From Naegleria gruberi (taxonomy: Eukaryota), in the NCBI GenBank assembly GCA_000004985.1, contig GG738902.1: a stretch of 64,000 bases of DNA; one strand, 5' to 3'. Positions 1 through 64,000 of the stretch are shown here, in pieces. The position numbers were made by a program, and so were the translations under genes. How positions within the stretch are numbered: position 1 is the stretch's first letter; each line of letters starts with the position of its first letter. The notes below the pieces were generated by a model. It saw nothing but the letters and a program-made list of their open reading frames with translations. It was not told where the DNA came from and made no database searches.

Positions 1-1446
1 ATTTGTCCAGTTTGATCTGATGCGCTGGTTCTTACTTTGTTCTTTGGTAGCTCCTTTTGAGTTGCAAGTTTTGGTGATGTGAGAGAAGGAGTTGGAATGA
101 TAGCATCATCTTCGTCATCATTTATCAAATTAGGTGGCAATATAGGTGTAAAACTTTTAGAAGGGGTTGCTTTTTGAGAAACTTCAAATGTTCTGGACGA
201 ATTGGAGCCCAATAATTTTTTCCTCAAAACATCCTTTACCTCTTCAATAATTCTATCTTCATCCAATACTGCCACTTCTTTCTTTGTTGGATGCATATTT
301 ACATCTATTTTTTTAGGATTTACATTAATACTTAAAAATACGAAAGGATGTGTTGACTTTGGTAAATAAGGTTCGAATACACTCATTACGCCTTTTTGTA
401 ATTTACTATGAGATACTAGTCTTTCTGTTAAAGATAAGTTTAAATAATGAGAGAATAAATATACGTACTGTTAATAAATAAAGTAAATGCTTTTTCCTTT
501 GAGCTATAATTTACATTTGTAAAGTACATTTTTCCAGTCAACTCAATTTTTTCATTGTTAATATCTGCTTCAATAATTTCCTTCTCAATTTTTGGTCCAA
601 ATAGTGCTTTGATATTTTGTCTGACATTATTTTTGGTTAGTGTATGTACAATTGGTTTGGTTTCCCCTTGCTTAACAAAAGTTATTAACATTCTAAGAAT
701 CTATACCAACCTTTTTCAATGTAATACTGACACCAGTATTGAATAGTGCATAGGCTGTAACTATTTTTTGAATAGCTTTAGGTTCTGTATTCAAGTTGAC
801 AGATTCCCTTCGAGTTTTGTTATCAAAGAATAAATTTTCGGCTCGAATGATGGTACCTCTAGCTCCAGATCTTTTTTTCATTGGTCCTGTGAGTTTTCCA
901 TCTCTATAGGTTGCACTATTTCACAAACGTCAATAAATTTCATAAAAGGAAACCTACAATAGAGCAGTCGATTGTTGTTCCGTTTTTGATGTTATTGTCA
1001 CGTGAGCACAAGTACTAACACTTGACAAGGCCTCTCCTCTAAATCCGAATGTTGCAATACTTCTCAAATCCTCAAACGAAGATAATTTACTTGTGGTGTG
1101 ACGTTCACAAACAATTTCCAAATCTTTGGCCTTTAATAAATATAATTAATTAAATAATTTAATTTAAATATTCAAATATTCTCAATCAAAGACTACATAC
1201 TCCAATTCCACATCCATTATCAGTTATTTGAAAATATTTTAATCCTGCATCTCCAAACTCTATCGTAATAGAATCCGCTCCAGCATCAAGAGAATTTTCC
1301 AATAATTCTTTAATTGCATTAGAAGGTGCAGCAATAACTTCCCCTGCAGCAATCTTGTTAATCACTTCTTCCGAGAGAGGTTTGATCTTCCCATCAACTG
1401 GTGGCTGAGAAATGCCAACACTGCTTACTGTTTGTTGTGATGACAT
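1..1446 (-). CDS. MLH1: DNA mismatch repair protein MutL homolog (MLH1-like), partial. The N-terminal GHKL ATPase and transducer regions span several exons; the C-terminus lies beyond the window start.
   Basis: Exon 1 (1201-1446) reads MSSQQ...[30 protein letters not shown]...ITDNGCGI, which is the MutL/MLH1 ATP-binding motif. A GTATGT donor follows at 1200-1195. Downstream exons (693-1130, 440-691, 1-440) carry GFRGEAL-like and MLH1 transducer-domain matches. The ORF-track pieces line up collinearly with MLH1. Confidence 0.75.
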
Positions 1447-1706
1447 TTTTTTTTCCAGTTAAAAAAGGATTATTTTTTTACTCAACCCGCCAACTCCTGT
1501 GGAATTAATACTTTACTGTTAATATAAAGTTCTATTCACACTAGCAGTATTTCTCACTACTTCTGTATTTTACAGCAAAAGCTTTTTGAGCTTCCCCCCA
1601 GTTTTGGTTTTAACAATCAATCAAAGATTGATCCACTTCTTTCGACATTGCAATACTAAGCTGATCAAAGGAAGCTATTTACTGTAAGATTATTGTTTTG
1701 GGTTTA

Positions 1707-4205
1707 TTAATAAATTATGTCGAATTTAGATAATAAATTGAACATAGTTTTACCTGTTTTCTTTTGCAAATCATCATCATCCACAAAGCCGCTTTCACCT
1801 CTCTTTTCAATGATGGTTGCTGCTTCTTTATCACCAACACTTTTGAAACTCTGTAATTCATTGCAATTACATTCATTGATATATAAAAATTGATTTGCAT
1901 GGAGAAATTCCATTTGATTAGCAAATACTCCAAAGTAATCTGCAAAGTTTTCCTTGTGGATGACAATCAAATCATTATCATTTGGAATATTAGACACAGT
2001 CTTTCCTGTAATTATTATCGTGATATTATGAACTTCCAAAGGTTCGTCCTTTTCGTTAGTGAATTCTAATTTTCTGTTTTTTTCTAATTCCAAATTTACC
2101 TCTGCAAGTGAAAGATTACCACTTTCAGAATCTGCCCATTTGCACTGTATATGAAAAACCAGAATAGCTGTACCATGTTTTTCTTGTAATCCTAAAATAA
2201 GAACATCACCTGCCTTAGCAGCAGTGGCATTTAAAACCACATAACATTCCTTTTGTTTGAAATCTAAATTATTGTTTGCCCTTACATCAAAGTCAAATGT
2301 TGGATATCCAGAGCTTGTTGTAAGTTTGATCTTTTGTTGTTTACGATGAATGTGGTTGACTGCACACATCATTTCCACCTTTGGTATCCTTTGTAATTTA
2401 ATTGAAGCTGTACCAGATTGCATTTGAGTAAAAGGAAATAAATGTTCTATGGTTAGATCTTCTTCATTATCAGACAATAAAGATAATGTAAGATATAAAT
2501 ATCTATGGATAATTTTTTCCCAGCATCCACCGTTAATGTTCTTATCAAAGCTGAAAAACAAGTCTTCGTAGAGCTTAGTAAATTCAGTGGGTATTAAATT
2601 TCTCAATAACACTGGAGGGTATATTGCAATGAATTCGTCTTCTCCAACTTGGTCAAGCATAATATAACCCTTATTCTCCATATCAGAAAATGTAATTGGT
2701 GGTGCATGAGTTCCGATGACGTCTGTCTTTGATATTACTTTTCTTGTGAGAATGCAATAAAGGAGTGTTTTGGAATATAAACTATTGAACACAGGATACT
2801 TATTAGTCAGAGTAGCAAAGGCCCCTCCCCAAGCAGTTCTTTCAGTTAAATTAGTTTCTTGTAAATGTTGTAGATAAAACTCAATACCTCGAGGGAAACC
2901 TCCAAATAATCTTATAAAATGTCTAAGTTCTGTGTTCGTTCTCCAATTTATCAACTTATCATTGGATGGTTGAAGTTTGTCTAAAATATACCTTATTTTA
3001 CCTTCTGGTAATAAAGCAGTAATTGGAATGTATTCTGGTGTATATGTACTTCCAGCTAAATTATGACTTATGACACTGTGATAAGTACCTGCAAATAAAG
3101 GTAAAATATTTGTTTTGTGTCTTGGCATGTGTTGTATAAATTGCCCTATACCAGACATTATTTGTCGAAGAGGATTCAACTGTTTTTCGTTTGTGCCAGT
3201 ATTAACTGAATGTGCTTCATCTATTGCAATGTAAAATCCAATCTTGTCACTGTTTTCAAACAACCTTTGTCTAAAAGCAGTCAATACTGTAGTCATGGAA
3301 AGGGTTCTATTTTTCACAAATGCAGAAAATGATTTTCTAAATGCATCGAACTCCATATCGATAAAACATACAACTATAGAGTATATCATCCTCAATAATA
3401 ATGATTCAATGGGTCTAAAGCTCTCTACAATTTGATCATATGAGCAACCATTACCGAATGTAACAAATAATGGGAAATAATCAACACTTAACTCTTTTGT
3501 TTTGGCCAATAAGACACCCATTTCTTTCAACAATCTAGATTTCCCAACACCAGGTGCTGCTGCAATAAATGATAATCTTACATCGGATTTATCAATAATT
3601 TCCTTATCCTTGATCTTTGAATCTTGTTTTTGATAAACATTCATAATAGCATTTACAGGTTCATCTCTTCCAACAAACTCGAAATCCGTTCCAAATGAAT
3701 GTACAAGTATCCCTGATGACCGTTGAATTTTGTCATACATTGTTGTTACATCGAACTTTTCAGAATTAATATGTTTGGTGATAAACACCATCATTTGATC
3801 AACAGTTATTTCTCCCGAAATATTTTCAGTTTCTGCAATCCCTTCATCCGTTTGCTCATTATTTTTGATCAAATCTGTTATTAGCCAATTAGCAATGGCT
3901 TCCGCAATATCTTTGTGTATATCTTTACCATCCATCAATGAATTAATTACTGCCTGTTTTGCCTCTTGTGGTGTCTTATTGCTTTCTGTGCATGTTTGAT
4001 AAGCACAAATAGCATTGTACAAATGCATTCCTCTCAATTGTTGATTTAAATCATCATCACATAATCCCAGCTCCTCTTTCAATGCGTTCAACACATCACT
4101 TTGATTCCATTTCCTTATTTCTTCTATTGTTTTTCTCTTCTTGCTATTCGGTATGGAAAACAGTTTCGTTGCACAAGCTAATCTCTTTTTATCGTTTGAA
4201 GACAT
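1707..4205 (-). CDS. 832-aa P-loop NTPase (Walker A AAAPGVGKS, Walker B FYIAIDEAH) with a C-terminal region containing a candidate PD-(D/E)xK-like D...QEK motif. The architecture is Crinkler/STAND-like.
   Basis: A single long ORF with an ATG at 4205. The Walker A motif GVGKS is followed about 95 aa later by hhhhDEAH. The C-terminal segment ...KAGDVLILGLQEKHG...FHIQCKW fits a D-x8-QxK nuclease-like core. The N-terminal roughly 100 aa may form a helical SAM- or death-like module. Confidence 0.5.
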   Translation of the reverse strand: MSSNDKKRLACATKLFSIPNSKKRKTIEEIRKWNQSDVLNALKEELGLCDDDLNQQLRGMHLYNAICAYQTCTESNKTPQEAKQAVINSLMDGKDIHKDIAEAIANWLITDLIKNNEQTDEGIAETENISGEITVDQMMVFITKHINSEKFDVTTMYDKIQRSSGILVHSFGTDFEFVGRDEPVNAIMNVYQKQDSKIKDKEIIDKSDVRLSFIAAAPGVGKSRLLKEMGVLLAKTKELSVDYFPLFVTFGNGCSYDQIVESFRPIESLLLRMIYSIVVCFIDMEFDAFRKSFSAFVKNRTLSMTTVLTAFRQRLFENSDKIGFYIAIDEAHSVNTGTNEKQLNPLRQIMSGIGQFIQHMPRHKTNILPLFAGTYHSVISHNLAGSTYTPEYIPITALLPEGKIRYILDKLQPSNDKLINWRTNTELRHFIRLFGGFPRGIEFYLQHLQETNLTERTAWGGAFATLTNKYPVFNSLYSKTLLYCILTRKVISKTDVIGTHAPPITFSDMENKGYIMLDQVGEDEFIAIYPPVLLRNLIPTEFTKLYEDLFFSFDKNINGGCWEKIIHRYLYLTLSLLSDNEEDLTIEHLFPFTQMQSGTASIKLQRIPKVEMMCAVNHIHRKQQKIKLTTSSGYPTFDFDVRANNNLDFKQKECYVVLNATAAKAGDVLILGLQEKHGTAILVFHIQCKWADSESGNLSLAEVNLELEKNRKLEFTNEKDEPLEVHNITIIITGKTVSNIPNDNDLIVIHKENFADYFGVFANQMEFLHANQFLYINECNCNELQSFKSVGDKEAATIIEKRGESGFVDDDDLQKKTGKTMFNLLSKFDIIY

Positions 4206-4739
4206 TTTTTAATCTCGTTTTTCACTGGGTATCCAGACATGCCTTCAAGTAATAGAAAATGGTCCAATTATTCATAGCATTCATATTCTATCGCCTAAAT
4301 ATGGTATTTAATAGCAGCATGAGAAATCATCAACAGGTAAACCAGTTAAAATTGACCTACGGAAGACAAAAATCTGATAGAAATAATAAATTCAATTCAG
4401 AAAAATTCCAAATCCATTAATTAGTAATCCAATAGCATCCAATATTTGAAGGTGATTAGTATTGGTGGTCTTCATGAAAACATGTTGATACGTGTGATGA
4501 CGTGATGGTTAAGATAACCAATGTCGCAACAATGCAAAACAAAACACTTGACATGAAAATCATGACAGATTCCGAGCTTGGTACTTGCCACTACTCAACA
4601 TACTCAGCACATCAAGGCCATTATTAAAGTATGCAATGGTCACTTCCGATTGTTCCATTTTTTTATCTTGTTTTCTCTGTTATAATAAAATGCAAAATGA
4701 GGGCGGTGTGATAAAACAATGCAGCACCTAGGAGCCAAC

Positions 4740-5151
4740 TCAATTTAAAACTTTAGCAATTGCTGTTGGAGAGTTTCTGAAAGCTCCACAACCAAGGGCT
4801 GACAAGACCACATTTCTAACTCCATGTTGAACTGCAATCTTTAAAATGGCCTCAATACTGCCAATATTTCTCTCATCAATTTCTCCATCACATGATTGAG
4901 AGAGTTTGGAACTGCAGCAGTGGTAATGACATCGCCAATTTTCTCTTTTCAACATCTACAGATAACCATCTTATGATTTTGATGATGGAAGGACTGAAAG
5001 AGAGATGAATGGACATGTTATCATCGGAAGATTCTGGATAAACAATAATATTATTAAAAAATGTCTCATCAACAAACCCCTCACTATCAAATTGTTTGTA
5101 AAGAATTGGTTTTTCCTCCGACAAGTGAAAGTGTCCAAGTTGTTCAAGCAC
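4740..5151 (-). CDS. Macro-domain / microbial-type PARG-like (DUF2263-like) C-terminal fragment. It has two exons (4892-5151 and 4740-4857) joined across a 34-nt intron, and may be a truncated remnant.
   Basis: The terminal exon encodes ...IEAILKIAVQHGVRNVVLSALGCGAFRNSPTAIAKVLN, which matches the conserved C-terminal LGAxGCGxFxN motif of the DUF2263/PARG-like macro fold. A GTGATG...GGCAG intron at 4858-4891 restores the frame from the upstream exon. No QEE catalytic signature is seen. The 5' part overlaps QOR exon 1 on the opposite strand. Confidence 0.3.
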
Positions 5152-6310
5152 CTAAAAATTTATTATCGGAACCATTGGCTAAAAATCATGTCAGAATCAA
5201 AATTCTCTATGGTTGTTTGAATTATGCTGATGCGTGTAGGTTTTTTTCAATTTTTTTCTTGTATTTGACACAAAATTAAAGTGCAATGTGGAGGAAAATA
5301 TCAGGAAAAGATGAATGCTCCTTTTATTCCTGGAAAAGAGTTGGCTGGTATTGTTTGTGACGTGAATGGAAAGGGTGATCGTTTCAAAGTTGGAGATTGT
5401 GTCATTATGCTTGCAGAGAAAGATGGTTGGCAATCATTTATTGATCTACCACTTCTCTATCCTGCCATTATCAAAGTTCCAAAGAGTGTCGACTTGAAGA
5501 AGGCAGCTTCATTGTTGGTTGCTTATTCGACTAGTCATGTTGCATTGACTCATCCAAGACATGGTGCATTAACTCAACATGATGGCAAATCAAAACGTAG
5601 TACTGTACTTGTGTTGGGTGCGAGTGGAGGTGTTGGTTTGGCTGCAGTTCAAATTGCTAAATCACTTGGAGCTATTGTAATTGCTGCATGCAGGTAAGTG
5701 GTTTTTTCACCAATCTACTGAACTACATTAAATTTTCACCAACAGCTCTGATGAAAAATGTAAGATTTGTACGGAAAAGGGACAAGCTGATTTTGTTGTC
5801 AATTATTCATCCAACAAGAAGGATTGGTTTAAACAGGTTTTGGAATTTACAAAAGGAAAAGGATGTGATATAATCTATGATCCAGTTGGTGGAGATTTAG
5901 CTTTACAAAGTTTGAAATGTATTGCCTGGGGAGGTTCACTAATTGTAATTGGATTTGCCTCGAGTATTCAACAAATTCCAGCAAACATTTTGCTAGTCAA
6001 GAATGTGAGGTTTGTTTCTTTATTTCAGTCTTGATCATTTTAAAAACATTTAACTAAAATTATTGGAAATTTTAGAGCTACTGGATGTTATTGGGGCTCT
6101 TATATGAAACATGAACCTCAAGTCATCCAACAAAGTATGGCCACTCTATTTGAAATGCTTGTGAAGAAGCAAATAGATCCATATGTGAGTGAATGTTATC
6201 CAATTGAATCAGTTGCCAAGGCCATGAATGACATGTTGGAAAGAAAGACAGTTGGTAGAGTGTTACTTTCCTTCCCTCAACAAGAAAATATTAGACCATC
6301 AAAGTTGTAA
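5061..6310 (+). CDS. Quinone oxidoreductase (zeta-crystallin-like, medium-chain dehydrogenase/reductase family). It has 4 exons: 5061-5235, 5282-5693, 5746-6009 and 6076-6310.
   Basis: Exon 1 reads ...LNYADA, and exon 2 reads CGGKYQEKMNAPFIPGKELAGIV...LVLGASGGVGLAAVQIAKSLGA, a Rossmann GxGxxG motif. Exon 3 contains ...DPVGGDL... Intron donors are GTAGGT, GTAAGT and GTTTGT, and the acceptors are AAG, CAG and TAG. Splice phases are consistent. Confidence 0.8.
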
Positions 6311-6406
6311 TAATAATCCAAGTTTATTGTTTGTGAACAAATAGAAATCATGATTTTTCATAAGAAATATTTCCCGCTTCTTTTTTCTTAAAATTTACAA
6401 AAAAAA

Positions 6407-8512
6407 ATGCCTCCAACAAAACAAAATAAAAGGAAAAAAAAACAAGTGGACGAACCACACACTCCAACAAAAAAGACAAGGAGAGTTGCTTCCGATGCAA
6501 ATTTTAACAAAAGTATTGAAGCAGAAATACAAAATGACTTGTCCACGTTAGAAACAAATGAATCCCACCTTTTGAGAATGTTTATTTCTTCTGGATACCA
6601 TAAAAGTAAACCTTTTCAGGTTCCAGCATGGTGTACTTCTAAAAACAGATTCCTTTGCAAACTTTCATTGTTTAGTATTACCCCCAGCGATGTGTCTAAC
6701 CACAACGACGTTATTTCCTCTTTGGCAAAGGAGTTTGGAAGTCTAGTAAGCAAAGTTGCAGAAGAAAATGCATCAGAAACTTCTATTCGAAATCTACTAT
6801 CAAAAAGTCCAAAGTTTGAAATGAAAGTTTGTGACTCGATGGAAATTCAACATGCAAGGTGGTGTCTTTACCCTTTATTGTTCAAAGAAAGGGTATTTAT
6901 GGGATGTTATGAAGAGCCTAGCGAAGTGGAATTAACCATAAGGATGTTCAGCTCTCTTTGTAATATGAGTGATCTTTTTGGAGATACCAAAACAAATGCG
7001 TAAGTTTCTTTAGCTTCAATTTATGACTCATAATCGATACAGAGGGGTTCAAAGCTTTAAAGACAAAGAATTGAACGAAAAACTCAAAAAATTAATGCCT
7101 GATAGAAGTGTTTCATTTAAAATTCCACAGACAGGTTCGTATGTAATCCGTGTACTTCAAGAAGATAAGTCAGATATCCTCAAGGTGGCACAAAATCACC
7201 CAAATGAAGATAAAATTATTTGCTTGTTAAAAATTTCTCACAGCAAATTGATGAGAGAAATTGTAACCACACAACTGTCACACCAAGATTTGGAGTTTTA
7301 TAGTGGCGTGTACACTTATGGATTTTTAACAAGTAAAAATAGAGTTGAGATTCTTGGTATGAGATGTGATGTAATGCAGACCGATACTGAAATATTCCAA
7401 TTTAAGTATTATCTTGAACATTTAGGAAAATTCAACCTTGTTCATGGAGAACCTCTTTATCGTTTATGTGGATTTGTTATGGCTATATTTGCCACCTGTG
7501 CAAAACAACAAGAAAAAATCAACATGTTCTTGAAAACATACCCCAAATCAGATGAAAATAGCATTTTAATTGCTGAGAAGTTAAAGAAAAAACAATCTGT
7601 CTTTGAGGTCTCTGACGAAATAAGAATATGGCATGGTTTTAATAGATATGTAGTTGGAAAAGTGGAGTCTGTTCAGATATTCAAGGGAAAGTCTATTGCT
7701 AGAGTTAAATTATTAGAATCACCAAAATATTTATATATCAAGCACTCTATAGAACAAACAACTCCTAGAGTACCTCAATCTATGGGTTTTCCTTGCACAA
7801 TAGAGGTCAAACGAATAGATTATCATGTTGAGATATCATTTGAAGGTGAATGTTTGATAGATGTAAAATTAGATTTTGAAAAAGCTTTGAAAATGATTGT
7901 TCAATTATTGGTTGAAATGGGAAATGTTCACATGTTACAATATATTCATAATGATGTGAAAAGAAGTAATATTGTTATTTACAACAATTTTACCAAGTTA
8001 ATTGACTTTGAACTAGCAAAGAATTTTGACTCTTATGATAGGGAGAATCAAATTTGTGAACTTTTTGGCGACAAGGTTTATTCCAAAGCAGGTATGTTTT
8101 CATAATTTACGATATACTAATCCAACCAAATCATTAAGGAACTCCAAATATGATGCCTCCAGAAAAAGAAAAAACAGGATCTGGTTATATTACACCTATG
8201 ACCGATATTTATTGTTTGGGAATTGTTATTTCAGAAATATTAGATAGGAATCTTACAGTTTCACCATTTTCAGAAAATCAAAAACGAGTGATAACTAAGA
8301 TACGAGAAATGAGTACAAATATGATCCACAAAGATCCAAAACAGAGATGGGATACAGATCGGTGTCTTGAATATCTTCAATATGAAAAAATCATTTCAAA
8401 AAATGATATTCTCCATGAAAAGGAAAATCATGACAGAACCACAGAGTTTATTAATAGTGAAACACAAAAAAACCTTGTTGATGGTTCGATAGTGTGGAAC
8501 AATAGACTTTAA
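6407..8512 (+). CDS. Divergent protein-kinase-like protein. It has 3 exons (6407-6999, 7043-8091, 8139-8512) and an uncharacterised roughly 200-aa N-terminal region.
   Basis: The catalytic loop reads HNDVKRSNIVI (HRD-like, with K and N conserved), followed by DFELAK (DFG-like) and GTPNMMPPE (APE-like), then DIYCLGIVISEIL. Introns are 7000-7042 (GTAAGT..CAG) and 8092-8138 (GTATGT..AAG), with consistent phases. No clear glycine loop or VAIK lysine is present, so it may be a pseudokinase. Confidence 0.6.
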
Positions 8513-8594
8513 TTGTCAATTTAAGAGATCCTTTTCAAAAATTTTCCAAATTCCTTGCCTATCTAAGCAGAAATCAATCACACTTGAAACAATT

Positions 8595-9110
8595 CTATTG
8601 GTTAATGCACCACCAATCTTTCAAAATTGTCTCGCTTGGTGTCCAAACGAAATTAATGTAAAGTATCAAGTTGCTACCACTGTCAAAGCAGTTAAACAAA
8701 AATTACATGGTTTGAGTGCGACTATTCTCTGCTCAACCAAGAGCGAAGTTGATGAAAAGTAAATGATTGAAAAATGTTGCACATACCAATCTTGCTTGAT
8801 TGAATGTAATTGAAGTATCTGTACTAGATCTGTAACATTGGCAGCTCTTGCTAAATCTTGCTTATTAGCCCACACCAATTCGATAGTAAGGAATCTTCCA
8901 TAACTTTATGTAATTTTTCTGAAACTTCTTCAAACCTCTCTATCATTCTAATCTACAATGAAAATAAAAGCATCTATTCCATTACAATTGAGTTTCCATA
9001 TGGTTCTAATCTTTTATGATCACCAATATCAAAAACTCTGAATTGAGCTCTTATATTGAATCACTTCATCATTGAAACCAATAGTAGGGATAGTATTGAC
9101 ATTCTCATCT
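8595..9110 (-). pseudogene. ARF/ARL-family small GTPase-like locus. The reading frame appears interrupted, so this is a candidate pseudogene or highly degenerate paralog.
   Basis: Collinear matches to ARF are seen on the minus strand: TIPTIGFN (switch I), FRVFDIGDH (WDVGGQ-like), IERFEEVSEKLHK, LVWANKQDL (the NKxD motif) and LQLHSIKQDWYVQ. These segments sit in different frames without convincing introns, and no P-loop exon was found upstream. Confidence 0.35.
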
Positions 9111-9729
9111 AATTAAATCTTGTACAGAGTTGATGTTTTACCAGGAATTGATTTGTTATAAAATTTGAGTCATATGAATTGGATATGAGGTTTTGCTTGT
9201 TTCTGATAATCAAACTGATACTAAACATAATACTGCAGAAGGAATTTTGAAGCAAAAACATGAAATAAAAAAGACTACAGCACCACAGGTTCCCAAGTTG
9301 TCTCCAACCTCAGTACTGATGTGGCTCGACGATGCTTAACTTCTCAAATCGGACGGGATGAGGTGCATTCATCGTGATATGGCCGTAGCCATCAATAGTC
9401 TTAAATTCTGAAATATAAATCTACCACCAAGAGGAACATGGCTGGAGAACAGGTGTCCTTTTACTGACTTAGAAAGAAACCAGACAACTTTCAGAAGAAC
9501 ACGTCAAGATCGAAATCAAAGAGAACACAGAGAGTTTAACAAACTCAAGAATTGAATAAAGCTAAAAAGGAAAGTGAATAACTGTTCTGTTGTTAATTAG
9601 AGAGAAGCGAAATGTGAAAATTTTCAATATTTTAAAATCTACAAGTTCACAAATCCCCATTCACAAAGCATGGCTGTAACACAAAGATAAATTACAACAT
9701 GGACCTGTAACAAGTTCACTTTCAACAAA

Positions 9730-10665
9730 ATGTCAGCACAACAATCACACAGTGGCCCTGTTCAACTATTTTTGGATTTGGATCTTTCCTCTCCATTGCT
9801 TATTCATCAATTACGTGATGTTCCCTCTTCATTAAAATATCATGTCATTATGCTTCCGATAAATAATGCATTTCAGTTGACCATAGATCAATACAGTGGA
9901 TATGAAATAGATCATGGAATTTTATTTTCTGATTTTAGTGATGATGATTATGGAAAATTTGCACATTTAATTTCTAAAAGAGATTTACGATATATTTCTA
10001 AACAAATTATGAAATTAAATAATTACGAGTTACTTGTTTCGATTGCTGTCAAATTGAATTTGTGGAATGAAAAGAAATTTGTCTTGTGAGCTGTTAAAAA
10101 ATTTGGATTTTCTCTCAGTTTTGCCTCAATAAATTTGCAAAATGATAGAGAAGTGGTCATGGCTGCAATTGACCAAAATGGATATGCCATTCAGTACGCA
10201 TCTGAAGAAATTAGAAATGATAGGGAGATTGTTAAAAGATCCATTTCAAGAGCTGGATGTGCACTTCGATATATTGCCGAGGAATTGAAACAAGATAGAG
10301 AGATAGTGATGGAAGCTGTTAATGAAAATGCAATGGCTCTTGCAGACGTATGTAATTATTTTGGAAATGATAGAGAAATAGTATCATTGGCTGTTAATAC
10401 TGATGGAAATATTATTAGATTTGCAAGTCCTGAATTGAGAAACGATAAGGAAATTGCAATGCAAGCTCTTAAGAAAAAAGGAATGTCCATTAAATACCTG
10501 TCAGAAAATTTGAGAAATGATAAGGAAGTTGCTATGCAAGCTCTTCAAAGTTGTGGTATAACAGGAAGGAGTTTTGGATTGTACATACATACAAAAGAAT
10601 CACCATTAGATTATTTATCTGAAAGTGTTAGAAATGAAATTGAATACGAAATGAACATGAGATAA
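9730..10665 (+). CDS. DUF4116-repeat protein (tandem roughly 37-aa N[DK]REIV..A...NG.AL.YAS repeats). It has 2 exons, 9730-10085 and 10119-10665.
   Basis: Exon 2 shows at least five repeats, for example NDREVVMAAIDQNGYAIQYASEEIR and NDREIVKRSISRAGCALRYIAEELK. A 33-nt intron at 10086-10118 (GTGAGC..CTCTCAG) joins the exons in frame as ...KKFV/FFASINLQNDRE. Confidence 0.65.
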
Positions 10666-11079
10666 AGAATTAAAAACAGCATTTGAAATCTGCTGAAAGT
10701 GCACTAGCTAAATCACAATTTAATATTGGACAATTATACCAACAGCGTTGAATAAGGTTATCGACAATGAACTCAAATTGGTGCTTTAATTCCAATAGCA
10801 CGAACTTGAGTTTTTTTTATGACAATAATCCATATATTCACTGTTTTTTGGATGTTGATGGCGTTTCCTGGTTGCTCACTGTTGATAAAACAGATTTTTC
10901 TGCATTTTTTCACTTCGGATTCAAAAAAACATTTTTGTAATTTCAAATCTTGGTCAAACTTGAAGTTCAAACGTATTGTTTCAGAAAGCAAGCATTGAAT
11001 TTTACCTACAATAATTTAAACCCTTTGCAATAAAAATTTTAAAAAATAATTATTTAAAATTATTATTTCTGAAAATTAT

Positions 11080-11613
11080 TTATTGGGCATCCTTAATTGC
11101 TGGGCATTTTGGACCACCTCCGATCATAGAAACGACCAAGGCAACGATCAAACCATACAAACCAAGAGCTTCACCGAAAATGAGGATCAAAATCAAACCA
11201 ACGAAAACTTTTTGTTGTTTACCATAAGCACGAACACCAGCATCACCGACAACACCAATAGACAAACCAGCAGCCAATGAGGACAAACCACAAGACAAAC
11301 CAGAAGCCAAGTGAGCATAACCAGAGTATGTTGAGTAACCACTCTTAACGTTAATGGAACCAGCAATAATAATAGAAACGATCAAACCATAGATACCCAA
11401 GATACCAGCCATAATAACTGGAACGATACCCTTCATGACAAGTCTGTGGTCCATGATACCCAAGTGAGCAACACCAACACCAGCCTTAGCAGAACCATAG
11501 GCAGAACCCAAGTTAGCAAAGATAAGAGCAGAAGCGCATCCCATCATACCAAAGAAAGCGGCAGAAGCAGAGCAGAATGGATCACCTGCAGTTAAATCGA
11601 GTAATGGCAACAT
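11080..11613 (-). CDS. VMA3: V-type H+-ATPase 16 kDa proteolipid subunit c.
   Basis: Four hydrophobic helices, GIYGLIVS in the second helix and the conserved Glu in the last helix ([18 protein letters not shown]). It is a single exon of 177 aa. Confidence 0.85.
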
Positions 11614-11989
11614 GTTAAAGACGATGTAAAGTTATTTTTTTTCAATTAGAATAAATAATATTTATTTTTTAAACGATTTTGCGTTGAGTCAAAATTGTCA
11701 AGAGAGACTTTCTGAGAGGAGCACGCGTGACTGATGAGAGGGATGCAAAGAAGATTTTTTACAATGAAGAAGAATTATCAAAAGAACAACCGGAGATGGG
11801 TTTTGGGTAACAATACGGGCCGAGAAAATTCTTCTCCGAACTACGGAATTTATTTTGAATTGGATTCAACTAGGCTTGTTGAAACTCTCTTTAAATTACG
11901 TACTTGCTTAGTTGTAAAGAACAACAATTCAATCACGTTGACTACTTTCTATTTAATATTATTGTATTAATTATTTAATATTAAAAAAT

Positions 11990-12758
11990 ATGGGTAACAA
12001 ACAAACAAATAGAACTTCGGATAGTCATCCTCATCAAGTAGACTTTATTCCAAAGGAATATTTACCAATGAATGAAACATGCATGTTGGGAATGATGATG
12101 TGCCCTGGGAGGAATAAGAAAATACATCGACGAAATTTACAACAAGATTTGGAAAGGATTCGTGATAAATTTGATGGTCAAACCATTGTCACATTGGTGA
12201 GGAATGAAGAATTGGAAGAGATGAACATTGTTGAATATCTTCCGAAAATTAAACAAGAATTTGGAATGAAATCTATACATTTTCCAATAAGAGATAAATC
12301 ATTACCTAATGATAAGGAGGAATTTTGTAAATTAATTGATGAAATTATTCAAGAATTAATTAATGGAAGAAGAGGTTTGTATAATTTTAATTATTCTCAT
12401 TGAAACGTTGAATTTATTTAAATTCCATTGAATTGGATTAAATATTGAAATTATTCCTTGTAAACTTGAAATGTTTAATTGAATTTTAAAATTCTATTGA
12501 ATAATAATTTAATCATCCAACAGTAATTGTTCACTGTAATGGTGGAAAAGGAAGAGCAGCAACAGTTTGTACTGCAGTTTTGCAAGTACTCAAGGTCAGG
12601 AAAGTCAAATGCCAGGAATACATTTCCAGTTCATCTAATGCCATGACCATTGTTAGAACAACGAGAGGAAGTGGAACTTTACAAAATCCCATTCAAATCA
12701 TTTGGTTAAAAACAAAATTCTTAAGCTATTATGAGAATGAACACTTCAAAGGGTCATA
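11990..12758 (+). CDS. CDKN3/KAP-like dual-specificity protein phosphatase with an N-terminal MGxxxT myristoylation-type motif. It has 2 exons, 11990-12374 and 12524-12758.
   Basis: Matches KAP at LGMMMCPGRNKK...RRNLQQDLE...IVTLVRNEEL. Exon 2 carries the CX5R active site VHCNGGKGRAATV and ...RTTRGSGTLQNPIQIIWL. The intron at 12375-12523 runs from GTTTGT to ACAG with consistent phase. Confidence 0.7.
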
Positions 12759-13115
12759 GTATTTATTAAATTACATAATTCTCAATAATGACTATGGAGA
12801 ATTTTACAAATTCCAGTAATCGAGCATTGCTATCTCAAAGATTAGTTTTGCAAACCGTTGAAATTCGAATTGTATTCCATTTCCTTTAAATAATTCAATT
12901 TTATAAAAATTCAAAATCTATTTTAGATTTCAATTTTTAATTTCATAAAAATATCGCAACCGAACTATCGTTCTTCACCACAAGGGATAACGATTTAAAT
13001 TTTTCATCATCAAATTACATTTACAGGAGGAATTTTATTATAGCACATTGGAGATTGTGGAATTTTGTATAATACGATCAAGTTGTTAAAATAATAATAA
13101 TAATTAACGAACAAA

Positions 13116-13799
13116 ATGAGTGAATTATTCCGTAGTTATGAAGATGAATATTTCGAAGCCTCCAACGGAATTAAACGTTCTTTGGCCGAGTTGAAGAGTG
13201 TATCTGGAGATGCCAAGAAGAGAGTTGTTCGTAAAATCGAAAAGGATCTCGACACTGCAAACAAACAAATTAAACAAATGAACCTTGAAATGACAAGTAC
13301 TGCCAATCCTCAAGAAAAGGAAAATTTAAAGAAAAAGTTAAAGACATATGGACAAGATTTAACCAATCTTAAAAAGGAATTTGAAGGAGCCAAATCAGAT
13401 AACAATAGAAATAGAGATGCTCTATTCTCTGGAGGCTATGATGATGATCTTCCATCAGCAAGTGATGATTACAGAAATAGACTAGTTCAATCTACTCAAG
13501 TATTGGAAAGATCAAATGAAACTTTGGATCGTGCCAGTAAAATTCTCGATGAGACTGAACAAATGGGTGTTGAAACAGCAGGTACATTGAGAGAACAAGG
13601 AGAACGTATGAAAAAGACTCGTGACAAACTCTATGATGTTGATTCTCAAATCAAACAAGGTGGTAGAATTCTTGGAAGAATGTCAAGACGAGAAGTTTTG
13701 ATCAAGGTCATTATCATTGCTGTCATTCTCTTCTTATTGCTCATTATTGGTATCATTTTATTCTTTATTTTCTATGGTATCTTTAAGCCATCCAAATAA
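13116..13799 (+). CDS. VTI1: Qb-SNARE VTI1 (vesicle transport v-SNARE).
   Basis: N-terminal Vti1 helical domain, a SNARE motif (...LDRASKILDETEQMGVETAGTLREQGERMKKTRDKLYDVD...) and a C-terminal transmembrane anchor IIIAVILFLLLIIGIILFFIF. Single exon. Confidence 0.8.
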   Translation: MSELFRSYEDEYFEASNGIKRSLAELKSVSGDAKKRVVRKIEKDLDTANKQIKQMNLEMTSTANPQEKENLKKKLKTYGQDLTNLKKEFEGAKSDNNRNRDALFSGGYDDDLPSASDDYRNRLVQSTQVLERSNETLDRASKILDETEQMGVETAGTLREQGERMKKTRDKLYDVDSQIKQGGRILGRMSRREVLIKVIIIAVILFLLLIIGIILFFIFYGIFKPSK

Positions 13800-14025
13800 A
13801 TTGTCAAATATTAATTTTCTTAATCAATATCAGAATTTTTGGATCAATACCAGAATTGATAAATTACAACAAAATTCATGACATAAATAAAAACATAAAA
13901 AAAATGCGTGAAGTTGGTATGTAGAGAGACAATTTTTCGATTCCTATCTAATCACAAATTTAGGTCTTGTTTTTGAATGTCTTCATTGTGAGACATATTT
14001 TGTAAATACTGTAAAATTAATTGAT

Positions 14026-14970
14026 TTGAGTGAAAATAGAGGAAAAAAGAGGGATCTCTTGACTGACACCTATATTTCCCTTCAAAAACATTATGAGGAT
14101 TTTCGGAATAGATATCAACTCTGTGTTTGTCCCACATGTAATGAATTAATTTATCAATCAAAGTATCAGGATTTGGATCAGAATTGTATTTTGAGTTTGT
14201 GTAGAGTTTTCAAATTTTTAAAGGAGGATGATTTACAAGAATTGTCTTCAAATTCTTCTGCAAATAATACGAATGGTGGAATTGGAGGTAGTGATAACAA
14301 TGTAGGAAGCAGTGCATCACATGCCTCTTCTTCTACTGATGAAACAAATACCACTAATAATGAATCATCATTTATGGACCTATTTGAAATATCAAACAAG
14401 GACATTTTGAAAGGATATGAAATGGAAAAATCAAATGGTAAAAAGCAACATGGAAAAAAGTCAAAGGAAGAAAAGAAGGGAGAAGAGCATGATCCTGATA
14501 TTCATGTTCCACTCTATATGGATGTTGGAACCAATGCAGGAGAATCTCAAAAAAAACAAAAGTGGGAATTAGTATTTGGTGTTGGGCCTGCTAGATTGGA
14601 GTTGGATTCATCAAGGTCTGGAAGAATTTACAAACCATCATTGAGATCACTAAACTTACCTCACATCTCAACCAGTCTGTACAAACTTCCAGAAAATGTC
14701 ATTACTTCTGATATTCAATCTCAATGTGAAAAAATTGTTGAACTTGTTCAAGGATTGGATGAACAGGCCTTGACAGATTTAATACTCAATGTACTTGTTA
14801 AAAAGATTCCACTCTATGAGCATTTTGATGAAATTTCAGAGCTCATCACTGAACAACTATCCTCCATCAGACACATTAGAGAAATTGAAAAACAAGAAGA
14901 AATGGAACTTGCAAGACATTACAAGGGTAAAACTCTAACAGACATTCTCTCTAAAAAATCAAAACAGTAA
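14026..14970 (+). CDS. Hypothetical low-complexity protein. The 5' boundary is uncertain.
   Basis: A 314-codon open frame whose listed start is TTG; the first in-frame ATG is near 14380. It is Ser/Asn/Gly-rich in the middle and probably helical at the C-terminus. No recognisable domain. Confidence 0.3.
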   Translation: MSENRGKKRDLLTDTYISLQKHYEDFRNRYQLCVCPTCNELIYQSKYQDLDQNCILSLCRVFKFLKEDDLQELSSNSSANNTNGGIGGSDNNVGSSASHASSSTDETNTTNNESSFMDLFEISNKDILKGYEMEKSNGKKQHGKKSKEEKKGEEHDPDIHVPLYMDVGTNAGESQKKQKWELVFGVGPARLELDSSRSGRIYKPSLRSLNLPHISTSLYKLPENVITSDIQSQCEKIVELVQGLDEQALTDLILNVLVKKIPLYEHFDEISELITEQLSSIRHIREIEKQEEMELARHYKGKTLTDILSKKSKQ

Positions 14971-15163
14971 CACTCAAAAAATTAAATCATTTCCAACCTC
15001 TTCTCTTCACCAGTGAAAACACGTTTTCATTCCAATCAAATTCCAACCATATCAATTCTATTTAGTTGTTCACGTTGCTCTTTTCATTATCTATTTTTAT
15101 TCTTAAAAAAAATACAAGTCAAGCCTTTGATTTCTACAGTGTGTGATTTTGTTCGGAATCAGA

Positions 15164-18100
15164 ATGCAAAGTCAGAACATGTTTGAGTCTTCTTCGGCTC
15201 CACCTTTGGAGACCAATTATAATAATAATGATGATAACAATAATCAAAATCCACTCTCTATTAGTATGCAGCTATCGGAAATGGCTAATCACATAGTAAA
15301 TCCAAAATATAATATGATACATGCAAGTGTGGAGACTGATCATGCGAGAGAATATAAATTATTGGTCGAAAAGAGAAAATCAATGGCTGGTGCAATTGAT
15401 GTTGGAGGTGCTAAAGGAAATAATGGACAAAACGGAAGACCAGGTAAGAATGGAAGACCTGGAAGAGCTGGAACAACTCGAAGTGAAAGTAAAATTGGAG
15501 ATCGAGGTGAAAATGGAGAACATGGTACAAATGGTGAAGATGGTTATCATGCAGAGAATGGTAGAGATGGTGATGTATTGAATATTCTATTGGATCGATC
15601 ATCTCATCCACAAGAGTTATTTGTTAAATATTCGAGAGAACAATTGAGAGCAAATTATATTCAAAGCCAGAGATATGGATATAATGCAAATATTATTGAT
15701 GAACACAGATTTAATTCCAGTTCAAGATTTCCTCTCAATTCTCCAAATGAGTTTGTCTTGTTTAAATCAAATGGAGGTGACGGTGGAGATGGAGGTAATG
15801 GTGGTATGTAGTAACTTTCATTTGAAATTTGGAATTAACAACTTCATCAATAGGTCACGGAGGAAATGGTGGTAGTGGTGGAAATGGATCTAATGGTACT
15901 GAACAAGGAGGAGATGGTGGTGATGGAGGTAATGGTGGAGATGGTGGCAGGTAAGTTTTGAATTTAAAATATATTTACAATTTGTAAAGAGCAAGTTATG
16001 GAGGTCATGGAGGTAGTGCAGGTTTAATTTTCATTAATGTAAGTGATAGGATGAATAGAGTTGTTGTAAATTTATTATTATAGACCTATGATCCAAGATT
16101 ACTTGTGTTGACAAGATCAGAAACTCATGGAGGAAGAGGAGGTAAAATTGTAAGTGTATAAATTCTTTAACCTATTTACTTTAACTTTACAATAGGGTAT
16201 TTGTGGAGAGTTTGGTGTTGGTGGTAAAGGAGGATCAGCTGGAAAGTAAGTTTTGTATTTTTGAATTTAATTTGTAATTGAATTTGTAAAGGGGTTTACT
16301 CAAGATGGGAAGACATGGCAGACAGGGCTCAAATGGTACAAAACAACAAACCAACATTGCACACGAGTCACAAAATGGAAGCGATGGTGTAACTGTTTAT
16401 AGAGTTCTTGATTTCCGTACTAATCAGATAATGTTTGAAGGACAAAAGTCTTTTACAGCAAGAATTCTTTCATTTGATGTTGAGGCTAATGATGACGATG
16501 GAGTTTTTGAACCTGGCGAAGATATTACATTGAAAAATTTCAAAATCCACAACGATGGAGATATTCCTCTTCCTGCTGGATCAATTCTTCGTATTGCTTA
16601 CGATCCAAATGGATTTATTTTCAGCGAAGATCAATATATTCTTCCTGAGATTGGTCCAAAACAAACACTCAACTTGACAAATACTGCCTTAACCGCTAAA
16701 ATTTTACCAAATGCTTTGAAAACCTCAGAGCTTTCTAAAAACATTTCTCTCAATGTTCAAGTTGACTTGTTTGATAGAATTTTTGAGGAATCAATTATGG
16801 GATGTACCATTCTTGTTCAATATCCAATCAATATTACAAATATTGATTATTTAAAGCAAATGGGAAGAGGAGATTCTTCAGATATCATTATTTCATTCAC
16901 AAATTTGAGTAAGAGACCATATCAATTTGTGTATAATGTCATTACACATGATCAACTTTTCCTTGTAGAGACTGAACAAAGGACAATTTCATTAATGTCA
17001 CAAATCAAACCAGAAAACATCAACATGCATCCACATTCTGTAATATTAGGCTATTGTTCTGAATTTTATCAAAAACAACAAATGGAAATAGAATTGATAT
17101 ATAAGGACACAGTTATTCAAAAAGTCAGCAAATCCATACAAGCAGTCCCTCACTTCAATCCAACTGTAATAGACAGCACAGATGTGTTACTAATTACAAA
17201 TAATACCTTTAGAAGAGAAGATTTCAAGGCATTTTCTGAAATATTCCAACTTTTAAATATCAGAGCTAATTTTTGGGATCTTGATTTTTACAAAGGGATT
17301 TCATATCAAGAAGATACACGAGCTAGACATACCATTTCATGTGTCGATAAGTATAGAGGAAAGCTGATTATTTTATGTGCTAAAAACATGGATGATGTAC
17401 AAAAGTTTATGCCTATGGATCTTATTTATCATTTTGGCCAATATGAAGCTGATCAAGTATTGGCTGCTGACTTTAAGTACAATAGTGGTCTTTTGGTATT
17501 GACACCTGAATTACCAAAGCAGGAGGAAATGAAGAAAATTCTTGGGGACTCTCATGTTGCTGCTCATGTCACTGAATTTGATTCTGACAAGCAATTTTGT
17601 GGATATTACAAATTACTCTATCCTACCCAAAAGGATGTTGAAGAAAAATGCAAAGAATTGGAGATGGAAAAGGAAAAGAATTCCCTTGAGAGATATGTTG
17701 TAAATGTTGACACTTTAGAAATCAAGCAAGTTAAGAGTGATTCTTGGGTTTCATGGAAGTATTCATACGGAAAGGCCTCAATGTTCAAGTTGAATGTAAA
17801 TATTTTCCAAACACTTGTTGGACTCGCATTCAATAGCGAAACAAACTTTGATGATTTTGGAATATTTTCAGATCAATCAACAGGCGAAATTATTGATAAC
17901 CCAACCGTAATTGAACTATTGAAGAATAGGAGGAATACTTTACATTTTAACTTACTCTATTCTATTGCTTATAGTTTGGGATTGGAATCCAAATTACAAG
18001 TTTTACAAGAATTGGATGGTAAAACTGAAACTTCCAGACTCATCAGAGACCTGATTAGATGGACATTATTTGAATCCGTGAAGAGAGAGACTAGACTTGG

Positions 18101-18467
18101 TAGTGGAGTATCTCCAACATTGGAAAGATTAGTTCATACACTTGTACATAAGCCACACTTAATTTGTGAAACTACACTCACCACAGTCATTCATATTTTC
18201 GAAAGAGCTAGTAGTTTCACGTATTATGGTAGTTTTGTTCCATCCTCTTTGAGCTTTGGTTACAAATTCAAAGAAAAGAGAAATGAAATTATCAAATTGA
18301 GTGAAACAGCTGATGTAGAGTTGAGAAGGGCTGGCCTAGAGGCAATCAACAATCAAACTATTCAATATTTCGATATAGATAACACCATTTTAAAGGCAAA
18401 GTCAGAGATCTCTACAACAGAGTTCCCTAAATTGAGGGACGTAGCTTTGACTTATCTTATTGAGTAA
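15164..18467 (+). CDS. Large mosaic protein encoded by 6 exons. It comprises an N-terminal region, collagen-like Gly-X-Y runs, GG[DN]GG glycine-rich micro-exons and a 720-aa uncharacterised C-terminal domain.
   Basis: Exons are 15164-15803, 15854-15950, 15990-16038, 16084-16149, 16196-16245 and 16292-18467. All introns are 40-50 nt, with GTATGT or GTAAGT donors and AG acceptors, and phases close without stops. Exon 1 contains GAKGNNGQNGRPGKNGRPGRAG and GDRGENGEHGTNGEDG triplets. The micro-exons encode HGGNGGSGGNG...GGDGGDGGNGGDGG. The last exon begins MGRHGRQGSNGTK and continues through a large domain with no recognised motifs. Confidence 0.6.
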
Positions 18468-18478
18468 TAAACAAATAT

Positions 18479-19738
18479 TTATTCGTTTTGAATTTCCAAA
18501 TCATGAAGCCATTCTTCATATATTGAAGGATTATCCAACAAGTCAAAGTTATTAGGGTGAATGTATTCTAGTAAAACTCTTCCAGTAGTAAGGTTTAACA
18601 AATACAATCTTGGTATGGTTCTATCAGGGTTTAAAGCTTTTGTTAGTGCCAAGTTAGCTTTTGCACTATCAAAGGGCAATGCATAGAAACCCATATCCAT
18701 TTGTTTCATGTGAAAGAAAACTCTTCCTTCGTTCAATTCATTCGAAACTATTACAAACTCGATAGCTTCCAGACCGTAATCTGCCTTAATTCCATAGTAG
18801 AAATCCACAACTTTGTGGATGTATTCTTTTTGTTTCTGTAACTTCCAACCAACAGTCCATGATGGTGCAAATAAAATTCCCACAATCTTTTTATCTGTCA
18901 ATGTCTCTAACACCTTTGACACTTTCTTCTCTCTAGATACCAAATCAGTTTTTGGAAATAATAAATTAATATTAAGCTCAACATCATCCATAAAAGTTCC
19001 ATCAATTATTCTGTATTTTTTGGTGTCTCCTAGTTTTTCTCTCCATTCATTAAATAATTTCATAACTGGCTCAATATTTCCATCAGACTTGTTGTCAATA
19101 TTAAGGGCTTCCATCTCTCGTAATTCAGAAAGGCTTGGGCCTTTCATTATTTCAAACTTGTTATCCTCGAATTTCCAAGGGTTAAACAACAACAGTTCTG
19201 GCTCTTGACTTCTTGTTGAATATGATATTCCAAGTTTCGGAGCTACAGATCTTAGTAGTCTGATATTATTCGATGCATTATAAAATTGATACCAAGGTAA
19301 TTGGAAATTTGTAATAGGCAGTCTATTTCTTGATCCTAAATCAGGAGGAAACTGCACCATATCAATAGATCGGCTTCCATATTGTTGATGTATTATTTTG
19401 AAGAGTTTTTCAACCTTTTCATGAAATTCCATATGATGTTCGATATCCAAGTTTAGCCTTTACATATATTTTGTATAAAGCATAAACATTAATCATTCAA
19501 CCTACCTCAAAACACCAATTAACCTCGACTTGTTGCACACATCTTCAATAGGTTTGATTATTCTCTTGACCTCCTTCTTTTCTACTGTAACAAACTTTAT
19601 CATCATTCCGGAAAAAACACTCCTCAAATACTCTTGATTCTTCCCCAACATGACCTTCTTTTGAGTCCTACTTCTAGCCATCTCTTCATAATCAATCACA
19701 GGCTCATAAGGTTTTTCATTCTTGAATAAGTCTCTCAT
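18479..19738 (-). CDS. Nucleoredoxin/tryparedoxin-like thioredoxin-fold protein lacking the CxxC active site. It has 2 exons, 19506-19738 and 18479-19457.
   Basis: The core reads ...KIVGILFAPSWTVGWKLQ...EFVIVSNELNEGRVFFHMKQMDMGFYALPFDSAKANLALTKALNPDRTIPRLYLLNLTTGRV, matching the nucleoredoxin pattern (SAxWCPPC...MPWLALPF...IPTLV). The site is APSWTVGW in place of WCPPC. Intron 19458-19505 runs from GTAGGT to AAAG, phase 2. Confidence 0.6.
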
Positions 19739-20162
19739 TTTTTTCTGTAATTTTTGTTTTTCGAGAAGAGGCTGCTTTTTTGTCCATAGGTATTACTGTC
19801 TTGAAGTGTGCTTCAGTGCCTTCATTATGAACAATAAAGGAGATGAACACTGAAAAAAAACTGGTGCAGCCTCAATAAAGTATTACTTGTTAAAATGAGA
19901 GGAAGAGAGAAATCGGAATGTATTATTATAATCAACAAGAATTGTAATGGATTTTAAGGTTTTTTTGGAAAGCTATTTTGTAAAGGATGTATAAGAAGAG
20001 AGGTGGATGAGTAGAAATGGTGAGAGCTATTGATTCTTAACAATGAATAGTTTTGAAGAAATAGGTTTTATTAACCATAGAACCTTCAAGTAATTTTCCC
20101 GCCCAATTCCCTGATTCATATTACCGTTAAAAACTGTTCCTTAATAATTTAAATTATAAAAA

Positions 20163-21839
20163 ATGATTAAAAATGTCCAGCCTCATTCTAGAGAGTTCAT
20201 GTCCTCTCCTCCGAGAAGGTACTCGTCATTGTATGCCAATAATGGGACAGTTACATCGGTATCATCATCACTGTCCTCAATAAGACCAGACTCACCAAGA
20301 TATAGCACTAATAACATCACAACAACAACAAGTGTTGAATTAATTACTCCTGTAAAAGCCTTCATACCCAAAATTATTCTTAAAAAGAAGGTTCCTGAGA
20401 CTTTTTGTCCTCCAAAGAGAAAAGGGCACTCAATGACTTTTTGGAATAATAGATTATATTTATTCGGAGGTTATCAAGGAGGACATTCAAACGATCTATG
20501 GTTTTTGGAAGGAAATAAGTGGAAAAAATTGGATGTTCAGGGTGTGTTACCTGTAAAACGTTCAAATCATTCTTCGGCAATGTATAGAAATCATCTTATT
20601 GTTTTTGGAGGTGATAAGGGAACGGATTTAATGAATGATATGTGGATTATAGATCTTTCAAAACCAGAGTCGGATATGAGATGGAGAAAAGTAATCCCAA
20701 AGAACCAGCCACCAAAAGTTAGATATGCTCATTGCTCATGCATTTTGAATGAAAAATTAATGTTATTTGGAGGATATTCAACTTCCTATCTGAATGATCT
20801 ATATGAATTTGATTTTAAAACTTTATTATGGTCCCCAATAAGTGTTAACGATGCTCCTCCAGAGAGGTGTCACTTTACAATGACAGCCATACCCGAGTGT
20901 AGCTCATTATTAGTGTATGGTGGTTCAAATGGAGAAAATAATTTGAATGATGTTTGGGTTTTCAATCGATCATTTTGCACATGGTCTTTGTTGCAAATGA
21001 ATACTGATGTTGGTTGGCAAAAGGGCATTAAACCATGCCCAAGATCCAAACATGCTTGTACTAAAATATCTAGGGATACACTTTTAATACATGGAGGTAA
21101 TGTGAGTCCTTCTAAGGATAATAATATTTGGATGCTAAAGCTCACAGGGTTTTACGAAGACAAGAGGTCACTAGGAGTAGAATGGAAAAAGTTAGAATTC
21201 TTAGCTGCGGATGGTTTTTGCATTCGAGAAGCTCACTCTATGAATACAGTTGAGACTGATATTGTGATATTTGGAGGTTTTGCACCACATGTGGAAGGTC
21301 ATTATAGAAACGATACTTGGTGGGGAGACATTTCCTCACTGTTGGAAAATTCATTTGAGGAACCTGAGGAAACAGACGAGGAAGAAGCTGAACCAAAGCT
21401 GGTTGACAATGAAATTGAACAAGAAATTCTCAATAGAATCAATGAAGCTATGGGAAGAGAAAAGCCAATCAACAAAGGTTCTGAGTTTGATTCGGCAGAC
21501 ATTTTTGAAAAGATGGAACTTTACACACCAAGAAAAGTGGAAGGCCTTAAGAGATCAACAACTCCAGATAGAAACGCAAGCCCAGATAAGAAAATCTTAG
21601 AAACACCAAAGAGAACTAACTCGCCAAAACGAGGAAGTACCACACCACAAGAAACAACAACTCCAAAGAATTCAGATTCCACATCTCAAAAAGTAAATAT
21701 TTTAGAAAAATTGGTGGTTGAATTAAGTGAAACAGTTCAACAATTAACAATTTCTCTTTCAACGGAAACAAAGAGAAGGATATCAATGGAACGTGAAATT
21801 GAAATGATAAAGTTCTTACTGGAGCAAGAAAAAAAATAA
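20163..21839 (+). CDS. Kelch-repeat beta-propeller protein with a Ser/Thr/Pro-rich and coiled-coil C-terminus.
   Basis: Five or six kelch-like blades, for example RKGHSMTFWNNRLYLFGGYQG, KRSNHSSAMYRNHLIVFGGDKG and VRYAHCSCILNEKLMLFGGY. A C-terminal heptad region reads ...LEKLVVELSETVQQL... Single exon. Confidence 0.7.
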   Translation: MIKNVQPHSREFMSSPPRRYSSLYANNGTVTSVSSSLSSIRPDSPRYSTNNITTTTSVELITPVKAFIPKIILKKKVPETFCPPKRKGHSMTFWNNRLYLFGGYQGGHSNDLWFLEGNKWKKLDVQGVLPVKRSNHSSAMYRNHLIVFGGDKGTDLMNDMWIIDLSKPESDMRWRKVIPKNQPPKVRYAHCSCILNEKLMLFGGYSTSYLNDLYEFDFKTLLWSPISVNDAPPERCHFTMTAIPECSSLLVYGGSNGENNLNDVWVFNRSFCTWSLLQMNTDVGWQKGIKPCPRSKHACTKISRDTLLIHGGNVSPSKDNNIWMLKLTGFYEDKRSLGVEWKKLEFLAADGFCIREAHSMNTVETDIVIFGGFAPHVEGHYRNDTWWGDISSLLENSFEEPEETDEEEAEPKLVDNEIEQEILNRINEAMGREKPINKGSEFDSADIFEKMELYTPRKVEGLKRSTTPDRNASPDKKILETPKRTNSPKRGSTTPQETTTPKNSDSTSQKVNILEKLVVELSETVQQLTISLSTETKRRISMEREIEMIKFLLEQEKK

Positions 21840-21842
21840 AAA

Positions 21843-23195
21843 ATGAAAAAATTCAAACAAATGTTCAATAGAAAGAAACCAGGTACTATCATTCCGCTTC
21901 ATGATCTATCATCTAATATCCAACAAGATGAAGATGAATCTAATTTGTATTCGGAAATAAAAAGTAGTAATCATAATTTCAAGGAAGTGGATTGGTTCGA
22001 AGACTTGGATCAAAAGAATAATTTTAATAATAATAATAATTGGAATGTTGATGAGGAGACTTTTAATTTGGATTATATTAACGAAGAAAATATTAAAGAG
22101 GATATTACTCCTATCATAACAGTGACCAACGATCATGGTGATGATGAAATTACTTTAGCGTACTATCAATCTAAAGATGATCAAAGTGATAATACAAGCA
22201 ATGACGATGATGAAGAATTAGATTTAGAACAGGAATTTGAAATCATTCCAAACTCAAGTCTTCCAAAGTTGGAGAGAATGAATTCACTAAAGGAGTGGAA
22301 TGCATCCTCAAAACCATTCTTAAATCAAGATACCTTTTTCTGTATATATGTATATTTAGAGGACGTGTTTGATATTTTGAGACTTTCTCAAGTATGTCAA
22401 GCAAGTAATGCAGCATTTAGAGATCCTTACTTGTGGAGAAATGAAATTAAGAAGAGAACAATCACCTCAATGAATCTCTATCCAGAATTAAATAATTCAG
22501 TGGTTGATGAGAAATCTGGAAAACAAGAAAGAATGGATGTGATTTATAAATACTGTAGATTATTAATGGATAACAAAATGGATGGAATTAGACGTTTTGA
22601 CGGCATAAGGAAGGCACAAAAAACATCTGAGATTGCCAATATTGAAAAACAAAAACAAGCAATCAAAGATTCTGAACAAAAACTACTTGGATTAATAGCT
22701 TTAACGGTTGTATCTTTCCTATTGGGGTTAGATTTCCTCAGACTAATTATGAGAATGATTGCTTATTTAATTTACTTTGTTGCAAGTTTTGTTGTACCAA
22801 TAATTATTTGGTATTACTATTCAAGTGCTTCACAAAGAAAAGAAAAAGGTATTGCTTTCAAACGTTACGGCCTTCCAATTTGCTTTTTCAGCGCAGCTGT
22901 ATTCATATCTCAGTTCTCATTTGTAAATACTATCATTATGATTGCATGTACCTTATTTACTGGATATTTGAGTGGTCACCTAATTGTGGAAAGGAGAGTT
23001 AAAAAACAATATGTAGCACTGAACGAAAACATTAGTTCTATCAGGAGAGAGATTGATTGTCTAGAGAAGGAAACCTCAGAGAAAGTAGAGCAATTAATGA
23101 AAATTTCTCGAAAAATACCATTAGGATACAGACCAACCACCAATAGACGAGAAAGTCCACCAGCTGCCTCTAACAATATCTGTATGATTCAATAA
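21843..23195 (+). CDS. F-box-like protein with C-terminal transmembrane helices.
   Basis: An F-box-like motif (...FFCIYVYLEDVFDILRLSQVCQASNAAFRDPYLW), an acidic Asn-rich N-terminal region and three hydrophobic helices (LLGLIALTVVSFLLGL..., AYLIYFVASFVVPIIIWYYY, ...FFSAAVFISQFSFVNTIIMIA). It is in the same frame as the upstream kelch ORF and separated from it only by TAA AAA. Confidence 0.5.
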   Translation: MKKFKQMFNRKKPGTIIPLHDLSSNIQQDEDESNLYSEIKSSNHNFKEVDWFEDLDQKNNFNNNNNWNVDEETFNLDYINEENIKEDITPIITVTNDHGDDEITLAYYQSKDDQSDNTSNDDDEELDLEQEFEIIPNSSLPKLERMNSLKEWNASSKPFLNQDTFFCIYVYLEDVFDILRLSQVCQASNAAFRDPYLWRNEIKKRTITSMNLYPELNNSVVDEKSGKQERMDVIYKYCRLLMDNKMDGIRRFDGIRKAQKTSEIANIEKQKQAIKDSEQKLLGLIALTVVSFLLGLDFLRLIMRMIAYLIYFVASFVVPIIIWYYYSSASQRKEKGIAFKRYGLPICFFSAAVFISQFSFVNTIIMIACTLFTGYLSGHLIVERRVKKQYVALNENISSIRREIDCLEKETSEKVEQLMKISRKIPLGYRPTTNRRESPPAASNNICMIQ

Positions 23196-23262
23196 CAAAT
23201 TATTATTTTATTATTCAATAACAACATCCAGTTTTTAAAAGACTTTGTCAATTACAAAAAAA

Positions 23263-24261
23263 ATGTCTCAAGTCCCACTTACCATTCTACCTCCGTTTGC
23301 TGTTGTCAGTGAAAAAGATCCTATCAATGGCCAAATGTATGAATTCCAATCAATTACCAAGATGGCAACATACTCTTCCTATTCTTTCGAAAAGCTTCGA
23401 TATGAAGACTATATGGGAAAGAAGAAACAAAAAATAGAAACAACAACATCATCGGATCAGGAAATTGCCACAGAATTATTTCAAAGATATGACATTAAAG
23501 CAGACCAAAATGATGATCAATCTATTATTAATGGAAATGTATCATCGGGAAGGAATTCCTATCTTTCTCTGAATATTAGTAGTATTTATTTTAATATTAT
23601 GAGTGGTGATGATTCAGTTGAGAAGAGATCAAGTGATGTGGCTATCGTAATGGCAGATTCAAAGGTATTATGTCACAAAATAATACTCTTGTGTAGATCA
23701 CCTGTATTTAAGAAATTATTTGAAATGTATCCTGATTGTAAACTTATTTCCATTCCATCTATCAAAAAGCCAATTATGGAAGTATTAATACAGTATATTT
23801 ATACTGGACAGATTGATAATGAACATTTAATTATTCATGATTATGTAATAGATGTGTTTGAGGCTGCAATTTTATTACAAATGAAACCCTTAATAGAAGT
23901 TCTAGCTAAAATTGTTTCATCAACAACTAGAAATGTATATTTAAGCGCCAAGATATGGACCTGGACCAATAAGATGTATTCTCAAAAAGCATCAAAGAAT
24001 ATTTTCGATAATTATTTCTTAATTGATGAAATTTCAGCAAATATTACATTGGAAGATTCATCAACAGGACTCGATGATTTAATTTCAGATCTTCACACTA
24101 AAACAAAGAACTTGTACTTGGAAAGTTTTGGAATGGAAATTGAAAAATCAACAAATTATTTAGAGGAACAAGGTCCAAACTTTTTGGAAATTCTTTTCAG
24201 ACTGCTTGAGGAACCTGATACCAATTCTTTACTTTCTAAGGATGCTACATCAAGTAAGTAG
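23263..24261 (+). CDS. BTB/POZ-domain protein.
   Basis: The BTB fold is VAIVMADSKVLCHKIILLCRSPVFKKLFE...ISIPSIKKPIMEVLIQYIYTGQI...VIDVFEAAILLQMKPLIE. The true ATG is at 23263; the listed ORF start at 23245 is TTG. Confidence 0.7.
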   Translation: MSQVPLTILPPFAVVSEKDPINGQMYEFQSITKMATYSSYSFEKLRYEDYMGKKKQKIETTTSSDQEIATELFQRYDIKADQNDDQSIINGNVSSGRNSYLSLNISSIYFNIMSGDDSVEKRSSDVAIVMADSKVLCHKIILLCRSPVFKKLFEMYPDCKLISIPSIKKPIMEVLIQYIYTGQIDNEHLIIHDYVIDVFEAAILLQMKPLIEVLAKIVSSTTRNVYLSAKIWTWTNKMYSQKASKNIFDNYFLIDEISANITLEDSSTGLDDLISDLHTKTKNLYLESFGMEIEKSTNYLEEQGPNFLEILFRLLEEPDTNSLLSKDATSSK

Positions 24262-24540
24262 TCTTTAAAAATTCTTTTCTTACAAACAACATTAGAAATA
24301 TTGAAATGGACTGCCAATATCAAGATTAGTACAGCTCAGAAAAGACAATTAATTAAAAAACTTGCAAAAGGTGGATCATTAATTCCAGTAACAATTACAA
24401 CAACATGTTGGGTTGACATTATTCCAATTATAGTTAATGACAGCTCAACTGATGAATGTGTTGAGTTTTTCTTTGAGTGTTGCGTTCAAGAATAAATATT
24501 AATATTTGAATTATTCAAAATTATTTAAATGTTTTTAAAT

Positions 24541-25323
24541 TTACACAGATCTTGTTGCCTTGAAGAAGTTACGTAAGACAAAAACTTGACCAACAGCCAT
24601 AACAACAATTCCAATCATTTCAGCAACACCCCAGAACATAACCTTTTCATTGGTAATTTCAGCCAAGTCTCTGTGACTTTCTTCTCTGGTACGATAGAAC
24701 TTTTGTTCGGTTTGAATTTCCGATAAACCTTCAGTCAATCTCAAAACTGATTTAACAATTGGGTCCTTTTCATCCAATTTACTAAGGTTTGGATCCAAAA
24801 GATCACCAACGTGGATTTCAAAACTAACAGTCTTGGATGTAAGCTTGGACATACGATTGGAGAAGCAGAACTTGTATCGTCCAGTTTCCACAGCAGTAAA
24901 TGTATATTTTCCTTCAGTTTCACCCTTGCTTTCGTGAACAAGAACTCCACTTGGAGCATTAATATAAAGATCAACATCTAAATATCCTCCGCTTGATACT
25001 TGGAATTGTAAAAGCACTTTGGCCTTTAATTTTCCAAAACATAATCAATTTGAATACAATCCAATAAATAATCATACAATCATGGCCATGATCAAATAGA
25101 TTAATAATTCAAAAACATCATCGGGGACAAACAACAATAACAAATTTTCCACCACCAATATAATTTTCAAATGACTTACATTCACTTTCTTAACATCCTC
25201 CCAAAAACATTGTTCACTCAATGGTTCAATCTTTACAGACAAGGCATCTGTTCTTTGTACCATCAAAATTGCTACCATCATCAGCACGGCAGCAGCCAAG
25301 CACATTAAACGCTTTGTATGCAT
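24541..25323 (-). CDS. p24/emp24/gp25L cargo receptor (GOLD domain). It has 2 exons, 25180-25323 and 24541-25023.
   Basis: Exon 1 encodes a signal peptide followed by ...CFWEDVKKVN. Exon 2 reads AKVLLQFQVSSGGYLDVDLYI...GKYTFTAVETGRYKFCFSN...FEIHVG, then a coiled coil, a transmembrane helix and a C-terminal FFKATRSV tail. Intron 25024-25179 runs from GTAAGT to TTAAAG. Confidence 0.8.
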
Positions 25324-25356
25324 TTTTTAATTTATTTTTATAAAAAATTGTAAAAA

Positions 25357-28023
25357 ATGCTGGCAGGGACATCGTCATCAAGCAATGCTGCTAATTTGTT
25401 CCCTGTAGGGCATTCATCATCATCAGGTCATGTTGTTGTTGGTGGTGGAGGTGTTTTATCGTCATCATCAGCATCAGCATCGATGGTTGTAGGAACAACA
25501 ACAACCAATTCTACAACAACATCAGGAGTAGCAAATAATATGAAACCGTGTTATTATACATTCTTTTCTGATGATTGTACTTCTCCTCTTCAACAACAAC
25601 CATCAAAATCAAAATTTCCATCATCTCCGAATTCTAGTGGTAGTGGTGGATCAGTTCCACACTTTATTAGTAAACAAGAGAAGGAAAGATTAAAATTAAA
25701 TGCTAAAAAGACTGTTAGTTTGGCTTTCATAGGAATGGGAAATCATAAGGCTATTGATATTACAAATCAAGTTTTAAAAAAGCAAGTATTTTACGACAAA
25801 ACTAAAACAAATACTGTGCCGAATAATCAGCCAACAAACACATCAACAAAATCAACATCCGAAAATAGTGGATTTGTTATTTTAAATAATGTTGTAAATT
25901 CCAATATCTCCGATCAACAAGGTTCCACTCCAAGAAAACAACATCAAATATCTATTGATTCTTACCATGATGTGGATCAAAATAAGGTTTATTTATTTGC
26001 TGACCTTATGCAAACACCTGAACATTGTAAAACATTCACTGAACAATTCTTACCTTACAAAATGTCAACAGTTGGCCAAACAAATTCTGGATATCAAAAT
26101 ATCTTGACACCAAACACCAATCATTCCTTTGATTTGGAGCATGCTATTGATTTTGAAAGAGTTTTACAAACTCTCTTATTTTTATTCCAAACATCACATA
26201 TGATTTTCTTTATTTTACCTTCATCTCAAAATAGTGGCAGTGTTTGTTCAAGTCTTCACCAAAATTTACTTTCTTTATTCAGAGTTTTACAAATTAGTAA
26301 GCAATATGTTAACTCAAAGGTTTTGGACGTAATCCATCAAGAAAAATCACAAACTACACCAACAAATCCAACCAATGAGAATCCGACTATGAAGATGATT
26401 AACACTATTCTCACAAGTCCAGTCATGTTGTCACTATATAGTCCAGGAAGAGTTTTACCTGTTATTTCCTTTATTTTCGTTCAGGAAAGAGAAAATTGGA
26501 ATAAGATGGCCAGTTTATGTGAACAACAAAAATTAAATGTTGATGATGAATTGGACGAATACATGCTGAACAGAATGCAAAATGGAGTTGAAAATCAAGT
26601 GAGGAATCATATTTTAAAGAAGGGAAAGTTCTCGGGTGTAGATTCTATCAAGACACCTCTTTTCATGATGGATCCAAACACTTGCACATTTGTAATTGTT
26701 GAGCCTGAAGATTCAGAAATTTCTCCATTCGGAACAAAGGTTTCTCTCGAACATTCAAGAAAGGCCCTCTTCTCCTTAAGTGATATTTCTGATAGTGAAG
26801 CTCTTCAAAAATCTAGTATCAACTCTAGAGCCCATCACAAATCAAAAAAGCCATCAGATTCTGCTCAAAGCCGTGAAACTTATATTGGTGTCAACAAGAT
26901 TGCTGGTTTCATTCAAAAGCAATTGGATTATTTTACCAAGCAAATGCAAGCTGGTAAAAGATTTATCTTGCCAACCTCATTGAATTGGTATCAAGCAACT
27001 TTTGCATTTGAAGAATTGTTTTCTCTTAATAATGAGGAATTGCAAAAGATTTTAGTAGACAAGACAAAGGATATTATCCATCCAAACTTTTCATTCTCTG
27101 ACAAGCGTTGCTCTCATGCGTTCAAGATAGCTACAGATCACTTCTTGCAAAAGGTACAAGCTTCTCAATCTACAAATGCAAAAATGATTGAGTTGGTCAA
27201 TGAAACAATTTCCAAGTACAAGACTTTTGCTTGTGGATATTTCTCCTCTCACTATAACCAACAACTTCAAACTTTCCTTCAAGCAAACACTCCAAAGCCA
27301 TCTCAAACACAACCTCAAAAGTTCGTTCCTTATCAATTTGTTACTGGTTGTCCAATTTCACAAATTTCTATTCAAAAAATTGGTGATTATACTTCTATGA
27401 ATGGAAGAAATGGAGCTATCAGAAGAGGAAATCAAATTATTAACTTTATTCAAGTACATACCATGTTATCTAGAGATAGATACCAAAAGAGAAAGAAGAA
27501 AAAGCCAACAAATAACCAAGAATACGCCCAAGATACTGAAGGAAATGATACATTCTTGATTGCTTTTGAATATGAAACTCCAAGAAAGGAATATGTTCTT
27601 AATCTTGATCAATTGACTCAATTATTCAAGCAAACTCATCCTACTGAAGGTCTTGTCAGTGCTTTGGATATGATTCAAAAAACCAGTATCCCTCTCTTCC
27701 TTCCTTCAAATTGGTTCTTATCTGACAAGAAAGGATCATTTGCCAGATTGAAGCAAATCACTATTGGAATTCCAGATGCTGATTTGACAAATACCATCAC
27801 CTTCTCACCTAAAATTTCTGTTCCTGTAAAGCAAGAAGGACCAACACCTGCCACCACTATTGTAGCTCCAAAGATTTTCCCTCTCTGCAACATCAAACAA
27901 GGAATTGTTTTTGGAAGAAATCAATTTTTAACTATTGATATTGATTATGATAGTAACCAACTTAACAATTATGAAGATGTTACTCAATTATTCCTCTACT
28001 CAAATTCTATTCAAATCAACTAA
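25357..28023 (+). CDS. SMG8-like protein (nonsense-mediated decay factor family), 888 aa.
   Basis: After a Ser/Thr-rich N-terminus, VSLAFIGMGNHKAIDITNQVLKKQVFYDKT resembles the SMG8 N-terminal G-domain-like motif (VVGIFGKTALRLNSEKFSLVNTVCDRQVF). The hydrophobic core LQTLLFLFQTSHMIFFILPSS is also similar. The rest of the large protein has no other assignable domain. Confidence 0.4.
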   Translation: MLAGTSSSSNAANLFPVGHSSSSGHVVVGGGGVLSSSSASASMVVGTTTTNSTTTSGVANNMKPCYYTFFSDDCTSPLQQQPSKSKFPSSPNSSGSGGSVPHFISKQEKERLKLNAKKTVSLAFIGMGNHKAIDITNQVLKKQVFYDKTKTNTVPNNQPTNTSTKSTSENSGFVILNNVVNSNISDQQGSTPRKQHQISIDSYHDVDQNKVYLFADLMQTPEHCKTFTEQFLPYKMSTVGQTNSGYQNILTPNTNHSFDLEHAIDFERVLQTLLFLFQTSHMIFFILPSSQNSGSVCSSLHQNLLSLFRVLQISKQYVNSKVLDVIHQEKSQTTPTNPTNENPTMKMINTILTSPVMLSLYSPGRVLPVISFIFVQERENWNKMASLCEQQKLNVDDELDEYMLNRMQNGVENQVRNHILKKGKFSGVDSIKTPLFMMDPNTCTFVIVEPEDSEISPFGTKVSLEHSRKALFSLSDISDSEALQKSSINSRAHHKSKKPSDSAQSRETYIGVNKIAGFIQKQLDYFTKQMQAGKRFILPTSLNWYQATFAFEELFSLNNEELQKILVDKTKDIIHPNFSFSDKRCSHAFKIATDHFLQKVQASQSTNAKMIELVNETISKYKTFACGYFSSHYNQQLQTFLQANTPKPSQTQPQKFVPYQFVTGCPISQISIQKIGDYTSMNGRNGAIRRGNQIINFIQVHTMLSRDRYQKRKKKKPTNNQEYAQDTEGNDTFLIAFEYETPRKEYVLNLDQLTQLFKQTHPTEGLVSALDMIQKTSIPLFLPSNWFLSDKKGSFARLKQITIGIPDADLTNTITFSPKISVPVKQEGPTPATTIVAPKIFPLCNIKQGIVFGRNQFLTIDIDYDSNQLNNYEDVTQLFLYSNSIQIN

Positions 28024-28327
28024 TACTTGGGCTTAGTATTTGCGACTTTTCCTTGCGCATTGAGTCTTTACTCTTTCAGATACACATTTCATTGTGTTAA
28101 AAAAATCATCATATTTGGCTACTTGTCGACTGGAGAAAATTTTAGAACTTTCTTTACCAACACTTTGAAAATCGTCTCAATTATTTCACATTCTCGGCTT
28201 TCAATAAAGTTCCAACAATCGTATGTGTTGTTTCATTCTATCCTTTACCCATTCAATTCAATTATGCATTATTTTAAAAACTAATTAATATTTAAAAAGA
28301 ATTTCAACAAAAAATTGAAAAAGAAAA

Positions 28328-29845
28328 ATGAGTTCATTATTAAAGAGAAATTTACGCACTTGGATGAAAACTGGAAAACCAATCAATTTCCTTCCCTCGT
28401 TATCCTCATCATCCAATTATCATCACCATCAGTTAATTATTACCAACACAAATACTAGTCACTTGAGCAATCAGTACAATAGAATCGGAAGTGGTTGCAT
28501 GAATAATTCTTCATCTTGCTATCACACTTGTCTTTTCAATTCTTCTAACAATTCATCATCCACAACAATAACAAGTGATACAATTGTTTCCCTCATTCAA
28601 CAAGTAAAATCCATTATTCCAGCCAATGCAAGAGTATTACAATATGAACAATCAGAAGAAAAGAAGAGTTTAATCTTTTCACTTGCTCAACAAATTCAAT
28701 CCATTGTTAGAATGAAGAGAAATTCAGAAGAAGAAGTATCATCATTGAAATTGGAATTATTTGAAAAGGATTTACTTTTAACACCAGAAGCTTGTGTTGA
28801 TGTCTTGCTTTCTCTTTATTATTATCATCAATTTGCTGGAGATTTATCAAAGAAATCATTATATGATAATATTTTCTCAAGTATTAATCATGCTATTGAG
28901 AGTAGTATTGAAAAACCAAGTCCTGTACTCTACCACTTGAAAGGAATGTTTTTACAAAGATATTCCAGAGATGTTTTACTGCCAAGCTTTAAACAAGAAG
29001 AAGCTGTTGATAAATGCACAGAGGGTATTAAGAGTTTTGAAAAAGCTTTAAGGTTATATGAAAATAGTGAACTCAAGGATTCTAAGGAACTATACTATGT
29101 TCATGGAGATATTGCTATTTTGAATTTGTGGTTGTCAAATATGTTTAAAGCTCTTGCTTTTGTGAGACCAAACATCAGTCAATTTGAAGAATCTGAAACA
29201 GAAAAGGAATTCCAAAGAATGATTGAACAACAATTTTCTGAAGATGCTGTCAGAGAACAATTGGAAAATATGTCCAAGTCTAAGCCAGTTCAATCTGTTC
29301 CAGAAATGGAAAATTTGTTTTATCAAACTGGTGAAAGAGCTATCAAACATTTTAAAAAATCATTTGAAAAAGTAAGAGAAGCCAAGACAGTTTATGCCTA
29401 TGCTGGTGCTTTATTCTTAATGGAAAAAGTTCCAGAAGCAATCAACGGTTATGGAATGCTCTTTGAAAATAATAGAGAATTATATAATGATTTAATTGAA
29501 GAAACTCTCAAGAAGGAAACAACAGTCAACTATTCACTTTGTTTATATCACAATCATTCATTTTCACAAGCTAAGGATATTTTGAGTGAAACTCTTAAGG
29601 AATTCCCTGATGAAGCTCCACTGGAGGCATTCTTACTTCATCTTCAAGTTGCTGAAGACCCATCATCATTCAATGGAGAGAAAGGAAAGCAAGCTATTCA
29701 AAAATTCAAGAAATATTACTTTGTAATTGAGCAATTAGAAAGAGAAATGTCTAGAGGTGATATTCAAAAGATTAGTTATGATCCAAGACAACTTCAATTT
29801 TTCAAGAATATCTGTCAAGCTTACATGTCTGAATTAAAACAATAA
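28328..29845 (+). CDS. Hypothetical helical protein of 505 aa, possibly TPR-like, with a mitochondrial-presequence-like N-terminus.
   Basis: A clean ATG with an A-rich context, a basic Ser-rich N-terminus and a largely alpha-helical repeat-like body. No catalytic motifs. Confidence 0.4.
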   Translation: MSSLLKRNLRTWMKTGKPINFLPSLSSSSNYHHHQLIITNTNTSHLSNQYNRIGSGCMNNSSSCYHTCLFNSSNNSSSTTITSDTIVSLIQQVKSIIPANARVLQYEQSEEKKSLIFSLAQQIQSIVRMKRNSEEEVSSLKLELFEKDLLLTPEACVDVLLSLYYYHQFAGDLSKKSLYDNIFSSINHAIESSIEKPSPVLYHLKGMFLQRYSRDVLLPSFKQEEAVDKCTEGIKSFEKALRLYENSELKDSKELYYVHGDIAILNLWLSNMFKALAFVRPNISQFEESETEKEFQRMIEQQFSEDAVREQLENMSKSKPVQSVPEMENLFYQTGERAIKHFKKSFEKVREAKTVYAYAGALFLMEKVPEAINGYGMLFENNRELYNDLIEETLKKETTVNYSLCLYHNHSFSQAKDILSETLKEFPDEAPLEAFLLHLQVAEDPSSFNGEKGKQAIQKFKKYYFVIEQLEREMSRGDIQKISYDPRQLQFFKNICQAYMSELKQ

Positions 29846-29855
29846 ATCAATTGAT

Positions 29856-30596
29856 TTATTTCTTCTTTGGCTTAACTTCTGGAATAGCAACTTCACCACC
29901 ATAATAAATAGCATCCATTTCCTTTTGAGAAATCTTCTTTCTTCTATATTGAGCTGGCAGATCACTAGCTGATGAATAGACGAGGACGCTTCCACGAACA
30001 GTAGGAGCAGCTGGAGCAACAGGCTTTGGTTGTGGAATGGTTGGTTGTGGCTTAGTTTCTTGTGGTTTAGCTTGTTCAATTTCGTCTCTCTTGCCATATC
30101 TAAACTTAATCATTGGTTCTCTCTTGTGGGCGGAAGAGGATGGTGTAGTGGTGGTGGTAGTAGTTGGAGTAGAAGCAGCTGGCTTACTTTCAGATGATTG
30201 AGTAGTGGCTGGTTTAGAAGCATCAGATGATGATGACGGAGCAGAAGCATCAGTATCAATAATAAATAAATCTCTTCCGATTTCAACCTTTTCTCCAATT
30301 TTTGGAACCAAAATCTTTGTGATCACTCCGGATTGTGGTGCTTTAACTTCTGCTTGTACTTTATCAGTATCTAAAGCAACAATAACTTCATCTTCCTTAC
30401 AAAAGTCTCCCTCCTTTTTAAACCAAGATCCAATTTCACCATCACTAATAGATTCTCCAAGTGTTGGTACTTTAACAGTTAAACTAGCAAATGGTGTAAT
30501 TTGTTGATGATAATTTCTCATCGACATGGAGGAAACCATTTTACTACTACAATTCAAGAATCGCTTCATATTACCTGCTCTATTGACAATAAACAT
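29856..30596 (-). CDS. Lipoyl-attachment-domain protein of 246 aa. It has an E2/E3BP-like N-terminal lipoyl domain, a Pro/Thr/Ser linker and a short C-terminal domain, but no acyltransferase catalytic domain.
   Basis: A presequence-like N-terminus is followed by VKVPTLGESISDGEIGSWFKKEGDFCKEDEVIVALDTDKVQAEVKAPQSGVITKILV, a lipoyl-lysine DK motif. Next comes a linker PTTTTTTTPSS, then ...SQKEMDAIYYGG... Single exon. Confidence 0.65.
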   Translation of the reverse strand: MFIVNRAGNMKRFLNCSSKMVSSMSMRNYHQQITPFASLTVKVPTLGESISDGEIGSWFKKEGDFCKEDEVIVALDTDKVQAEVKAPQSGVITKILVPKIGEKVEIGRDLFIIDTDASAPSSSSDASKPATTQSSESKPAASTPTTTTTTTPSSSAHKREPMIKFRYGKRDEIEQAKPQETKPQPTIPQPKPVAPAAPTVRGSVLVYSSASDLPAQYRRKKISQKEMDAIYYGGEVAIPEVKPKKK

Positions 30597-31983
30597 TTTT
30601 TTATAATTTTATTATTTTAGAAAATAAAAATGATGAAAATGTCGCGCGAAAAAGTGCCGAAATTCTCTTAATTTAACCAACACTGGAAGATCAAAGCCTA
30701 TGATGATGAAGATTAGTACAAAAGAGAGATGTAGTTTTGATGATGAAGGTGATGATAATTATAGTGTTGATTGGTTGATAGCATATGGAGAGGTATTAAT
30801 TTATTTAAAGTACAAGTAATTGAGAATTTAATGTTCGGAAGTGAGGAAGATTCTCAAAAAAATTAAATTGATTGAATAATTTAATTTAAATTTATTATTT
30901 CAACGCTCTATTTTCTGTACTGTAGTAAATTAAGCCATCAGCTAAGTGAACTGACTGTTCATTGGAATTTATGAATTCTTTCCGATATTCGATTTTTGGT
31001 TAATTTTCTATCAATTCAAAGAGGTCGAAATAGAATATTATAAGTTCAATGAATTTGTAAAGTTTATGAAATTTACTGTGGATTAAACTAATTAAACTAA
31101 TTCAAAACTATTCTAATCAAAGTTGAATAATTACGAGGAAATTCTTCTTACAAATTGCTAAATGCATTACATTATACATTCATCTTATGAAAATGCATTT
31201 TTCAGCTCGTTAACGTTGAAAGATCTTAAGTGTTACAAAGAAGGATCTTTGTATAGATCTGAAAATTAAATGTATTAATTCAATTTTACAATAATTTTGA
31301 GGAGGAAAATTAATTTTTGGTTGAAAACAGATATTCAAAAGCAATTTCGATAATTAATTATACAACCACTAATACAAAATGAACTTTACAATGTTGATAC
31401 AATTCAGCTAAACGACTGAGATTGCAAGTCATACACTTTAGGATGAAGAAATTGTGCAATTTTTGAATGAATTAACCTTTCTCGAATCACATTTCTACTA
31501 ACGTGTTTACGTTCTATTTGAAACTTTCATGGCTTCCTGCAATAGCATCCATCCTCTTGACTTTATTTGTTCAATCTTCGTATTTGAAAACATTCAATTC
31601 TCTTTTAAATACCATTAACTTTCTAAATGGGAAATTTTAAAGTTGACTCAATTGGTGCTATTACAGATTCAATACTTTAATATTTAAAAGGTGTTAATCA
31701 TTTGAAATTGTTTTTGAAATCTTGCACCTGATAAATCCCTGCACAAAACAACTAGCGGAGTTGCAAGAATAGAATTAATCACCCAAATTCATCTCATTAA
31801 TGCGAAATATTTAATATTTCTTTCGAATACCCGGCTGTCTCCTGTTTATCTCAATTTGGCAATTTTTATGTCTGGCAAGAATGAATTAAAGTTGGCAGGC
31901 CTTTCGCTTAATATTGAGACGAAAGACAATAAAAAAATGTCCCAATTACGATCTAGGTTTGTTTCTAAATTGACGTAATTCGA

Positions 31984-32481
31984 ATGACTTTTCTTTTAAA
32001 AACTACCAGCAGCAGTTATCTATTCGAATGGATAGATGGATTATCACCCCAACAACGATTAAACATGTTGTTGTGTGTTTTGAAAATGCTAACTGGCACT
32101 GTTTCAAATACCAGCTGCAATCATGCTACTCCACTCCTTCACGAAAGTCTAAATAATCATCACATGCTAGATTTTACAATTCAATCCAATCAAGTTTTTT
32201 CTGCTCCAACAGATAAAGACCAGATATCGAACTCAATCTCAACATCATCATCATCAGAAGAAGAAGTGGAGAAACCAAACACATTGCTAATTGTAGAAAA
32301 TGGAAAACAACGAAAGAATACAGTGAAGAATGCTTCAAAAAACAATAGTTCGACAAAGATTACAAAAAGGAATAGAAATATTAGAAAAAGATATCAAACA
32401 TTGGTGCTTTCCTTCTTTAATGAACCGTTCAAGATTCAAACGGTGGAAAGTATGAAATCGAAATTTGCCAACAAGGCTTAA
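31984..32481 (+). CDS. Hypothetical protein, weakly supported.
   Basis: A 165-codon ORF in an otherwise ORF-poor AT-rich tract. It has a Ser-rich acidic middle and a basic C-terminus but no domain signal. Confidence 0.2.
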   Translation: MTFLLKTTSSSYLFEWIDGLSPQQRLNMLLCVLKMLTGTVSNTSCNHATPLLHESLNNHHMLDFTIQSNQVFSAPTDKDQISNSISTSSSSEEEVEKPNTLLIVENGKQRKNTVKNASKNNSSTKITKRNRNIRKRYQTLVLSFFNEPFKIQTVESMKSKFANKA

Positions 32482-32736
32482 TTGTTCTTGTAAAGTTGTA
32501 CTAATAAGAAGCATTATGAAAATCATCGTAAAGCAAATAAGTTGGAATGAGAATAAACAGCTGAAGTTATACTAAACTTGACTAAATTAAAATCTTTTTA
32601 ATCTAACGCCATTCCTAAATGGTTCAATTCAAACTTTGTGAATAAGGTGCAAGCTTATGTAAAGCAAATTAATTACACGAGACTGACTTATTGTTGCATT
32701 CGTCCACTTTCTATTTTTGCAATAATTTGAAAAAAA

Positions 32737-34605
32737 ATGTCACTCACAGATCTTCCCAGAGAAATATTTCTTCTAGTTCATTCCTACACTGATTTTCAAA
32801 CTATTCTAAACCTGCGCTCAGTTTCCAAATATTTATCCATTGTGAATAAATATTATCAATCGGAAATTGTGAATTTCACTAAAGATTATTCCGAATATTA
32901 TTCACTTGGAGAGATTCTATTAGATTTTAGAGGAAAGGACAATTTAATGTCACTAGTCGAACCATCAATCATGTTTTTTGATGAAAATATTGAAAAGATC
33001 GAATCTGTCATATTGAATTTGGATCAATGCACAACACAAAGTTTAGGATTTATTGGAAGTTTATTCGGTAATAATTGTAATCTCATTTCTGATTTGAAAT
33101 TGGATTTGTGGTTTTCCAGAAAAATCAAATTTGAAAAAATTGATGTAAAATTCATTTCAAAATTTGAAAAATTGCAAAATCTTTCAATGGTTTTGGTTCA
33201 TGCCAATGAATGTGTGGATTTGATTTTTGATGAGTTGGAAAGAGGAAAATTTAATGAATTGAAGAAATTCGAATTGGCCATTCGTTGCACCACTTTATTG
33301 AGTCCTCAAATTTTGAGATTGGCTAATATTTTGGAACAAATGAAAACGTTGAAACACTTGACATTGGAAATATTACACGTACAACCTTCACAAAAAGCAA
33401 TGAATACTTTGATAGAGTCACTCTATTATATTCCATTTCTCAATCTTAGAGTAAAGTTGAATGCTCAATTCACGATGGAACCATTGCGTAATCTTTCTGG
33501 GAAATGTAGAGAGCTTTCCATGAAAATTGAAAATGGAGGAGCCACTCAGGAAATTTATTTGGATCAGGTTAAGAATTTGGCAAAATTAGAGATTGATTCT
33601 TTGCCAAACTCTCGTGCAATGTTGAATTCATATATGAAGGAATTGATTATTGGGGATTATGCTTCAAATTTGCAACAACTTTTAAAGAATGATTTTCTCT
33701 TGGGAAATACTTTTGACAATTTGAAGAGATTGGAATTGATTCATGTTGGAAATGTATTGGATGCTCCTAATGTATTTCCATCTTTGGAATATGTACATTG
33801 TTCAAATTGCTCGTTTAGGAGTAGCATTGAGTTCTTTTCTAATAGTAGAAAATTGAAGAGTTTAGTGTTGAAATTTTGTGTTTTTGAAACAAGATCTACA
33901 ACAGAATTGAGGTGCAAAGAATTGGAAGAATTGGACATTACCACCTCTGGTACCTGCACTAAATTTCTTGATATTCCTGCATTGAGAGGACTGAAACTCA
34001 AAAAACTAACCATCTTTCCTGTAACCACATTTTTAGCTTATTCAAACTTTGTATCCAATGCAAGTCAGACATTAGTGGACCTATCAGCTATTGAGGAAAT
34101 GTCAAGTTTGGAATATTTGAATTTAGGAGAATATTACGACAAGTTTTCTTTTGACAAGTTGACTAATCTGAAATATTTGGAGATTCGAGATGTTAGATCT
34201 GAGGGGATTTTATCATTTTGTACAAATGACCATTTACTTCATAATTGCATTATTCATTTTGAAAATACTTATGTGAGGGATATTTTTCCAACTTATTCAG
34301 AAAATGGAATTGCTAAGGTTGACAAGTCAATTCATCGATTAATTATTTCCAAATTGAAAGGGTTGGGTTGTCATGTGAAAGGTGTTAAATTTGTTATAAT
34401 ATCAACAAAGTATATCTACGTTTCTTTCCATGTGCAATCCAAGAAACAATTGGTTTATTCATTTCCTAGTTTCATTCTAATTAGTAGAAAGCAACCATAT
34501 TCAATTTTGGCAAGTGGAAGAAGTTTCGAAAAGAAACAAGAAAAATTCGAAGATTCATGGGATATACCTCCAAATGTCGACCAAAATAAATGTGATATCC
34601 AATAA
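32737..34605 (+). CDS. F-box / leucine-rich-repeat protein.
   Basis: An N-terminal F-box (LTDLPREIFLLVHSYTDFQTILNLRSVSKYLSIVNKYY) is followed by repeated L..L..L.L leucine-rich segments. Single exon of 622 aa. Confidence 0.6.
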   Translation: MSLTDLPREIFLLVHSYTDFQTILNLRSVSKYLSIVNKYYQSEIVNFTKDYSEYYSLGEILLDFRGKDNLMSLVEPSIMFFDENIEKIESVILNLDQCTTQSLGFIGSLFGNNCNLISDLKLDLWFSRKIKFEKIDVKFISKFEKLQNLSMVLVHANECVDLIFDELERGKFNELKKFELAIRCTTLLSPQILRLANILEQMKTLKHLTLEILHVQPSQKAMNTLIESLYYIPFLNLRVKLNAQFTMEPLRNLSGKCRELSMKIENGGATQEIYLDQVKNLAKLEIDSLPNSRAMLNSYMKELIIGDYASNLQQLLKNDFLLGNTFDNLKRLELIHVGNVLDAPNVFPSLEYVHCSNCSFRSSIEFFSNSRKLKSLVLKFCVFETRSTTELRCKELEELDITTSGTCTKFLDIPALRGLKLKKLTIFPVTTFLAYSNFVSNASQTLVDLSAIEEMSSLEYLNLGEYYDKFSFDKLTNLKYLEIRDVRSEGILSFCTNDHLLHNCIIHFENTYVRDIFPTYSENGIAKVDKSIHRLIISKLKGLGCHVKGVKFVIISTKYIYVSFHVQSKKQLVYSFPSFILISRKQPYSILASGRSFEKKQEKFEDSWDIPPNVDQNKCDIQ

Positions 34606-34951
34606 TACAAACTAATCAAACTAATCTTTGACCTTTCCATTCATTCTTAATATTTCCACATTAATGTGGGAATCTCTTTTTGTGAAAAAAACAGCAGCAC
34701 TGTTGGAAATTCATTCATATCCAATAATATCCATCGAACCAGATAATGACCAATGTTGGAATAATAAACTAGCTCATTATCCGTTATTATCACAGGAAGA
34801 TTGGCAACTTTTATATGTTGATATGCACAACTTTTTAATCTAAGATACTACCATACTACCACCAATAACTTTCTCTGGAGGTGGCATCCTCCTCAAGCTG
34901 AGGGTTCATTCGAATTTGTTGAAGAATCTTAATAAAATTAAGAAAACAAAA

Positions 34952-36796
34952 ATGATATCGAACAAAACAATTCAATCCGTTGATGAAGTGGTCGTAGAGA
35001 ATGAATCTCCCTTATCATGCTCACAATTAGAAAATTGTGGTTTTGTTGTTGTAATGTATCTCATGAGAACCAAAGATATGAACATTATTGTAGCGAATGG
35101 AGAGGGACCCTTTCCTTCTCTTCCACCACCTTCCGAAACAACTTCTCTCTCCTACGGCCAAGTGGATAAAGAACAGCAGAAAGGCTTGTGGTATTTTCTA
35201 TTTGGTAATAGTAGGGATAATAGTAAAAAGCCGGAGAAGAAACATGCTCTGTTTGTGAGGGATTTACGACTTGATGAATGTCATGGAGTGGAAAGTCGAA
35301 GAGTTGAGATGAGGAGATTATATTCAAAGTTTGAAATTGTTCTTCAAATTGTTAGGGGGGTGGAGTATGTTTTGCTACCACGAAATTGGTATGACATATC
35401 ATGTTGGAGAGAAAGACTTGGTAATGACATTTTTGGTCTCTCTTTGAGGAATAGAAAGTTTCCAGTATTCGAAACATCAATCAGATATGGAAATGCTTAC
35501 TTGACGGATTATGGAACCAAGTTTGGTATTCCAGAAATTGAGCAGAATGTGATTTTTAATTATTCAAAATGCACCAACGAACAAAGAGTGAAAATGGTTG
35601 AAAAAGTATACGAAATAGACTTTAAAAATGTTGAAATTCATCCTCTTTATTTCATTTTTGCATTTACAGAGTTTGGAAAGAGTTTGAGATATTTCAAATT
35701 GTTAAAAAAATTTGGGAAATCACCTTCTCCATATTTGGAAACCATCTTGTCAAGCAACTCCTTAAAATTCATAAGCAAATATGATTTAGACATTATTAGA
35801 CACTTTAAGTTTTGGCTTCACGTCCCAATCAATGTTTGGTATTTTGAAACTACTGATTTCTCAGACAGTATTAAGGTTGGAGAATATGATTCAACACCAA
35901 TTCGTAGAATCGATTGGTTGAAGGAAAGATTGCTAAGTGATGATTTACAGACTCCTTTCGAGATTGAACATTCTGATGGTATTGACATTTCATTTGGTAA
36001 AGCAGGAGATGAAATAGTGCAACGAATGAATTTGGCTGTAATAGAAAAGTGTTATTACAAGCAGGAATATTTATCTTGCAGATTAGTTGAACTGGATGAT
36101 GGAAATTCACATGCAAATCAAGATGTTTATCCAATATTTTGGAGAGAGGACACTTTTGTAATTCACTCTGAAAACTTGCAATTGTTGTGTGAGAATCTAC
36201 TCAACATTGTTTCAATGATTGTTAAAAATTGGGATTTAACTGTTGAAGAAGATGTTCCTTTTTTGGATTATGATTTGGTGGATATGAGATATTTATATAG
36301 AATTGAATTAAGTTTAAAACAGTCAAAGATTATTAGCTCCAAATTATCTCAACATCTAGACAGTTTCAATTTAACTCCTAAACAATTAGAAAGTGCAAAT
36401 TGTGTTGTAAAGACAATTACAAGTCAAATTAGAAATGTCGAAATGATGGCAATGTCACTATTACAATTAAGCAACCAATACGAAAAAGACTTGTTTGTGA
36501 AAATTCCTCACAGATTTCAAGCCATCATTATGTTAAGTGAATGGATTGATCACTGTTTGGATTTCACGCATTCAATTCAAGGATATTTCTTACAATATTT
36601 CAATTTTCCAAATCAAATTGACAAATATTTCAGCGATATTGTTATTGAAAAGTTGATCATGAAACAAATCAAAACTCAGGACATTTATGAAATGGCAAAA
36701 TACCTGTCCATCATGTCAACTGCCATACAACATGATCTATTTTTGTATCATGCTGGATGGATTATTGATGCTTTTTCTGCTTGGATTGAGAAATAA
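34952..36796 (+). CDS. Hypothetical protein of about 615 aa.
   Basis: A long uninterrupted ORF. The first in-frame ATG is at 34952; the listed start is TTG. No recognisable domain. Confidence 0.4.
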   Translation: MISNKTIQSVDEVVVENESPLSCSQLENCGFVVVMYLMRTKDMNIIVANGEGPFPSLPPPSETTSLSYGQVDKEQQKGLWYFLFGNSRDNSKKPEKKHALFVRDLRLDECHGVESRRVEMRRLYSKFEIVLQIVRGVEYVLLPRNWYDISCWRERLGNDIFGLSLRNRKFPVFETSIRYGNAYLTDYGTKFGIPEIEQNVIFNYSKCTNEQRVKMVEKVYEIDFKNVEIHPLYFIFAFTEFGKSLRYFKLLKKFGKSPSPYLETILSSNSLKFISKYDLDIIRHFKFWLHVPINVWYFETTDFSDSIKVGEYDSTPIRRIDWLKERLLSDDLQTPFEIEHSDGIDISFGKAGDEIVQRMNLAVIEKCYYKQEYLSCRLVELDDGNSHANQDVYPIFWREDTFVIHSENLQLLCENLLNIVSMIVKNWDLTVEEDVPFLDYDLVDMRYLYRIELSLKQSKIISSKLSQHLDSFNLTPKQLESANCVVKTITSQIRNVEMMAMSLLQLSNQYEKDLFVKIPHRFQAIIMLSEWIDHCLDFTHSIQGYFLQYFNFPNQIDKYFSDIVIEKLIMKQIKTQDIYEMAKYLSIMSTAIQHDLFLYHAGWIIDAFSAWIEK

Positions 36797-37077
36797 ATTT
36801 CACTAATGGATTAAGGACATTTATTTTTCTTTTTAGCTAAAAGAACAATTACACACACCAAGAAAATAAAACCACAAGAAAAGAAAGCACCATTTCTTGT
36901 TTTTTTCAATATAATATTTGAGTAATTGTGTGAATTGGTAGAAAACACAGTTTTCGCTTGAGAAGACAAAAAAATAAAAATAGCAAATCCAAAAAAACTT
37001 GCTGCTGCAAATTTTTCTCCTTCAAAACCAAATATAAACTTGGAACATAAATTTATAAACAAAAAAAACAACAAAAC

Positions 37078-38553
37078 ATGAAAATTATTGAACAAGAAGA
37101 TATGTTAGAAGAAGAACTTGTTGTAATCCATTTGGATACTTCCATTTTCAGTCCACTCCTCAAATCAACAACAGACAACCAATCCAAATTATTAAAGCAC
37201 TGGTGTATGGAGGCAGATCTATTCAAATATTCCATCATTACACCTCTGGAATATTGTATTGAACAACCAAACCTTAATGGACAGTATTGCAAAATTAGTA
37301 AAGCTCCCTATGTATACTCTAAGAAACTACCATTGGAAGAGGAGGGATCGAAATGGATATGGGGTATGGATTCGATATTTGTACCAGATTATGTTGGTTC
37401 AAAACATGGCTCCTTATTGAGTGTTAAACAATCAACAAATAACGATGAAATAATTTGTGAAAAAGAAACTGAAAGATCAGATGCAACTATTCCAGTTGTT
37501 GTAGAGATGAGAAACAATAGAGAGTTTATGATGGAGAGTGTACAGAAAAATGGTTTATTACTTTATTATGCTCATCCTGATTTACTTTTTGATCAAGAAT
37601 TATTATTGGAAGCCATAAGAAATAATGTATCTGCTTTCCAATATGTTCCATATAATCTCAGAAGAGATGAACAATTCTTAAAAAGAGCTATTGAAAAATG
37701 TGGAGATGTGTTTTTATACCTTACTGGAGAGTGGAGAAAGAGAAATGATTTATACGAAATATCTTTGAGAACATGTGAAAACAAGCTAAAACTATTCGAA
37801 AGATTGGATCCTTCAATTAGAATGAATTATGCACCCAGTATGGTATCAAACTATTGGAGAGCAATCTATTTCCTCAACCCTTCAGACTCTCGATACTCTC
37901 AACTAATCCAGATTATTCTCAATTCGAATCAAGTTTCTGACTCTGAATTAATCAATTCAAATTTAATAACCAACAGGAAAGATTTATGGAAATATCTCGA
38001 TATTTCTTATAGGGCACTTATCTTGGCTAAAAGAGAGTGCATTGATAATGAAGCAATCATTAAGGCATTGAGAAGTAATATGATCATTTCCAACTATCTA
38101 TCGTATTACCAATGGAATGCAATCAAGGAAAATCATTCTCTTATAATGGAAATAATTCAAAATCCAATAGAATTAACAATTGAAGCTGCAACATTTATTA
38201 TTAAAAATTCTAATCGGGATAATGTCAGAGCACTCGTAAAAAGATATCCTTTTCTAGCAGAAAAGGTTACTGAGGTGAAAATGATGTTTGATCCTTATAT
38301 TCTTAGATATTTGCCGTCAAACAAACAATATGAAACTATTCGAAAGTGTGCCAAACTAATAATGGATGAAAAAGAGTATTTCGAAACAGTAGGATATTAT
38401 TTCCAAGGAAGCAGTGCCCTCGCCTGGATTTTAAGAGAAAGATTTACCATATCACATCCTGGCTTGGTCATTCCTTACCATAGATTTGGAAAAAAACTCG
38501 ACTGTCAACCAATTTGTTGGGATTTTGAGTTGTGGTATGAGAGTATCAACTAA
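37078..38553 (+). CDS. DUF4116-repeat protein, a paralog of the 9730-10665 gene.
   Basis: Repeats such as NNREFMMESVQKNGLLLYYAHPDLLFDQELLLEAIRNNVSAFQYVPYNLRRDEQFLKRAIEKCGDVFLYL follow the same [ND].[RK]E..L.A...N..A..Y. periodicity. Single exon. Confidence 0.55.
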   Translation: MKIIEQEDMLEEELVVIHLDTSIFSPLLKSTTDNQSKLLKHWCMEADLFKYSIITPLEYCIEQPNLNGQYCKISKAPYVYSKKLPLEEEGSKWIWGMDSIFVPDYVGSKHGSLLSVKQSTNNDEIICEKETERSDATIPVVVEMRNNREFMMESVQKNGLLLYYAHPDLLFDQELLLEAIRNNVSAFQYVPYNLRRDEQFLKRAIEKCGDVFLYLTGEWRKRNDLYEISLRTCENKLKLFERLDPSIRMNYAPSMVSNYWRAIYFLNPSDSRYSQLIQIILNSNQVSDSELINSNLITNRKDLWKYLDISYRALILAKRECIDNEAIIKALRSNMIISNYLSYYQWNAIKENHSLIMEIIQNPIELTIEAATFIIKNSNRDNVRALVKRYPFLAEKVTEVKMMFDPYILRYLPSNKQYETIRKCAKLIMDEKEYFETVGYYFQGSSALAWILRERFTISHPGLVIPYHRFGKKLDCQPICWDFELWYESIN

Positions 38554-38781
38554 ATAAAAACCGACTATAGGTCTAGTGTAATTTCCTAACTAAGTAAAAT
38601 TCAAAATATGCCATCCTCAAGTAGGCCACACAATAAATCTGATCGATTTTCAACTGAAATGCTCGATATATTTAAAGCTCCTATCTAAACTTTCGAGTTG
38701 GGTGTGGAGCATTCTATTGTTTGATTTAAAAATAACATTTGAAACCATCTATTTTGTTTTAAAGATATTTAAATTTAATGT

Positions 38782-41700
38782 TTACAAAAATCCTTTGACT
38801 TCATCATACCCTGGTTGATCAATTTCTTCAGCAAGTTCGCCTGACTTGTATTGTTCATAGTGCTTTGGTGTTAAAAGTCCCATATCTACCAACTGTGTAA
38901 GGAGTGGCTTAATGCTTTCAAACTTATTACGAATAAAACAGGCATATTGACTGATACCCAAAATTGTAATTTCATCTCCATCTTCGAGCTTTTCCTTGAC
39001 TTGATCCTTCAGTAATGCTTGGAATGATTCAACGTTTTGAACTGGATCTTCATGCAATGATGAATTAAGGATACCAGAGATGATTTGTTCGATAGACAAT
39101 AAATTAATGTAATCATCAACTTCTTCCTTTTCGTTAATCTTCTTATTGAAGAAGACAGATGGTTCAAAACATCCATAACAGTTTTCTTCAACCAATTCGC
39201 AGAATTTGGAGTAGTAATCACCATTTGGCTTCAATACGTTCATAATATCCATGACACTATTTACCAAGTGCTTTCCAGCTTCAACCTCACTCAAAACAAG
39301 ATGGTTTTCAAGTTCATCTTCATAGTTAGCAAGAATCTTCTTCAAATCATCATTTAATTCACATTCAGACTTGACAGAAGCAAAAACATTCTTGAGAATA
39401 TCAAATGCGTGTTCTTCTTGCAATGGAGCATCTTCATCCAAAACAACTGTAACCAAAATATCGTACAAACAGTTAAAAGGCAAAACTTTTTCGAAAAGGA
39501 GTCTACCAAAGAGTTTACCAGTATATGGGAACAACTCTGGAATATCAACGTATGTTTCTTCTTGGACAGATGAAAGCAAGTATGAAATCAAGCCATCAAC
39601 GAAAACTGTCTCAGTAACAAGTGGTTCAGCACCTTGAGTCAATCTCTTGCACAACTTGACACAATCGCTGAGTTCAGCATCTCTACTATTTTCACAAGCA
39701 CAGAGGGCAAGAGTCTTAGCAAAGTGGTGTGATTTGAACAAGTTTTCTTTGGTGATAGTTTCAATTGTATCTTCAATCTCTCCTTCTTCAAAGAAGTTAT
39801 TAATAATTCTCTTGGTCTTTTCAGTTGTTTCCTTAATTTGTTCTTCAGTTTCTTCTGGAACAACTTCAACTTCTTCAATAACTTCTTCTTCTTCTTCTTC
39901 ACTGACTGGTTCCTTTTCTTCTTCATCTTCCAAAAGTGAGAAAGAATTCAAATCCTTCTTGCTTTGAGTTGGAGATGGAGCCTTTGTGATCAAGTTACCA
40001 CCACCTGGAGCCAAAGTCTTCTTAGCATCCATCTTTCTGTATCTTTCAGCTTGCAAACCAGATTGCTTATTATTATTATTATTATTATTATTATTGTATA
40101 CAGTCTTAGTCTTGACAGTTGTCTTTCTATTGTGGTGATGCTTTTCAATCTTCTTAATTTGATCCATTTGTTGCTTAACAGCATCATCTCTGGCTTCTTG
40201 TCTAGTCTTGGTAGCCTTTGTCTTTTCAATTCTGGCAACCCAGTTATTAATTCTCATATCAATAACATCTCTAAGCATAAATCTGAGACGAGAGGCAAGG
40301 TTATCCTTATCTTGAGCAAGGGTTTCCATTTTACCAAAGTAATAATTGACATATTTCTTTGACTTTTCATGATCCAATTTGCTACCAATAGTAGTCAATA
40401 AACGACACAAAAGTTCAATATCATCAGAAGATGGATATGGAGTTGGATTAACGAGCAATCTCTTGATAACTTCATGCATAATCTTTTCACTAAGCATATC
40501 TTGCAAATAAAGTTCACCAATGAAAATCATGTTACCAACTTTCTTCTTTCTCAATAAGAATTCCTTTTCTTCAACTTCCTCAGGGCTCAAGCCAACTTGA
40601 GCTGCCTTTTCAAGTTCTTCCTTCTTTTCATTTTCGAATTCTTTTTGACATTTGTTCAATAACAATCTCTTGAATTGTTTAGTATTTTCTTCTCCAATTC
40701 TTTCCTTAAGTTCGTTACTTAAATCAGCACACAACTTGGCATAGAGAGCAGAGAAGTTTTGAAGGTTAATAGCGAAAATGAAAATTTGATCAATAATACC
40801 ATTCAAAACAGCTTCATCACCTGGCTTCTTAATACAAGCATTTAAGAATTCAATCTTAAGTCTTTCATAGTTTTCAGGTGTCAATCTGTTAAGAATAAAT
40901 TTAACTTCATCAACAATGACTTCATCCTCAGGCTTATCCTTTGACAATTTCAAGGCATTTTGAGACTTTGAAAGCTTTTCATAAGAACCTTGCTTTCTAT
41001 TTGTTGCTCCTTTTCCACCACGAGCACCTCCTCTATTATTTTCGAATCCACCACGTCCTCCTCTTGAACTGGCTCCTCCACGAGTGGTACCACCTCTTCC
41101 ACCTTGGCCTCCGCCACGTCCACCACCTCTACCTTGACCACCTTTGTTGAATCCACCAGCCATAGCCATTGATGATGAAGCGCCCTTTGAAATAAGGAAA
41201 ATTTCACCCATACCTTTAAGCTTTTCTGGAGCTTCAGTGCAAACATCTCTGAATTTAAGGAGATAATCTCTAGAGTAAACCTTGCTACTTGGTTCGGTTT
41301 CTCCTTCTTCCTCTTCCTCTTCACTAGAATCTTCCATTCCGTCGATTTCGCTTGGATCTTCCTTGATGACTTTATCTTCATCAATATCTGAAGATTTAGA
41401 ATTATCAAAGGTTTCTTCACCTTCAAGTGTTGTTGGAGTTTCAGTATATTCACTAATTGGTGTTTGTGGTGTTTCCAGTTCAGTTTGTTTTTCTTCAACT
41501 GGTGTAGCTTCCTCAGTTTGTTTTGGAGCTTCCTCAACAATTGGTTCAGTAGTAGCTGTTGTTGTTGCAGTTTCAGTAGTTTCAGTAGTTGTTGATATTG
41601 TTACTGGTGTTGTTGTTGTTGATGTTGTTGTAGCTTCAGTAGTTGAAGCTGTTTCATTTGATGACTTATCATCAAGAATATTAACCTCTTTACCACTCTT

Positions 41701-42437
41701 TGGGTCAGCAATTACAATCTTTGACGATCTTGCTGGTTTAACAATCTCACTAGAAGTTGTACTCTTTGGTTCACTACTAGGATAACCATAAGGTGGATAA
41801 CCAACAGGTGGGATTGGATATCCCATAGCTGGTTGCATCTGTGGATAGAAGATTGGTTGTTGATGTTGTGGATAAGTGTTTTTAACATAAGTCTTGTGTT
41901 CAGGTATTTTGCTGTGGTTATGTTCTGTATATGATCCGATTAAATGATATTATTCATCAAATTATTAATATTATTAATAAAAATAAAATTCAATTTAAAT
42001 AACTTACGAGGTGTATGTTCAGAAATAGCTGGTGGAGCACTGGCTGTTCTTTGAATGTGATTACCAATATCAGCATTTCTGACAGAATTGAGTGAAGGAT
42101 TATTATAAGATTGTTGGACTACAACAGGAGGTTCGTAGTTGGCAGGAGGTGTATAAGTAGTATTTGTATTAGTGTTATTATTACTTTGGTAGGATTGGTT
42201 TGAAGAACCTTGGTATCCTCCTCTACCACCGCCTCTACCACCTCTGTTGTTTGAAGAACCTCCTCTGTTGCCACCACCTCTTGAGCCTCCTCTACCAGAC
42301 GAAGAACCACCTCTTGGTTGATGATGAGAGGCTCCTTGAGAATGGGAAGAAGCTGAAGAAGATTGATAGCCTCCTTTTGAATTACCAGAAGAAGGTTTGG
42401 AATTGTTTTGGTTGTTGTGAGTAGACATTTTTTTCAC
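38782..42437 (-). CDS. Translation initiation factor eIF4G. It has 2 exons, 42008-42437 and 38782-41924.
   Basis: Exon 2 carries the eIF4E-binding YxxxxLphi motif (YSRDYLLKF), a MIF4G domain (...RLTPENYERLKIEFLNACIKKPGDEAVLNGIIDQIFIFAI...), an MA3-like region and a C-terminal W2-like acidic/aromatic tail. Exon 1 encodes an RGG/RG-rich N-terminal region. An 83-nt intron at 41925-42007 (GTAAGT...TATACAG) joins ...EHTP to QHNHSKIPEH...PQMQPAMGYP in frame. Confidence 0.8.
40067..40096. repeat. (ATT/TTA)n trinucleotide microsatellite inside the eIF4G CDS, encoding a poly-Asn run.
   Basis: About 10 perfect tta/att units are visible at 40067-40096, and the eIF4G translation shows NNNNNNNNN at this point. 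Confidence 0.7.
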
Positions 42438-42739
42438 GACAAAGTTTAAATTTATCTTGAGGTGATTCTTGGAGAGTGCTGTTGCTTACCGATGATGATT
42501 AAAATGAGGAAGGAATCTTTTTCAGAGAGAGAAAAGAATATTGTATGATGCAATTTGTGTGCTAATTAATTTGGCAATCCATTCTCTCTCTTGGAGTACA
42601 AAGAAATGATGATGATAATAATAATAGATATTAATAATAACAATACACCTCGAGATTGAATCATCACCATAAAGCGAATTTCAAAAAAAATTATTTTAAA
42701 AATTATTTGAAAAATATTAATAATTAATATTAATAAAAA

Positions 42740-43402
42740 ATGAACAATAATCAAACTTTAATATCATCATCGGATTTGAATGGTAATTTGATGGAACAAA
42801 ATCAATTAAAGGAAGAAATTCAAAATGATTCTGCTTCGGTAATGACAGGAAATGAGGATAATATGGATACAAATGATGATGGAGCTGTGGAAATTGAATC
42901 AAGTGATGACGAAGATGATGTCAATCCTTCAGAAAAGGAATACCTTTTGGTGGATCATCCTAATTTTGCCAGCTTACAAAGAGAAAAAGATCGTGTTTTA
43001 TACTTGTTGGAACTAGGAATGACTTTTATTGAATCATTAACAAAAGCCACAAGAGAAAATATGTCTGTGGATGAAGCAATTAGTGATTGTAAAGACAATA
43101 TCTCTGATTATTATGATACATTATCGGAAATTAAGACAAACATGTCTAAACTTATTTGCATGTCATCATTTCATTCGCCTCTAAATTATGAAGGATCATT
43201 GTATTCTGAAAGAAAGAGAATTGAAATTAACAACAAGAAGGCAAAAATTTTAAAATTTGAAACATCAATAGGGAAATCAGGAGCTTATAATGATGATTTT
43301 TCTTCTGTGAATGCATTCAATAATAACAATAATAATTTGGATAACATTTCTCAATCTAATATTTCCTATGGACACACTGCACAAACTCCAAACAAGATGT
43401 AA
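42740..43402 (+). CDS. Hypothetical acidic protein of 220 aa.
   Basis: A clean ATG, an Asp/Glu-rich N-terminal half and an Asn-rich tail. No domain recognised. Confidence 0.35.
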   Translation: MNNNQTLISSSDLNGNLMEQNQLKEEIQNDSASVMTGNEDNMDTNDDGAVEIESSDDEDDVNPSEKEYLLVDHPNFASLQREKDRVLYLLELGMTFIESLTKATRENMSVDEAISDCKDNISDYYDTLSEIKTNMSKLICMSSFHSPLNYEGSLYSERKRIEINNKKAKILKFETSIGKSGAYNDDFSSVNAFNNNNNNLDNISQSNISYGHTAQTPNKM

Positions 43403-43856
43403 AATATAAACTAATTTATTTCTGTACAAATTCAATTTGAATAATTCTAAAAGAAATTTAATTATTTTGGAAAATATCTTTTTCGAATTTAATTCCAAAA
43501 TTGTAAACTGAGAGTTCATCCATACAGTTGAGCAGCACATTTCATTTTGAATAAAAAGTAAAATATTCAAATAATTCCACTTTACAAACCAAAACATCGC
43601 CTCAATTGATCATTATCCATTTACCAAACACTTCCTTATTTTTCCACCTTCCCTACTAGAATCCACAATGAGGCTACTCCAAAACTTTTCAAATAGCTTT
43701 CCTTTTACTTTCCAAGTGACATGACTAGTTGGACATTTGTCGGCGTTGTCGTCACGAACAAGTAAATTTAGCTCCCTCAACGTCCATTTGATTATGAAGA
43801 AACATCATCCATGACGCAATTCAATATTAATAGTAAAAAAAGGTTTCAACAACAAT

Positions 43857-45140
43857 ATGCTTCAAACCCTCAACCAACAACAACAACACAGAAGGGCCGA
43901 AAGCAGCCCAAAATCTACAACTACTTTTGCATCATCAAATAATTCAATTATTGATTCTGATGCAGTCTCCAACAAGGTAAATGAATGGATTGGTTCCTTC
44001 TCAACTTGGACTTCTTCCGTTCAAAAATCCTTGGAGAATACTTTCAAGCAAGATGAAACAACCGCCACCACAACAACAACCCTTCCAACCACCAACAAGT
44101 CAAAGAAGGCACCACCATCATCATCCGTTGTTACCTCTACCACCACCGCCAGTAACAATGACTTTGTCAATGTTGACTTGTCATCATCCAGCGCTGTGGT
44201 GATGAATAATAACACGTTAAAAAAATCCCAACCAACCACTCAAAGCCTTCAACCAGCTTCTACCACTGCTTCCTCACCAACACAAAACAAAATGATGGAA
44301 AAACGATCACTGATAAGAAATCAAGACTTTTCCAGTGGAGAGGAAGATGAAGAATCACTTATTGGATCATTGAAGAAGGGGTCATCATTTTTGAAGGCTT
44401 CCACTGCCGGATCTTGGTTTGATTCAACTTTCTCTAACATCAAGACACAACTCTTCTCCGAAAATAACAAACCAACTGAAGAAGATGACGGACCATTGGC
44501 CAAGTCATTCTCTTCAAAGACCTCCTCGACTAAATCTCCTTCTCCTGTATCATCAACACAAAATAATTTATTGGACTCACTCTCTTCTACCTTTTCATCC
44601 CTCAAAACTCAAACAAATGACAAGTGGTCATCATTGACATCTCAATTCTTTGAAACTCAACCACCTATTGATGAAAATGATAATTCTTTTATTGGTAGAC
44701 TTTCAAAGGACGTTGATGGTATGGTAACTTTATCTGCCAAACAAAGAATGTATGGATTCTTTATGGCATTAGGATTTGGATTGTTGTGTATTCTGATTGC
44801 ACTTGGATTTTTACCATCCATCTTATTTGCTTCTGGTGCTTTTGCATTCTTCTACACATTTGGTAATTTGTTATGCCTTACATCCACTTTATTCCTTGTT
44901 GGACCAGCTGCACAACTCAAGAATATGTCAAAACCTGAAAGAGCTATTCCATCAGCACTTTTTGTTGGATCAATGATATTGACATTGTTGTGTGTTTTCT
45001 TTATGCCACTTGCCATTTTTATTATCATTTTGGTTATTGTTCAAACAGTTAGTTTGGCTTGGTATGTCGTTTCATACATACCATTTGCTCAATCAATTCT
45101 AGGAATGGTCTTCTCTTCATTCATGAAACTCTTCAATTAA
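43857..45140 (+). CDS. SFT2-domain vesicle transport protein with a long Ser/Thr-rich N-terminal extension.
   Basis: The C-terminal roughly 150 aa (MYGFFMALGFGLLCILIALGFLP...FFYTFGNLLCLTSTLFLVGPAAQLKNM...SLAWYVVSYIPFAQ) match the four-helix Sft2/Got1 fold, including the YxxSYIPFA motif. Confidence 0.7.
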   Translation: MLQTLNQQQQHRRAESSPKSTTTFASSNNSIIDSDAVSNKVNEWIGSFSTWTSSVQKSLENTFKQDETTATTTTTLPTTNKSKKAPPSSSVVTSTTTASNNDFVNVDLSSSSAVVMNNNTLKKSQPTTQSLQPASTTASSPTQNKMMEKRSLIRNQDFSSGEEDEESLIGSLKKGSSFLKASTAGSWFDSTFSNIKTQLFSENNKPTEEDDGPLAKSFSSKTSSTKSPSPVSSTQNNLLDSLSSTFSSLKTQTNDKWSSLTSQFFETQPPIDENDNSFIGRLSKDVDGMVTLSAKQRMYGFFMALGFGLLCILIALGFLPSILFASGAFAFFYTFGNLLCLTSTLFLVGPAAQLKNMSKPERAIPSALFVGSMILTLLCVFFMPLAIFIIILVIVQTVSLAWYVVSYIPFAQSILGMVFSSFMKLFN

Positions 45141-45358
45141 GATATAAATATTTAATTCATTATTCTAATTTGTAGTATTATTTTACAAAATATCAACATG
45201 TTCAATCCTGTTAAAATTTCAACAATGCTGACATATCTGAGTGAAGGCAAACTAACCTTCATGTTAAGGAAAATATTCTCGAGGAAATAAAAAATAATCG
45301 TTTATACTTCCATTACTCCAATAAATTAATCTACCACAGAATGTGACAGTTCCACAGT

Positions 45359-45997
45359 TTAATCCTTTCTCTTCCATACACAATTCATTGTAACATTGGC
45401 AGCTTTGAACATTTGGAATACAGGACAAGATCTCTCAACTCTTTCTTTTAAGGTGTCAATTCTTTCGTTCGATTCATTAGTTTCAACTTCAAATACCATA
45501 TCGACTGATTTAAAGTGAGCAGGAACACCAGCCACACCTCTCAATCCTCTGACATCTAAAACACCCGACATTTTGGTGCAGGAAATTGATTTGATTTGCA
45601 TCTTCATGCCTCTAGCAGCATATCGAGCAGTTATTATTTCACAACCAGACAATGATGCCAACGACAATTCCAATGGAGTAGGACCTTGATTTGTTCCTCC
45701 TAAAGTAATTGGTTCATCCATATTGATTGCAACACTTGGACAAGTACCTGCTGTAGAAACAACTAGGGAACCTTCTTCGGAAATTGATGTAATATTAAAA
45801 GTCTTTAAATATTTGCTAACATCTTCCTCTGCAGCTGCTGGTTTCTTTTCCTCCAAACAACGATTCATCACCGATGAAAAATTATTGACAAGAGCAGCAC
45901 TACCAGTTGATTTGATCATTCCGCTATTATTAAACCTCTTCAACAAGAGTGAAGGAAGACTGCTGCTGGTTCTATTAAGCAAAGTTCTTTTGATCAT
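45359..45997 (-). CDS. OsmC/Ohr-family peroxiredoxin-like protein with an N-terminal presequence.
   Basis: ...LGGTNQGPTPLELSLASLSGCEIITARYAARGMKM... matches the OsmC core (G.NPEELL.AALA.C), and a second Cys lies in ...ERSCPVF. Confidence 0.65.
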   Translation of the reverse strand: MIKRTLLNRTSSSLPSLLLKRFNNSGMIKSTGSAALVNNFSSVMNRCLEEKKPAAAEEDVSKYLKTFNITSISEEGSLVVSTAGTCPSVAINMDEPITLGGTNQGPTPLELSLASLSGCEIITARYAARGMKMQIKSISCTKMSGVLDVRGLRGVAGVPAHFKSVDMVFEVETNESNERIDTLKERVERSCPVFQMFKAANVTMNCVWKRKD

Positions 45998-46203
45998 TTT
46001 TTTTCTATTAATTGCTGTTGATGGGATTTTAATTTCGCCTCTTTTATGATAACTATCAAAAAGGAAGCAAACCAGAAGAGGACAATAGAAATTTCATATT
46101 TACAACTTGCTTTTAGTGGAAAGGGTATTGAGAAGTTTTTAGATTTTCTTTAGATTTTCTTTCAATTCTAAAGCTTGAAGAAAGGTGAAGTTTACAATTC
46201 TCT

Positions 46204-47049
46204 TTAACCATAGTATGAACGATCCTTAATGAATGTACATATTGTGATTGGTTCTTTTCCTTCTGATTCATAAGTGACTGATAATATTTCAATATTTTCT
46301 TCTTGATAGGTAGGTCCATAACGATCTCTGCCAGCTTTCTTTTTTCTTGCAATGCTTGAATGATTGACAAGTAGCTTTTCAGAGGAATCATTTGCAGAAC
46401 ACCACCAATCATTTAGAAGTGTTGAGAAGAATTGTCTGATATTCTTTTCGAAACTGTCAACTCCAGATGCTCTTTCTCTAGCTTGTCTCTGTTCGAAATA
46501 GGATTCATCTTGAGATCCAACAATTGTTGATGAGAATGCACCATCTGCAGAACCACTCTTACCACCTGAACTGTAAGAAATCTGAGTTGCAACAAACACA
46601 GCTCCACTTTCCTCAAATAATGGATCAATCAACTTGGATTTTTCACTCGTATTTCTTGGAATTGAAATTACTCTATTTGTGATAGAGCCAATCCATGGAT
46701 ATTCCTTTGGTTTTGCTAATGTTTCATCTTCATCACCAAAAAGATCTTCACATTCTCCACAATCATCTTCCTCTTCTTCTTCTGGAGCTTGATCTTTCGT
46801 AAGGAATGAATATCTTTCGGCTTCCTTGTCCACAGTTTGTCTACTCGTAAAGAAGCCTTGTCTAGTACTTGTATTCTCAGTTCGGGAATTTATTCTACCA
46901 ACTTGGGCTCTACTTGTTCCCTTAGCATTTCTTTCTCCTCCACCCAAATCATACTTTCTAGGACAAGCAAGAACTTCTACATAATTTTCTTGCCAATATT
47001 CGGACCACCACTGAGCACTTCTTAATTCCATCATCGGAACTTCAGACAT
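46204..47049 (-). CDS. Hypothetical protein of 281 aa.
   Basis: An uninterrupted ORF starting MSEVPMMEL with a good ATG. It has an acidic stretch EEEEEDDCGECEDLFGDEDE and no assignable domain. Confidence 0.4.
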   Translation of the reverse strand: MSEVPMMELRSAQWWSEYWQENYVEVLACPRKYDLGGGERNAKGTSRAQVGRINSRTENTSTRQGFFTSRQTVDKEAERYSFLTKDQAPEEEEEDDCGECEDLFGDEDETLAKPKEYPWIGSITNRVISIPRNTSEKSKLIDPLFEESGAVFVATQISYSSGGKSGSADGAFSSTIVGSQDESYFEQRQARERASGVDSFEKNIRQFFSTLLNDWWCSANDSSEKLLVNHSSIARKKKAGRDRYGPTYQEENIEILSVTYESEGKEPITICTFIKDRSYYG

Positions 47050-47331
47050 CTTTTTATTGTGTTATTGGATATATATTTGATGATCAATTTTTAAAGTTCT
47101 CAAAGGCTAGAATTTGTTAGCTAACTTGTTTGAGTTTTTTTTAAAATAATTGAGGATGAACTTGAGTTAATTGTAAATAGTTTCAAACATCATTGAACAG
47201 CTTTGATGAAGGTCTTTGATGCTTTGGAAATTTAATTCATTTACAAAAAAACTCCACAGATATGACAACAAAAAATGACTATTAATTGTTGTACTACTCT
47301 GTTTATTATAACATTTGTATACAAATTGCAA

Positions 47332-48024
47332 TTAACAACCAAATAATTGTGGATTGAAATTTTGAGGATTGGCAGTGAATGGACCTTGGCTGCCATCAAT
47401 CTTCAATTGAACCATATCATCCATTCCATATAAAAGTCTTGCAAATTCATCTCTGGTATCTGTTACAATTCTGTAAGAGTTAGATTCGCCATTATATTGA
47501 CCTTGCCACAATTGATACTTTAATTTACCATCAAACTCTTCTCTGACATATGCAGAATCCTTAGACAAGCTCCAATTTGGCATATCGTCCATACCATAAC
47601 CAAATTGCCAAAAGTCTCTTGTTTTTGTACAATTCAAAGAAATGACAGTTCCACCGCCAACTTGAATGGTTTTGTATTTGATGAGATAGGTATCAACCTT
47701 GACTCTGAGTGAAGACGGACCATAAATATTGATAATGGTTTGTTCTGGGAGATAGGTTGTGTTTACATTGAACAAGTCAATTCTCTCAGCTCTATTATAA
47801 TAATCATAATAATAAGTAGCATTGGTAAACTTCAAGTTAGTGTCTGCATAGGATACAGTCACATTGCTGGCGATGAAAGCAAGTGGGAGTCTTGGATTTT
47901 CTTTCATTGGCATGGTTGGCAAGATTTTGAATCTTTCTGGAATTCTTGAACAGGAAACAAATCCAAGGAAATAGAGCAAGCTGACCAAAACGAAAGCTGA
48001 ACCAACTGCAGTCGATACTTTCAT
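47332..48024 (-). CDS. Secreted hypothetical protein with a signal peptide and several N-glycosylation sequons.
   Basis: An N-terminal hydrophobic signal (MKVSTAVGSAFVLVSLLYFLGFVSC), several NxT/S sites and two Cys residues. 230 aa. Confidence 0.45.
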   Translation of the reverse strand: MKVSTAVGSAFVLVSLLYFLGFVSCSRIPERFKILPTMPMKENPRLPLAFIASNVTVSYADTNLKFTNATYYYDYYNRAERIDLFNVNTTYLPEQTIINIYGPSSLRVKVDTYLIKYKTIQVGGGTVISLNCTKTRDFWQFGYGMDDMPNWSLSKDSAYVREEFDGKLKYQLWQGQYNGESNSYRIVTDTRDEFARLLYGMDDMVQLKIDGSQGPFTANPQNFNPQLFGC

Positions 48025-49389
48025 TTTTTGTTTTTTTTTTGATTATGATTAATTGGTGTTGATCTAAATTTTCATATTTATGACCAATTCAACTCGAATT
48101 CATTTGGATGTCGATTAGAGGTTTGTCTCCGGATACTATTTTCTGTACCAAATAAGGTGATAATGGAAACAAGTTAGAACCAAAAAGCTGGGGCAAATTC
48201 TTTGGTCCCGCAATTACCCGCCGATAGTCGCCTCTCAAAATTACACGCATATTCAAAATGGCCTGAAATCGTCACTGGGAAAACATGGGCCAAGTTGACT
48301 TCCAACGATATATATAATATCACACCACATAAAATTAACAGTACGTAACGGTCATATATAAACTACTATTCATGAATTGTAATGTTTTCAATTGTTGTAT
48401 TTCACGAGTAAATAATCAATTTGTCATTTTGAAAAATTACAATTTTAATTACAACAGCTTAAAAACCACATTTTCTAAATTTCATATGGTAATCTCTCTG
48501 AATTATATTGTATACATACCAGAAAGTAATGTATCAATTATTTGCTATTTAAAACCTTGTATTTTTAAATATTTATCTATTAAACTTTAACTACTATATT
48601 TGGAATATAATTTTCAATATTCTCAAGAAATAATTAACCAATTTTTTTCATGGTTAATGTTAAATTATATAAAGATGATAATCAAGCAAAATAATATAAA
48701 TTGTTAATGATTTAGTGTTTCAGGATTCAAATCTTATGTTTTTGTCAATTTATCTTCCTTATTTTTCAGTATTTTAAAAAAACCCGAATCAGAAAGATTG
48801 TAATTGTAATTTATTTTTGTTTCGTATATTGTTGGAGATGTAAATCATTAAGAATAAAAACTAGATACGAAAAAACATTGAAATTCTTGCTGGACCAGTG
48901 GTAAATTTTTAACTTAGTAGAAATTCAAAAAATGCCACCAAAGCCAAAGCAAGTTCATGCTACGATCAAAAATAAGCTTGAATAGCTAGCTAATAGAACA
49001 AGAATGATGATCTCTCTAGTATTTGTCCTGGTATTGATTTAAAAAGAATTGGTGATGTAAAATTGATTAATTTAATTGGAAAGAAAGTTTTTATTCGTGA
49101 TGGTCGTTTATTCACCCATTCCGAACCAATTACAATATCATCTAGACAATGTACATGCCCTTCTTGTGGAAAATTGTATAGAAATTCATTACGAAAGTAC
49201 CATGACAGAATGCCATCATTGAATACATCATGGAATAGCTTATTACCTTCTCTTATTGATGGAATTATCACGCAAATATTTGTAAAGAATTTATTGAGAA
49301 AATTATTTAAAAATAATTTTTCAAATTTATTGGACTCAATTTCAACACCTAAACTCAAAAGAAACTCAAAAGAAAAAGAAATGAATTAA

Positions 49390-49659
49390 TTTCTGAAACA
49401 GAGAATTCACCACCAGTCAAAAAAGTCAAACAAAAGACTATTGGAACGAAATCAGATTCAACAGATAGGAAATCAGTAAAAACGACACGAGACCCAAAAC
49501 GGATTCCTATTAAATGTGGGTGTAGATATGATGAAAATTCATTGGATAAATGTGGCTGTCTTACCAATAAGTGTAGCTGTACTAAGAATAATAGGAGTTG
49601 TTCAGAACTTTGTGTAAATTGTAAAGGAAGATGCAGTGTAATTCGTATTAAACTTTGAG
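49390..49659 (+). CDS. Candidate exon encoding a Cys-rich CXC-type module. There is no start codon in frame, so it probably belongs to a multi-exon gene.
   Basis: A 91-codon open frame ending at a TGA stop, ...IKCGCRYDENSLDKCGCLTNKCSCTKNNRSCSELCVNCKGRC. It is preceded by an acceptor-like TTCTGAAACAG at 49392-49402. The frame is not in the ORF table because it lacks an ATG, TTG, CTG or GTG. Confidence 0.3.
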
Positions 49660-49690
49660 TAGACTGACTTGTAATTTTTTTAAAAAATTT

Positions 49691-49738
49691 GGGTGGCCTG
49701 AAGGAGACTTCTAAAAAAATCGCTGGAGTCGGCCACCC
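49691..49738. other. GC-rich perfect inverted repeat forming an 8-bp hairpin stem with a 32-nt loop (GGGTGGCC...GGCCACCC) in an AT-rich intergenic or 3' region.
   Basis: GGGTGGCC at 49691-49698 is the exact reverse complement of GGCCACCC at 49731-49738. The local GC content is far above the window average, and the repeat lies about 30 nt downstream of the Cys-rich exon stop. Confidence 0.4.
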
Positions 49739-49888
49739 GTGCAAAATTACTGCATGCAGTACAAAACCCATGGGATGAGCAAAATTTGTCCTTGAATTAA
49801 AACGTGAATCTGGTTGGAAACAAATCTGATTGTTTACAAAATTAATGTTAAATTCCGTAAACAAGTAATTGTAAACTCATCTTAAAAA

Positions 49889-50503
49889 ATGGGACAACAA
49901 CAAACAACAGAACCTCCGACGCTTCATGTGGTGATCACTGGATTGGATGCTCACGGAAAATCAACTTTTATTTCAAAAATAATTCGTGGAGGTGAGACTA
50001 CACTTCTCAGATATTGTCAGACAATAACTTCTAATATTTTATATCATCGCAAGATGGAAAATATTCATCTAGCATCAAATAATAAGAATATTGATGCAAT
50101 ATTTAATTTTACAATATTTGATTGTAATATTATGAGTCATGTATCAAAGAGAGTGTTATATCAATTTTGGAATAGTCTTGTTGTTGATTGCAAGTTGATT
50201 GTTTTTCTGTTTGATTCGGGTGATAAGGACAGAATTGAGGAGGTTAGGGAACAATTTCATAAAATTATGGAAATGGTATTGGAATTAAATTGTAAATTAT
50301 TGATTATTTCTTCAAAGGTGGATTTACCTTATCATTTACAAACAGATGAAATTGTGAATAACATTTTGGAAATTAAAAATTGGAATTTACCAGAGGATAG
50401 ATGGGCAATTCATACATTTGATCATAATATGAGATCTTCGAAAGTGGTGAATGCATTCAGTGATTTTGTAGATGGTGTAATTAAATCAATTCCACAAAAC
50501 TGA
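49889..50503 (+). CDS. Divergent ARF/ARL-like small GTPase with an N-terminal MG(Q)xxT myristoylation-type motif.
   Basis: An ARF-type P-loop (VVITGLDAHGKSTFI) is present. The G3 WDxGGQ motif is replaced by FDCNIMSH, and G4 NKxD reads SKVD. 204 aa, single exon. Confidence 0.55.
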   Translation: MGQQQTTEPPTLHVVITGLDAHGKSTFISKIIRGGETTLLRYCQTITSNILYHRKMENIHLASNNKNIDAIFNFTIFDCNIMSHVSKRVLYQFWNSLVVDCKLIVFLFDSGDKDRIEEVREQFHKIMEMVLELNCKLLIISSKVDLPYHLQTDEIVNNILEIKNWNLPEDRWAIHTFDHNMRSSKVVNAFSDFVDGVIKSIPQN

Positions 50504-50534
50504 ATAACAGAAATTTGAGGTTTGAGAAATAGAT

Positions 50535-51827
50535 TTATTGATCAGGTAATCTGAAATTCATTCTATCTACATAAAGCCATAACTTTCTAGGATCAATGTG
50601 TGGAGCTAGTGGACATTCGTATGGAACATTCCAAGCATTTGGAGTTGTACTACACCAAGTATTTGTTAATAGCTTGACAGTCGCAGTGTAGAGAGCTGGA
50701 CTCATTCTCAATTGTTGTTGCATTGGTAAATAGTAGAATTCAACCATGGCTCCAAAATTTCCTCCAATTTTTGCGAATTGATTTTGTGAAACTGATTTAC
50801 CATTGACACTAATTGGACAGCCTGCAAGAGTGGAATAATGACATAATTCTACAAGAAGTTGATCACAATCAGCATCTGTTACAATATTTTCCACAACTAC
50901 ATATCCAAATCTATGGAAGAAATCAATATGTCTTTGAGTGAGGAAGTGATCATTCTCTTGTAAAATCTGATCAATCACACTAACTGGATGTTCATCATCA
51001 ACAGTCAACAAATTCTGATAAGGTTGCTCATTGTAAAGACATTCACCGAGTGGGGTTAATGGTACAAGATCCTTTTCTGGTTTTAAAAATTGTTGTTCCA
51101 TTCTGAATTTAGTACCAAAATCATCTGGATGTTCAAAACGTTTTCTCTTTTCTTGCAATTGCTTGATTGTTTGATAATTGACCTTGTGAGCACAACTGTA
51201 AGCATGATAAAATACAGATCTAGGTCTATTCATATCATTGGCATCTGAATTTCTATGAGCTGTTCTATTATCAAAGAATATATAATCACCCTTCTTAATT
51301 GGAATATATTCCAATCTATCATGCTCCTTTACAATATTCCTCACATATTCCACCATTTCATCTGCACTATTCAATTGATCTAAAGTATTGTTAGCAGGTG
51401 GTGGATTCCAATTTTGTGGAATTCTTTGAACTTTCCTCACCAATTCATATAATGGTTTATCCTCCTCCTTATTAAATCTCAAATGATATGAACTAACCCA
51501 AGGAGATTTAGCTCTCATTTCACTTGCTGATCTCAATTTTAGATCCACTGCTGGAAAATACTTTTCACACACAGAGGCAAATCCAGGAATCACCTCCAAT
51601 CCACCCTCCTTCTTATGTCTATTGACACATCCATCAGTTAAACAAACCATCGATTGGAAAGGTCTAAATCTATCCAATGGACCATATGTAAAATCTGTCT
51701 TTAATTTACCCCACAAATTATATGGCCAACAATCCAAGTGAAGACCTGTTCCTGTTTGAGTCATTGTGATTTCATCTGATTCCGAGGAAGATGATGCTGT
51801 TGTGTTTTTCTTGTTTTTCGGTGGCAT
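50535..51827 (-). CDS. 2-oxoglutarate/Fe(II)-dependent dioxygenase superfamily protein (PhyH-like).
   Basis: An HxD motif (LHLDCW) is followed later by a His/Arg-Ser pair (DYIFFDNRTAHRNS), as in the jelly-roll oxygenase core. A PhyH-like segment FFHRFGYVVVENIVTDADCDQL lies in the C-terminal half. Confidence 0.4.
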   Translation of the reverse strand: MPPKNKKNTTASSSSESDEITMTQTGTGLHLDCWPYNLWGKLKTDFTYGPLDRFRPFQSMVCLTDGCVNRHKKEGGLEVIPGFASVCEKYFPAVDLKLRSASEMRAKSPWVSSYHLRFNKEEDKPLYELVRKVQRIPQNWNPPPANNTLDQLNSADEMVEYVRNIVKEHDRLEYIPIKKGDYIFFDNRTAHRNSDANDMNRPRSVFYHAYSCAHKVNYQTIKQLQEKRKRFEHPDDFGTKFRMEQQFLKPEKDLVPLTPLGECLYNEQPYQNLLTVDDEHPVSVIDQILQENDHFLTQRHIDFFHRFGYVVVENIVTDADCDQLLVELCHYSTLAGCPISVNGKSVSQNQFAKIGGNFGAMVEFYYLPMQQQLRMSPALYTATVKLLTNTWCSTTPNAWNVPYECPLAPHIDPRKLWLYVDRMNFRLPDQ

Positions 51828-52193
51828 TTATCTCGTGAGCAGATATTGTGTGTGAATTTTTTTTTGATTGTTGTGGATTTTCATTTTCTTTCACAGGTTA
51901 AATTGTGAAAATGAAGCAAAAAAATACTCGATTTCAAGATTGAGGTTGAAAATAGAAAAATCTTCATGAGGATGTTTGTGTTTAGTGGGTTCTCTGGAGA
52001 ATACACCTTTTTATACGGTAACACCGCATCCAAAACGAATTTGGGCTCAAAATCAACAAGAAATCAATGATAACTATTACCAGTTTAGTCTCTCAAATGA
52101 GCTCACCAAAACAGATGCTGATTGTAAATTGCACAACTTTCTCATTGTAAAGTATGCAAGATCAACCAATTAACAAAAGCCAATCAAAAAAAA

Positions 52194-53579
52194 ATGACTC
52201 AACACTTGTATGGAGATAAACCATTTTCTTCTTCCGATGAGTTGCAATCGATCAGCAGTATTAGAATTAATGACATTAGAATTGAGGAAATTAATAAATC
52301 AATGGAGGGAGAAACGATTCGCTTGATTGCAAGAGCTTCAAGAGTTGTAAAAAAGGGAAAATTATGTTTTGTTCGGTTGAGAAGAAACTCACATTCGATA
52401 CAGGCATGTTTCCTTGCAAAAAATGATCAAGAAAGGGAAATGGTTAAATATATTGGAGGAATTCCTCATGAATCAATAGTGGAAGTTGTTGGAATAATTG
52501 TTATGAGAAAGAGTAAGAGTAATGAAACTGTTTCAGAGTTGGAATTGGAAATGAAAGAGATTTATTGTTTATCAAGAGCTCAAAAATTGGATTATGAATT
52601 GGATGAATTGGAAGATATGAGGCAGAGTAGGTCCTTACATACTAAGAGATATGTCAGCTTGCGACATTCCTTTATGCATCATATTTTCAAATTGCAATCT
52701 TTAATTGGAAGAAAGTTTTGTGAATATATGTATTCGAAAGATTTTACAGAAATTCACACACCTCACATTGTTAAAAATCAAAGTGATAATAATATATCCA
52801 GTTTTACTTTTGATTATTTTGGTAATAGTGTTGAATTGACCACCTCTTCACATCTACATCAACAATTAGCTATTCATGGTGGATTGGATAGAGTATTTGA
52901 GATTTCTTGTGCATTTGAAAAGCACCATGGCTGTACGCATGTACACTTGAACGAAAAAACAACATTGAATTTTGGAATGACTATTGCCTCTCACTACCAT
53001 GAAGTAATATCTGTGGTGAAAGAGTTATTGAACTATATTATTGATGAAATATCAGAATATGAAGGATTGGAAGTAATTGCAAAGCATAACTCAAGGGGTC
53101 TAGAAAAATTAAAGAAAACAGAAATTTTGGAGCTCACATTCAAAGAAGCTGATGCCCTATTGATAGCCAATTGTTCAGAAAATGAATTTGGTGGATTTAT
53201 GGCACTTAGAGAAGTAGCAAGTTACTTTAAAGATTATACTGACATTTTGATTATTCAAAATAGTGCACATGAAGAAGTTGGTTGTTTTGAAATGCCAAGT
53301 TCAACTGGAAAGGGCTTTAACAATTTCATCATTCTTATTAGAGGAATTGTTGTTGGACGTGGATGCCAATATATTCACGATGAGGAATTGTTGAAGCATC
53401 AGGTTCGCTGTCATGCCCCTGATCTAGTATCAGCTTTGAAATATGGTGCTCAACCTTGTGGTGGATGTTCAATTGATTTAGAGTTATTCTTAATGCAATT
53501 CCTTCAATTAAGCAATGTTCGATTCACCTCTCTATTTCCAAGAGCTCCCACTATCTATGAAAATGAGCAACTACTTTAA
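52194..53579 (+). CDS. Cytoplasmic-type aspartyl-tRNA synthetase paralog (class IIb) with degenerate catalytic motifs, a likely pseudo-enzyme.
   Basis: An OB-fold anticodon-binding region (LIARASRVVKKGKLCFVRLRRNSHSIQACF), motif 1 (FTEIHTPHIV), a degenerate motif 2 (FEISCAFEKHHGCTHVHLNEK, where AspRS has FRAEDSNTHRHLTEF) and a strong motif 3 (GGCSIDLELFLMQFLQLSNVRFTSLFPRAP, where AspRS has [29 protein letters not shown]). Confidence 0.65.
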   Translation: MTQHLYGDKPFSSSDELQSISSIRINDIRIEEINKSMEGETIRLIARASRVVKKGKLCFVRLRRNSHSIQACFLAKNDQEREMVKYIGGIPHESIVEVVGIIVMRKSKSNETVSELELEMKEIYCLSRAQKLDYELDELEDMRQSRSLHTKRYVSLRHSFMHHIFKLQSLIGRKFCEYMYSKDFTEIHTPHIVKNQSDNNISSFTFDYFGNSVELTTSSHLHQQLAIHGGLDRVFEISCAFEKHHGCTHVHLNEKTTLNFGMTIASHYHEVISVVKELLNYIIDEISEYEGLEVIAKHNSRGLEKLKKTEILELTFKEADALLIANCSENEFGGFMALREVASYFKDYTDILIIQNSAHEEVGCFEMPSSTGKGFNNFIILIRGIVVGRGCQYIHDEELLKHQVRCHAPDLVSALKYGAQPCGGCSIDLELFLMQFLQLSNVRFTSLFPRAPTIYENEQLL

Positions 53580-53640
53580 TAATTAAGTAATTTTTATAAA
53601 AATTGATATTATTCGAAAAGGACTTTGATCTCAGTAATTT

Positions 53641-56364
53641 TTACATGACTGAACACTTCTCATCATTTGACTTTTCCTTATTGTTCCTCTTCTTTTTCTT
53701 TCCTTCACTTTGATCATCAGTGTCAGATTCACTATCTTCATCATCTTTATCAGACAATGATCGAGCCAATGGTAAAATGTAATCATCAGCAGCAGAGACA
53801 CCCTTTCTCTTTTCATTGTAAGTCCATTGTAATTCACCATCTTCAATTCTGTAAGCAGAACAAATAGCAACACCCTTATCAGGCTTAACAAGAGGTGTGA
53901 AGAAAGATCTCACTACACACAATTGAGGATTACTAATAGTCTTGTCGTCTGTCTTTTTGGTTGCGAAACGTTTGCAGAATGAAATGTCAAAGCCCTTTTC
54001 AGCCTCTGACAAATCTCCACCATTTCCATGGTAACATTCATGAACCTTTTGCCATTTGACAGCACCATCCTTCAAATTAATGGCTATCAGTTGAACATCA
54101 ACACGTTGTTGAATAGTGAGGAATCTACGTTGATCAATAACTTGTCTAGAAAAGACCATTATTCTTGATTCTTCATTAGTATTCAAAAGAGGAGAAGAAA
54201 TGGAATGTTGAATATGTGAAAATTCAAACATGAATTGAGCATCCTTCTTCCATGAGAATGGTTGACTCCACTTGAGTTGGAAAGTTCCTTCTTGAACTGA
54301 TTTTTGAGATTGAACAAATTCATAGAATGAAATTGTTTTTTCGTCCTTTTGAATGGAAATGAAACCGTCCAATCTTGGAATACCTGGCTTGGTTTCGTTT
54401 GTTTGCTTTTCAACAATGATAATTCTATCATGTGAAACACCAGTCAATAATTGATCAATGTGGAGAATTCTACCAATATCTGGTTGAATAATTGCCCATT
54501 CATTCTTTTCACCAACAAGGAAGTGCCAATCAGTGATATCCTTGAACAATAAAGTCTTGGTCTTATTTTTGGTAGTGCTGTAGGAATTGGTTTGTGGAAT
54601 TTCACAAAGTTTCTTAATACTAATAATATGAGTTCTCTTTCCTTCTCTATTAACAATTCTCATTTCACCTTCAAATTCATTTACAATACAGAAAACTGGA
54701 GATTTCTTTGGTCTGAACATCATTTGTCTATCTCTTGATTGTCCAGAAGCAGAAACACTAACTGTTAAAGTGTTACCATCAAAAATATATAACTTTGGCT
54801 TTTCAATAAATCCATATGAAGTACTTCTGCTACTGCTACTATTACTTGTCTTGAAACTTTGTGTTCCAGAAGTAGTAGTGGTAATGTCACTACTTGTAAC
54901 AGGTGACAAGACAACATGTTGAGTATCGAGTGGATTTGTGAAAATGGTACTGATAGTGTGTGGAACTTGTGAATTAGTTGGAGTGGAATCATTTACACTT
55001 GGTGATAGACCAGGAATTGAAATGGTTCTTGTTCCTCTTGATTCACCAACTTGTTTAGTTTGTTCATCAGTCCAAATACTTGTCTGTTTGGAGAAATCAA
55101 TGCTCTTATCACGTACAATATTCTCACCAATTAAAACACAAATACCATCAAAGAAATCTTGTTTTCTATTATTTCCATTAACTTCAGTGAATGAAGAAAC
55201 GCAAGAAACACGTTCTCTCTTTTCATTAATCATGTGAAATTTAGTAATTGGATCATTAACAATCAAATTGACCTTTAAACCATTCTTCTTATTAAAACAA
55301 ATAACTTGTTGTGGAAGTTGAACAATGATACTATTCTCAGTTTGTGTGAAAGCATTAATAAATAAATAATTCACACGTCTACTTGATGGCAATTTCTCAT
55401 CAATTAGCTCACTCCACCTAACACACAAACCCAACAAATCAAAACAACCCAAAATGTTACCATACATGATATACACATAATGTCCATCATATAAATATAA
55501 ACAACTGTAATTTGTATATTGATAGGACAAATCAGGAGAGTCATTATAAGCTGTCAATGGATACAAATGTGTAACTTCATCTCCACACAATCCCTTAGGA
55601 ACTGGAGTTGCAGAAGTTCCAACCAAATTTGAATTATTTCCTCCTGTGGCACTACCAATAGAATTGCTAGAATTACCTCCTACATTTGGAGTAGTAGCAG
55701 TAGTATTAGTAGAAGAAGAAGTATTAGAAGAAGTATTCTTCAATGGAGTACTTGGTGAATTTGGTTGTTGAAGTTGCAATTGTTGTTGAGAAGACAAGGA
55801 TGATGAAGAATTGCTTGCTGGAAGAGAACCACCTTGTTGTAAAGCAAGTGCAGCAGTAGAGAGGACAATATTTGGTTGTTGAGATGAAGACAATTGTGAA
55901 GAGGATGAGGAAGCACTTCCACCACTTGTCTTACTGTCAGTAGTATTCAATGATTTTTGAATGACAGGTTCAGTATTTTGATATTGTGCAGGAATATGTG
56001 TATACAGAATAGTTACTCGTCTATTTTCTCTATTATAAGAATTTGATGTTGTTGTTGTATTAGAATTTGTATTTCCATAATGTCTAGAATAAATAGTTTC
56101 AAAAACAGACTTTCTAATAATTTCACGATCATTAAAATCAAATATACGTGCTCCTGTTGATGCGTCAAATAGAATATTATTGAATAAACAGCAACGATTT
56201 GGTGTGTGAAGAACTTGATATTGGAAACGCAAAGATTCCAAACAAAATGATGAAGAAACATGTAAAAGTGAATTGTTAATTTCATCATAGGTTAGGAATG
56301 GGAAAATATGTGGAAGGAGAAGTGAGAGTGCTTCTCCTTTATTGTTGGTGGTGGAAGAAGACAT
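53641..56364 (-). CDS. Large hypothetical protein of 907 aa with an N-terminal F-box-like motif and Ser/Thr/Gln-rich low-complexity regions.
   Basis: The N-terminus LSLLLPHIFPFLTYDEINNSLLHVSSSF is F-box-like. A long poly-S/T/Q region follows, then a C-terminal globular part that may be a beta-propeller and an acidic tail. Confidence 0.45.
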   Translation of the reverse strand: MSSSTTNNKGEALSLLLPHIFPFLTYDEINNSLLHVSSSFCLESLRFQYQVLHTPNRCCLFNNILFDASTGARIFDFNDREIIRKSVFETIYSRHYGNTNSNTTTTSNSYNRENRRVTILYTHIPAQYQNTEPVIQKSLNTTDSKTSGGSASSSSSQLSSSQQPNIVLSTAALALQQGGSLPASNSSSSLSSQQQLQLQQPNSPSTPLKNTSSNTSSSTNTTATTPNVGGNSSNSIGSATGGNNSNLVGTSATPVPKGLCGDEVTHLYPLTAYNDSPDLSYQYTNYSCLYLYDGHYVYIMYGNILGCFDLLGLCVRWSELIDEKLPSSRRVNYLFINAFTQTENSIIVQLPQQVICFNKKNGLKVNLIVNDPITKFHMINEKRERVSCVSSFTEVNGNNRKQDFFDGICVLIGENIVRDKSIDFSKQTSIWTDEQTKQVGESRGTRTISIPGLSPSVNDSTPTNSQVPHTISTIFTNPLDTQHVVLSPVTSSDITTTTSGTQSFKTSNSSSSRSTSYGFIEKPKLYIFDGNTLTVSVSASGQSRDRQMMFRPKKSPVFCIVNEFEGEMRIVNREGKRTHIISIKKLCEIPQTNSYSTTKNKTKTLLFKDITDWHFLVGEKNEWAIIQPDIGRILHIDQLLTGVSHDRIIIVEKQTNETKPGIPRLDGFISIQKDEKTISFYEFVQSQKSVQEGTFQLKWSQPFSWKKDAQFMFEFSHIQHSISSPLLNTNEESRIMVFSRQVIDQRRFLTIQQRVDVQLIAINLKDGAVKWQKVHECYHGNGGDLSEAEKGFDISFCKRFATKKTDDKTISNPQLCVVRSFFTPLVKPDKGVAICSAYRIEDGELQWTYNEKRKGVSAADDYILPLARSLSDKDDEDSESDTDDQSEGKKKKRNNKEKSNDEKCSVM

Positions 56365-56542
56365 TTTTTTAATAATAAAAAATAAAATTTAAACACTTGA
56401 TGGTTGACATGTTAGAGGTCACTTTTTAACACTGAAAATGTGAATGATGGGTTGTTGTGAGCAAATTCTCTCTCAATAGGATATTATCTGAGAAGACTAT
56501 TAAATTCCTTAGTAATTAATAAATATAAAACTTTGATGATTT

Positions 56543-59500
56543 TTATTGTCTTGAACATTGTGGATATTGTGAATTTCTAGAACTTGAAACAATCATAGCT
56601 GCTGTTAATCCTCTTTCATATTCACTGATAACACTGGAAAAGACATCTTTGAAATTTTCATAGTTGGCATCTTTGAGATATGACACAATATCAACATCAT
56701 CAATGGTTCTGACAAAGTCTTGTGAGTAGCTTGCTGGTGCAGTGAGAGAAAGTCCACGAATCATTCCAAACCACGAATATTCTGATTCCAAATCATTTTC
56801 AATTGCTGCCTTGTATTGATTTTTGATGTCGTTAAAGAAATTTTCATCCAATTCTTTCTTGAGTGATGAAATCCAAAATTCTACACTTCTTTGAATGTTG
56901 AGAATATCCTGACTATGGTTTGGATAGTCACCAGTTAAGAACATGGTTGTAGCAAGTCCAAAACCATTCAAAGACAAAGTTGACATTGTTCTAGAGACGG
57001 CAAAATATGAAAAACCACCTTGTGAACGAATTACTTCAAAGGAGTAAGCTGAAAGCAAGGCTTGTTGCAAGAGAGCTCTTGAGAGTGATGGGTTGGCAGC
57101 ATTTGCACCTTTGATTGGATAAATAGCTGTAACTAGAGCCTTTTCTCCAGCATAGGAGTTAACTTCACATGAATAGGTAGAATTAACAAGTGGAGATGTC
57201 TTTGGGAATGTTACTTCAAAGTTAGAAGCTTGATTCTTATCATAAAGATCAAAACCGACAATGGTTGGCTTTTGCTTAACTGGAATAGATCCGAACCATG
57301 TCTCTAATTGAGGCATAATGTTGTCAATAGAGACATCACCAACGATATTAATTTCAAATCTATTGATCAACTTTTCACCATCTTTCATAATTGAGAAGTG
57401 TTGGGAAACCCATTCTTGTACTGAGAGTGGATTAAGTTTCTTGAGATCTTCAATAGATGTACCATGGAATCTGTGTTCATCAGGGAATGCAGACTTGAGT
57501 ACCTTTTGAACAGAGTAAGTATTAAGAGTTGAAACTGATGTGAATTGGTCATCAATTTCGGTGTTAAGTTCTTTTTGGTATTTGGTAATAACCTTTTTCT
57601 TAACGTTATTATTGAAAATAGGATTCATAGAAAGTCTCAAAAGAAGAAGCTTGTTCTTGTAATCGGTGCTATCTACTTTACACAAGTAGGAAAGGTAAGA
57701 TTCTGGATAATTGATACAGGCCTCACTCAATGTTGTACTAATACTGAGCACATCTGCTGAGCAAGAAATTGGAAGACTTGTTGACTCTGGATAGTATGAA
57801 ACAGTACTTGCAACAAACTTGGTACCACCATTATATCCTTGATTAACAAAAGTACAGGCACCTTTGATATCTGAATTTTCAGTATTTTTACCACCAAGGG
57901 CTACAATTTCAATGTATGCAAGACCTTTTTGGTAGGCCATTTTGCTGTCTGACTTCTTAATATTAACTCTAACATCATTACTGAGAGAATAGACATAAAG
58001 AGACAAGTCATCCTTCTTTTGAACTAACTTGTATCCAGAAGATGCAGTTGGAAGTGTAATACTTGGAAGAGATGCTGAAAGACTACTAAGCATTGAAAGA
58101 GTGCTGGCATCCAAAGTAGTTGAACTACTGCTTTCTGAATTAATAATGGTATTAATAAAGCTTGCAATTTGTTCCTTGGTTGGTCTAAAGGAGGCTGATT
58201 TTGGATCAGATTTACCCATAATTATAGAGGCAGACATTTGAGTTGTACGTCTAATGTTTGCATACTTGACAGGCTTATCTTTGGTAATAATATCACTCAG
58301 ACCTTGAATCAAATATTGGGCATTGGCCTTTACGTGATCAGCTGTTGAACCAAGTGCAAAACTCACTCCCAAGAATTTAGAAAGTGATGCATAATTATCA
58401 TGCACGTTCAAATATTCAAATTTTGGATCTTCGTTACCAAGTAATTCATAAACGAGGGATGTAGAATCTTGGCTGTTTGCAAAGTAGGTTGGTGCAGAGA
58501 AAACATAATCAAGGGCATAGGAAAGGGCGACCAAAAGTGCAGAAGATGGTTCATCTGCAATACTCTTCAATTCTTCAACGCCAATCTTAAAGTCTTCTCT
58601 CCAAGTTGACAATTCTGGTTGTGGGCCTGGAGTCATAATTGAACAAATACCAATCTTTGATCCAAAAGCAAATTCGTTTGTGAAACTACATCCGGCCATT
58701 CTAATTGTGAGATCAAGGTCTGGATATTGCATTGTCATCTTGGTCATTACCTGTAAGGCATAGAGAACTTGGAATGTGAGATCACCAACTTGTCTTCTAT
58801 AAAAGTTATAATCACGAGGATAACTTTGATATTCGCTTGTAGTGATCAAATTGAAGAAGATTCCATTGAGTCCATTAACTTCCTCAATTTGAATTAAAGG
58901 TTCTACTGGAGTTGCAAATCCAATTTTAGCCTCTTCTGGTTTGTTTTCAACTGTTGAAACCTTTGAGGACCAATATTCTTTTACCATCTTTTCCAATTCG
59001 TCCAATTCAAAATCGCCAACAATATATAATTTCATATTGCTAAGCTTGTACCATTTGTCGTAATATTTCTTGAGATCATTAACAGTCCAACTTCTAATAA
59101 CATCAGTCTTTCCGATTGGGAATCTCTTTCCAATAGTAAAGGTACTACCTCCGTGATTTTCAAATGTTCTAGTGAGAGCATGATAATAACTATTGTTGGC
59201 CCTTCTGGCTTCTCCAAGAACAGCTCCCTTCTCAGTTTCCACGTATTCTGCTACATATTCACTTTGTTGAACTTGTGCAAAGAAAATATCCATAATATCT
59301 TCAAAGCTTTCCTTGGTATCGTCAATCTTATTTTCCAATAATTCGTAAACAGTACTTCTAAAACTAGTGAAAGCATTAAAACCTCCAACATTGCTGTTTT
59401 CAATTTTTCTCCAAACACCACCTCTACCTTTGAATGACTTGGAATTATCAAATGCCATATGTTCAACCATGTGACTGATACCTTGTTCGCTTTCTTCTTC

Positions 59501-60052
59501 ATTCACCGAACCAGTATAAACATGTAACAAGGCACTAAATCTCTTCTTATTAAAAGTATTCTTCATCAAAACATATCCAAGTCCATTTTGGGAAATTACA
59601 CCCTTTCTAATATTCTCAGCACTGGTAGCACCGGATGTTTTCGATTCGGATACTTTGGCTTGATAATTTGTGGTAATTTGTGGTGCAAGAACCATTAATC
59701 CGAACAAGTAAACAATAAGTAGTAAAATAATACCGATTGGGATACAACAACAACAACAAGTACAACAAGTTATGATCGAATTTGACACTTTTCTCTTGTT
59801 AATCAATGGTTGTCTTGAACGTTGTCTATCATCTGCAGTATACAAATAATTTGCATCATCCATTACTCGATTTTCATAATATTGATTAGTCGATCCTGTT
59901 TCACTTCTTTCCAAAGAAGGTCTATTCAATTCTCTCATCTCCAAATTTTCTAATTGATGAGTATTCTCTTCATCGTCACTGGCGTGTATTGCATCATTGG
60001 CAGAACCCTCATCGTGGTGATGGTCCGAAGGTTGACGATGATCATCACTCAT
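56543..60052 (-). CDS. M16-family (pitrilysin/insulinase-type) zinc metallopeptidase with an N-terminal transmembrane anchor, 1169 aa.
   Basis: The inverted zinc motif HxxEH (GISHMVEHMAF) is followed by the downstream M16 signature ...NAFTSFRSTVYEL. A Cys-rich juxtamembrane segment (TCCTCCCCC) and a transmembrane helix (IGIILLLIVYLFGLMVLAP) are present. Single exon. Confidence 0.75.
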   Translation of the reverse strand: MSDDHRQPSDHHHDEGSANDAIHASDDEENTHQLENLEMRELNRPSLERSETGSTNQYYENRVMDDANYLYTADDRQRSRQPLINKRKVSNSIITCCTCCCCCIPIGIILLLIVYLFGLMVLAPQITTNYQAKVSESKTSGATSAENIRKGVISQNGLGYVLMKNTFNKKRFSALLHVYTGSVNEEESEQGISHMVEHMAFDNSKSFKGRGGVWRKIENSNVGGFNAFTSFRSTVYELLENKIDDTKESFEDIMDIFFAQVQQSEYVAEYVETEKGAVLGEARRANNSYYHALTRTFENHGGSTFTIGKRFPIGKTDVIRSWTVNDLKKYYDKWYKLSNMKLYIVGDFELDELEKMVKEYWSSKVSTVENKPEEAKIGFATPVEPLIQIEEVNGLNGIFFNLITTSEYQSYPRDYNFYRRQVGDLTFQVLYALQVMTKMTMQYPDLDLTIRMAGCSFTNEFAFGSKIGICSIMTPGPQPELSTWREDFKIGVEELKSIADEPSSALLVALSYALDYVFSAPTYFANSQDSTSLVYELLGNEDPKFEYLNVHDNYASLSKFLGVSFALGSTADHVKANAQYLIQGLSDIITKDKPVKYANIRRTTQMSASIIMGKSDPKSASFRPTKEQIASFINTIINSESSSSTTLDASTLSMLSSLSASLPSITLPTASSGYKLVQKKDDLSLYVYSLSNDVRVNIKKSDSKMAYQKGLAYIEIVALGGKNTENSDIKGACTFVNQGYNGGTKFVASTVSYYPESTSLPISCSADVLSISTTLSEACINYPESYLSYLCKVDSTDYKNKLLLLRLSMNPIFNNNVKKKVITKYQKELNTEIDDQFTSVSTLNTYSVQKVLKSAFPDEHRFHGTSIEDLKKLNPLSVQEWVSQHFSIMKDGEKLINRFEINIVGDVSIDNIMPQLETWFGSIPVKQKPTIVGFDLYDKNQASNFEVTFPKTSPLVNSTYSCEVNSYAGEKALVTAIYPIKGANAANPSLSRALLQQALLSAYSFEVIRSQGGFSYFAVSRTMSTLSLNGFGLATTMFLTGDYPNHSQDILNIQRSVEFWISSLKKELDENFFNDIKNQYKAAIENDLESEYSWFGMIRGLSLTAPASYSQDFVRTIDDVDIVSYLKDANYENFKDVFSSVISEYERGLTAAMIVSSSRNSQYPQCSRQ

Positions 60053-60651
60053 TTTTTATTTTTATTATTTTTTTTAAAATTGAAACAAATTGGAAGACTT
60101 TTTACTTGATTGTGCAGGATGACTTTTTAGTATGTTTGGTTTTGATTTTCATCTTGGGTTCTTTTGTAAGTTGTATGCATCCTGTTACCAATTGAGAAGA
60201 AGAGTACCAGAGGATTAAATTGGATGTCAGTAAGGCAAAGATCTTACTAAACAGAAGGGAATTTGTGATAAACAAATGAAATTTTACTTGTTCTACAAAA
60301 ACTCTCCCTTGTTTAGATTGGTTACCAATTTTAAATGTTCGATCTTTACAGATCGTTTTCAGATGAATTTTTTTGTAAAATTGATACATTAATTAATTCC
60401 AACAAGTATTACAATAAAGCTTGATCAAACTATTGAAATTTGAGCTTAGAGAAACAACGGAAGAATGCGTAAACACCACATAGTCCTCAATAATTTTATC
60501 CACTTGCATGGAATTTCCCATATTCTCACAGTTCGGAAGCACTTTTCACAAGATTTTTTATTCCACCATTCCAATTCTGAATATCTCATCACAGTATAAA
60601 ATCAAGTTTTCACAATAGTCTGTTTGATCAATTACAACAAATCAAAAAAAA

Positions 60652-61602
60652 ATGTCAACTGTTCTTGTTCTTGGAGCCAATGGTTATATTGGATTGGGTG
60701 TTTCACAAGCATTGCAAAGAAATGGATTCTCAGTTCATGGAGTCATTAGATCAGAAAAACATGAAAAGTTATTGTGGCAAAGTGAGATTACACCACTGAT
60801 CATTTCCAAAGCCGAAACTTTGTTTACTGAAGAAAAGTTTGGTAAAATTTTGGAAAAGACAAGTGTTATTATAGATTGTATTGGGTTGACTGAAGAAACT
60901 GACAAGTTTGTTCAATTGTTGAAAGACCATTCTGCTGAGAGATTGAAGAAGAAACTTGGAAGATTGTTATTCGTATTTACAAGTGGAATAATGACCTATG
61001 GAAATGCTTCAAGTGAAACATTTTTGGATGAGAATGTGAGACCAGAGCCAACTCATTCATGGACTGAGAAGAGAAAAAATTTCGAATTTGAATTGGTGAA
61101 TGGAGAGTTTAATTATTTGGATACTTGTGTGATTCGTCCTGGTTTCGTTTATGGAAAGAGTGGTGGTGGAATTTTCACTGATTATTTCAATCCAAAGATT
61201 ACTCAAGATGGTAAACTATCAATTGCTGGATCACCAAAGAAGAGATGGAGTTGGGTTCATGTTGATGACTTGGGAGAAGCTTATTCGAAAGTTGTACAAG
61301 TAGGAAGAAAGTTAGTTTCTGGTCAATTATTCAATATTGCAAATCCAAATGATTACCCAACCTATGATCGTGTTAGAATTGAGATTGCAAAGCAAACAGG
61401 ATGGAAACCAACCACTGAGAATGAAGCAGACTCACTTCTTATCGAGCCAGTCCCACAAGATAATGCAGGTTTAGTTATTTTTGAGAATACTGTCATGATT
61501 AATCCAAGAAAGGCAATTGAAGTGTTGGGTTGGGAACCTAAACACTTGAATTTCATTGAAAAGATTCATTTATACTATCAATCTTGGAAGAATTTGCAAT
61601 AA
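60652..61602 (+). CDS. NAD(P)-binding Rossmann-fold epimerase/dehydratase-like protein (atypical SDR/NmrA-like).
   Basis: The N-terminus VLVLGANGYIGLGVSQAL matches the GxxGxxG dinucleotide-binding motif. It is 316 aa, which is typical of this family. Confidence 0.6.
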   Translation: MSTVLVLGANGYIGLGVSQALQRNGFSVHGVIRSEKHEKLLWQSEITPLIISKAETLFTEEKFGKILEKTSVIIDCIGLTEETDKFVQLLKDHSAERLKKKLGRLLFVFTSGIMTYGNASSETFLDENVRPEPTHSWTEKRKNFEFELVNGEFNYLDTCVIRPGFVYGKSGGGIFTDYFNPKITQDGKLSIAGSPKKRWSWVHVDDLGEAYSKVVQVGRKLVSGQLFNIANPNDYPTYDRVRIEIAKQTGWKPTTENEADSLLIEPVPQDNAGLVIFENTVMINPRKAIEVLGWEPKHLNFIEKIHLYYQSWKNLQ

Positions 61603-61678
61603 TTAATTTGAAACCTTTCCAATAAACAATCTTTACATGATGCTAATCCTAAATTGGAATAAATCTCTAGTTAAATCT

Positions 61679-62347
61679 CTAGTATGTAATTTTGTGAACT
61701 TCCAAATCTTCTACTAAAAAGTTAGTATTACCAAAGTATCGTGTATTCGAATTGGGTAATTTACATTCCTCTAGAATATAGCATTCAGTTTGGTGTGAAC
61801 CAGATGAAATTTGACAATTGGCATTAGGACACACCCAAAAGCAATATCCAAATGCAAACAAGTAAGGAGCATCAGACTCTTCATATCTGTAGAGTGCATG
61901 ATCTCTATAGACTGGTTGTAATCTGAACGCATAAAACTTGTCATTCTCAAATCTGAACGTGAATAACTCATCATCATTAACATTTCTATCTCCGTCAAGT
62001 CTCAAATTCTTAGTAGTATATCCTCCAAATAAATCTCCAGCTTTTGATTTTACAATAATCACAACTTTGAAATGATCATCACAATATTTATGAAAACTCT
62101 TTAAAGAAAATCCATCCCTGCTGGCTCTGTAGAGTAATTGTGGAGGTTTGAATGTATTCAATTCCTTCCCTCTAAATAATTGATGAAATTGATGGTAATT
62201 TAATAATTTACTATTGTTTTTGGAAATGGTTCGGTAAAAGTTTGTTAATTTTGCTGATCCAAAGTGATGATCCAATTTAATAATAATTGATTCTCCTTCG
62301 TATTCTTCCTTCAATTCATCCTCCATCACATGGTTGACTATACTCAT
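61679..62347 (-). CDS. TLDc-domain protein.
   Basis: ...LLYRASRDGFSLKSFHKYCDDHFKVVIIVKSKAGDLFGGYTT... matches the TLDc consensus (LLYRaSrDGfs...FH..Cd....tl.lik...g.vFGgy). Confidence 0.7.
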   Translation of the reverse strand: MSIVNHVMEDELKEEYEGESIIIKLDHHFGSAKLTNFYRTISKNNSKLLNYHQFHQLFRGKELNTFKPPQLLYRASRDGFSLKSFHKYCDDHFKVVIIVKSKAGDLFGGYTTKNLRLDGDRNVNDDELFTFRFENDKFYAFRLQPVYRDHALYRYEESDAPYLFAFGYCFWVCPNANCQISSGSHQTECYILEECKLPNSNTRYFGNTNFLVEDLEVHKITY

Positions 62348-62412
62348 TTTTTTTTAATATTTTAATTTTAGAAATAAAGTTTAAAGTTCCTCTTTCAATT
62401 TTGAAGTACTAT

Positions 62413-62991
62413 TTATTCACAATTAGATCTATTTGGACCAGATGAACTTAGAAGTCGTTTCCTCCACAAATTATCCTTAATATTATCGGTCAGGAATTTC
62501 TTCTTTTCCTCATTAATGACATCCAAACTCATTTCCAATAAATAGAAAATCATTGCATCTAATGTACCATCATTATATATCAGAGAAACCAGTTTTTTCA
62601 CTTCCTCACCATGTCCTTCTTTGTAGAGAATGGTACATGCCTCAAAAAAGTTATGAGATTTGCTATTGTCCGACATAAATTTGTGAAATGATTTCATTAC
62701 TGGAATTATATCTTCAATTTCCAAGTCAAGGAGAATTTGAGAGAGTGGTGTGCAAATTTCAGAAACTTTGGACACGAGATGAATTTTCTTGTTGCTGGGA
62801 GATGGAAATTCAGAAATGGAGAGTTTCAATAATTCAAGTTTAAGCTCTGGTAAGATGAGAAAATCTGCCAAATTTGTCAAATCTTTTCTCAAACTATCGT
62901 TGCACTTGTCAAGTTCTTCATTGTGAAAGAATTTTTTCAATTGTTTCATGGATTTGGAGTTAAATCCAGTTCGTAAGTTTGAGTTGGCCAC
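62413..62991 (-). CDS. Hypothetical helical protein of 192 aa. It could be a separate gene or an upstream part of the TLDc locus.
   Basis: An ORF with an ATG start immediately upstream of the TLDc gene on the same strand. No domain recognised. Confidence 0.35.
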   Translation of the reverse strand: MANSNLRTGFNSKSMKQLKKFFHNEELDKCNDSLRKDLTNLADFLILPELKLELLKLSISEFPSPSNKKIHLVSKVSEICTPLSQILLDLEIEDIIPVMKSFHKFMSDNSKSHNFFEACTILYKEGHGEEVKKLVSLIYNDGTLDAMIFYLLEMSLDVINEEKKKFLTDNIKDNLWRKRLLSSSGPNRSNCE

Positions 62992-63210
62992 TTGGTAAAA
63001 TAAAAGTGGATTCTTCTAAGAAATTCCCAGAAATGAAAGCTTTCAAAACTGGTCCTTTCAATAATTCCTTTCGAATAAATATTTTGCTAGTGGTTAAAAT
63101 TATGAAGGAATTGGAAGAAACACTTTACAATGAAAATAGCCAATCGAATGTTGGAACGATTTTGCACAGGTTTGAAGGGCAAAATCGTTCTATTTTTAAA
63201 AATAAAAAAA

Positions 63211-64000
63211 ATGCACCAGATTACATTCTCTTCGAGCGTAGAGGACACTGATTGTGGTGACTATGATTCATACTCTGACAACTCCAACAGATCACAAGAC
63301 TATGATTACTACGAAGATTATGAAAGTGATTCATGTGGAGAGATCTACGAAACTAATTTTAAAGATATTGAAGAAATTACTGTCAGTTCCATTTGTCCAA
63401 GATGTAGAAAATCTATTGGTCTTGTTGCTTATTTACAAGATTATTATGAAGAAGGTGAAAGAGAAATGGGTTATGATATGGCCTTTGAATATGATGTTGG
63501 GGGTGGTTGTTGTGATAGTTGTAATAGTGAGGTTGAGCCTGAGGATTCATCATTAACAATCTACTCTTATGTGAGTGGTGGTACATTGCTGGAGGATTGT
63601 GATTTTCCAGAAGTTTCTGTGAAATTAATAGAATATTACATTAGTGATGAAGATGATGAAGATTATGATGAGGATGAAGAAGATGAAGATGATGACACTA
63701 CATTCGATATAGCTCCAGCCATTTGTTTACCTTTTCAAGGAAAAGGAGATTGTGTTGTTGTTAGATACAAGAACTTAACTTTAGGAATTGATACTGGATA
63801 TTCAAAATACTTCACCAACATTCCAAAACAATTCAACTTCTCAAAGTCCAATCATTCTTATTTAATTGTTACACATGCCGATAGTGATCATTCTGCTGCA
63901 GTAGACAAGTTTATAGAAAAAGCCAAACGAACTCCCCACTTGCTGTTCACAGATGCTAGAAAACAAGATTCTTTCAACATAGCAACAGTTCAAGATATTT
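63211..64000 (+). CDS. Metallo-beta-lactamase-fold (ComEC/Rec2-like) protein, partial; it runs off the window end. It has an acidic Cys-containing N-terminal region.
   Basis: An ATG at 63211 opens a frame that stays open to position 64000. ...VVVRYKNLTLGIDTGYS... and ...SYLIVTHADSDHSAAV resemble the DxGxG and TH.D.DH motifs of ComEC-type MBL hydrolases. Confidence 0.4.
   Translation, partial: MHQITFSSSVEDTDCGDYDSYSDNSNRSQDYDYYEDYESDSCGEIYETNFKDIEEITVSSICPRCRKSIGLVAYLQDYYEEGEREMGYDMAFEYDVGGGCCDSCNSEVEPEDSSLTIYSYVSGGTLLEDCDFPEVSVKLIEYYISDEDDEDYDEDEEDEDDDTTFDIAPAICLPFQGKGDCVVVRYKNLTLGIDTGYSKYFTNIPKQFNFSKSNHSYLIVTHADSDHSAAVDKFIEKAKRTPHLLFTDARKQDSFNIATVQDI

Follow-up and report, generated by a model that had tools for sequence, protein, structure and literature searches.

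The gene at 1707..4205 (minus strand) of a 64,000-nucleotide stretch of Naegleria gruberi DNA, hereafter the window, raises a question of role. Its product combines an ATPase with a putative nuclease in the manner of Crinkler proteins, and its host is a free-living amoeboflagellate. Is it an exported toxin, a mobile-element protein, a replication factor, or a nuclease that works inside the cell? A sequence-only reading had proposed a P-loop NTPase with a possible C-terminal PD-(D/E)xK-like module in a Crinkler/STAND-like arrangement.

Gene structure and domain organization

The window is nuclear DNA of N. gruberi (~33% G+C), in which introns split the genes adjoining the target. The target itself is listed as an unbroken ORF of 832 codons plus stop, and its product is 100% identical to the NCBI/UniRef entry "predicted protein [Naegleria gruberi]", which carries zero precomputed Pfam domains. 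This confirms the intact P-loop NTPase ORF that had been reported from the sequence. Its start codon is sound, with no hidden upstream exon, because an in-frame stop lies two codons 5' of the ATG and the Willaertia magna orthologue (62% identity) shares the start MSSN[DN]KKRL. The features are as follows.

1707..4205, minus strand: complete CDS, one exon, 832 aa plus stop (ORF list; exact match to predicted protein; upstream in-frame stop)
3726..4205, minus strand: lineage-specific alpha-helical N-terminal region, residues 1-160 (AlphaFold2 model, pLDDT ~50-80)
3660..3683, minus strand: pre-Walker-A FEFVGRDE of the hhGR(D/E) type, residues 175-182, kept in most of 43 relatives
3006..3593, minus strand: P-loop NTPase core, AAA+/STAND-like, residues 205-400
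3537..3563, minus strand: Walker A AAAPGVGKS, residues 215-223 (motif search and family alignment)
3210..3236, minus strand: Walker B FYIAIDEAH, residues 324-332 (D329 in 43/43, E330 in 39/43)
3084..3092, minus strand: sensor-1-like AGT at a strand end, residues 372-374 (G and T in 41/43 each)
2550..3005, minus strand: helical lid, then a winged-helix-like element at ~residues 500-537 (predicted secondary structure and conservation)
1926..2549, minus strand: PD-(D/E)xK (restriction-endonuclease-fold) module, residues 553-760
2517-2519, minus strand: nuclease-module residue E563
2229-2231, minus strand: nuclease-module residue N659
2205-2207, minus strand: nuclease-module residue D667
2139-2147, minus strand: nuclease-module residues Q687-C-K689
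2088-2090, minus strand: nuclease-module residue E706
1725..1892, minus strand: ComEA-like helix-hairpin-helix (HhH) domain, residues 772-827 (HHH_3, relatives, model)

The NTPase is an AAA+ ATPase of the ORC/Cdc6–STAND type with intact catalytic motifs. The Walker A and Walker B motifs stand where the sequence-only reading had placed them and are conserved across the family, G219, G221 and K222 being kept in 40-41 of 43 members. They are preceded by FEFVGRDE, which we take to be a motif of the STAND/ORC type (Leipe et al. 2004). Family members share the order φxφxGR(D/E), GxGK(S/T)R, hhhhDE, an (A/S)GT sensor-1 strand, a GGxPR lid and a winged-helix-like "LExxGhhxL…hxhP". The lid motif is GGFPR in this protein (nt 2889-2903), and its R439 is invariant (43/43). 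The structure model resolves the winged-helix-like element as H506-512/E516-519/E525-528/H531-537. Across the 49-sequence alignment G219, G221, K222, R272, D329, E330, G373, T374, R439, P530 and K689 are nearly invariant, and ~250 residues can be aligned with archaeal Orc/Cdc6.

Single-sequence Pfam comparison places no domain above threshold in the 832-aa protein; below it lie the generic AAA_22 (E=0.0028) and AAA_16, together with HHH_3. Comparison of the single sequence with the PDB adds no further match. Relatives give weak matches to NACHT, ATPase_2, NPHP3_N and AAA_35. A P-loop NTPase with Walker A and B, a GxP-type lid motif and then a winged helix is the combination that marks STAND proteins, and the 832-aa protein has it. 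The protein is nevertheless STAND-like and not a full STAND protein, because it has no repeat-type sensor domain: Pfam finds no C-terminal TPR, WD40 or LRR array, and in the model the nuclease and HhH follow directly on the winged helix.

The nuclease module is defined by a conserved signature and a confident fold prediction. In the alignment of 43 core members the signature reads E563…N659-x3-A-x3-D667…Q687-x-K689…E706, with E563 in 40, N659 in 41, D667 in 39 (N in the other 4), Q687 in 41, K689 in 42 and E706 in 37. An AlphaFold2 model of residues 553-772 alone, built from a 36-sequence alignment (pLDDT 88.1, pTM 0.88), has the alpha-beta-beta-beta-alpha-beta core of the PD-(D/E)xK superfamily, with ~75 residues inserted after helix 1, ahead of the core sheet. 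The first long helix carries E563; N659 is at the end of a strand and D667 opens the one that follows (E116-123); Q687 and K689 stand at the end of strand E129-137, and E706 sits on the helix after it. In the model this placement of E563/D667/Q687-x-K689/E706 looks canonical for a PD-(D/E)xK active site, with Q rather than D or E at the middle position.

The sequence-only reading was right in substance: the Walker motifs and the helical N-terminus held, while the motif singled out as the nuclease signature (QEK) did not. Of its supposed D-x8-QEK pattern, the D and the QEK exist, but the spacing is x6 (D667-x6-Q674-E675-K676), and QEK varies in close relatives (QEK/QKK/KLQ/QLK), the conserved signature lying elsewhere. 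The nuclease-like module is present by model, but not in the last ~150 residues where it had been placed; it spans ~553-760 and is followed by ~60 residues of HhH. The structure prediction that the same reading had recommended for the C-terminus returns a REase-type fold, although Foldseek of that model against the PDB gives no significant match. A nuclease-module profile searched against the PDB likewise gives none. Curated Pfam nuclease profiles match marginally and in single members (PDDEXK_13 0.032, Mrr_cat 0.044, DUF4365 0.13).

The C-terminal tail, residues 772-827 (INECNCNELQSFKSVGDKEAATIIEKRGESGFVDDDDL), reads as a ComEA-type HhH. HHH_3 stays below threshold in the 832-aa protein (E=0.036; 14.6 bits, the cut-off being 27). 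Of the 49 relatives, 14 carry this domain at the equivalent position, the best at E=1.4e-12. The region is helical in the structure model.

The genes around the target are ordinary ones. The window contains an exon of a MutL-type GHKL ATPase, an oxidoreductase, a protein kinase, an M16 peptidase, and MIF4G, Kelch and DUF4116 proteins. The MutL/MLH-type mismatch-repair ATPase exon (a first exon, 1186-1446, minus strand; HATPase_c_3, E=2.2e-6) begins ~260 bp downstream of the target stop; that a DNA-repair gene adjoins a putative DNA nuclease is probably coincidence. Directly upstream, short intron-interrupted ORFs at 4740-5151 (minus strand) contain "VVLSALGCGAFRN", which presumably resembles macro-domain/PARG-like (TIGR02452-type) proteins; a 71-aa fragment from these ORFs has no Pfam match. 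The kinase gene at 6407-8512 (plus strand; Pkinase E=1.5e-6, residues 286-341 of a 360-aa ORF) continues in the ORF 8150-8512, and two stretches devoid of Pfam matches precede the kinase domain: ~200 residues and, separately, an ORF of 198 aa. REase plus kinase is the second commonest Crinkler body; the family HMMs do not match this kinase gene. DUF7932 (16305-18467, plus strand; E=6.5e-16) and repeated DUF4116 (37078-38553, plus strand; E=6.7e-19) are domains of uncharacterised function. Five long ORFs (505-907 aa) match no Pfam family at E ≤ 1e-4 and are uncharacterised Naegleria genes:

25357-28023, plus strand: long Pfam-less ORF
32737-34605, plus strand: long Pfam-less ORF
34916-36796, plus strand: long Pfam-less ORF
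28328-29845, plus strand: long Pfam-less ORF
53641-56364, minus strand: long Pfam-less ORF

Relatives and the Crinkler connection

The family is patchily distributed, with paralogues, and is confined to Heterolobosea, dictyostelids, early-diverging fungi and metagenomes. The six relatives that a word-indexed search returns belong without exception to Heterolobosea (Willaertia, N. lovaniensis, N. fowleri). Searched exhaustively with a profile, 1.84 billion cluster representatives yield 383 proteins at E ≤ 1e-3, of which 141 reach E ≤ 1e-10; many of the proteins found cover the span from the NTPase to the C-terminus. Searches of named databases with alignments as queries yielded 5 hits and 1 hit, their candidate stage evidently missing the more distant family members. 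Exact-sequence cluster look-ups, used for that reason, assign the named relatives to Mortierellomycota (Haplosporangium, Modicella), Glomeromycota (Gigaspora, Glomus), Endogonales (Jimgerdemannia, Endogone), a chytrid (Gaertneriomyces) and dictyostelids (Acytostelium, Tieghemostelium); the remainder are unnamed metagenomic or read-archive assemblies. N. gruberi carries at least two family genes, the second being NAEGRDRAFT_65017 on a different scaffold, and paralogues are ~35-38% identical to the 832-aa protein. The neighbours of the Willaertia orthologue are unrelated genes; the lack of conserved gene order with Willaertia is uninformative at that evolutionary distance.

Some of these relatives are Crinklers by their headers. 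Among 49 aligned proteins, eight (P0032, P0051, P0052, P0063, P0078, P0112, P0124 and P0150) pass the gathering score of PF20147, the Crinkler N-terminal domain, with 37.9-78.1 bits, and in the forward profile search such Crinkler-headed relatives appear at E=3.5e-26 to 1.3e-10. The reciprocal, query-independent comparison set an HMM of the eight fungal proteins alone against all ORFs of the window. Its sole match is 1707..4205 (190.6 bits, or E=1.8e-54 if the database size is set nominally to 10^6). HMM positions 139-799 align with residues 161-820 as a single collinear stretch that includes the HhH tail; therefore the whole post-header body is homologous. Nothing in residues 1-160 corresponds to the header part of the HMM (1-138), and PF20147, the ubiquitin-like header with its LxLFLAK-type motif, is not found in the 832-aa protein even at E ≤ 10.

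The 832-aa protein is thus, judged by sequence, homologous to the NTPase–HTH–REase "cargo" found fused to Crinkler headers in early-diverging fungi. The proposed Crinkler/STAND-like NTPase plus REase architecture is upheld in its body; the Crinkler header is absent. Its supposed setting in fungi and oomycetes fits insofar as bodies are shared with early-diverging fungi, but the host is neither fungus nor oomycete.

The N-terminal region is the variable part of the family. The small helical module described from the sequence appears as helices over residues 1-160 in the AlphaFold2 model. This region is hydrophilic, matches no Pfam family and does not open with a hydrophobic stretch of the signal-peptide kind; residues 21-25 form a basic cluster, SKKRK, that may be an NLS. 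Outside this protein the region has relatives only in the Willaertia orthologue, in the paralogue from N. gruberi and in an unnamed protein (P0002, P0165/P0009, P0011). A SAM-like identity was considered and rejected, having no Pfam support in Heterolobosean proteins; SAM is significant in one metagenomic relative only, and a Jimgerdemannia protein has SAM in its UniRef name. Among the 49 aligned proteins, single relatives bear SAM or ankyrin heads in Pfam. One cargo body therefore bears different heads by lineage: Crinkler ubiquitin-like, SAM, ankyrin or lineage-specific helical regions.

A second helical header occurs in Naegleria. Paralogues from N. lovaniensis and N. fowleri begin with a repeated "GGAGL" sequence that has no detectable relation to residues 1-150 of the 832-aa protein. 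The repeat unit (~70 residues, helical, W..eEV…L…GGAGL…v.PLY.a.FdG..L..IV) stands at the front of many Naegleria proteins with differing P-loop NTPase bodies; carriers are P0003-P0006, P0016, P0031, P0036, P0040, P0068 and P0103, from N. lovaniensis, N. fowleri and unnamed relatives. It matches no Pfam family. By analogy it looks like a Heterolobosea-specific swappable "header", similar in logic to that of Crinklers.

Mechanism and competing explanations

On balance, the protein is probably a four-part intracellular ATPase–nuclease, homologous to fungal Crinkler cargo, that cuts DNA under licence from ATP and serves in conflict, defence or self-destruction. The four parts would be the helical N-terminal region, the AAA+ NTPase with lid and winged helix, the PD-(D/E)xK nuclease and the ComEA-like HhH tail. 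The DNA substrate, the control by ATP and the biological role, which we infer from the folds, conserved motifs and homology described above, might fit together as follows. The winged helix and HhH tail would bind DNA with little sequence preference. ATP binding or hydrolysis would drive oligomerisation or a conformational switch, and this switch would license the nuclease (E563/D667/Q687-x-K689/E706) to cut. Such an enzyme might act against foreign DNA as a conflict or defence nuclease, or as a regulated self-destruct nuclease, rather than as an exported toxin. A toxin or immunity role, raised by the sequence-only reading, may apply to the protein. It most likely acts inside the amoeba, because it has neither a signal peptide nor the Crinkler translocation header.

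The alternative closest to the classical view of Crinklers is that the protein is an exported effector, delivered to prey, competitors or non-kin to damage their DNA, with the helical N-terminus as its delivery "header". Homology to the bodies of Crinkler-headed proteins is consistent with it, as is the header swapping among Heterolobosean relatives, where the GGAGL-repeat header sits on different NTPase bodies. CR proteins also bear various unrelated alpha-helical headers beside the ubiquitin-like one, and they occur in free-living eukaryotes (PMC5289972; PMC12957317). Against export speak the missing Crinkler header and hydrophobic N-terminal signal, the absence of a known delivery route in Naegleria, and the small N. 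gruberi family, which is not a large diversified effector repertoire. Export is therefore unlikely, though by no means negligible.

The catalytic state of the nuclease is the next point at issue. If the fold were dead and served DNA binding or oligomerisation only, the protein would be an ATP-dependent DNA-binding switch or scaffold. The glutamine that replaces the acidic residue of (D/E)xK in 41 of 43 members would agree with this, as would the lack of a significant nuclease Pfam model. In NgoMIV/Cfr10I/Bse634I/SgrAI-type enzymes the missing acid comes from a neighbouring helix. E706 may be a comparable stand-in, and in the model the active site could be completed by E563 (helix 1) together with E706 (helix 2). 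An inactive fold seems quite improbable.

An origin in a mobile element is very unlikely; the protein would then be part, or a recently domesticated remnant, of such an element, with a TnsA-like nuclease joined to an AAA+ regulator of the TnsC kind and a task in transposition instead of conflict. Apart from chance AT-rich matches the gene lacks terminal inverted repeats; no transposase or integrase lies nearby, and the adjoining genes are ordinary cellular ones. On these grounds the transposon hypothesis is rejected, and the surroundings suggest nothing of an active mobile element. Family HMMs find a single copy in the 64-kb window, which also rules out a local gene cluster or tandem paralogues. 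The identities of 62% to the orthologue and ~35-38% to paralogues are those of old cellular genes, not of recent transposition.

A housekeeping ORC/Cdc6-like initiator or repair nuclease is barely credible: the protein is ORC-like in fold yet not a housekeeping ORC, because there is no ORC/Cdc6 Pfam match (the sequence-only reading had named placement in that family as contrary to its proposal), the pattern is patchy, lineage-specific and multi-copy, Crinkler, SAM or ankyrin heads and a nuclease are fused to the NTPase, and matches to BrxC, NLRs, Avs and RdrA are just as good.

Within the preferred reading of an intracellular nuclease, a broader role can be proposed, tentatively and with more doubt than confidence: the family might be a eukaryotic cell-autonomous NTPase–nuclease immune module, the functional counterpart of bacterial Avs/BREX-type defence in soil phagotrophs and early fungi. 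Its targets would then be giant viruses, endosymbionts or ingested DNA, and its users Naegleria, Willaertia, dictyostelids, Glomeromycota and Mortierellomycota. The "Crinkler effector" use by pathogens would be a secondary co-option by header swap.

The assignment has consequences beyond this gene. A "predicted protein" and its Heterolobosean, dictyostelid and fungal relatives gain a concrete description: ATPase, winged helix, PD-(D/E)xK (E…D…QxK…E) and HhH. Why "effector" genes persist in free-living, non-pathogenic eukaryotes is an open question (PMC12957317). Intracellular defence can be weighed against a delivered toxin in Naegleria, which is both free-living and tractable, and the 832-aa gene is a possible entry point to the function of Crinkler-type modules in such organisms.

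Comparison with known systems

Several known systems invite comparison with the Naegleria protein. Trypanosomatid retrotransposon hot spot proteins (RHSP) appear neither in its Pfam matches at E ≤ 10 nor among the families of its relatives. The likeness of its NTPase to TnsC is at fold level only. ORC/Cdc6 initiators differ from it further in having no fused HhH tail. Archaeal AF1548 (PDB 1y88) and Mrr/NgoMIV-type nucleases show 13-20% identity, with no significant sequence-profile match; the Naegleria module has Gln at the usual acidic position and the ~75-residue insertion, and these enzymes lack fusion to an NTPase of its type.

Prokaryotic NTPase–nuclease defence proteins (Avs3/Avs4, BrxC of BREX, RdrA, Hna) offer a parallel in composition. 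The nuclease is C-terminal in the Naegleria protein and N-terminal in the STAND–nucleases Avs3 and Avs4. The Naegleria protein has no TPR, LRR or WD40 sensor array. PADLOC gives no match and thus no sequence-level place among prokaryotic defence proteins.

The closest counterparts are the Crinkler-headed proteins of Glomeromycota and Mortierellomycota, such as those of Glomus cerebriforme (RIA92650.1, P0063) and Haplosporangium (KAF9197305.1, P0032). They share with the Naegleria protein, in collinear order, the GR motif, P-loop NTPase, GGxPR lid, winged helix, E...D...QxK...E nuclease and HhH. They differ in carrying PF20147, where the Naegleria protein has a helical N-terminus shared with few Heterolobosean proteins, and in their fungal hosts, N. 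gruberi being a free-living amoeboflagellate. The domain order NTPase, HTH and REase, found in the 832-aa protein, is the commonest CR C-terminal architecture according to the summary of Zhang et al. (2016) in PMC5289972. This architecture was already described in 2016, and the 832-aa gene extends a known class of conflict proteins rather than founding a new category.

Follow-up and report, generated by a model that had tools for sequence, protein, structure and literature searches.

Only a handful of proteins are known to contain folded glycine-rich polyproline-II bundles, disorder is common in glycine-rich segments, and collagen-like repeats joined to globular domains are common also in bacteria, phages and giant viruses. 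The known natural polyproline-II bundles follow a GGX/GXX sequence logic (bioRxiv 10.1101/2023.11.25.568672; PMC13243192), and the disorder of glycine-rich segments has been discussed (PMC13243192). The protein family DUF7932 (Pfam PF25560) is catalogued, and a literature search returned no paper naming it or the locus tags. Here we describe a gene within a 64,000-nucleotide stretch of Naegleria gruberi contig GG738902.1 (the window), whose product is a member of this family. A first-pass annotation had called its function uncharacterised, and this stands, in that the role of the family is undescribed in the literature searched. To cell biologists the family offers a protein of about 1000 aa that is conserved from Myxococcota to sponges, is fused to FYVE, PH or C2 domains in relatives, and has been assigned no role.

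Exon structure and colinearity with homologs

Joining six exons of the window sequence gives a 1025-codon open frame that ends with TAA at 18465-18467. The parts of the gene are as follows:

15164-15803, plus strand: exon 1, 640 nt, ending in phase 1, with the ATG at 15164
15804-15853, plus strand: intron 1, 50 nt, GTATGT..AG, phase 1
15854-15950, plus strand: exon 2, 97 nt, product HGGNGGSGGNGSNGTEQGGDGGDGGNGGDGG
15951-15989, plus strand: intron 2, 39 nt, GTAAGT..AG, phase 2
15990-16038, plus strand: exon 3, 49 nt, product (R)ASYGGHGGSAGLIFIN, covering the last part of the second GGX run plus a conserved strand
16039-16083, plus strand: intron 3, 45 nt, GTAAGT..AG, phase 0
16084-16149, plus strand: exon 4, 66 nt, product TYDPRLLVLTRSETHGGRGGKI, the conserved DPxLLMLVE hairpin
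16150-16195, plus strand: intron 4, 46 nt, GTAAGT..AG, phase 0
16196-16245, plus strand: exon 5, 50 nt, product GICGEFGVGGKGGSAG(K)
16246-16291, plus strand: intron 5, 46 nt, GTAAGT..AG, phase 2
16292-18467, plus strand: exon 6, 2176 nt including the stop codon

The five introns, with splice phases of 1, 2, 0, 0 and 2, have a GC content of 15-26% as compared with about 33% for the window, and the minus strand of 15164-18467 has no ORF longer than 71 aa. The four micro-exons of 49-97 nt with exactly closing phases that the first-pass annotation had noticed are borne out (97, 49, 66 and 50 nt, with the frame open), and its range of 40-50 nt for all introns holds for four of them (45-50 nt) but not for intron 2, at 39 nt. 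An alternative in-frame acceptor for intron 2 (15951-15995, 45 nt) would give a product two residues shorter; sequence comparison favours the 39-nt version, because the uninterrupted RPSY of the syntenic ortholog described below matches the RASY of the 39-nt model. A further in-frame ATG follows the first one (15164) at codon 6; the start at 15164 is supported by the sequence SSAPPLE, found close to the N-terminal end of the Willaertia ortholog.

In BLASTP, the spliced product is 43% identical over aa 10-1025 to a 998-aa protein of Willaertia magna (P0002), with no break at any exon junction; the match covers 99% of the length of the window protein, and the two are probably orthologs. A syntenic ortholog in L002 has nine exons and a 1059-aa open model, the frame of which closes across its own introns. 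Three intron positions are common to the two genes: intron 1, with a counterpart of the same position and phase (between GNG and GHGG; 50 versus 65 nt), intron 3, at the position of intron 7 of the ortholog, after IFIN (45 versus 74 nt), and intron 4, at the position of its intron 8 (46 versus 65 nt). Introns 2 and 5 have no counterpart there, and the coding sequence of exon 5 continues without an intron into the last exon. Exon 4 is also 66 nt long in the ortholog, with 80% identical DNA. In bacterial homologs, the same parts lie in one continuous ORF.

Because the product is colinear with the Willaertia protein, the frame of the syntenic ortholog closes, and the bacterial homologs are single ORFs, comparison of the sequences confirms that the six-exon gene is real, its introns being canonical, and that the glycine-rich exons and the large last exon belong to one spliced gene, as first proposed. 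An ATG at 16305 does open a 720-codon ORF (16305-18467), and a prokaryote-style gene caller gave a similar 719-aa product (P0001) in a related contig, as would be the case if this ORF were translated alone and the glycine-rich pieces were non-coding or part of a separate gene. However, the glycine-rich domain is directly upstream in all family members, the single-ORF bacterial ones included, and P0002 aligns across the junctions without gaps. The syntenic ortholog conserves the coding pieces, while its introns at the three shared positions are not of the same length as those here. The 720-codon ORF would begin with 30 residues that belong to the tail of the glycine-rich domain and are poorly modelled alone. 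We regard a gene model wrong in this manner as extremely unlikely. The glycine array is an intron hot spot, and micro-exons of a sister species are as small as 9 nt; genes with intron-dense glycine arrays get split by gene callers.

The last exon and the DUF7932 family

The last exon had been read as a single 720-aa domain of unknown function with no recognisable motif. The AlphaFold2 model of its product (mean pLDDT 89.2, pTM 0.83) instead has four domains, one of which corresponds to Pfam DUF7932:

16398-16772, plus strand: beta-sandwich 1 (AlphaFold2), containing the DUF7932 match
16458-16823, plus strand: DUF7932 match (Pfam)
16797-17144, plus strand: beta-sandwich 2 (AlphaFold2)
17160-17828, plus strand: alpha/beta domain, Rossmann-like (AlphaFold2)
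17901-18407, plus strand: helical domain (AlphaFold2)

The Pfam match is to aa 357-478 (E 1.3e-15, 58.4 bits against a cutoff of 27) and spans profile positions 2-130 of 130. The full-length order of parts is shared with the family, as seen in an 87-sequence alignment, the BLASTP comparison with P0002, the AlphaFold2 models and a profile search with the C-terminal module, and consists of a variable tail, a glycine-rich domain of about 250 aa, two Ig-like beta-sandwiches, an alpha/beta domain and a helical domain. We found 195 homologs, with PF25560 in all of the best 120 of the 195 listed, from Heterolobosea, ciliates, amoebae, sponges, rotifers, nemerteans, flatworms, fungi, Myxococcota, Bacteroidota and one giant virus. 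There are several paralogs per species in rotifers, sponges, Lineus, Naegleria and Tetrahymena, and fusions in relatives are to FYVE x3, SAM plus PH, C2 and GST. The profile search with the C-terminal module returned 889 clusters at E<=1e-3, and in most of the longer matches listed the module starts at least 550 residues into the protein. Comparison of four bacterial loci gave no shared partner gene or functional hint; one bacterial family gene is about 5 kb from an EAD11-Roc gene.

Fold searches returned almost only Ig-like domains among the best 50-60 matches listed; the CARDB, macroglobulin MG and transglutaminase C-terminal barrel sandwiches have 3-15% sequence identity, a generic fold likeness without functional information. 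For the alpha/beta and helical domains, no known family or solved structure was matched among the best 50-60 fold matches listed, where Ig-like matches may mask weaker ones to this part of the protein. Two profiles of the last 443 aa gave no significant match in Pfam, PADLOC or PDB sequences, and NCBIfam had no match to this region either. Among 182 members, the conserved polar residues are D598 (83%), W629-D630 (92-94%), H681 (73%), K868 (80%) and E900 (94%), and judging from this conservation D598, D630, H681, K868 and E900 could be an active site of the C-terminal module. The strand-helix-strand with which the alpha/beta domain opens (DVLLITNNTFRREDFKAFSEIFQLLNIRANFWD) resembles a TIR domain by eye, but there is no TIR family among the Pfam matches and no conserved glutamate was seen at the expected catalytic position; a caspase-like reading was also rejected, with no Cys seen among the conserved columns.

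The glycine-rich domain

The N-terminal part of the protein and its glycine repeats are arranged as follows:

aa 1-75, plus strand: polar N-terminal tail (exon 1)
15407-15472, plus strand: Gly-X-Y run 1, aa 82-103 (exon 1)
15497-15544, plus strand: Gly-X-Y run 2, aa 112-127 (exon 1)
15563-15763, plus strand: strand-rich insert (exon 1)
from 15773, plus strand: start of the first GGX run (exon 1)
aa 204-225, 232-246, 250-255, 278-283 and 293-298: GGX runs
16308-16337, plus strand: last Gly-X-Y run, aa 307-318 (exon 6)

The perfect Gly-X-Y runs that had been reported ahead of the micro-exons are present, although only the first two are upstream of them, the third being in exon 6. The runs are 3-7 triplets long, with proline at 2 of the 24 X/Y residues; none of 2000 shuffles of the protein had a run of seven or more G-x-x triplets. 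Glycine makes up 38% of aa 201-330, and from bacteria to animals the glycine columns of the 87-member alignment, those of exon 2 included, either do not vary or are at least 90% conserved. From Myxococcota to sponges, the family keeps the individual glycine positions, the segment lengths and the interleaved strands. The third positions, which would be exposed in the bundle proposed below, are for the most part occupied by Asp, Asn, Lys, Arg or His.

The full-length AlphaFold2 model is of the 43%-identical Willaertia ortholog as a single chain, the window protein being modelled as the exon-6 product. In the Willaertia model, most blocks of residues 60-316 reach a pLDDT of 88-95, DSSP assigns hardly any helix or strand to these residues, and the Gly-X-Y and GGX segments form one confident domain; when the glycine tail is modelled without its partner segments, in the exon-6 product, the pLDDT is 50-58. 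The N-terminal tail is presumably disordered, since residues 1-59 of the ortholog model have a pLDDT below 50. As the glycine columns are conserved, the confident model is nearly without helix or strand, and the GGX/GXX logic is as in known bundles, we infer that the glycine repeats are most likely a single-chain polyproline-II bundle, and not a collagen triple helix or a disordered linker. In a single polypeptide, the Gly-X-Y and GGX runs would pack together as left-handed polyproline-II (polyglycine-II) helices and make up a compact bundle, with the GGX helices inside, where their two glycine faces would allow tight packing, and the Gly-X-Y helices at the edge. The short strands DVLNILL, EFVLF and LIFIN-TYDPRLLVL would brace the bundle, and the polar residues at third positions would give it a rigid polar surface. 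If this is true, a widespread and conserved family would offer many natural sequences for study and design of the fold.

A high glycine content and the lack of regular structure assigned by DSSP are also what would be expected of an intrinsically disordered low-complexity linker, perhaps a condensate-driving one, the confident model then being an artefact of the repeats. Such regions usually drift in length and register, however, whereas here glycine positions, segment lengths and strands are kept across the family, and the high pLDDT falls to about 50 once partner segments are missing, making a linker of this type improbable. A different possibility is that three chains associate through their Gly-X-Y runs into a collagen-like triple helix bearing a globular head, as in C1q and the bacterial Scl adhesins, in a secreted structural or adhesion protein. 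Pfam Collagen matches aa 82-137 (E 1.4e-6) and 13 of 18 family members, and there are weak NCBIfam matches to SclA, SclB and Lcl; but the Pfam score is barely over its cutoff (28.4 against 27.2 bits), the Scl/Lcl scores are 20.6-31.2 bits against cutoffs of 325-500, and the PDB profile matches to collagens are compositional (best domain score 9.4, bias 18.4). The runs are short, with seven triplets at most, and proline-poor, and the monomer model packs them confidently against the GGX runs, with the segments buried. A hydropathy check, which is not a signal-peptide predictor, found no signal peptide or membrane segment (polar N-terminus; highest 19-residue Kyte-Doolittle mean 1.15), no LPXTG or other surface anchor motif was seen, and the domains fused in relatives are cytosolic. 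We consider the triple helix very unlikely and the window protein probably not a collagen; with these observations, neither the collagen-like reading of the first-pass annotation nor its suggestion of a surface or adhesion protein is supported. Short perfect Gly-X-Y runs with a marginal Pfam Collagen match do invite a 'collagen-like' label, against which annotators should be warned. One sponge family member is named 'collagen alpha-1(XXVII) chain-like'.

Searched against the PDB, the profile of the glycine-rich domain matched collagens and a fibril protein through composition alone, and 1lnz weakly (E 1.6). Comparison with Obg by hhalign gave weak probabilities of 9.6% (E. coli ObgE) and 12% (a 98-sequence Obg profile); at such probabilities the aligned motif GGxGGdV.I..D..L..L. 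is suggestive only, and we do not claim homology to Obg. Pfam GTP1_OBG (PF01018) matched none of 18 family members. An RTX calcium-binding beta-roll (GGxGxDxUx) was rejected, there being no HemolysinCabind Pfam match, a repeat period of 3 rather than 9, and no strands modelled in the runs.

Proposed role and comparison with known systems

Overall, with somewhat better than even confidence, we favour a soluble intracellular 1025-aa protein of the DUF7932 family, encoded by one spliced gene and containing a polyproline-II bundle, which is perhaps a scaffold at the membrane side. It would be intracellular because there is no hydrophobic segment and because relatives have FYVE, SAM plus PH, C2 and GST fusions. 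Our best guess as to function, which is speculative, is a cytosolic scaffold acting at membranes, since some relatives carry FYVE, PH, C2 or SAM domains, although the window protein itself is without these. In this role the protein might have no enzymatic activity and act as a scaffold or binding platform at the cytosolic face of membranes. The beta-sandwiches might then be spacers, the C-terminal alpha/beta-helical module might bind partners, and the FYVE, PH, C2 or SAM domains of animal and protist relatives might serve in targeting.

An enzyme is an alternative, in which catalysis or nucleotide binding would reside in the Rossmann-like alpha/beta and helical domains, and substrate recognition in the N-terminal parts. 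The alpha/beta fold with parallel strands and the polar residues conserved over 182 members would suit this, but no Pfam, NCBIfam, PADLOC or PDB sequence family is matched, and no P-loop, dinucleotide-binding or catalytic Cys motif was seen in the conserved columns, so an enzyme seems unlikely. We view as quite unlikely a component of biological conflict or innate immunity, with a rigid glycine platform that senses or binds a pathogen molecule and a family spread by horizontal transfer: no PADLOC defence model was matched, the four bacterial loci have no conserved neighbours, and no effector domain is recognisable, even though the patchy spread over distant eukaryotes, Myxococcota, Bacteroidota and a giant virus, the several paralogs per species in the lineages named above, and the proximity of the EAD11-Roc gene to one bacterial copy are all in its favour.

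More tentatively, and at somewhat less than even chances, the region of about 250 aa could represent a class of domain that has gone unrecognised, namely a polyproline-II bundle of very large size and intracellular location, which about 900 sequence clusters of eukaryotes, bacteria and a giant virus would share. A distant origin in the Obg fold is conceivable, as is a role as a rigid, charged platform in a sensor or scaffold recruited to membranes. No such domain is in the published lists of natural polyproline-II bundles consulted.

Within its family, the window protein has the same full-length architecture as Willaertia magna ABK040_007802, Naegleria lovaniensis C9374_009181, Tetrahymena TTHERM_000947372 and Terrestrivirus A0A3G4ZNF8, and no essential difference from DUF7932 members in general, although the strand-rich insert (aa ~134-200) is longer in the window protein, in Willaertia and in L002 than in most members, and it lacks the PH, SAM, C2 or FYVE domains that some animal and protist members carry in addition. 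Collagens, Scl1/Scl2 and Lcl have a perfect Gly-X-Y periodicity that the window protein shares over short stretches only; it differs from them in that its prolines are few, it has neither a secretion signal nor a wall anchor, and its fold is predicted to form within one chain. Snow-flea antifreeze protein, the Obg N-terminal domain, the ALK/LTK glycine-rich domain, the phage S16 gp38 tip and acetophenone carboxylase likewise have tandem GGX/GXX repeats in a compact domain without alpha/beta structure, as is predicted for the domain of the window family, and Obg and ALK have short strands as a base, as does the predicted domain. Compared with these bundles, the putative bundle described here is much larger (about 250 aa, with six glycine-rich segments of about 20-27 residues each), and it would be intracellular, within a multidomain protein of about 1000 aa.

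Gene structure and synteny

The window has a GC content of about 33% and looks like part of a compact, AT-rich eukaryotic genome. Junction positions were taken from three-frame translation and the gene was then assembled from the pieces; the frame from the ATG at 15164 is open to 15803 and is followed by five interruptions.

The DUF7932 gene and the genes upstream of it in the window
13116-13799, Vti1-like V-SNARE gene, upstream (Pfam V-SNARE on its counterpart in the related contig L002)
14026-14970, 314-codon ORF of unknown kind, upstream
15164-15803 (+), exon 1
15854-15950 (+), exon 2
15990-16038 (+), exon 3
16084-16149 (+), exon 4
16196-16245 (+), exon 5
16292-18467 (+), exon 6

The introns are 50, 39, 45, 46 and 46 nt long with GC contents of 15-26%, all five have 5' GTAAGT or GTATGT and 3' AG, and splice phases of 1, 2, 0, 0 and 2 give exact closure of a 1025-codon frame. 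The first-pass annotation had delimited this six-exon gene correctly, and the peptide runs that it quoted and its micro-exon sizes (97, 49, 66 and 50 nt) are all present in the sequence; its intron range of 40-50 nt applies to four of the five, but intron 2 is 39 nt. It had also placed the Gly-X-Y runs ahead of the micro-exons, which is so for two of them (aa 82-103 and 112-127), whereas the third (aa 307-318) sits in the last exon. GGX runs span aa 204 to 298, and seven G-x-x triplets in succession occurred in none of 2000 shuffles of the protein. The opposite strand of the gene interval has no ORF longer than 71 codons. A minus-strand 323-codon ORF (18479-19450) lies tail to tail with the gene and ends 11 nt past its stop codon, a spacing that indicates a highly compact genome. 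Further along, an uninterrupted 558-codon ORF (20163-21839) resembles a Kelch-repeat protein whose C-terminal part would be Ser/Thr/Pro-rich and coiled.

The spliced protein matched 195 homologs. The closest shares 56% identity and is P0001, the product of a prokaryote-style ORF call in L002, a 53-kb contig that comes from a sequencing run. Among the named homologs listed, the best belongs to the heterolobosean amoeba Willaertia magna: a hypothetical protein of 998 aa, 43% identical at 99% coverage, to which BLASTP aligns aa 10 to 1025 gap-free at every exon junction. L002 is syntenic with the window, with the Vti1-like V-SNARE gene upstream in both, and because this gene and the 314-codon ORF have the same order and orientation, local synteny is conserved. 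With its upstream part rebuilt, the L002 ortholog has nine exons that give a closed 1059-aa frame. Three intron positions are common to the two genes: one at GNG|GHGG (phase 1), one following IFIN and one preceding G[IV]xGE. L002 lacks two of the introns of the window gene, and five are peculiar to L002. These L002-only introns bound two 9-nt micro-exons (region L002:9294-9478), each bordered by phase-1 introns at G|GT.

The 9-nt micro-exons of L002
9344-9352, GGAATGGAG, encodes G-N-G inside the GGX array
9405-9413, GAAATGGAG, encodes G-N-G inside the GGX array

Since intron positions differ in this way between the two species, the glycine array looks like a hot spot of intron gain and loss. 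The two species share a 66-nt exon 4 at 80% identity, and introns at the same position are of unequal length (45 versus 74 nt and 46 versus 65 nt, window versus L002). In the bacterial family members the Gly-rich part and the remainder lie in a single uninterrupted ORF. Judged by sequence comparison, the model of one spliced gene appears correct, and we regard it as settled short of RNA evidence.

The DUF7932 family and the collagen-like label

The last exon had been described as free of motifs, but Pfam places DUF7932 (PF25560) at aa 357-478 (E 1.3e-15). PF25560 is present in all 120 homologs among the matches listed, most of which are 900-1350 aa long.

Hosts of homologs found in the homolog search
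Eukaryotes: Willaertia, Naegleria, Vannella, Tetrahymena, bdelloid rotifers, sponges, the nemertean Lineus, the fluke Opisthorchis, Orbilia and Hypoxylon fungi
Bacteria: Kofleriaceae (Myxococcota), Bacteroidota

The giant virus Terrestrivirus sp. also encodes a DUF7932 protein, full-length at 1137 aa (BFVD model A0A3G4ZNF8; Foldseek against viral models, E 2.3e-37 over 1147 alignment columns), which hints that genes have passed between amoebae, amoebal viruses and bacteria. A search of 1.8 billion representative proteins with a profile of the C-terminal 443 aa gave 889 clusters at E<=1e-3, and in most of the longer matches among those listed this C-terminal module starts at least 550 residues from the N-terminus, as would be expected of a fixed architecture. 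These results show one gene with a fixed multidomain architecture and membership in the DUF7932 family. No mention of DUF7932 or of any of the locus tags was found in the literature searched. With this gene, a family that is already catalogued but functionally uncharacterised gains a new member; the earlier description as undescribed stands as to function, but not as to the family.

The accompanying label of a collagen-like, surface or adhesion protein is only partly right. Pfam matches Collagen at aa 82-137, although marginally (28.4 bits against a cutoff of 27.2), and NCBIfam reports similarity to Scl/Lcl collagen-like adhesins far below threshold. Animal and bacterial collagens have long, proline-rich repeats; the Gly-X-Y runs here are far from such, with 3-7 triplets and prolines at 2 of 24 X/Y positions, and profile matches to PDB collagens reflect composition (best domain score 9.4, bias 18.4). 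Surface exposure is argued against by the polar N-terminus (its counterpart in the Willaertia ortholog, residues 1-59, is modelled as disordered with pLDDT below 50), by the absence of a hydrophobic segment along the whole window protein (top 19-residue hydropathy mean 1.15) and by relatives with domains typical of cytosolic, membrane-proximal proteins, namely three FYVE fingers at the end of P0332 and P0344, SAM and PH (P0026), GST (P0030) and C2 (P0082). The predictions P0332 and P0344 both begin inside the glycine domain, and therefore probably lack their true 5' end.

The C-terminal module and possible function

Two structures were modelled, that of the exon-6 product from an 87-sequence alignment (mean pLDDT 89.2, pTM 0.83) and that of the Willaertia ortholog at full length (mean pLDDT 86.2). 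Instead of the single unknown C-terminal domain proposed earlier, structure prediction gives two beta-sandwiches, an alpha/beta domain and a helical domain.

Predicted domains, in exon-6 model residues
36-160, beta-sandwich 1, contains DUF7932
169-284, beta-sandwich 2
290-512, Rossmann-like alpha/beta domain with a long hairpin
537-705, helical domain

Searches of Pfam, PADLOC and PDB sequences with two different profiles of the C-terminal module gave no match. Its best-conserved residues among 182 members are L600, G794, E900, W629-D630, D598, K868 and H681; the polar D598, D630, H681, K868 and E900 are conserved in 73-94% and spread across both the alpha/beta and the helical domain.

17184-18092 (+), conserved polar residues, aa 598-900 (conservation in 182 members)

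The conserved residues contain no recognisable catalytic signature, and the polar ones may make up a ligand site or a contact between domains. The inferred glycine-rich polyproline-II bundle would expose the side chains of Asp, Asn, Lys, Arg and His; after it come two spacer sandwiches and then the conserved alpha/beta-helical module. More speculatively, the protein would serve at the cytosolic side of membranes as a scaffold or binding platform without enzymatic activity. A role in conflict or immunity would also fit the scattered distribution, the existence of paralog families and the copy in a giant virus, but no defence model was matched with PADLOC. No neighbour gene is conserved across four bacterial loci; the gene is thus solitary in them, and its context is of no functional help. 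At L001:4006-9103 (Kofleriaceae) it lies directly after a Ser/Thr protein kinase gene on the same strand, and two unknown genes with lipoprotein-like N-termini come next; none of these neighbours recurs in the three other loci.

The glycine-rich region

The main interest is structural. In the family alignment no positions of the entire protein are better conserved than the glycines: from bacteria to sponges their columns are either invariant or conserved to at least 90%, and segment lengths and interleaved strands are fixed (for example, consensus GGxCxIxxxDPxLLMLVExD), which argues against a drifting disordered linker. Residues 60-316 of the Willaertia model, which include the two Gly-X-Y runs, the two GGX runs and the Gly segments after them, have pLDDT 88-95 in most blocks with DSSP helix and strand nearly absent; the last Gly-X-Y run, at the start of the exon-6 model without its partner segments, reaches only 50-58. 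As the region is confidently modelled as compact and neither alpha nor beta, and is made of GGX and GXX triplets, a combination characteristic of glycine-rich polyproline-II (polyglycine-II) helix bundles, we infer a rigid bundle of this type within one chain, and the family may hold a large, widespread, unrecognised domain of this kind.

Known glycine-rich polyproline-II bundles include the snow-flea antifreeze protein, the Obg N-terminal domain, the ALK/LTK glycine-rich domain, phage S16 gp38 and acetophenone carboxylase (bioRxiv 10.1101/2023.11.25.568672; PMC13243192). A possible link to the Obg fold is no more than suggestive: hhalign aligns the family segment GGxGGnvvI..D..LlmLve to an ObgE segment (real Obg sequences) with a low probability of 10-12%, and Pfam GTP1_OBG has no match in 18 family members. 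In the known bundles, helices with two glycine faces lie inside and those with one glycine face at the edge (bioRxiv 10.1101/2023.11.25.568672; PMC13243192), an arrangement that fits the GGX runs of the window protein with Gly-X-Y runs on their flanks.

Follow-up and report, generated by a model that had tools for sequence, protein, structure and literature searches.

Non-catalytic paralogs of aminoacyl-tRNA synthetases (aaRS) include HisZ, the regulatory subunit of ATP-phosphoribosyltransferase, and the inactive half of the trypanosomatid TyrRS pseudo-dimer (PMC9437257). The only AspRS-derived paralogs in the table of the same review are AS-A/AS-AR and ErdS, and it contains no dead full-length AspRS (PMC9437257). 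Duplication of AspRS into aspS1 and aspS2 is among the most pervasive recurrent duplications, with 14 independent events reported and no function given (von der Dunk & Snel 2020, PMC7414715). The contacts that an AspRS makes to Asp-AMP and its analogues have been described for PvAspRS and comprise E352, Q374, K377, R396, E398, H405, E554 and R561 (PMC12262901). The flipping-loop residue E352 (yeast E281) contacts the aspartate amino group, Q374 and K377 (yeast Q303 and K306) bind the aspartate moiety, and E554 and R561 (yeast E478 and R485) serve Mg2+ and aspartate, respectively; the role of the invariant motif 2 arginine (yeast R325, PvAspRS R396) is described in the same work (PMC12262901). 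Yeast AspRS numbering is given here as 1asy chain positions + 67.

Here we compare with these systems a gene of Naegleria gruberi that lies in a 64-kb window (the whole stretch of DNA that was analysed), within which no tRNA genes were found.

52194..53579, + strand: putative AspRS-like pseudo-synthetase gene, an intron-less ORF of 461 codons from ATG to stop

The product (XP_002671814.1 / EFC39070.1 / D2VVN2_NAEGR) is named aspartyl-tRNA synthetase in both NCBI and UniProt. Pfam tRNA-synt_2 matches aa 149-450 (4.9e-29, 101.8 bits, cut-off 25) and the OB-fold family tRNA_anti-codon (PF01336) weakly matches aa 44-125 (24 bits, under the cut-off of 27); these two AspRS domains are the only Pfam domains in the protein. 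Solved AspRS structures align over residues 6-452, with scores of 4.6e-50 for Leishmania 6od8, 3e-45 for human DARS and 3.6e-42 for yeast 1asy, and full-length identity to eukaryotic cytosolic AspRS is 30-33%, in agreement with the original prediction of a whole-length alignment to the cytosolic enzyme.

The fold had been predicted to be intact, and this is supported by an AF2 model with pLDDT 88.6 and pTM 0.89, which Foldseek superimposes on yeast AspRS (1eov/1asy) with a TM of 0.88. The OB anticodon-binding domain and motif 1 are present, as first proposed, together with the C-terminal tail.

52299..52577, + strand: OB-fold anticodon-binding domain, about aa 36-128, with F59, R63, Q70, E93 and E117 kept
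52734..52769, + strand: motif 1 / dimer-interface segment SKDFTEIHTPHI, aa 181-192, with the invariant P190 kept
53514..53549, + strand: conserved C-terminal tail NVRFTSLFPRAP, aa 441-452, aligned with the canonical tail

The β-barrel of the OB-fold is modelled with pLDDT >95, and the domain has a pI of 9.4 and a net charge of +5, similar to the canonical domain. It keeps 5/6 conserved columns, and F59/Q70/E117 align with yeast F127/Q138/E188, the residues that read U35/G34; upstream of it, a gap in the alignment marks the missing eukaryote-specific Lys-rich N-terminal extension. Motif 1 (DFTEIHTPHI) is intact, with F184, E186, I187, H188, T189 and P190 all kept, among which F184, E186 and P190 are invariant columns, and hinge and motif 1 together retain 9 of 13 conserved columns. 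The FPR tail keeps N441, R443, S446, F448, P449 and R450, with 9 residues left after it. This tail, NVRFTSLFPRAP, is the segment that had been quoted as a near-identical motif 3, an assignment that does not hold; the true motif 3 (GIGLER) reads SIDLEL and belongs to the catalytic segments that have degenerated.

52779..52796, + strand: degenerate flipping loop, aa 196-201, QSDNNI for canonical (A)SEGGA
52836..52874, + strand: degenerate aspartate-binding box, aa 215-227, LTTSSHLHQQLAI for canonical LAQSPQLYKQMAI
52899..52979, + strand: degenerate motif 2 and its loop, aa 236-262, EISCAFEKHHGCTHVHLNEKTTLNFGM
53319..53381, + strand: degenerate Mg2+/aspartate segment, aa 376-396, NNFIILIRGIVVGRGCQYIHD for canonical NSYDIYLRGEEISSGAQRIHD
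53454..53492, + strand: degenerate true motif 3, aa 421-433, PCGGCSIDLELFL for canonical PHAGCGIGLERIV

In the flipping loop, the Glu is conservatively replaced by D198 and both glycines by Asn, and in the aspartate box (QSPQ..K) yeast Q303 and K306 correspond to H220 and Q223. Canonical motif 2, VFRAE(D/N)SNTHRHLTEF, aligns ungapped with AFEKHHGCTHVHLNEK, and neither HMMER nor MAFFT alignments contain another register that conserves the arginine, which confirms the predicted conversion of FRAED to FEKHH with loss of the Arg and its acidic flank. The changes in this segment are R325→E242, E327→H244, R333→V250, F338→K255, D342→N259 and E344→G261 (yeast numbering), leaving only H334 (H251) and E337 (E254). 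The Mg2+/aspartate segment carries D471→I379, E478→V386 and R485→Y393, and the motif 3 core GxGIGLER reads CSIDLEL (G526→S426, G528→D428 and the invariant R531→L431), so that both class II invariant arginines are lost, to E242 in motif 2 and to L431 in motif 3. Among the equivalents of the PvAspRS contacts to Asp-AMP, that of H405 alone is kept, the change at E352 to Asp being conservative. Altogether, 14 of 15 key active-site positions are changed, against none in 99 of the 148 aligned sequences, and XP_002671814.1 is the most degenerate of all 148 compared. With the ligands of aspartate and Mg2+, the flipping loop and both motif 2 and motif 3 replaced, the protein cannot be classified as an AspRS enzyme; judged by these residues, it would very probably be devoid of aminoacylation activity. 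The damage is wider than the original prediction of a candidate pseudo-synthetase had seen, and that reading gains strength from the additional destruction of motif 3, the flipping loop and the aspartate pocket.

A second, canonical AspRS, whose presence elsewhere in the genome had been raised, does exist in N. gruberi NEG-M: XP_002674789.1 (P0432, 562 aa) lies on a different scaffold with all catalytic motifs intact, and XP_002671814.1 is therefore not the only cytosolic AspRS. In addition, the bacterial-type mitochondrial AspRS XP_002675253.1, which carries a presequence, has been detected in the N. gruberi mitochondrial proteome (PMC8134430 supplement). With a canonical cytosolic and a mitochondrial enzyme at hand, XP_002671814.1 is dispensable for charging. 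A mitochondrial AspRS role was rejected because the bacterial-type enzyme exists and because the N-terminus of XP_002671814.1 is acidic and unlike a presequence.

XP_002671814.1 could nonetheless be an active synthetase, either an organellar AspRS or an enzyme whose specificity for amino acid or tRNA has shifted, comparable to the active, eukaryote-type mitochondrial AspRS2 of Trypanosoma brucei. The database name would fit such a protein, and the SEGG loop is missing from a Bodo paralog (P0303) as well. Charriere et al. are said to have found in 2009 that a divergent eukaryote-type AspRS paralog serves kinetoplastid mitochondria, a further point in favor of continued activity. Two AspRS have been reported in Leishmania (PMC3532385). 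We regard an active enzyme as scarcely credible: both class II invariant arginines, which other paralogs keep, are replaced (E242, L431), the adenine-stacking Phe is K255, the Mg2+ ligands are I379 and V386, and none of the Asp-binding Q, K, D and R remains, while the mitochondrial proteome already contains a bacterial-type AspRS and the N-terminus is acidic and unlike a presequence.

Loss of catalysis could also mean that the gene is a relic, a duplicated AspRS gene that is decaying without function and is open by chance or youth. It is an orphan, with no ortholog in N. fowleri, Willaertia, Acrasis, other Naegleria and heterolobosean proteomes or about 15 billion proteins. The search comprised a word-indexed search of 5.8 billion clusters, full HMMER on 1.84 billion representatives, an exact-sequence contig look-up and a JGI metagenome scan, and in all of these the nearest relative did not rise above about 35% identity. 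Given that no ortholog was found, the gene might be young and possibly on its way out. Its terminal branch is about 6.6x the median, and its accessions are absent from indexed papers and from the entries listed in two N. gruberi proteome supplements, both of which would suit a relic. A conservation test points both ways. Of 86 columns that are at least 90% conserved across 90 canonical AspRS, XP_002671814.1 keeps 43 and has lost 43, a loss of half that would be expected of decay. However, the losses are clustered at ligand contacts (1 kept and 13 lost, versus 42 kept and 28 lost elsewhere; Fisher p = 2.7e-4), and the OB-fold, hinge and motif 1 are largely kept. When the canonical Naegleria AspRS gene was drifted neutrally to 32% identity in 300 simulated runs, a mean of 29 in-frame stops accumulated, with a minimum of 15 and no stop-free run (0/300), which argues against openness by chance at such divergence. 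The indels in the gene are all in frame, only the correct frame shows gene-like codon usage (0.24 bits/codon, compared with 0.17-0.60 for neighbouring genes and -0.35 to -0.82 for the other frames), and the AF2 model shows a confident, intact fold. On these grounds a relic is considered highly unlikely, and the sequence evidence indicates that the gene is very probably maintained by selection.

Comparable degenerate AspRS paralogs were found in Dictyostelium (P0323), Acytostelium (P0385), Tetrahymena (P0326), Podila (P0290) and environmental eukaryotes (P0288, P0357, P0320 and P0324). An HMM of degenerate paralogs scores XP_002671814.1 at 347 bits, versus 270 bits for a canonical HMM (+77), whereas divergent archaeal AspRS used as a control show the opposite preference. 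The degenerate copies and XP_002671814.1 also have in common the strings T(S/T)L(D/N)F(E/G)M, RG.VV and LE.FLMQF and the parallel substitutions S246G, Y378F, I387V, M225L, P219S and Y222H, among others. In quartet counts, where nR above nS denotes an excess of sites at which the fast copies are alike and the slow copies are alike, nR exceeds nS with Dictyostelium (15 vs 3, p = 0.0075), Acytostelium (11 vs 1), Podila (16 vs 4), Tetrahymena (16 vs 5) and environmental P0357 (19 vs 1). Part of this shared-fate signal could come from parallel relaxation and AT-biased composition and not from a common function.

In neighbour-joining (NJ) trees, XP_002671814.1 always falls inside eukaryotic AspRS, with a eukaryotic sister in 100/100 bootstraps. 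Without the other degenerate copies no sister is clearly supported, the Naegleria clade taking this place in only 14% of bootstraps. With the degenerate copies added and all columns used, one of them is the sister in 99/100 bootstraps (environmental P0357 in 49). Together with the 77-bit HMM preference and the common strings, this grouping would accord with one ancient, vertically inherited pseudo-AspRS family that includes Dictyostelium, ciliates and others, and thus with a single old duplication as opposed to lineage-specific ones. We think such a family quite improbable. Support for a degenerate sister falls to 59%, and is scattered, once conserved columns are removed, and the best BLAST matches of XP_002671814.1 are the canonical AspRS of Willaertia and N. 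gruberi (232 and 214 bits), with the degenerate copies ranking 29th to 212th of 237. Quartet nQ matches or exceeds nR for most pairs. Each named paralog likewise has the canonical enzyme of its own lineage as top match: the Podila copy is closest to Mucoromycota/Glomeromycota (50%) and the dictyostelid copies are closest to dictyostelid canonical AspRS, and the published analysis counted 14 independent duplications (PMC7414715). BLAST and quartet nQ disagree with the NJ grouping with degenerate copies, which is therefore probably due to long-branch attraction or convergence. The Naegleria gene may have arisen by a duplication of its own, and XP_002671814.1 seems to represent, in extreme form, a fate met repeatedly by eukaryotic AspRS duplicates ('aspS2-like').

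Two further ideas on origin were discarded. Signature residues of the Naegleria clade were rejected as proof of a recent in-lineage duplication, as only C425 was found, no better than in control clades. A giant-virus or archaeal origin was rejected because the sister is eukaryotic in 100/100 bootstraps and codon usage is native.

The protein is rich in His and Cys. His makes up 5.0% and Cys 2.6% of XP_002671814.1, compared with 1.5-2.4% and 0.4-1.8% in 13 canonical AspRS, and both are enriched among replacements at conserved positions (8/41 vs 27/420, p = 0.0076). Motif 2 reads EKHHGCTHVH and the aspartate box SSHLHQQ, C391, C422 and C425 fall within what were the Asp and motif 3 segments, and the Podila and environmental paralogs gained His at the Y305/K306 positions as well (RRHHQ, RWHHY). 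These features could reflect a re-purposed pocket, lined by His and Cys, that accommodates a metal ion or a small ligand not used before, in which case the protein would be a sensor or a new enzyme and more than a tRNA binder. This is rather unlikely, given that Pfam detects no metal-binding family in the protein (two AspRS domains only), that a relaxed region can gain His and Cys without function, and that the ATP site required for any ligase chemistry is gone.

A non-catalytic role is proposed in which a cytosolic-type AspRS duplicate would have kept its two-domain fold and lost aspartate activation and tRNA charging, the contacts to ATP, Mg2+, aspartate and the acceptor end, both class II invariant arginines included, having been replaced. 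What selection would preserve is an open frame and the fold, together with the dimer interface of motif 1 and those OB-fold residues that read U35 and G34 of the tRNA-Asp anticodon. The protein may form a homodimer that binds tRNA-Asp-like anticodon loops; alternatively, it may pair with a canonical AspRS subunit and so modulate the canonical enzyme. We infer such putative tRNA binding and dimerisation from the residues that are retained, and the regulatory function first suggested would be a putative one. Loss of the Lys-rich N-terminal extension, which binds tRNA, and of the motif 2 loop that contacts the acceptor would weaken affinity for tRNA. Taken as a whole, a selected, non-catalytic AspRS paralog that would bind tRNA and/or dimerise is the reading we moderately favor; that its function is actually exerted through tRNA binding and/or dimerisation is plausible, with a chance a little below even. 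A broader proposal, that AspRS duplicates repeatedly (14 times or more) became non-catalytic proteins that bind tRNA-Asp or partner AspRS, with the Naegleria copy containing a predicted His/Cys-lined pocket, is speculative and, as a whole, improbable. If it is true, the Naegleria copy would be a natural 'knock-out', and the selected function of the class would be independent of aminoacylation, for example as a regulatory heterodimer subunit or as a tRNA-Asp chaperone or sensor with a new ligand or metal site.

The name aspartyl-tRNA synthetase is thus very likely wrong as to the function of XP_002671814.1, and the protein should be left out when AspRS are counted in reconstructions of Naegleria metabolism or translation, and should not be treated as the homolog of a drug target. 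A member of the class that has lost nearly all catalytic residues and has kept its anticodon-binding and dimer surfaces narrows the hypotheses on the class to non-catalytic ones, and provides a clean protein with which to test them.

Compared with eukaryotic cytosolic AspRS (yeast Dps1 1ASY/1EOV, human DARS1 4J15 and XP_002674789.1), XP_002671814.1 has the same OB-fold, hinge and class IIb core, and also has motif 1, the anticodon-reading F/Q/E and the C-terminal FPR tail in common with them, but the Lys-rich N-terminal extension is missing from it, as is part of the hinge insertion. AsnA / AS-AR and ErdS likewise arose from the AspRS catalytic core by duplication (PMC9437257). AsnA is the reverse of the Naegleria protein, since it has no anticodon-binding domain and retains activation of ATP and aspartate, whereas ErdS is an active AspRS fused to a C-terminal DUF2156 transferase domain and XP_002671814.1 has no extra domain. 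Identity with AsnA / AS-AR was ruled out by the presence of the OB domain and the loss of the ATP and Asp sites, and identity with ErdS by the presence of no Pfam domains beyond the two of AspRS and by an end only 9 residues past the FPR tail.

HisZ and the TyrRS pseudo-dimer half are similar in that an aaRS fold was kept after duplication, its site was disabled and the scaffold was reused for binding or partnering (PMC9437257); they derive from other parent synthetases and, unlike XP_002671814.1, have known partners. The aspS2-type duplicates (PMC7414715) resemble it in being a second cytosolic-type copy beside a conserved one, with fast, asymmetric evolution. The degenerate aspS2-type copies and XP_002671814.1 share the loss of the SEGG loop, changes at E327, the RPFY arginine and E478, and the retention of OB-fold residues and motif 1. 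The other degenerate copies all keep the motif 3 arginine and most keep that of motif 2, whereas the Naegleria copy has lost both, along with F338, D342 and R485.

The gene examined encodes a product identical (100%) to XP_002671814.1 (EFC39070.1; UniProt D2VVN2), which derives from a 305,921-bp scaffold of strain NEG-M and carries the database name "aspartyl-tRNA synthetase":

52194-53579, + strand: AspRS-like gene, 461 codons

Pfam tRNA-synt_2 matches residues 149-450 (4.9e-29, 101.8 bits), and the OB-fold tRNA_anti-codon match is weak (24 bits versus a cut-off of 27). Residues 6-452 could be aligned with solved structures of cytosolic AspRS from Leishmania (6od8; 4.6e-50), human (4j15/6iy6; ~3e-45) and yeast (1asy/1eov; ~4e-42). 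An AlphaFold2 model based on a 91-sequence alignment was confident (mean pLDDT 88.6, pTM 0.89), with yeast AspRS 1eov and 1asy as its top structural matches (TM 0.88, E ~1e-42). The agreement of model and full-span alignments thus confirms the intact AspRS fold of the original prediction.

Comparison with yeast AspRS (numbered as 1asy chain position + 67, which places R, H, F, D, K, R and R at 325, 334, 338, 342, 306, 485 and 531) revealed extensive active-site losses. In motif 2, R325→E242, E327→H244, R333→V250, F338→K255, D342→N259 and E344→G261 leave only H334 (H251) and E337 (E254). The flipping loop SEGG has become SDNN, the aspartate box QSPQLYKQ has become TSSHLHQQ (Q303→H220, K306→Q223), and the Mg2+/aspartate segment YDIYLRGEEISSGAQRIHD is replaced by FIILIRGIVVGRGCQYIHD (D471→I379, E478→V386, R485→Y393). 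Motif 3 had been described as near-identical on the basis of NVRFTSLFPRAP, but this is the conserved C-terminal tail; the true motif 3, GIGLER, reads SIDLEL (G526→S426, G528→D428, R531→L431), and its arginine is lost alongside that of motif 2, leaving the protein with neither invariant arginine of class II. Crystallography of Plasmodium vivax AspRS (PvAspRS) identified E352, Q374, K377, R396, E398, H405, E554 and R561 as contacts of Asp-AMP or its analogues and Mg2+ (PMC12262901), with spacing that agrees with yeast E281, Q303, K306, R325, E327, H334, E478 and R485; XP_002671814.1 keeps the H405 equivalent alone, and E352 is represented by Asp. Across 15 key positions in 148 sequences, it has 14 changes, while the next worst sequence has 10 and 99 sequences have none. 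Judged from these residues, the catalytic machinery is gone.

The same strain also encodes a canonical cytosolic AspRS, XP_002674789.1 (D2VME1, 562 aa), located by cluster look-up on a 381,539-bp scaffold, in which all motifs are intact (ASEGGA, QSPQLYKQ, FRAEKSFTHRHLTEF, RGEEISSGAQRIHD and GIGLER). Orthologs of this enzyme occur in N. fowleri (P0121, which shares 81% identity with the cluster's representative, P0125) and in Willaertia (P0123, 74% identical to the N. fowleri sequence). A further AspRS, XP_002675253.1, is of bacterial type, carries a presequence at its N-terminus and is listed for N. gruberi mitochondria in the proteome of Horvathova et al. (PMC8134430 supplement). With the canonical enzyme present, XP_002671814.1 is not the sole cytosolic AspRS, and its motif 2 does not realign to recover the arginine; the two grounds on which the original prediction might have been overturned therefore fall away. 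Canonical Naegleria-type AspRS genes with 81-84% identity to the N. fowleri enzyme were also observed in environmental and unlabelled assemblies (L003, Logan SRR15442816; L001/L002, JGI 3300002220 and SRR636569; L004, ENA ERZ929261). For L004 the identity to the canonical AspRS of N. gruberi is 90% or higher, so public metagenomes contain close relatives of N. gruberi. The divergent paralog was not found alongside the canonical AspRS in any of L001-L004.

Losses are not spread evenly along the protein. An alignment of 90 canonical AspRS, eukaryotic and archaeal-type, has 86 columns with conservation of 90% or more, of which XP_002671814.1 keeps 43 and has lost 43. At ligand contacts 1 is kept and 13 are lost, whereas the remaining columns split 42 to 28 in favour of retention (Fisher p = 2.7e-4). 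The hinge and motif 1 retain 9 of 13 columns, including FxEIHTP with the invariant proline, and the OB domain retains five of six, among them F59, Q70 and E117. These are equivalent to yeast F127, Q138 and E188, which in the yeast AspRS-tRNA-Asp complex contact U35 and G34 by stacking or hydrogen bonding. The OB domain is still basic, at pI 9.4 and net charge +5 (canonical enzyme: 9.05 and +4). Missing from the protein are the Lys-rich extension that eukaryotic AspRS carry at the N-terminus and a portion of the hinge insertion.

A canonical Naegleria AspRS coding sequence (that of L004) was randomly mutated at the base composition of the window until 32% protein identity was reached. Every one of 300 such neutral simulations acquired stops in frame, 29 on average and never fewer than 15, whereas the real ORF has zero and no indel in it shifts the frame. 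In-frame codon usage amounts to 0.24 bits/codon, within the range of 15 neighbouring genes (0.17-0.60), and the remaining five frames score between -0.35 and -0.82. Taken with the uneven retention of conserved residues, these results favour continued selection on the protein. Its accessions gave no match in indexed papers or in the parts covered of two N. gruberi proteome supplements.

The surrounding genes are ordinary eukaryotic ones, with no sign among them of a functional cluster, mobile element or viral insert, and the 64-kb window holds no tRNA genes:

49889-50503, + strand: Arf-family small-GTPase-like ORF, 204 aa (Pfam Arf 3.9e-14)
50535-51827, - strand: Gig2-like / phytanoyl-CoA dioxygenase (PhyH)-like ORF, 430 aa (weak similarity)
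53641-56364, - strand: low-complexity ORF, 907 aa (Ser, Asn, Thr and Gln runs; no Pfam match)
56543-60052, - strand: insulinase-like M16 peptidase, 1169 aa (Peptidase_M16 + M16_C)

OsmC, Got1/Sft2, epimerase and TLDc genes also lie nearby. The Arf-like ORF has an unusual P-loop, GLDAHGKST. The PhyH-like ORF and the AspRS-like gene are transcribed divergently, with 366 bp between them, and the low-complexity ORF is convergent with the latter, the two stop codons being 61 bp apart.

No ortholog of XP_002671814.1 was detected in 5.8 billion word-indexed clusters, by HMMER over 1.84 billion representatives or in a JGI metagenome scan; its best matches beyond itself are AspRS at 30-35% identity, led in BLAST by the canonical enzymes of Willaertia (232 bits) and N. 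gruberi (214 bits). Neighbour-joining (NJ) bootstraps always placed it among eukaryotic and never archaeal sequences, on a terminal branch ~6.6 times the median. The Naegleria/Willaertia clade was its sister in only 14% of replicates, and when signature residues were tested, a single Naegleria-specific one matched, a yield that did not exceed that of controls. The simplest reading would be a putative duplication within the lineage followed by very fast divergence.

Screening key residues in the best 150 HMMER matches revealed further partly degenerate AspRS paralogs:

P0323: Dictyostelium discoideum
P0385 (SAMD00019534_068300): Acytostelium subglobosum
P0326: Tetrahymena thermophila
P0290: Podila humilis
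P0303: Bodo saltans
P0288, P0320, P0324/P0414, P0357: environmental eukaryotic contigs

These are second, fast-evolving AspRS of cytosolic type, and several carry ordinary AspRS database names. All have lost the SEGG loop, and in most E327, the RPFY arginine and E478 are changed; like XP_002671814.1 they keep the OB F and Q and motif 1, but unlike it they retain the motif 3 arginine. Each named paralog is most similar to the canonical enzyme of its own lineage, which indicates that these copies probably arose by independent duplications. Acytostelium P0385 lies two locus tags from canonical P0251 (SAMD00019534_068320) on one 822,424-bp scaffold, which suggests a near-tandem duplication.

XP_002671814.1 scores higher with an HMM of the degenerate paralogs (347 bits) than with a canonical one (270 bits), the opposite of the preference of divergent but canonical archaeal AspRS. 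Quartet sites at which the fast copies agree and the slow copies agree are likewise in excess (15 vs 3 with Dictyostelium, 11 vs 1 Acytostelium, 16 vs 4 Podila, 16 vs 5 Tetrahymena, 19 vs 1 P0357), and S246G, Y378F, I387V, M225L, P219S and Y222H recur among degenerate copies. This recurrent pattern matches a published result, in which aspS1/aspS2 is counted among the most widespread cases, with 14 independent duplications (PMC7414715). When degenerate copies are included in NJ trees, XP_002671814.1 joins them in 99% of replicates (59% without conserved columns), which might imply a single old family but is not proof of one; we read the grouping as long-branch attraction or convergence. Its commonest NJ sister is an AspRS-like gene at L005:1731-3138 (JGI metagenome 3300062135), which the gene caller had shortened: the first half of the OB fold lies in a separate ORF upstream (1731-2009), which a very short intron of ~28-31 nt (GTAAGC donor at 2006) seems to link to the called part.

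The catalytically dead paralog originally predicted is supported and strengthened, with 14 of 15 key positions changed and canonical enzymes in the genome, and its sequence marks XP_002671814.1 as a probably selectively maintained one that public databases very likely mis-name as an enzyme. Retention of the anticodon-reading OB face and the motif 1 interface makes it probable that the protein still dimerizes, with itself or with a canonical AspRS subunit, and recognizes the G34-U35 anticodon loop without charging. It could be a tRNA-Asp-binding factor, or a regulatory or poisoning partner of AspRS. Alternatively, the pocket may now serve to bind a metal or ligand: His (5.0%) and Cys (2.6%) are two to three times as frequent as in 13 canonical AspRS (about 2% and about 1%), are enriched where conserved positions are replaced (8/41 vs 27/420, p = 0.0076) and form rich strings in residues 220-251 and 391-425 (EKHHGCTHVH in motif 2, SSHLHQQ in the aspartate box, GCQY and PCGGCS), although this richness could be chance. 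A tRNA-binding or regulatory role would have precedents in other dead synthetase scaffolds, among them HisZ and, in the trypanosomatid TyrRS pseudo-dimer, the half that is inactive; the review that describes them names no paralogs derived from AspRS other than AsnA/AS-AR and ErdS (PMC9437257). By its residues, this orphan appears to be an extreme pseudo-synthetase specifically of the recurrent aspS2-type AspRS duplicates (von der Dunk & Snel 2020, PMC7414715), and a clean test case for their role.
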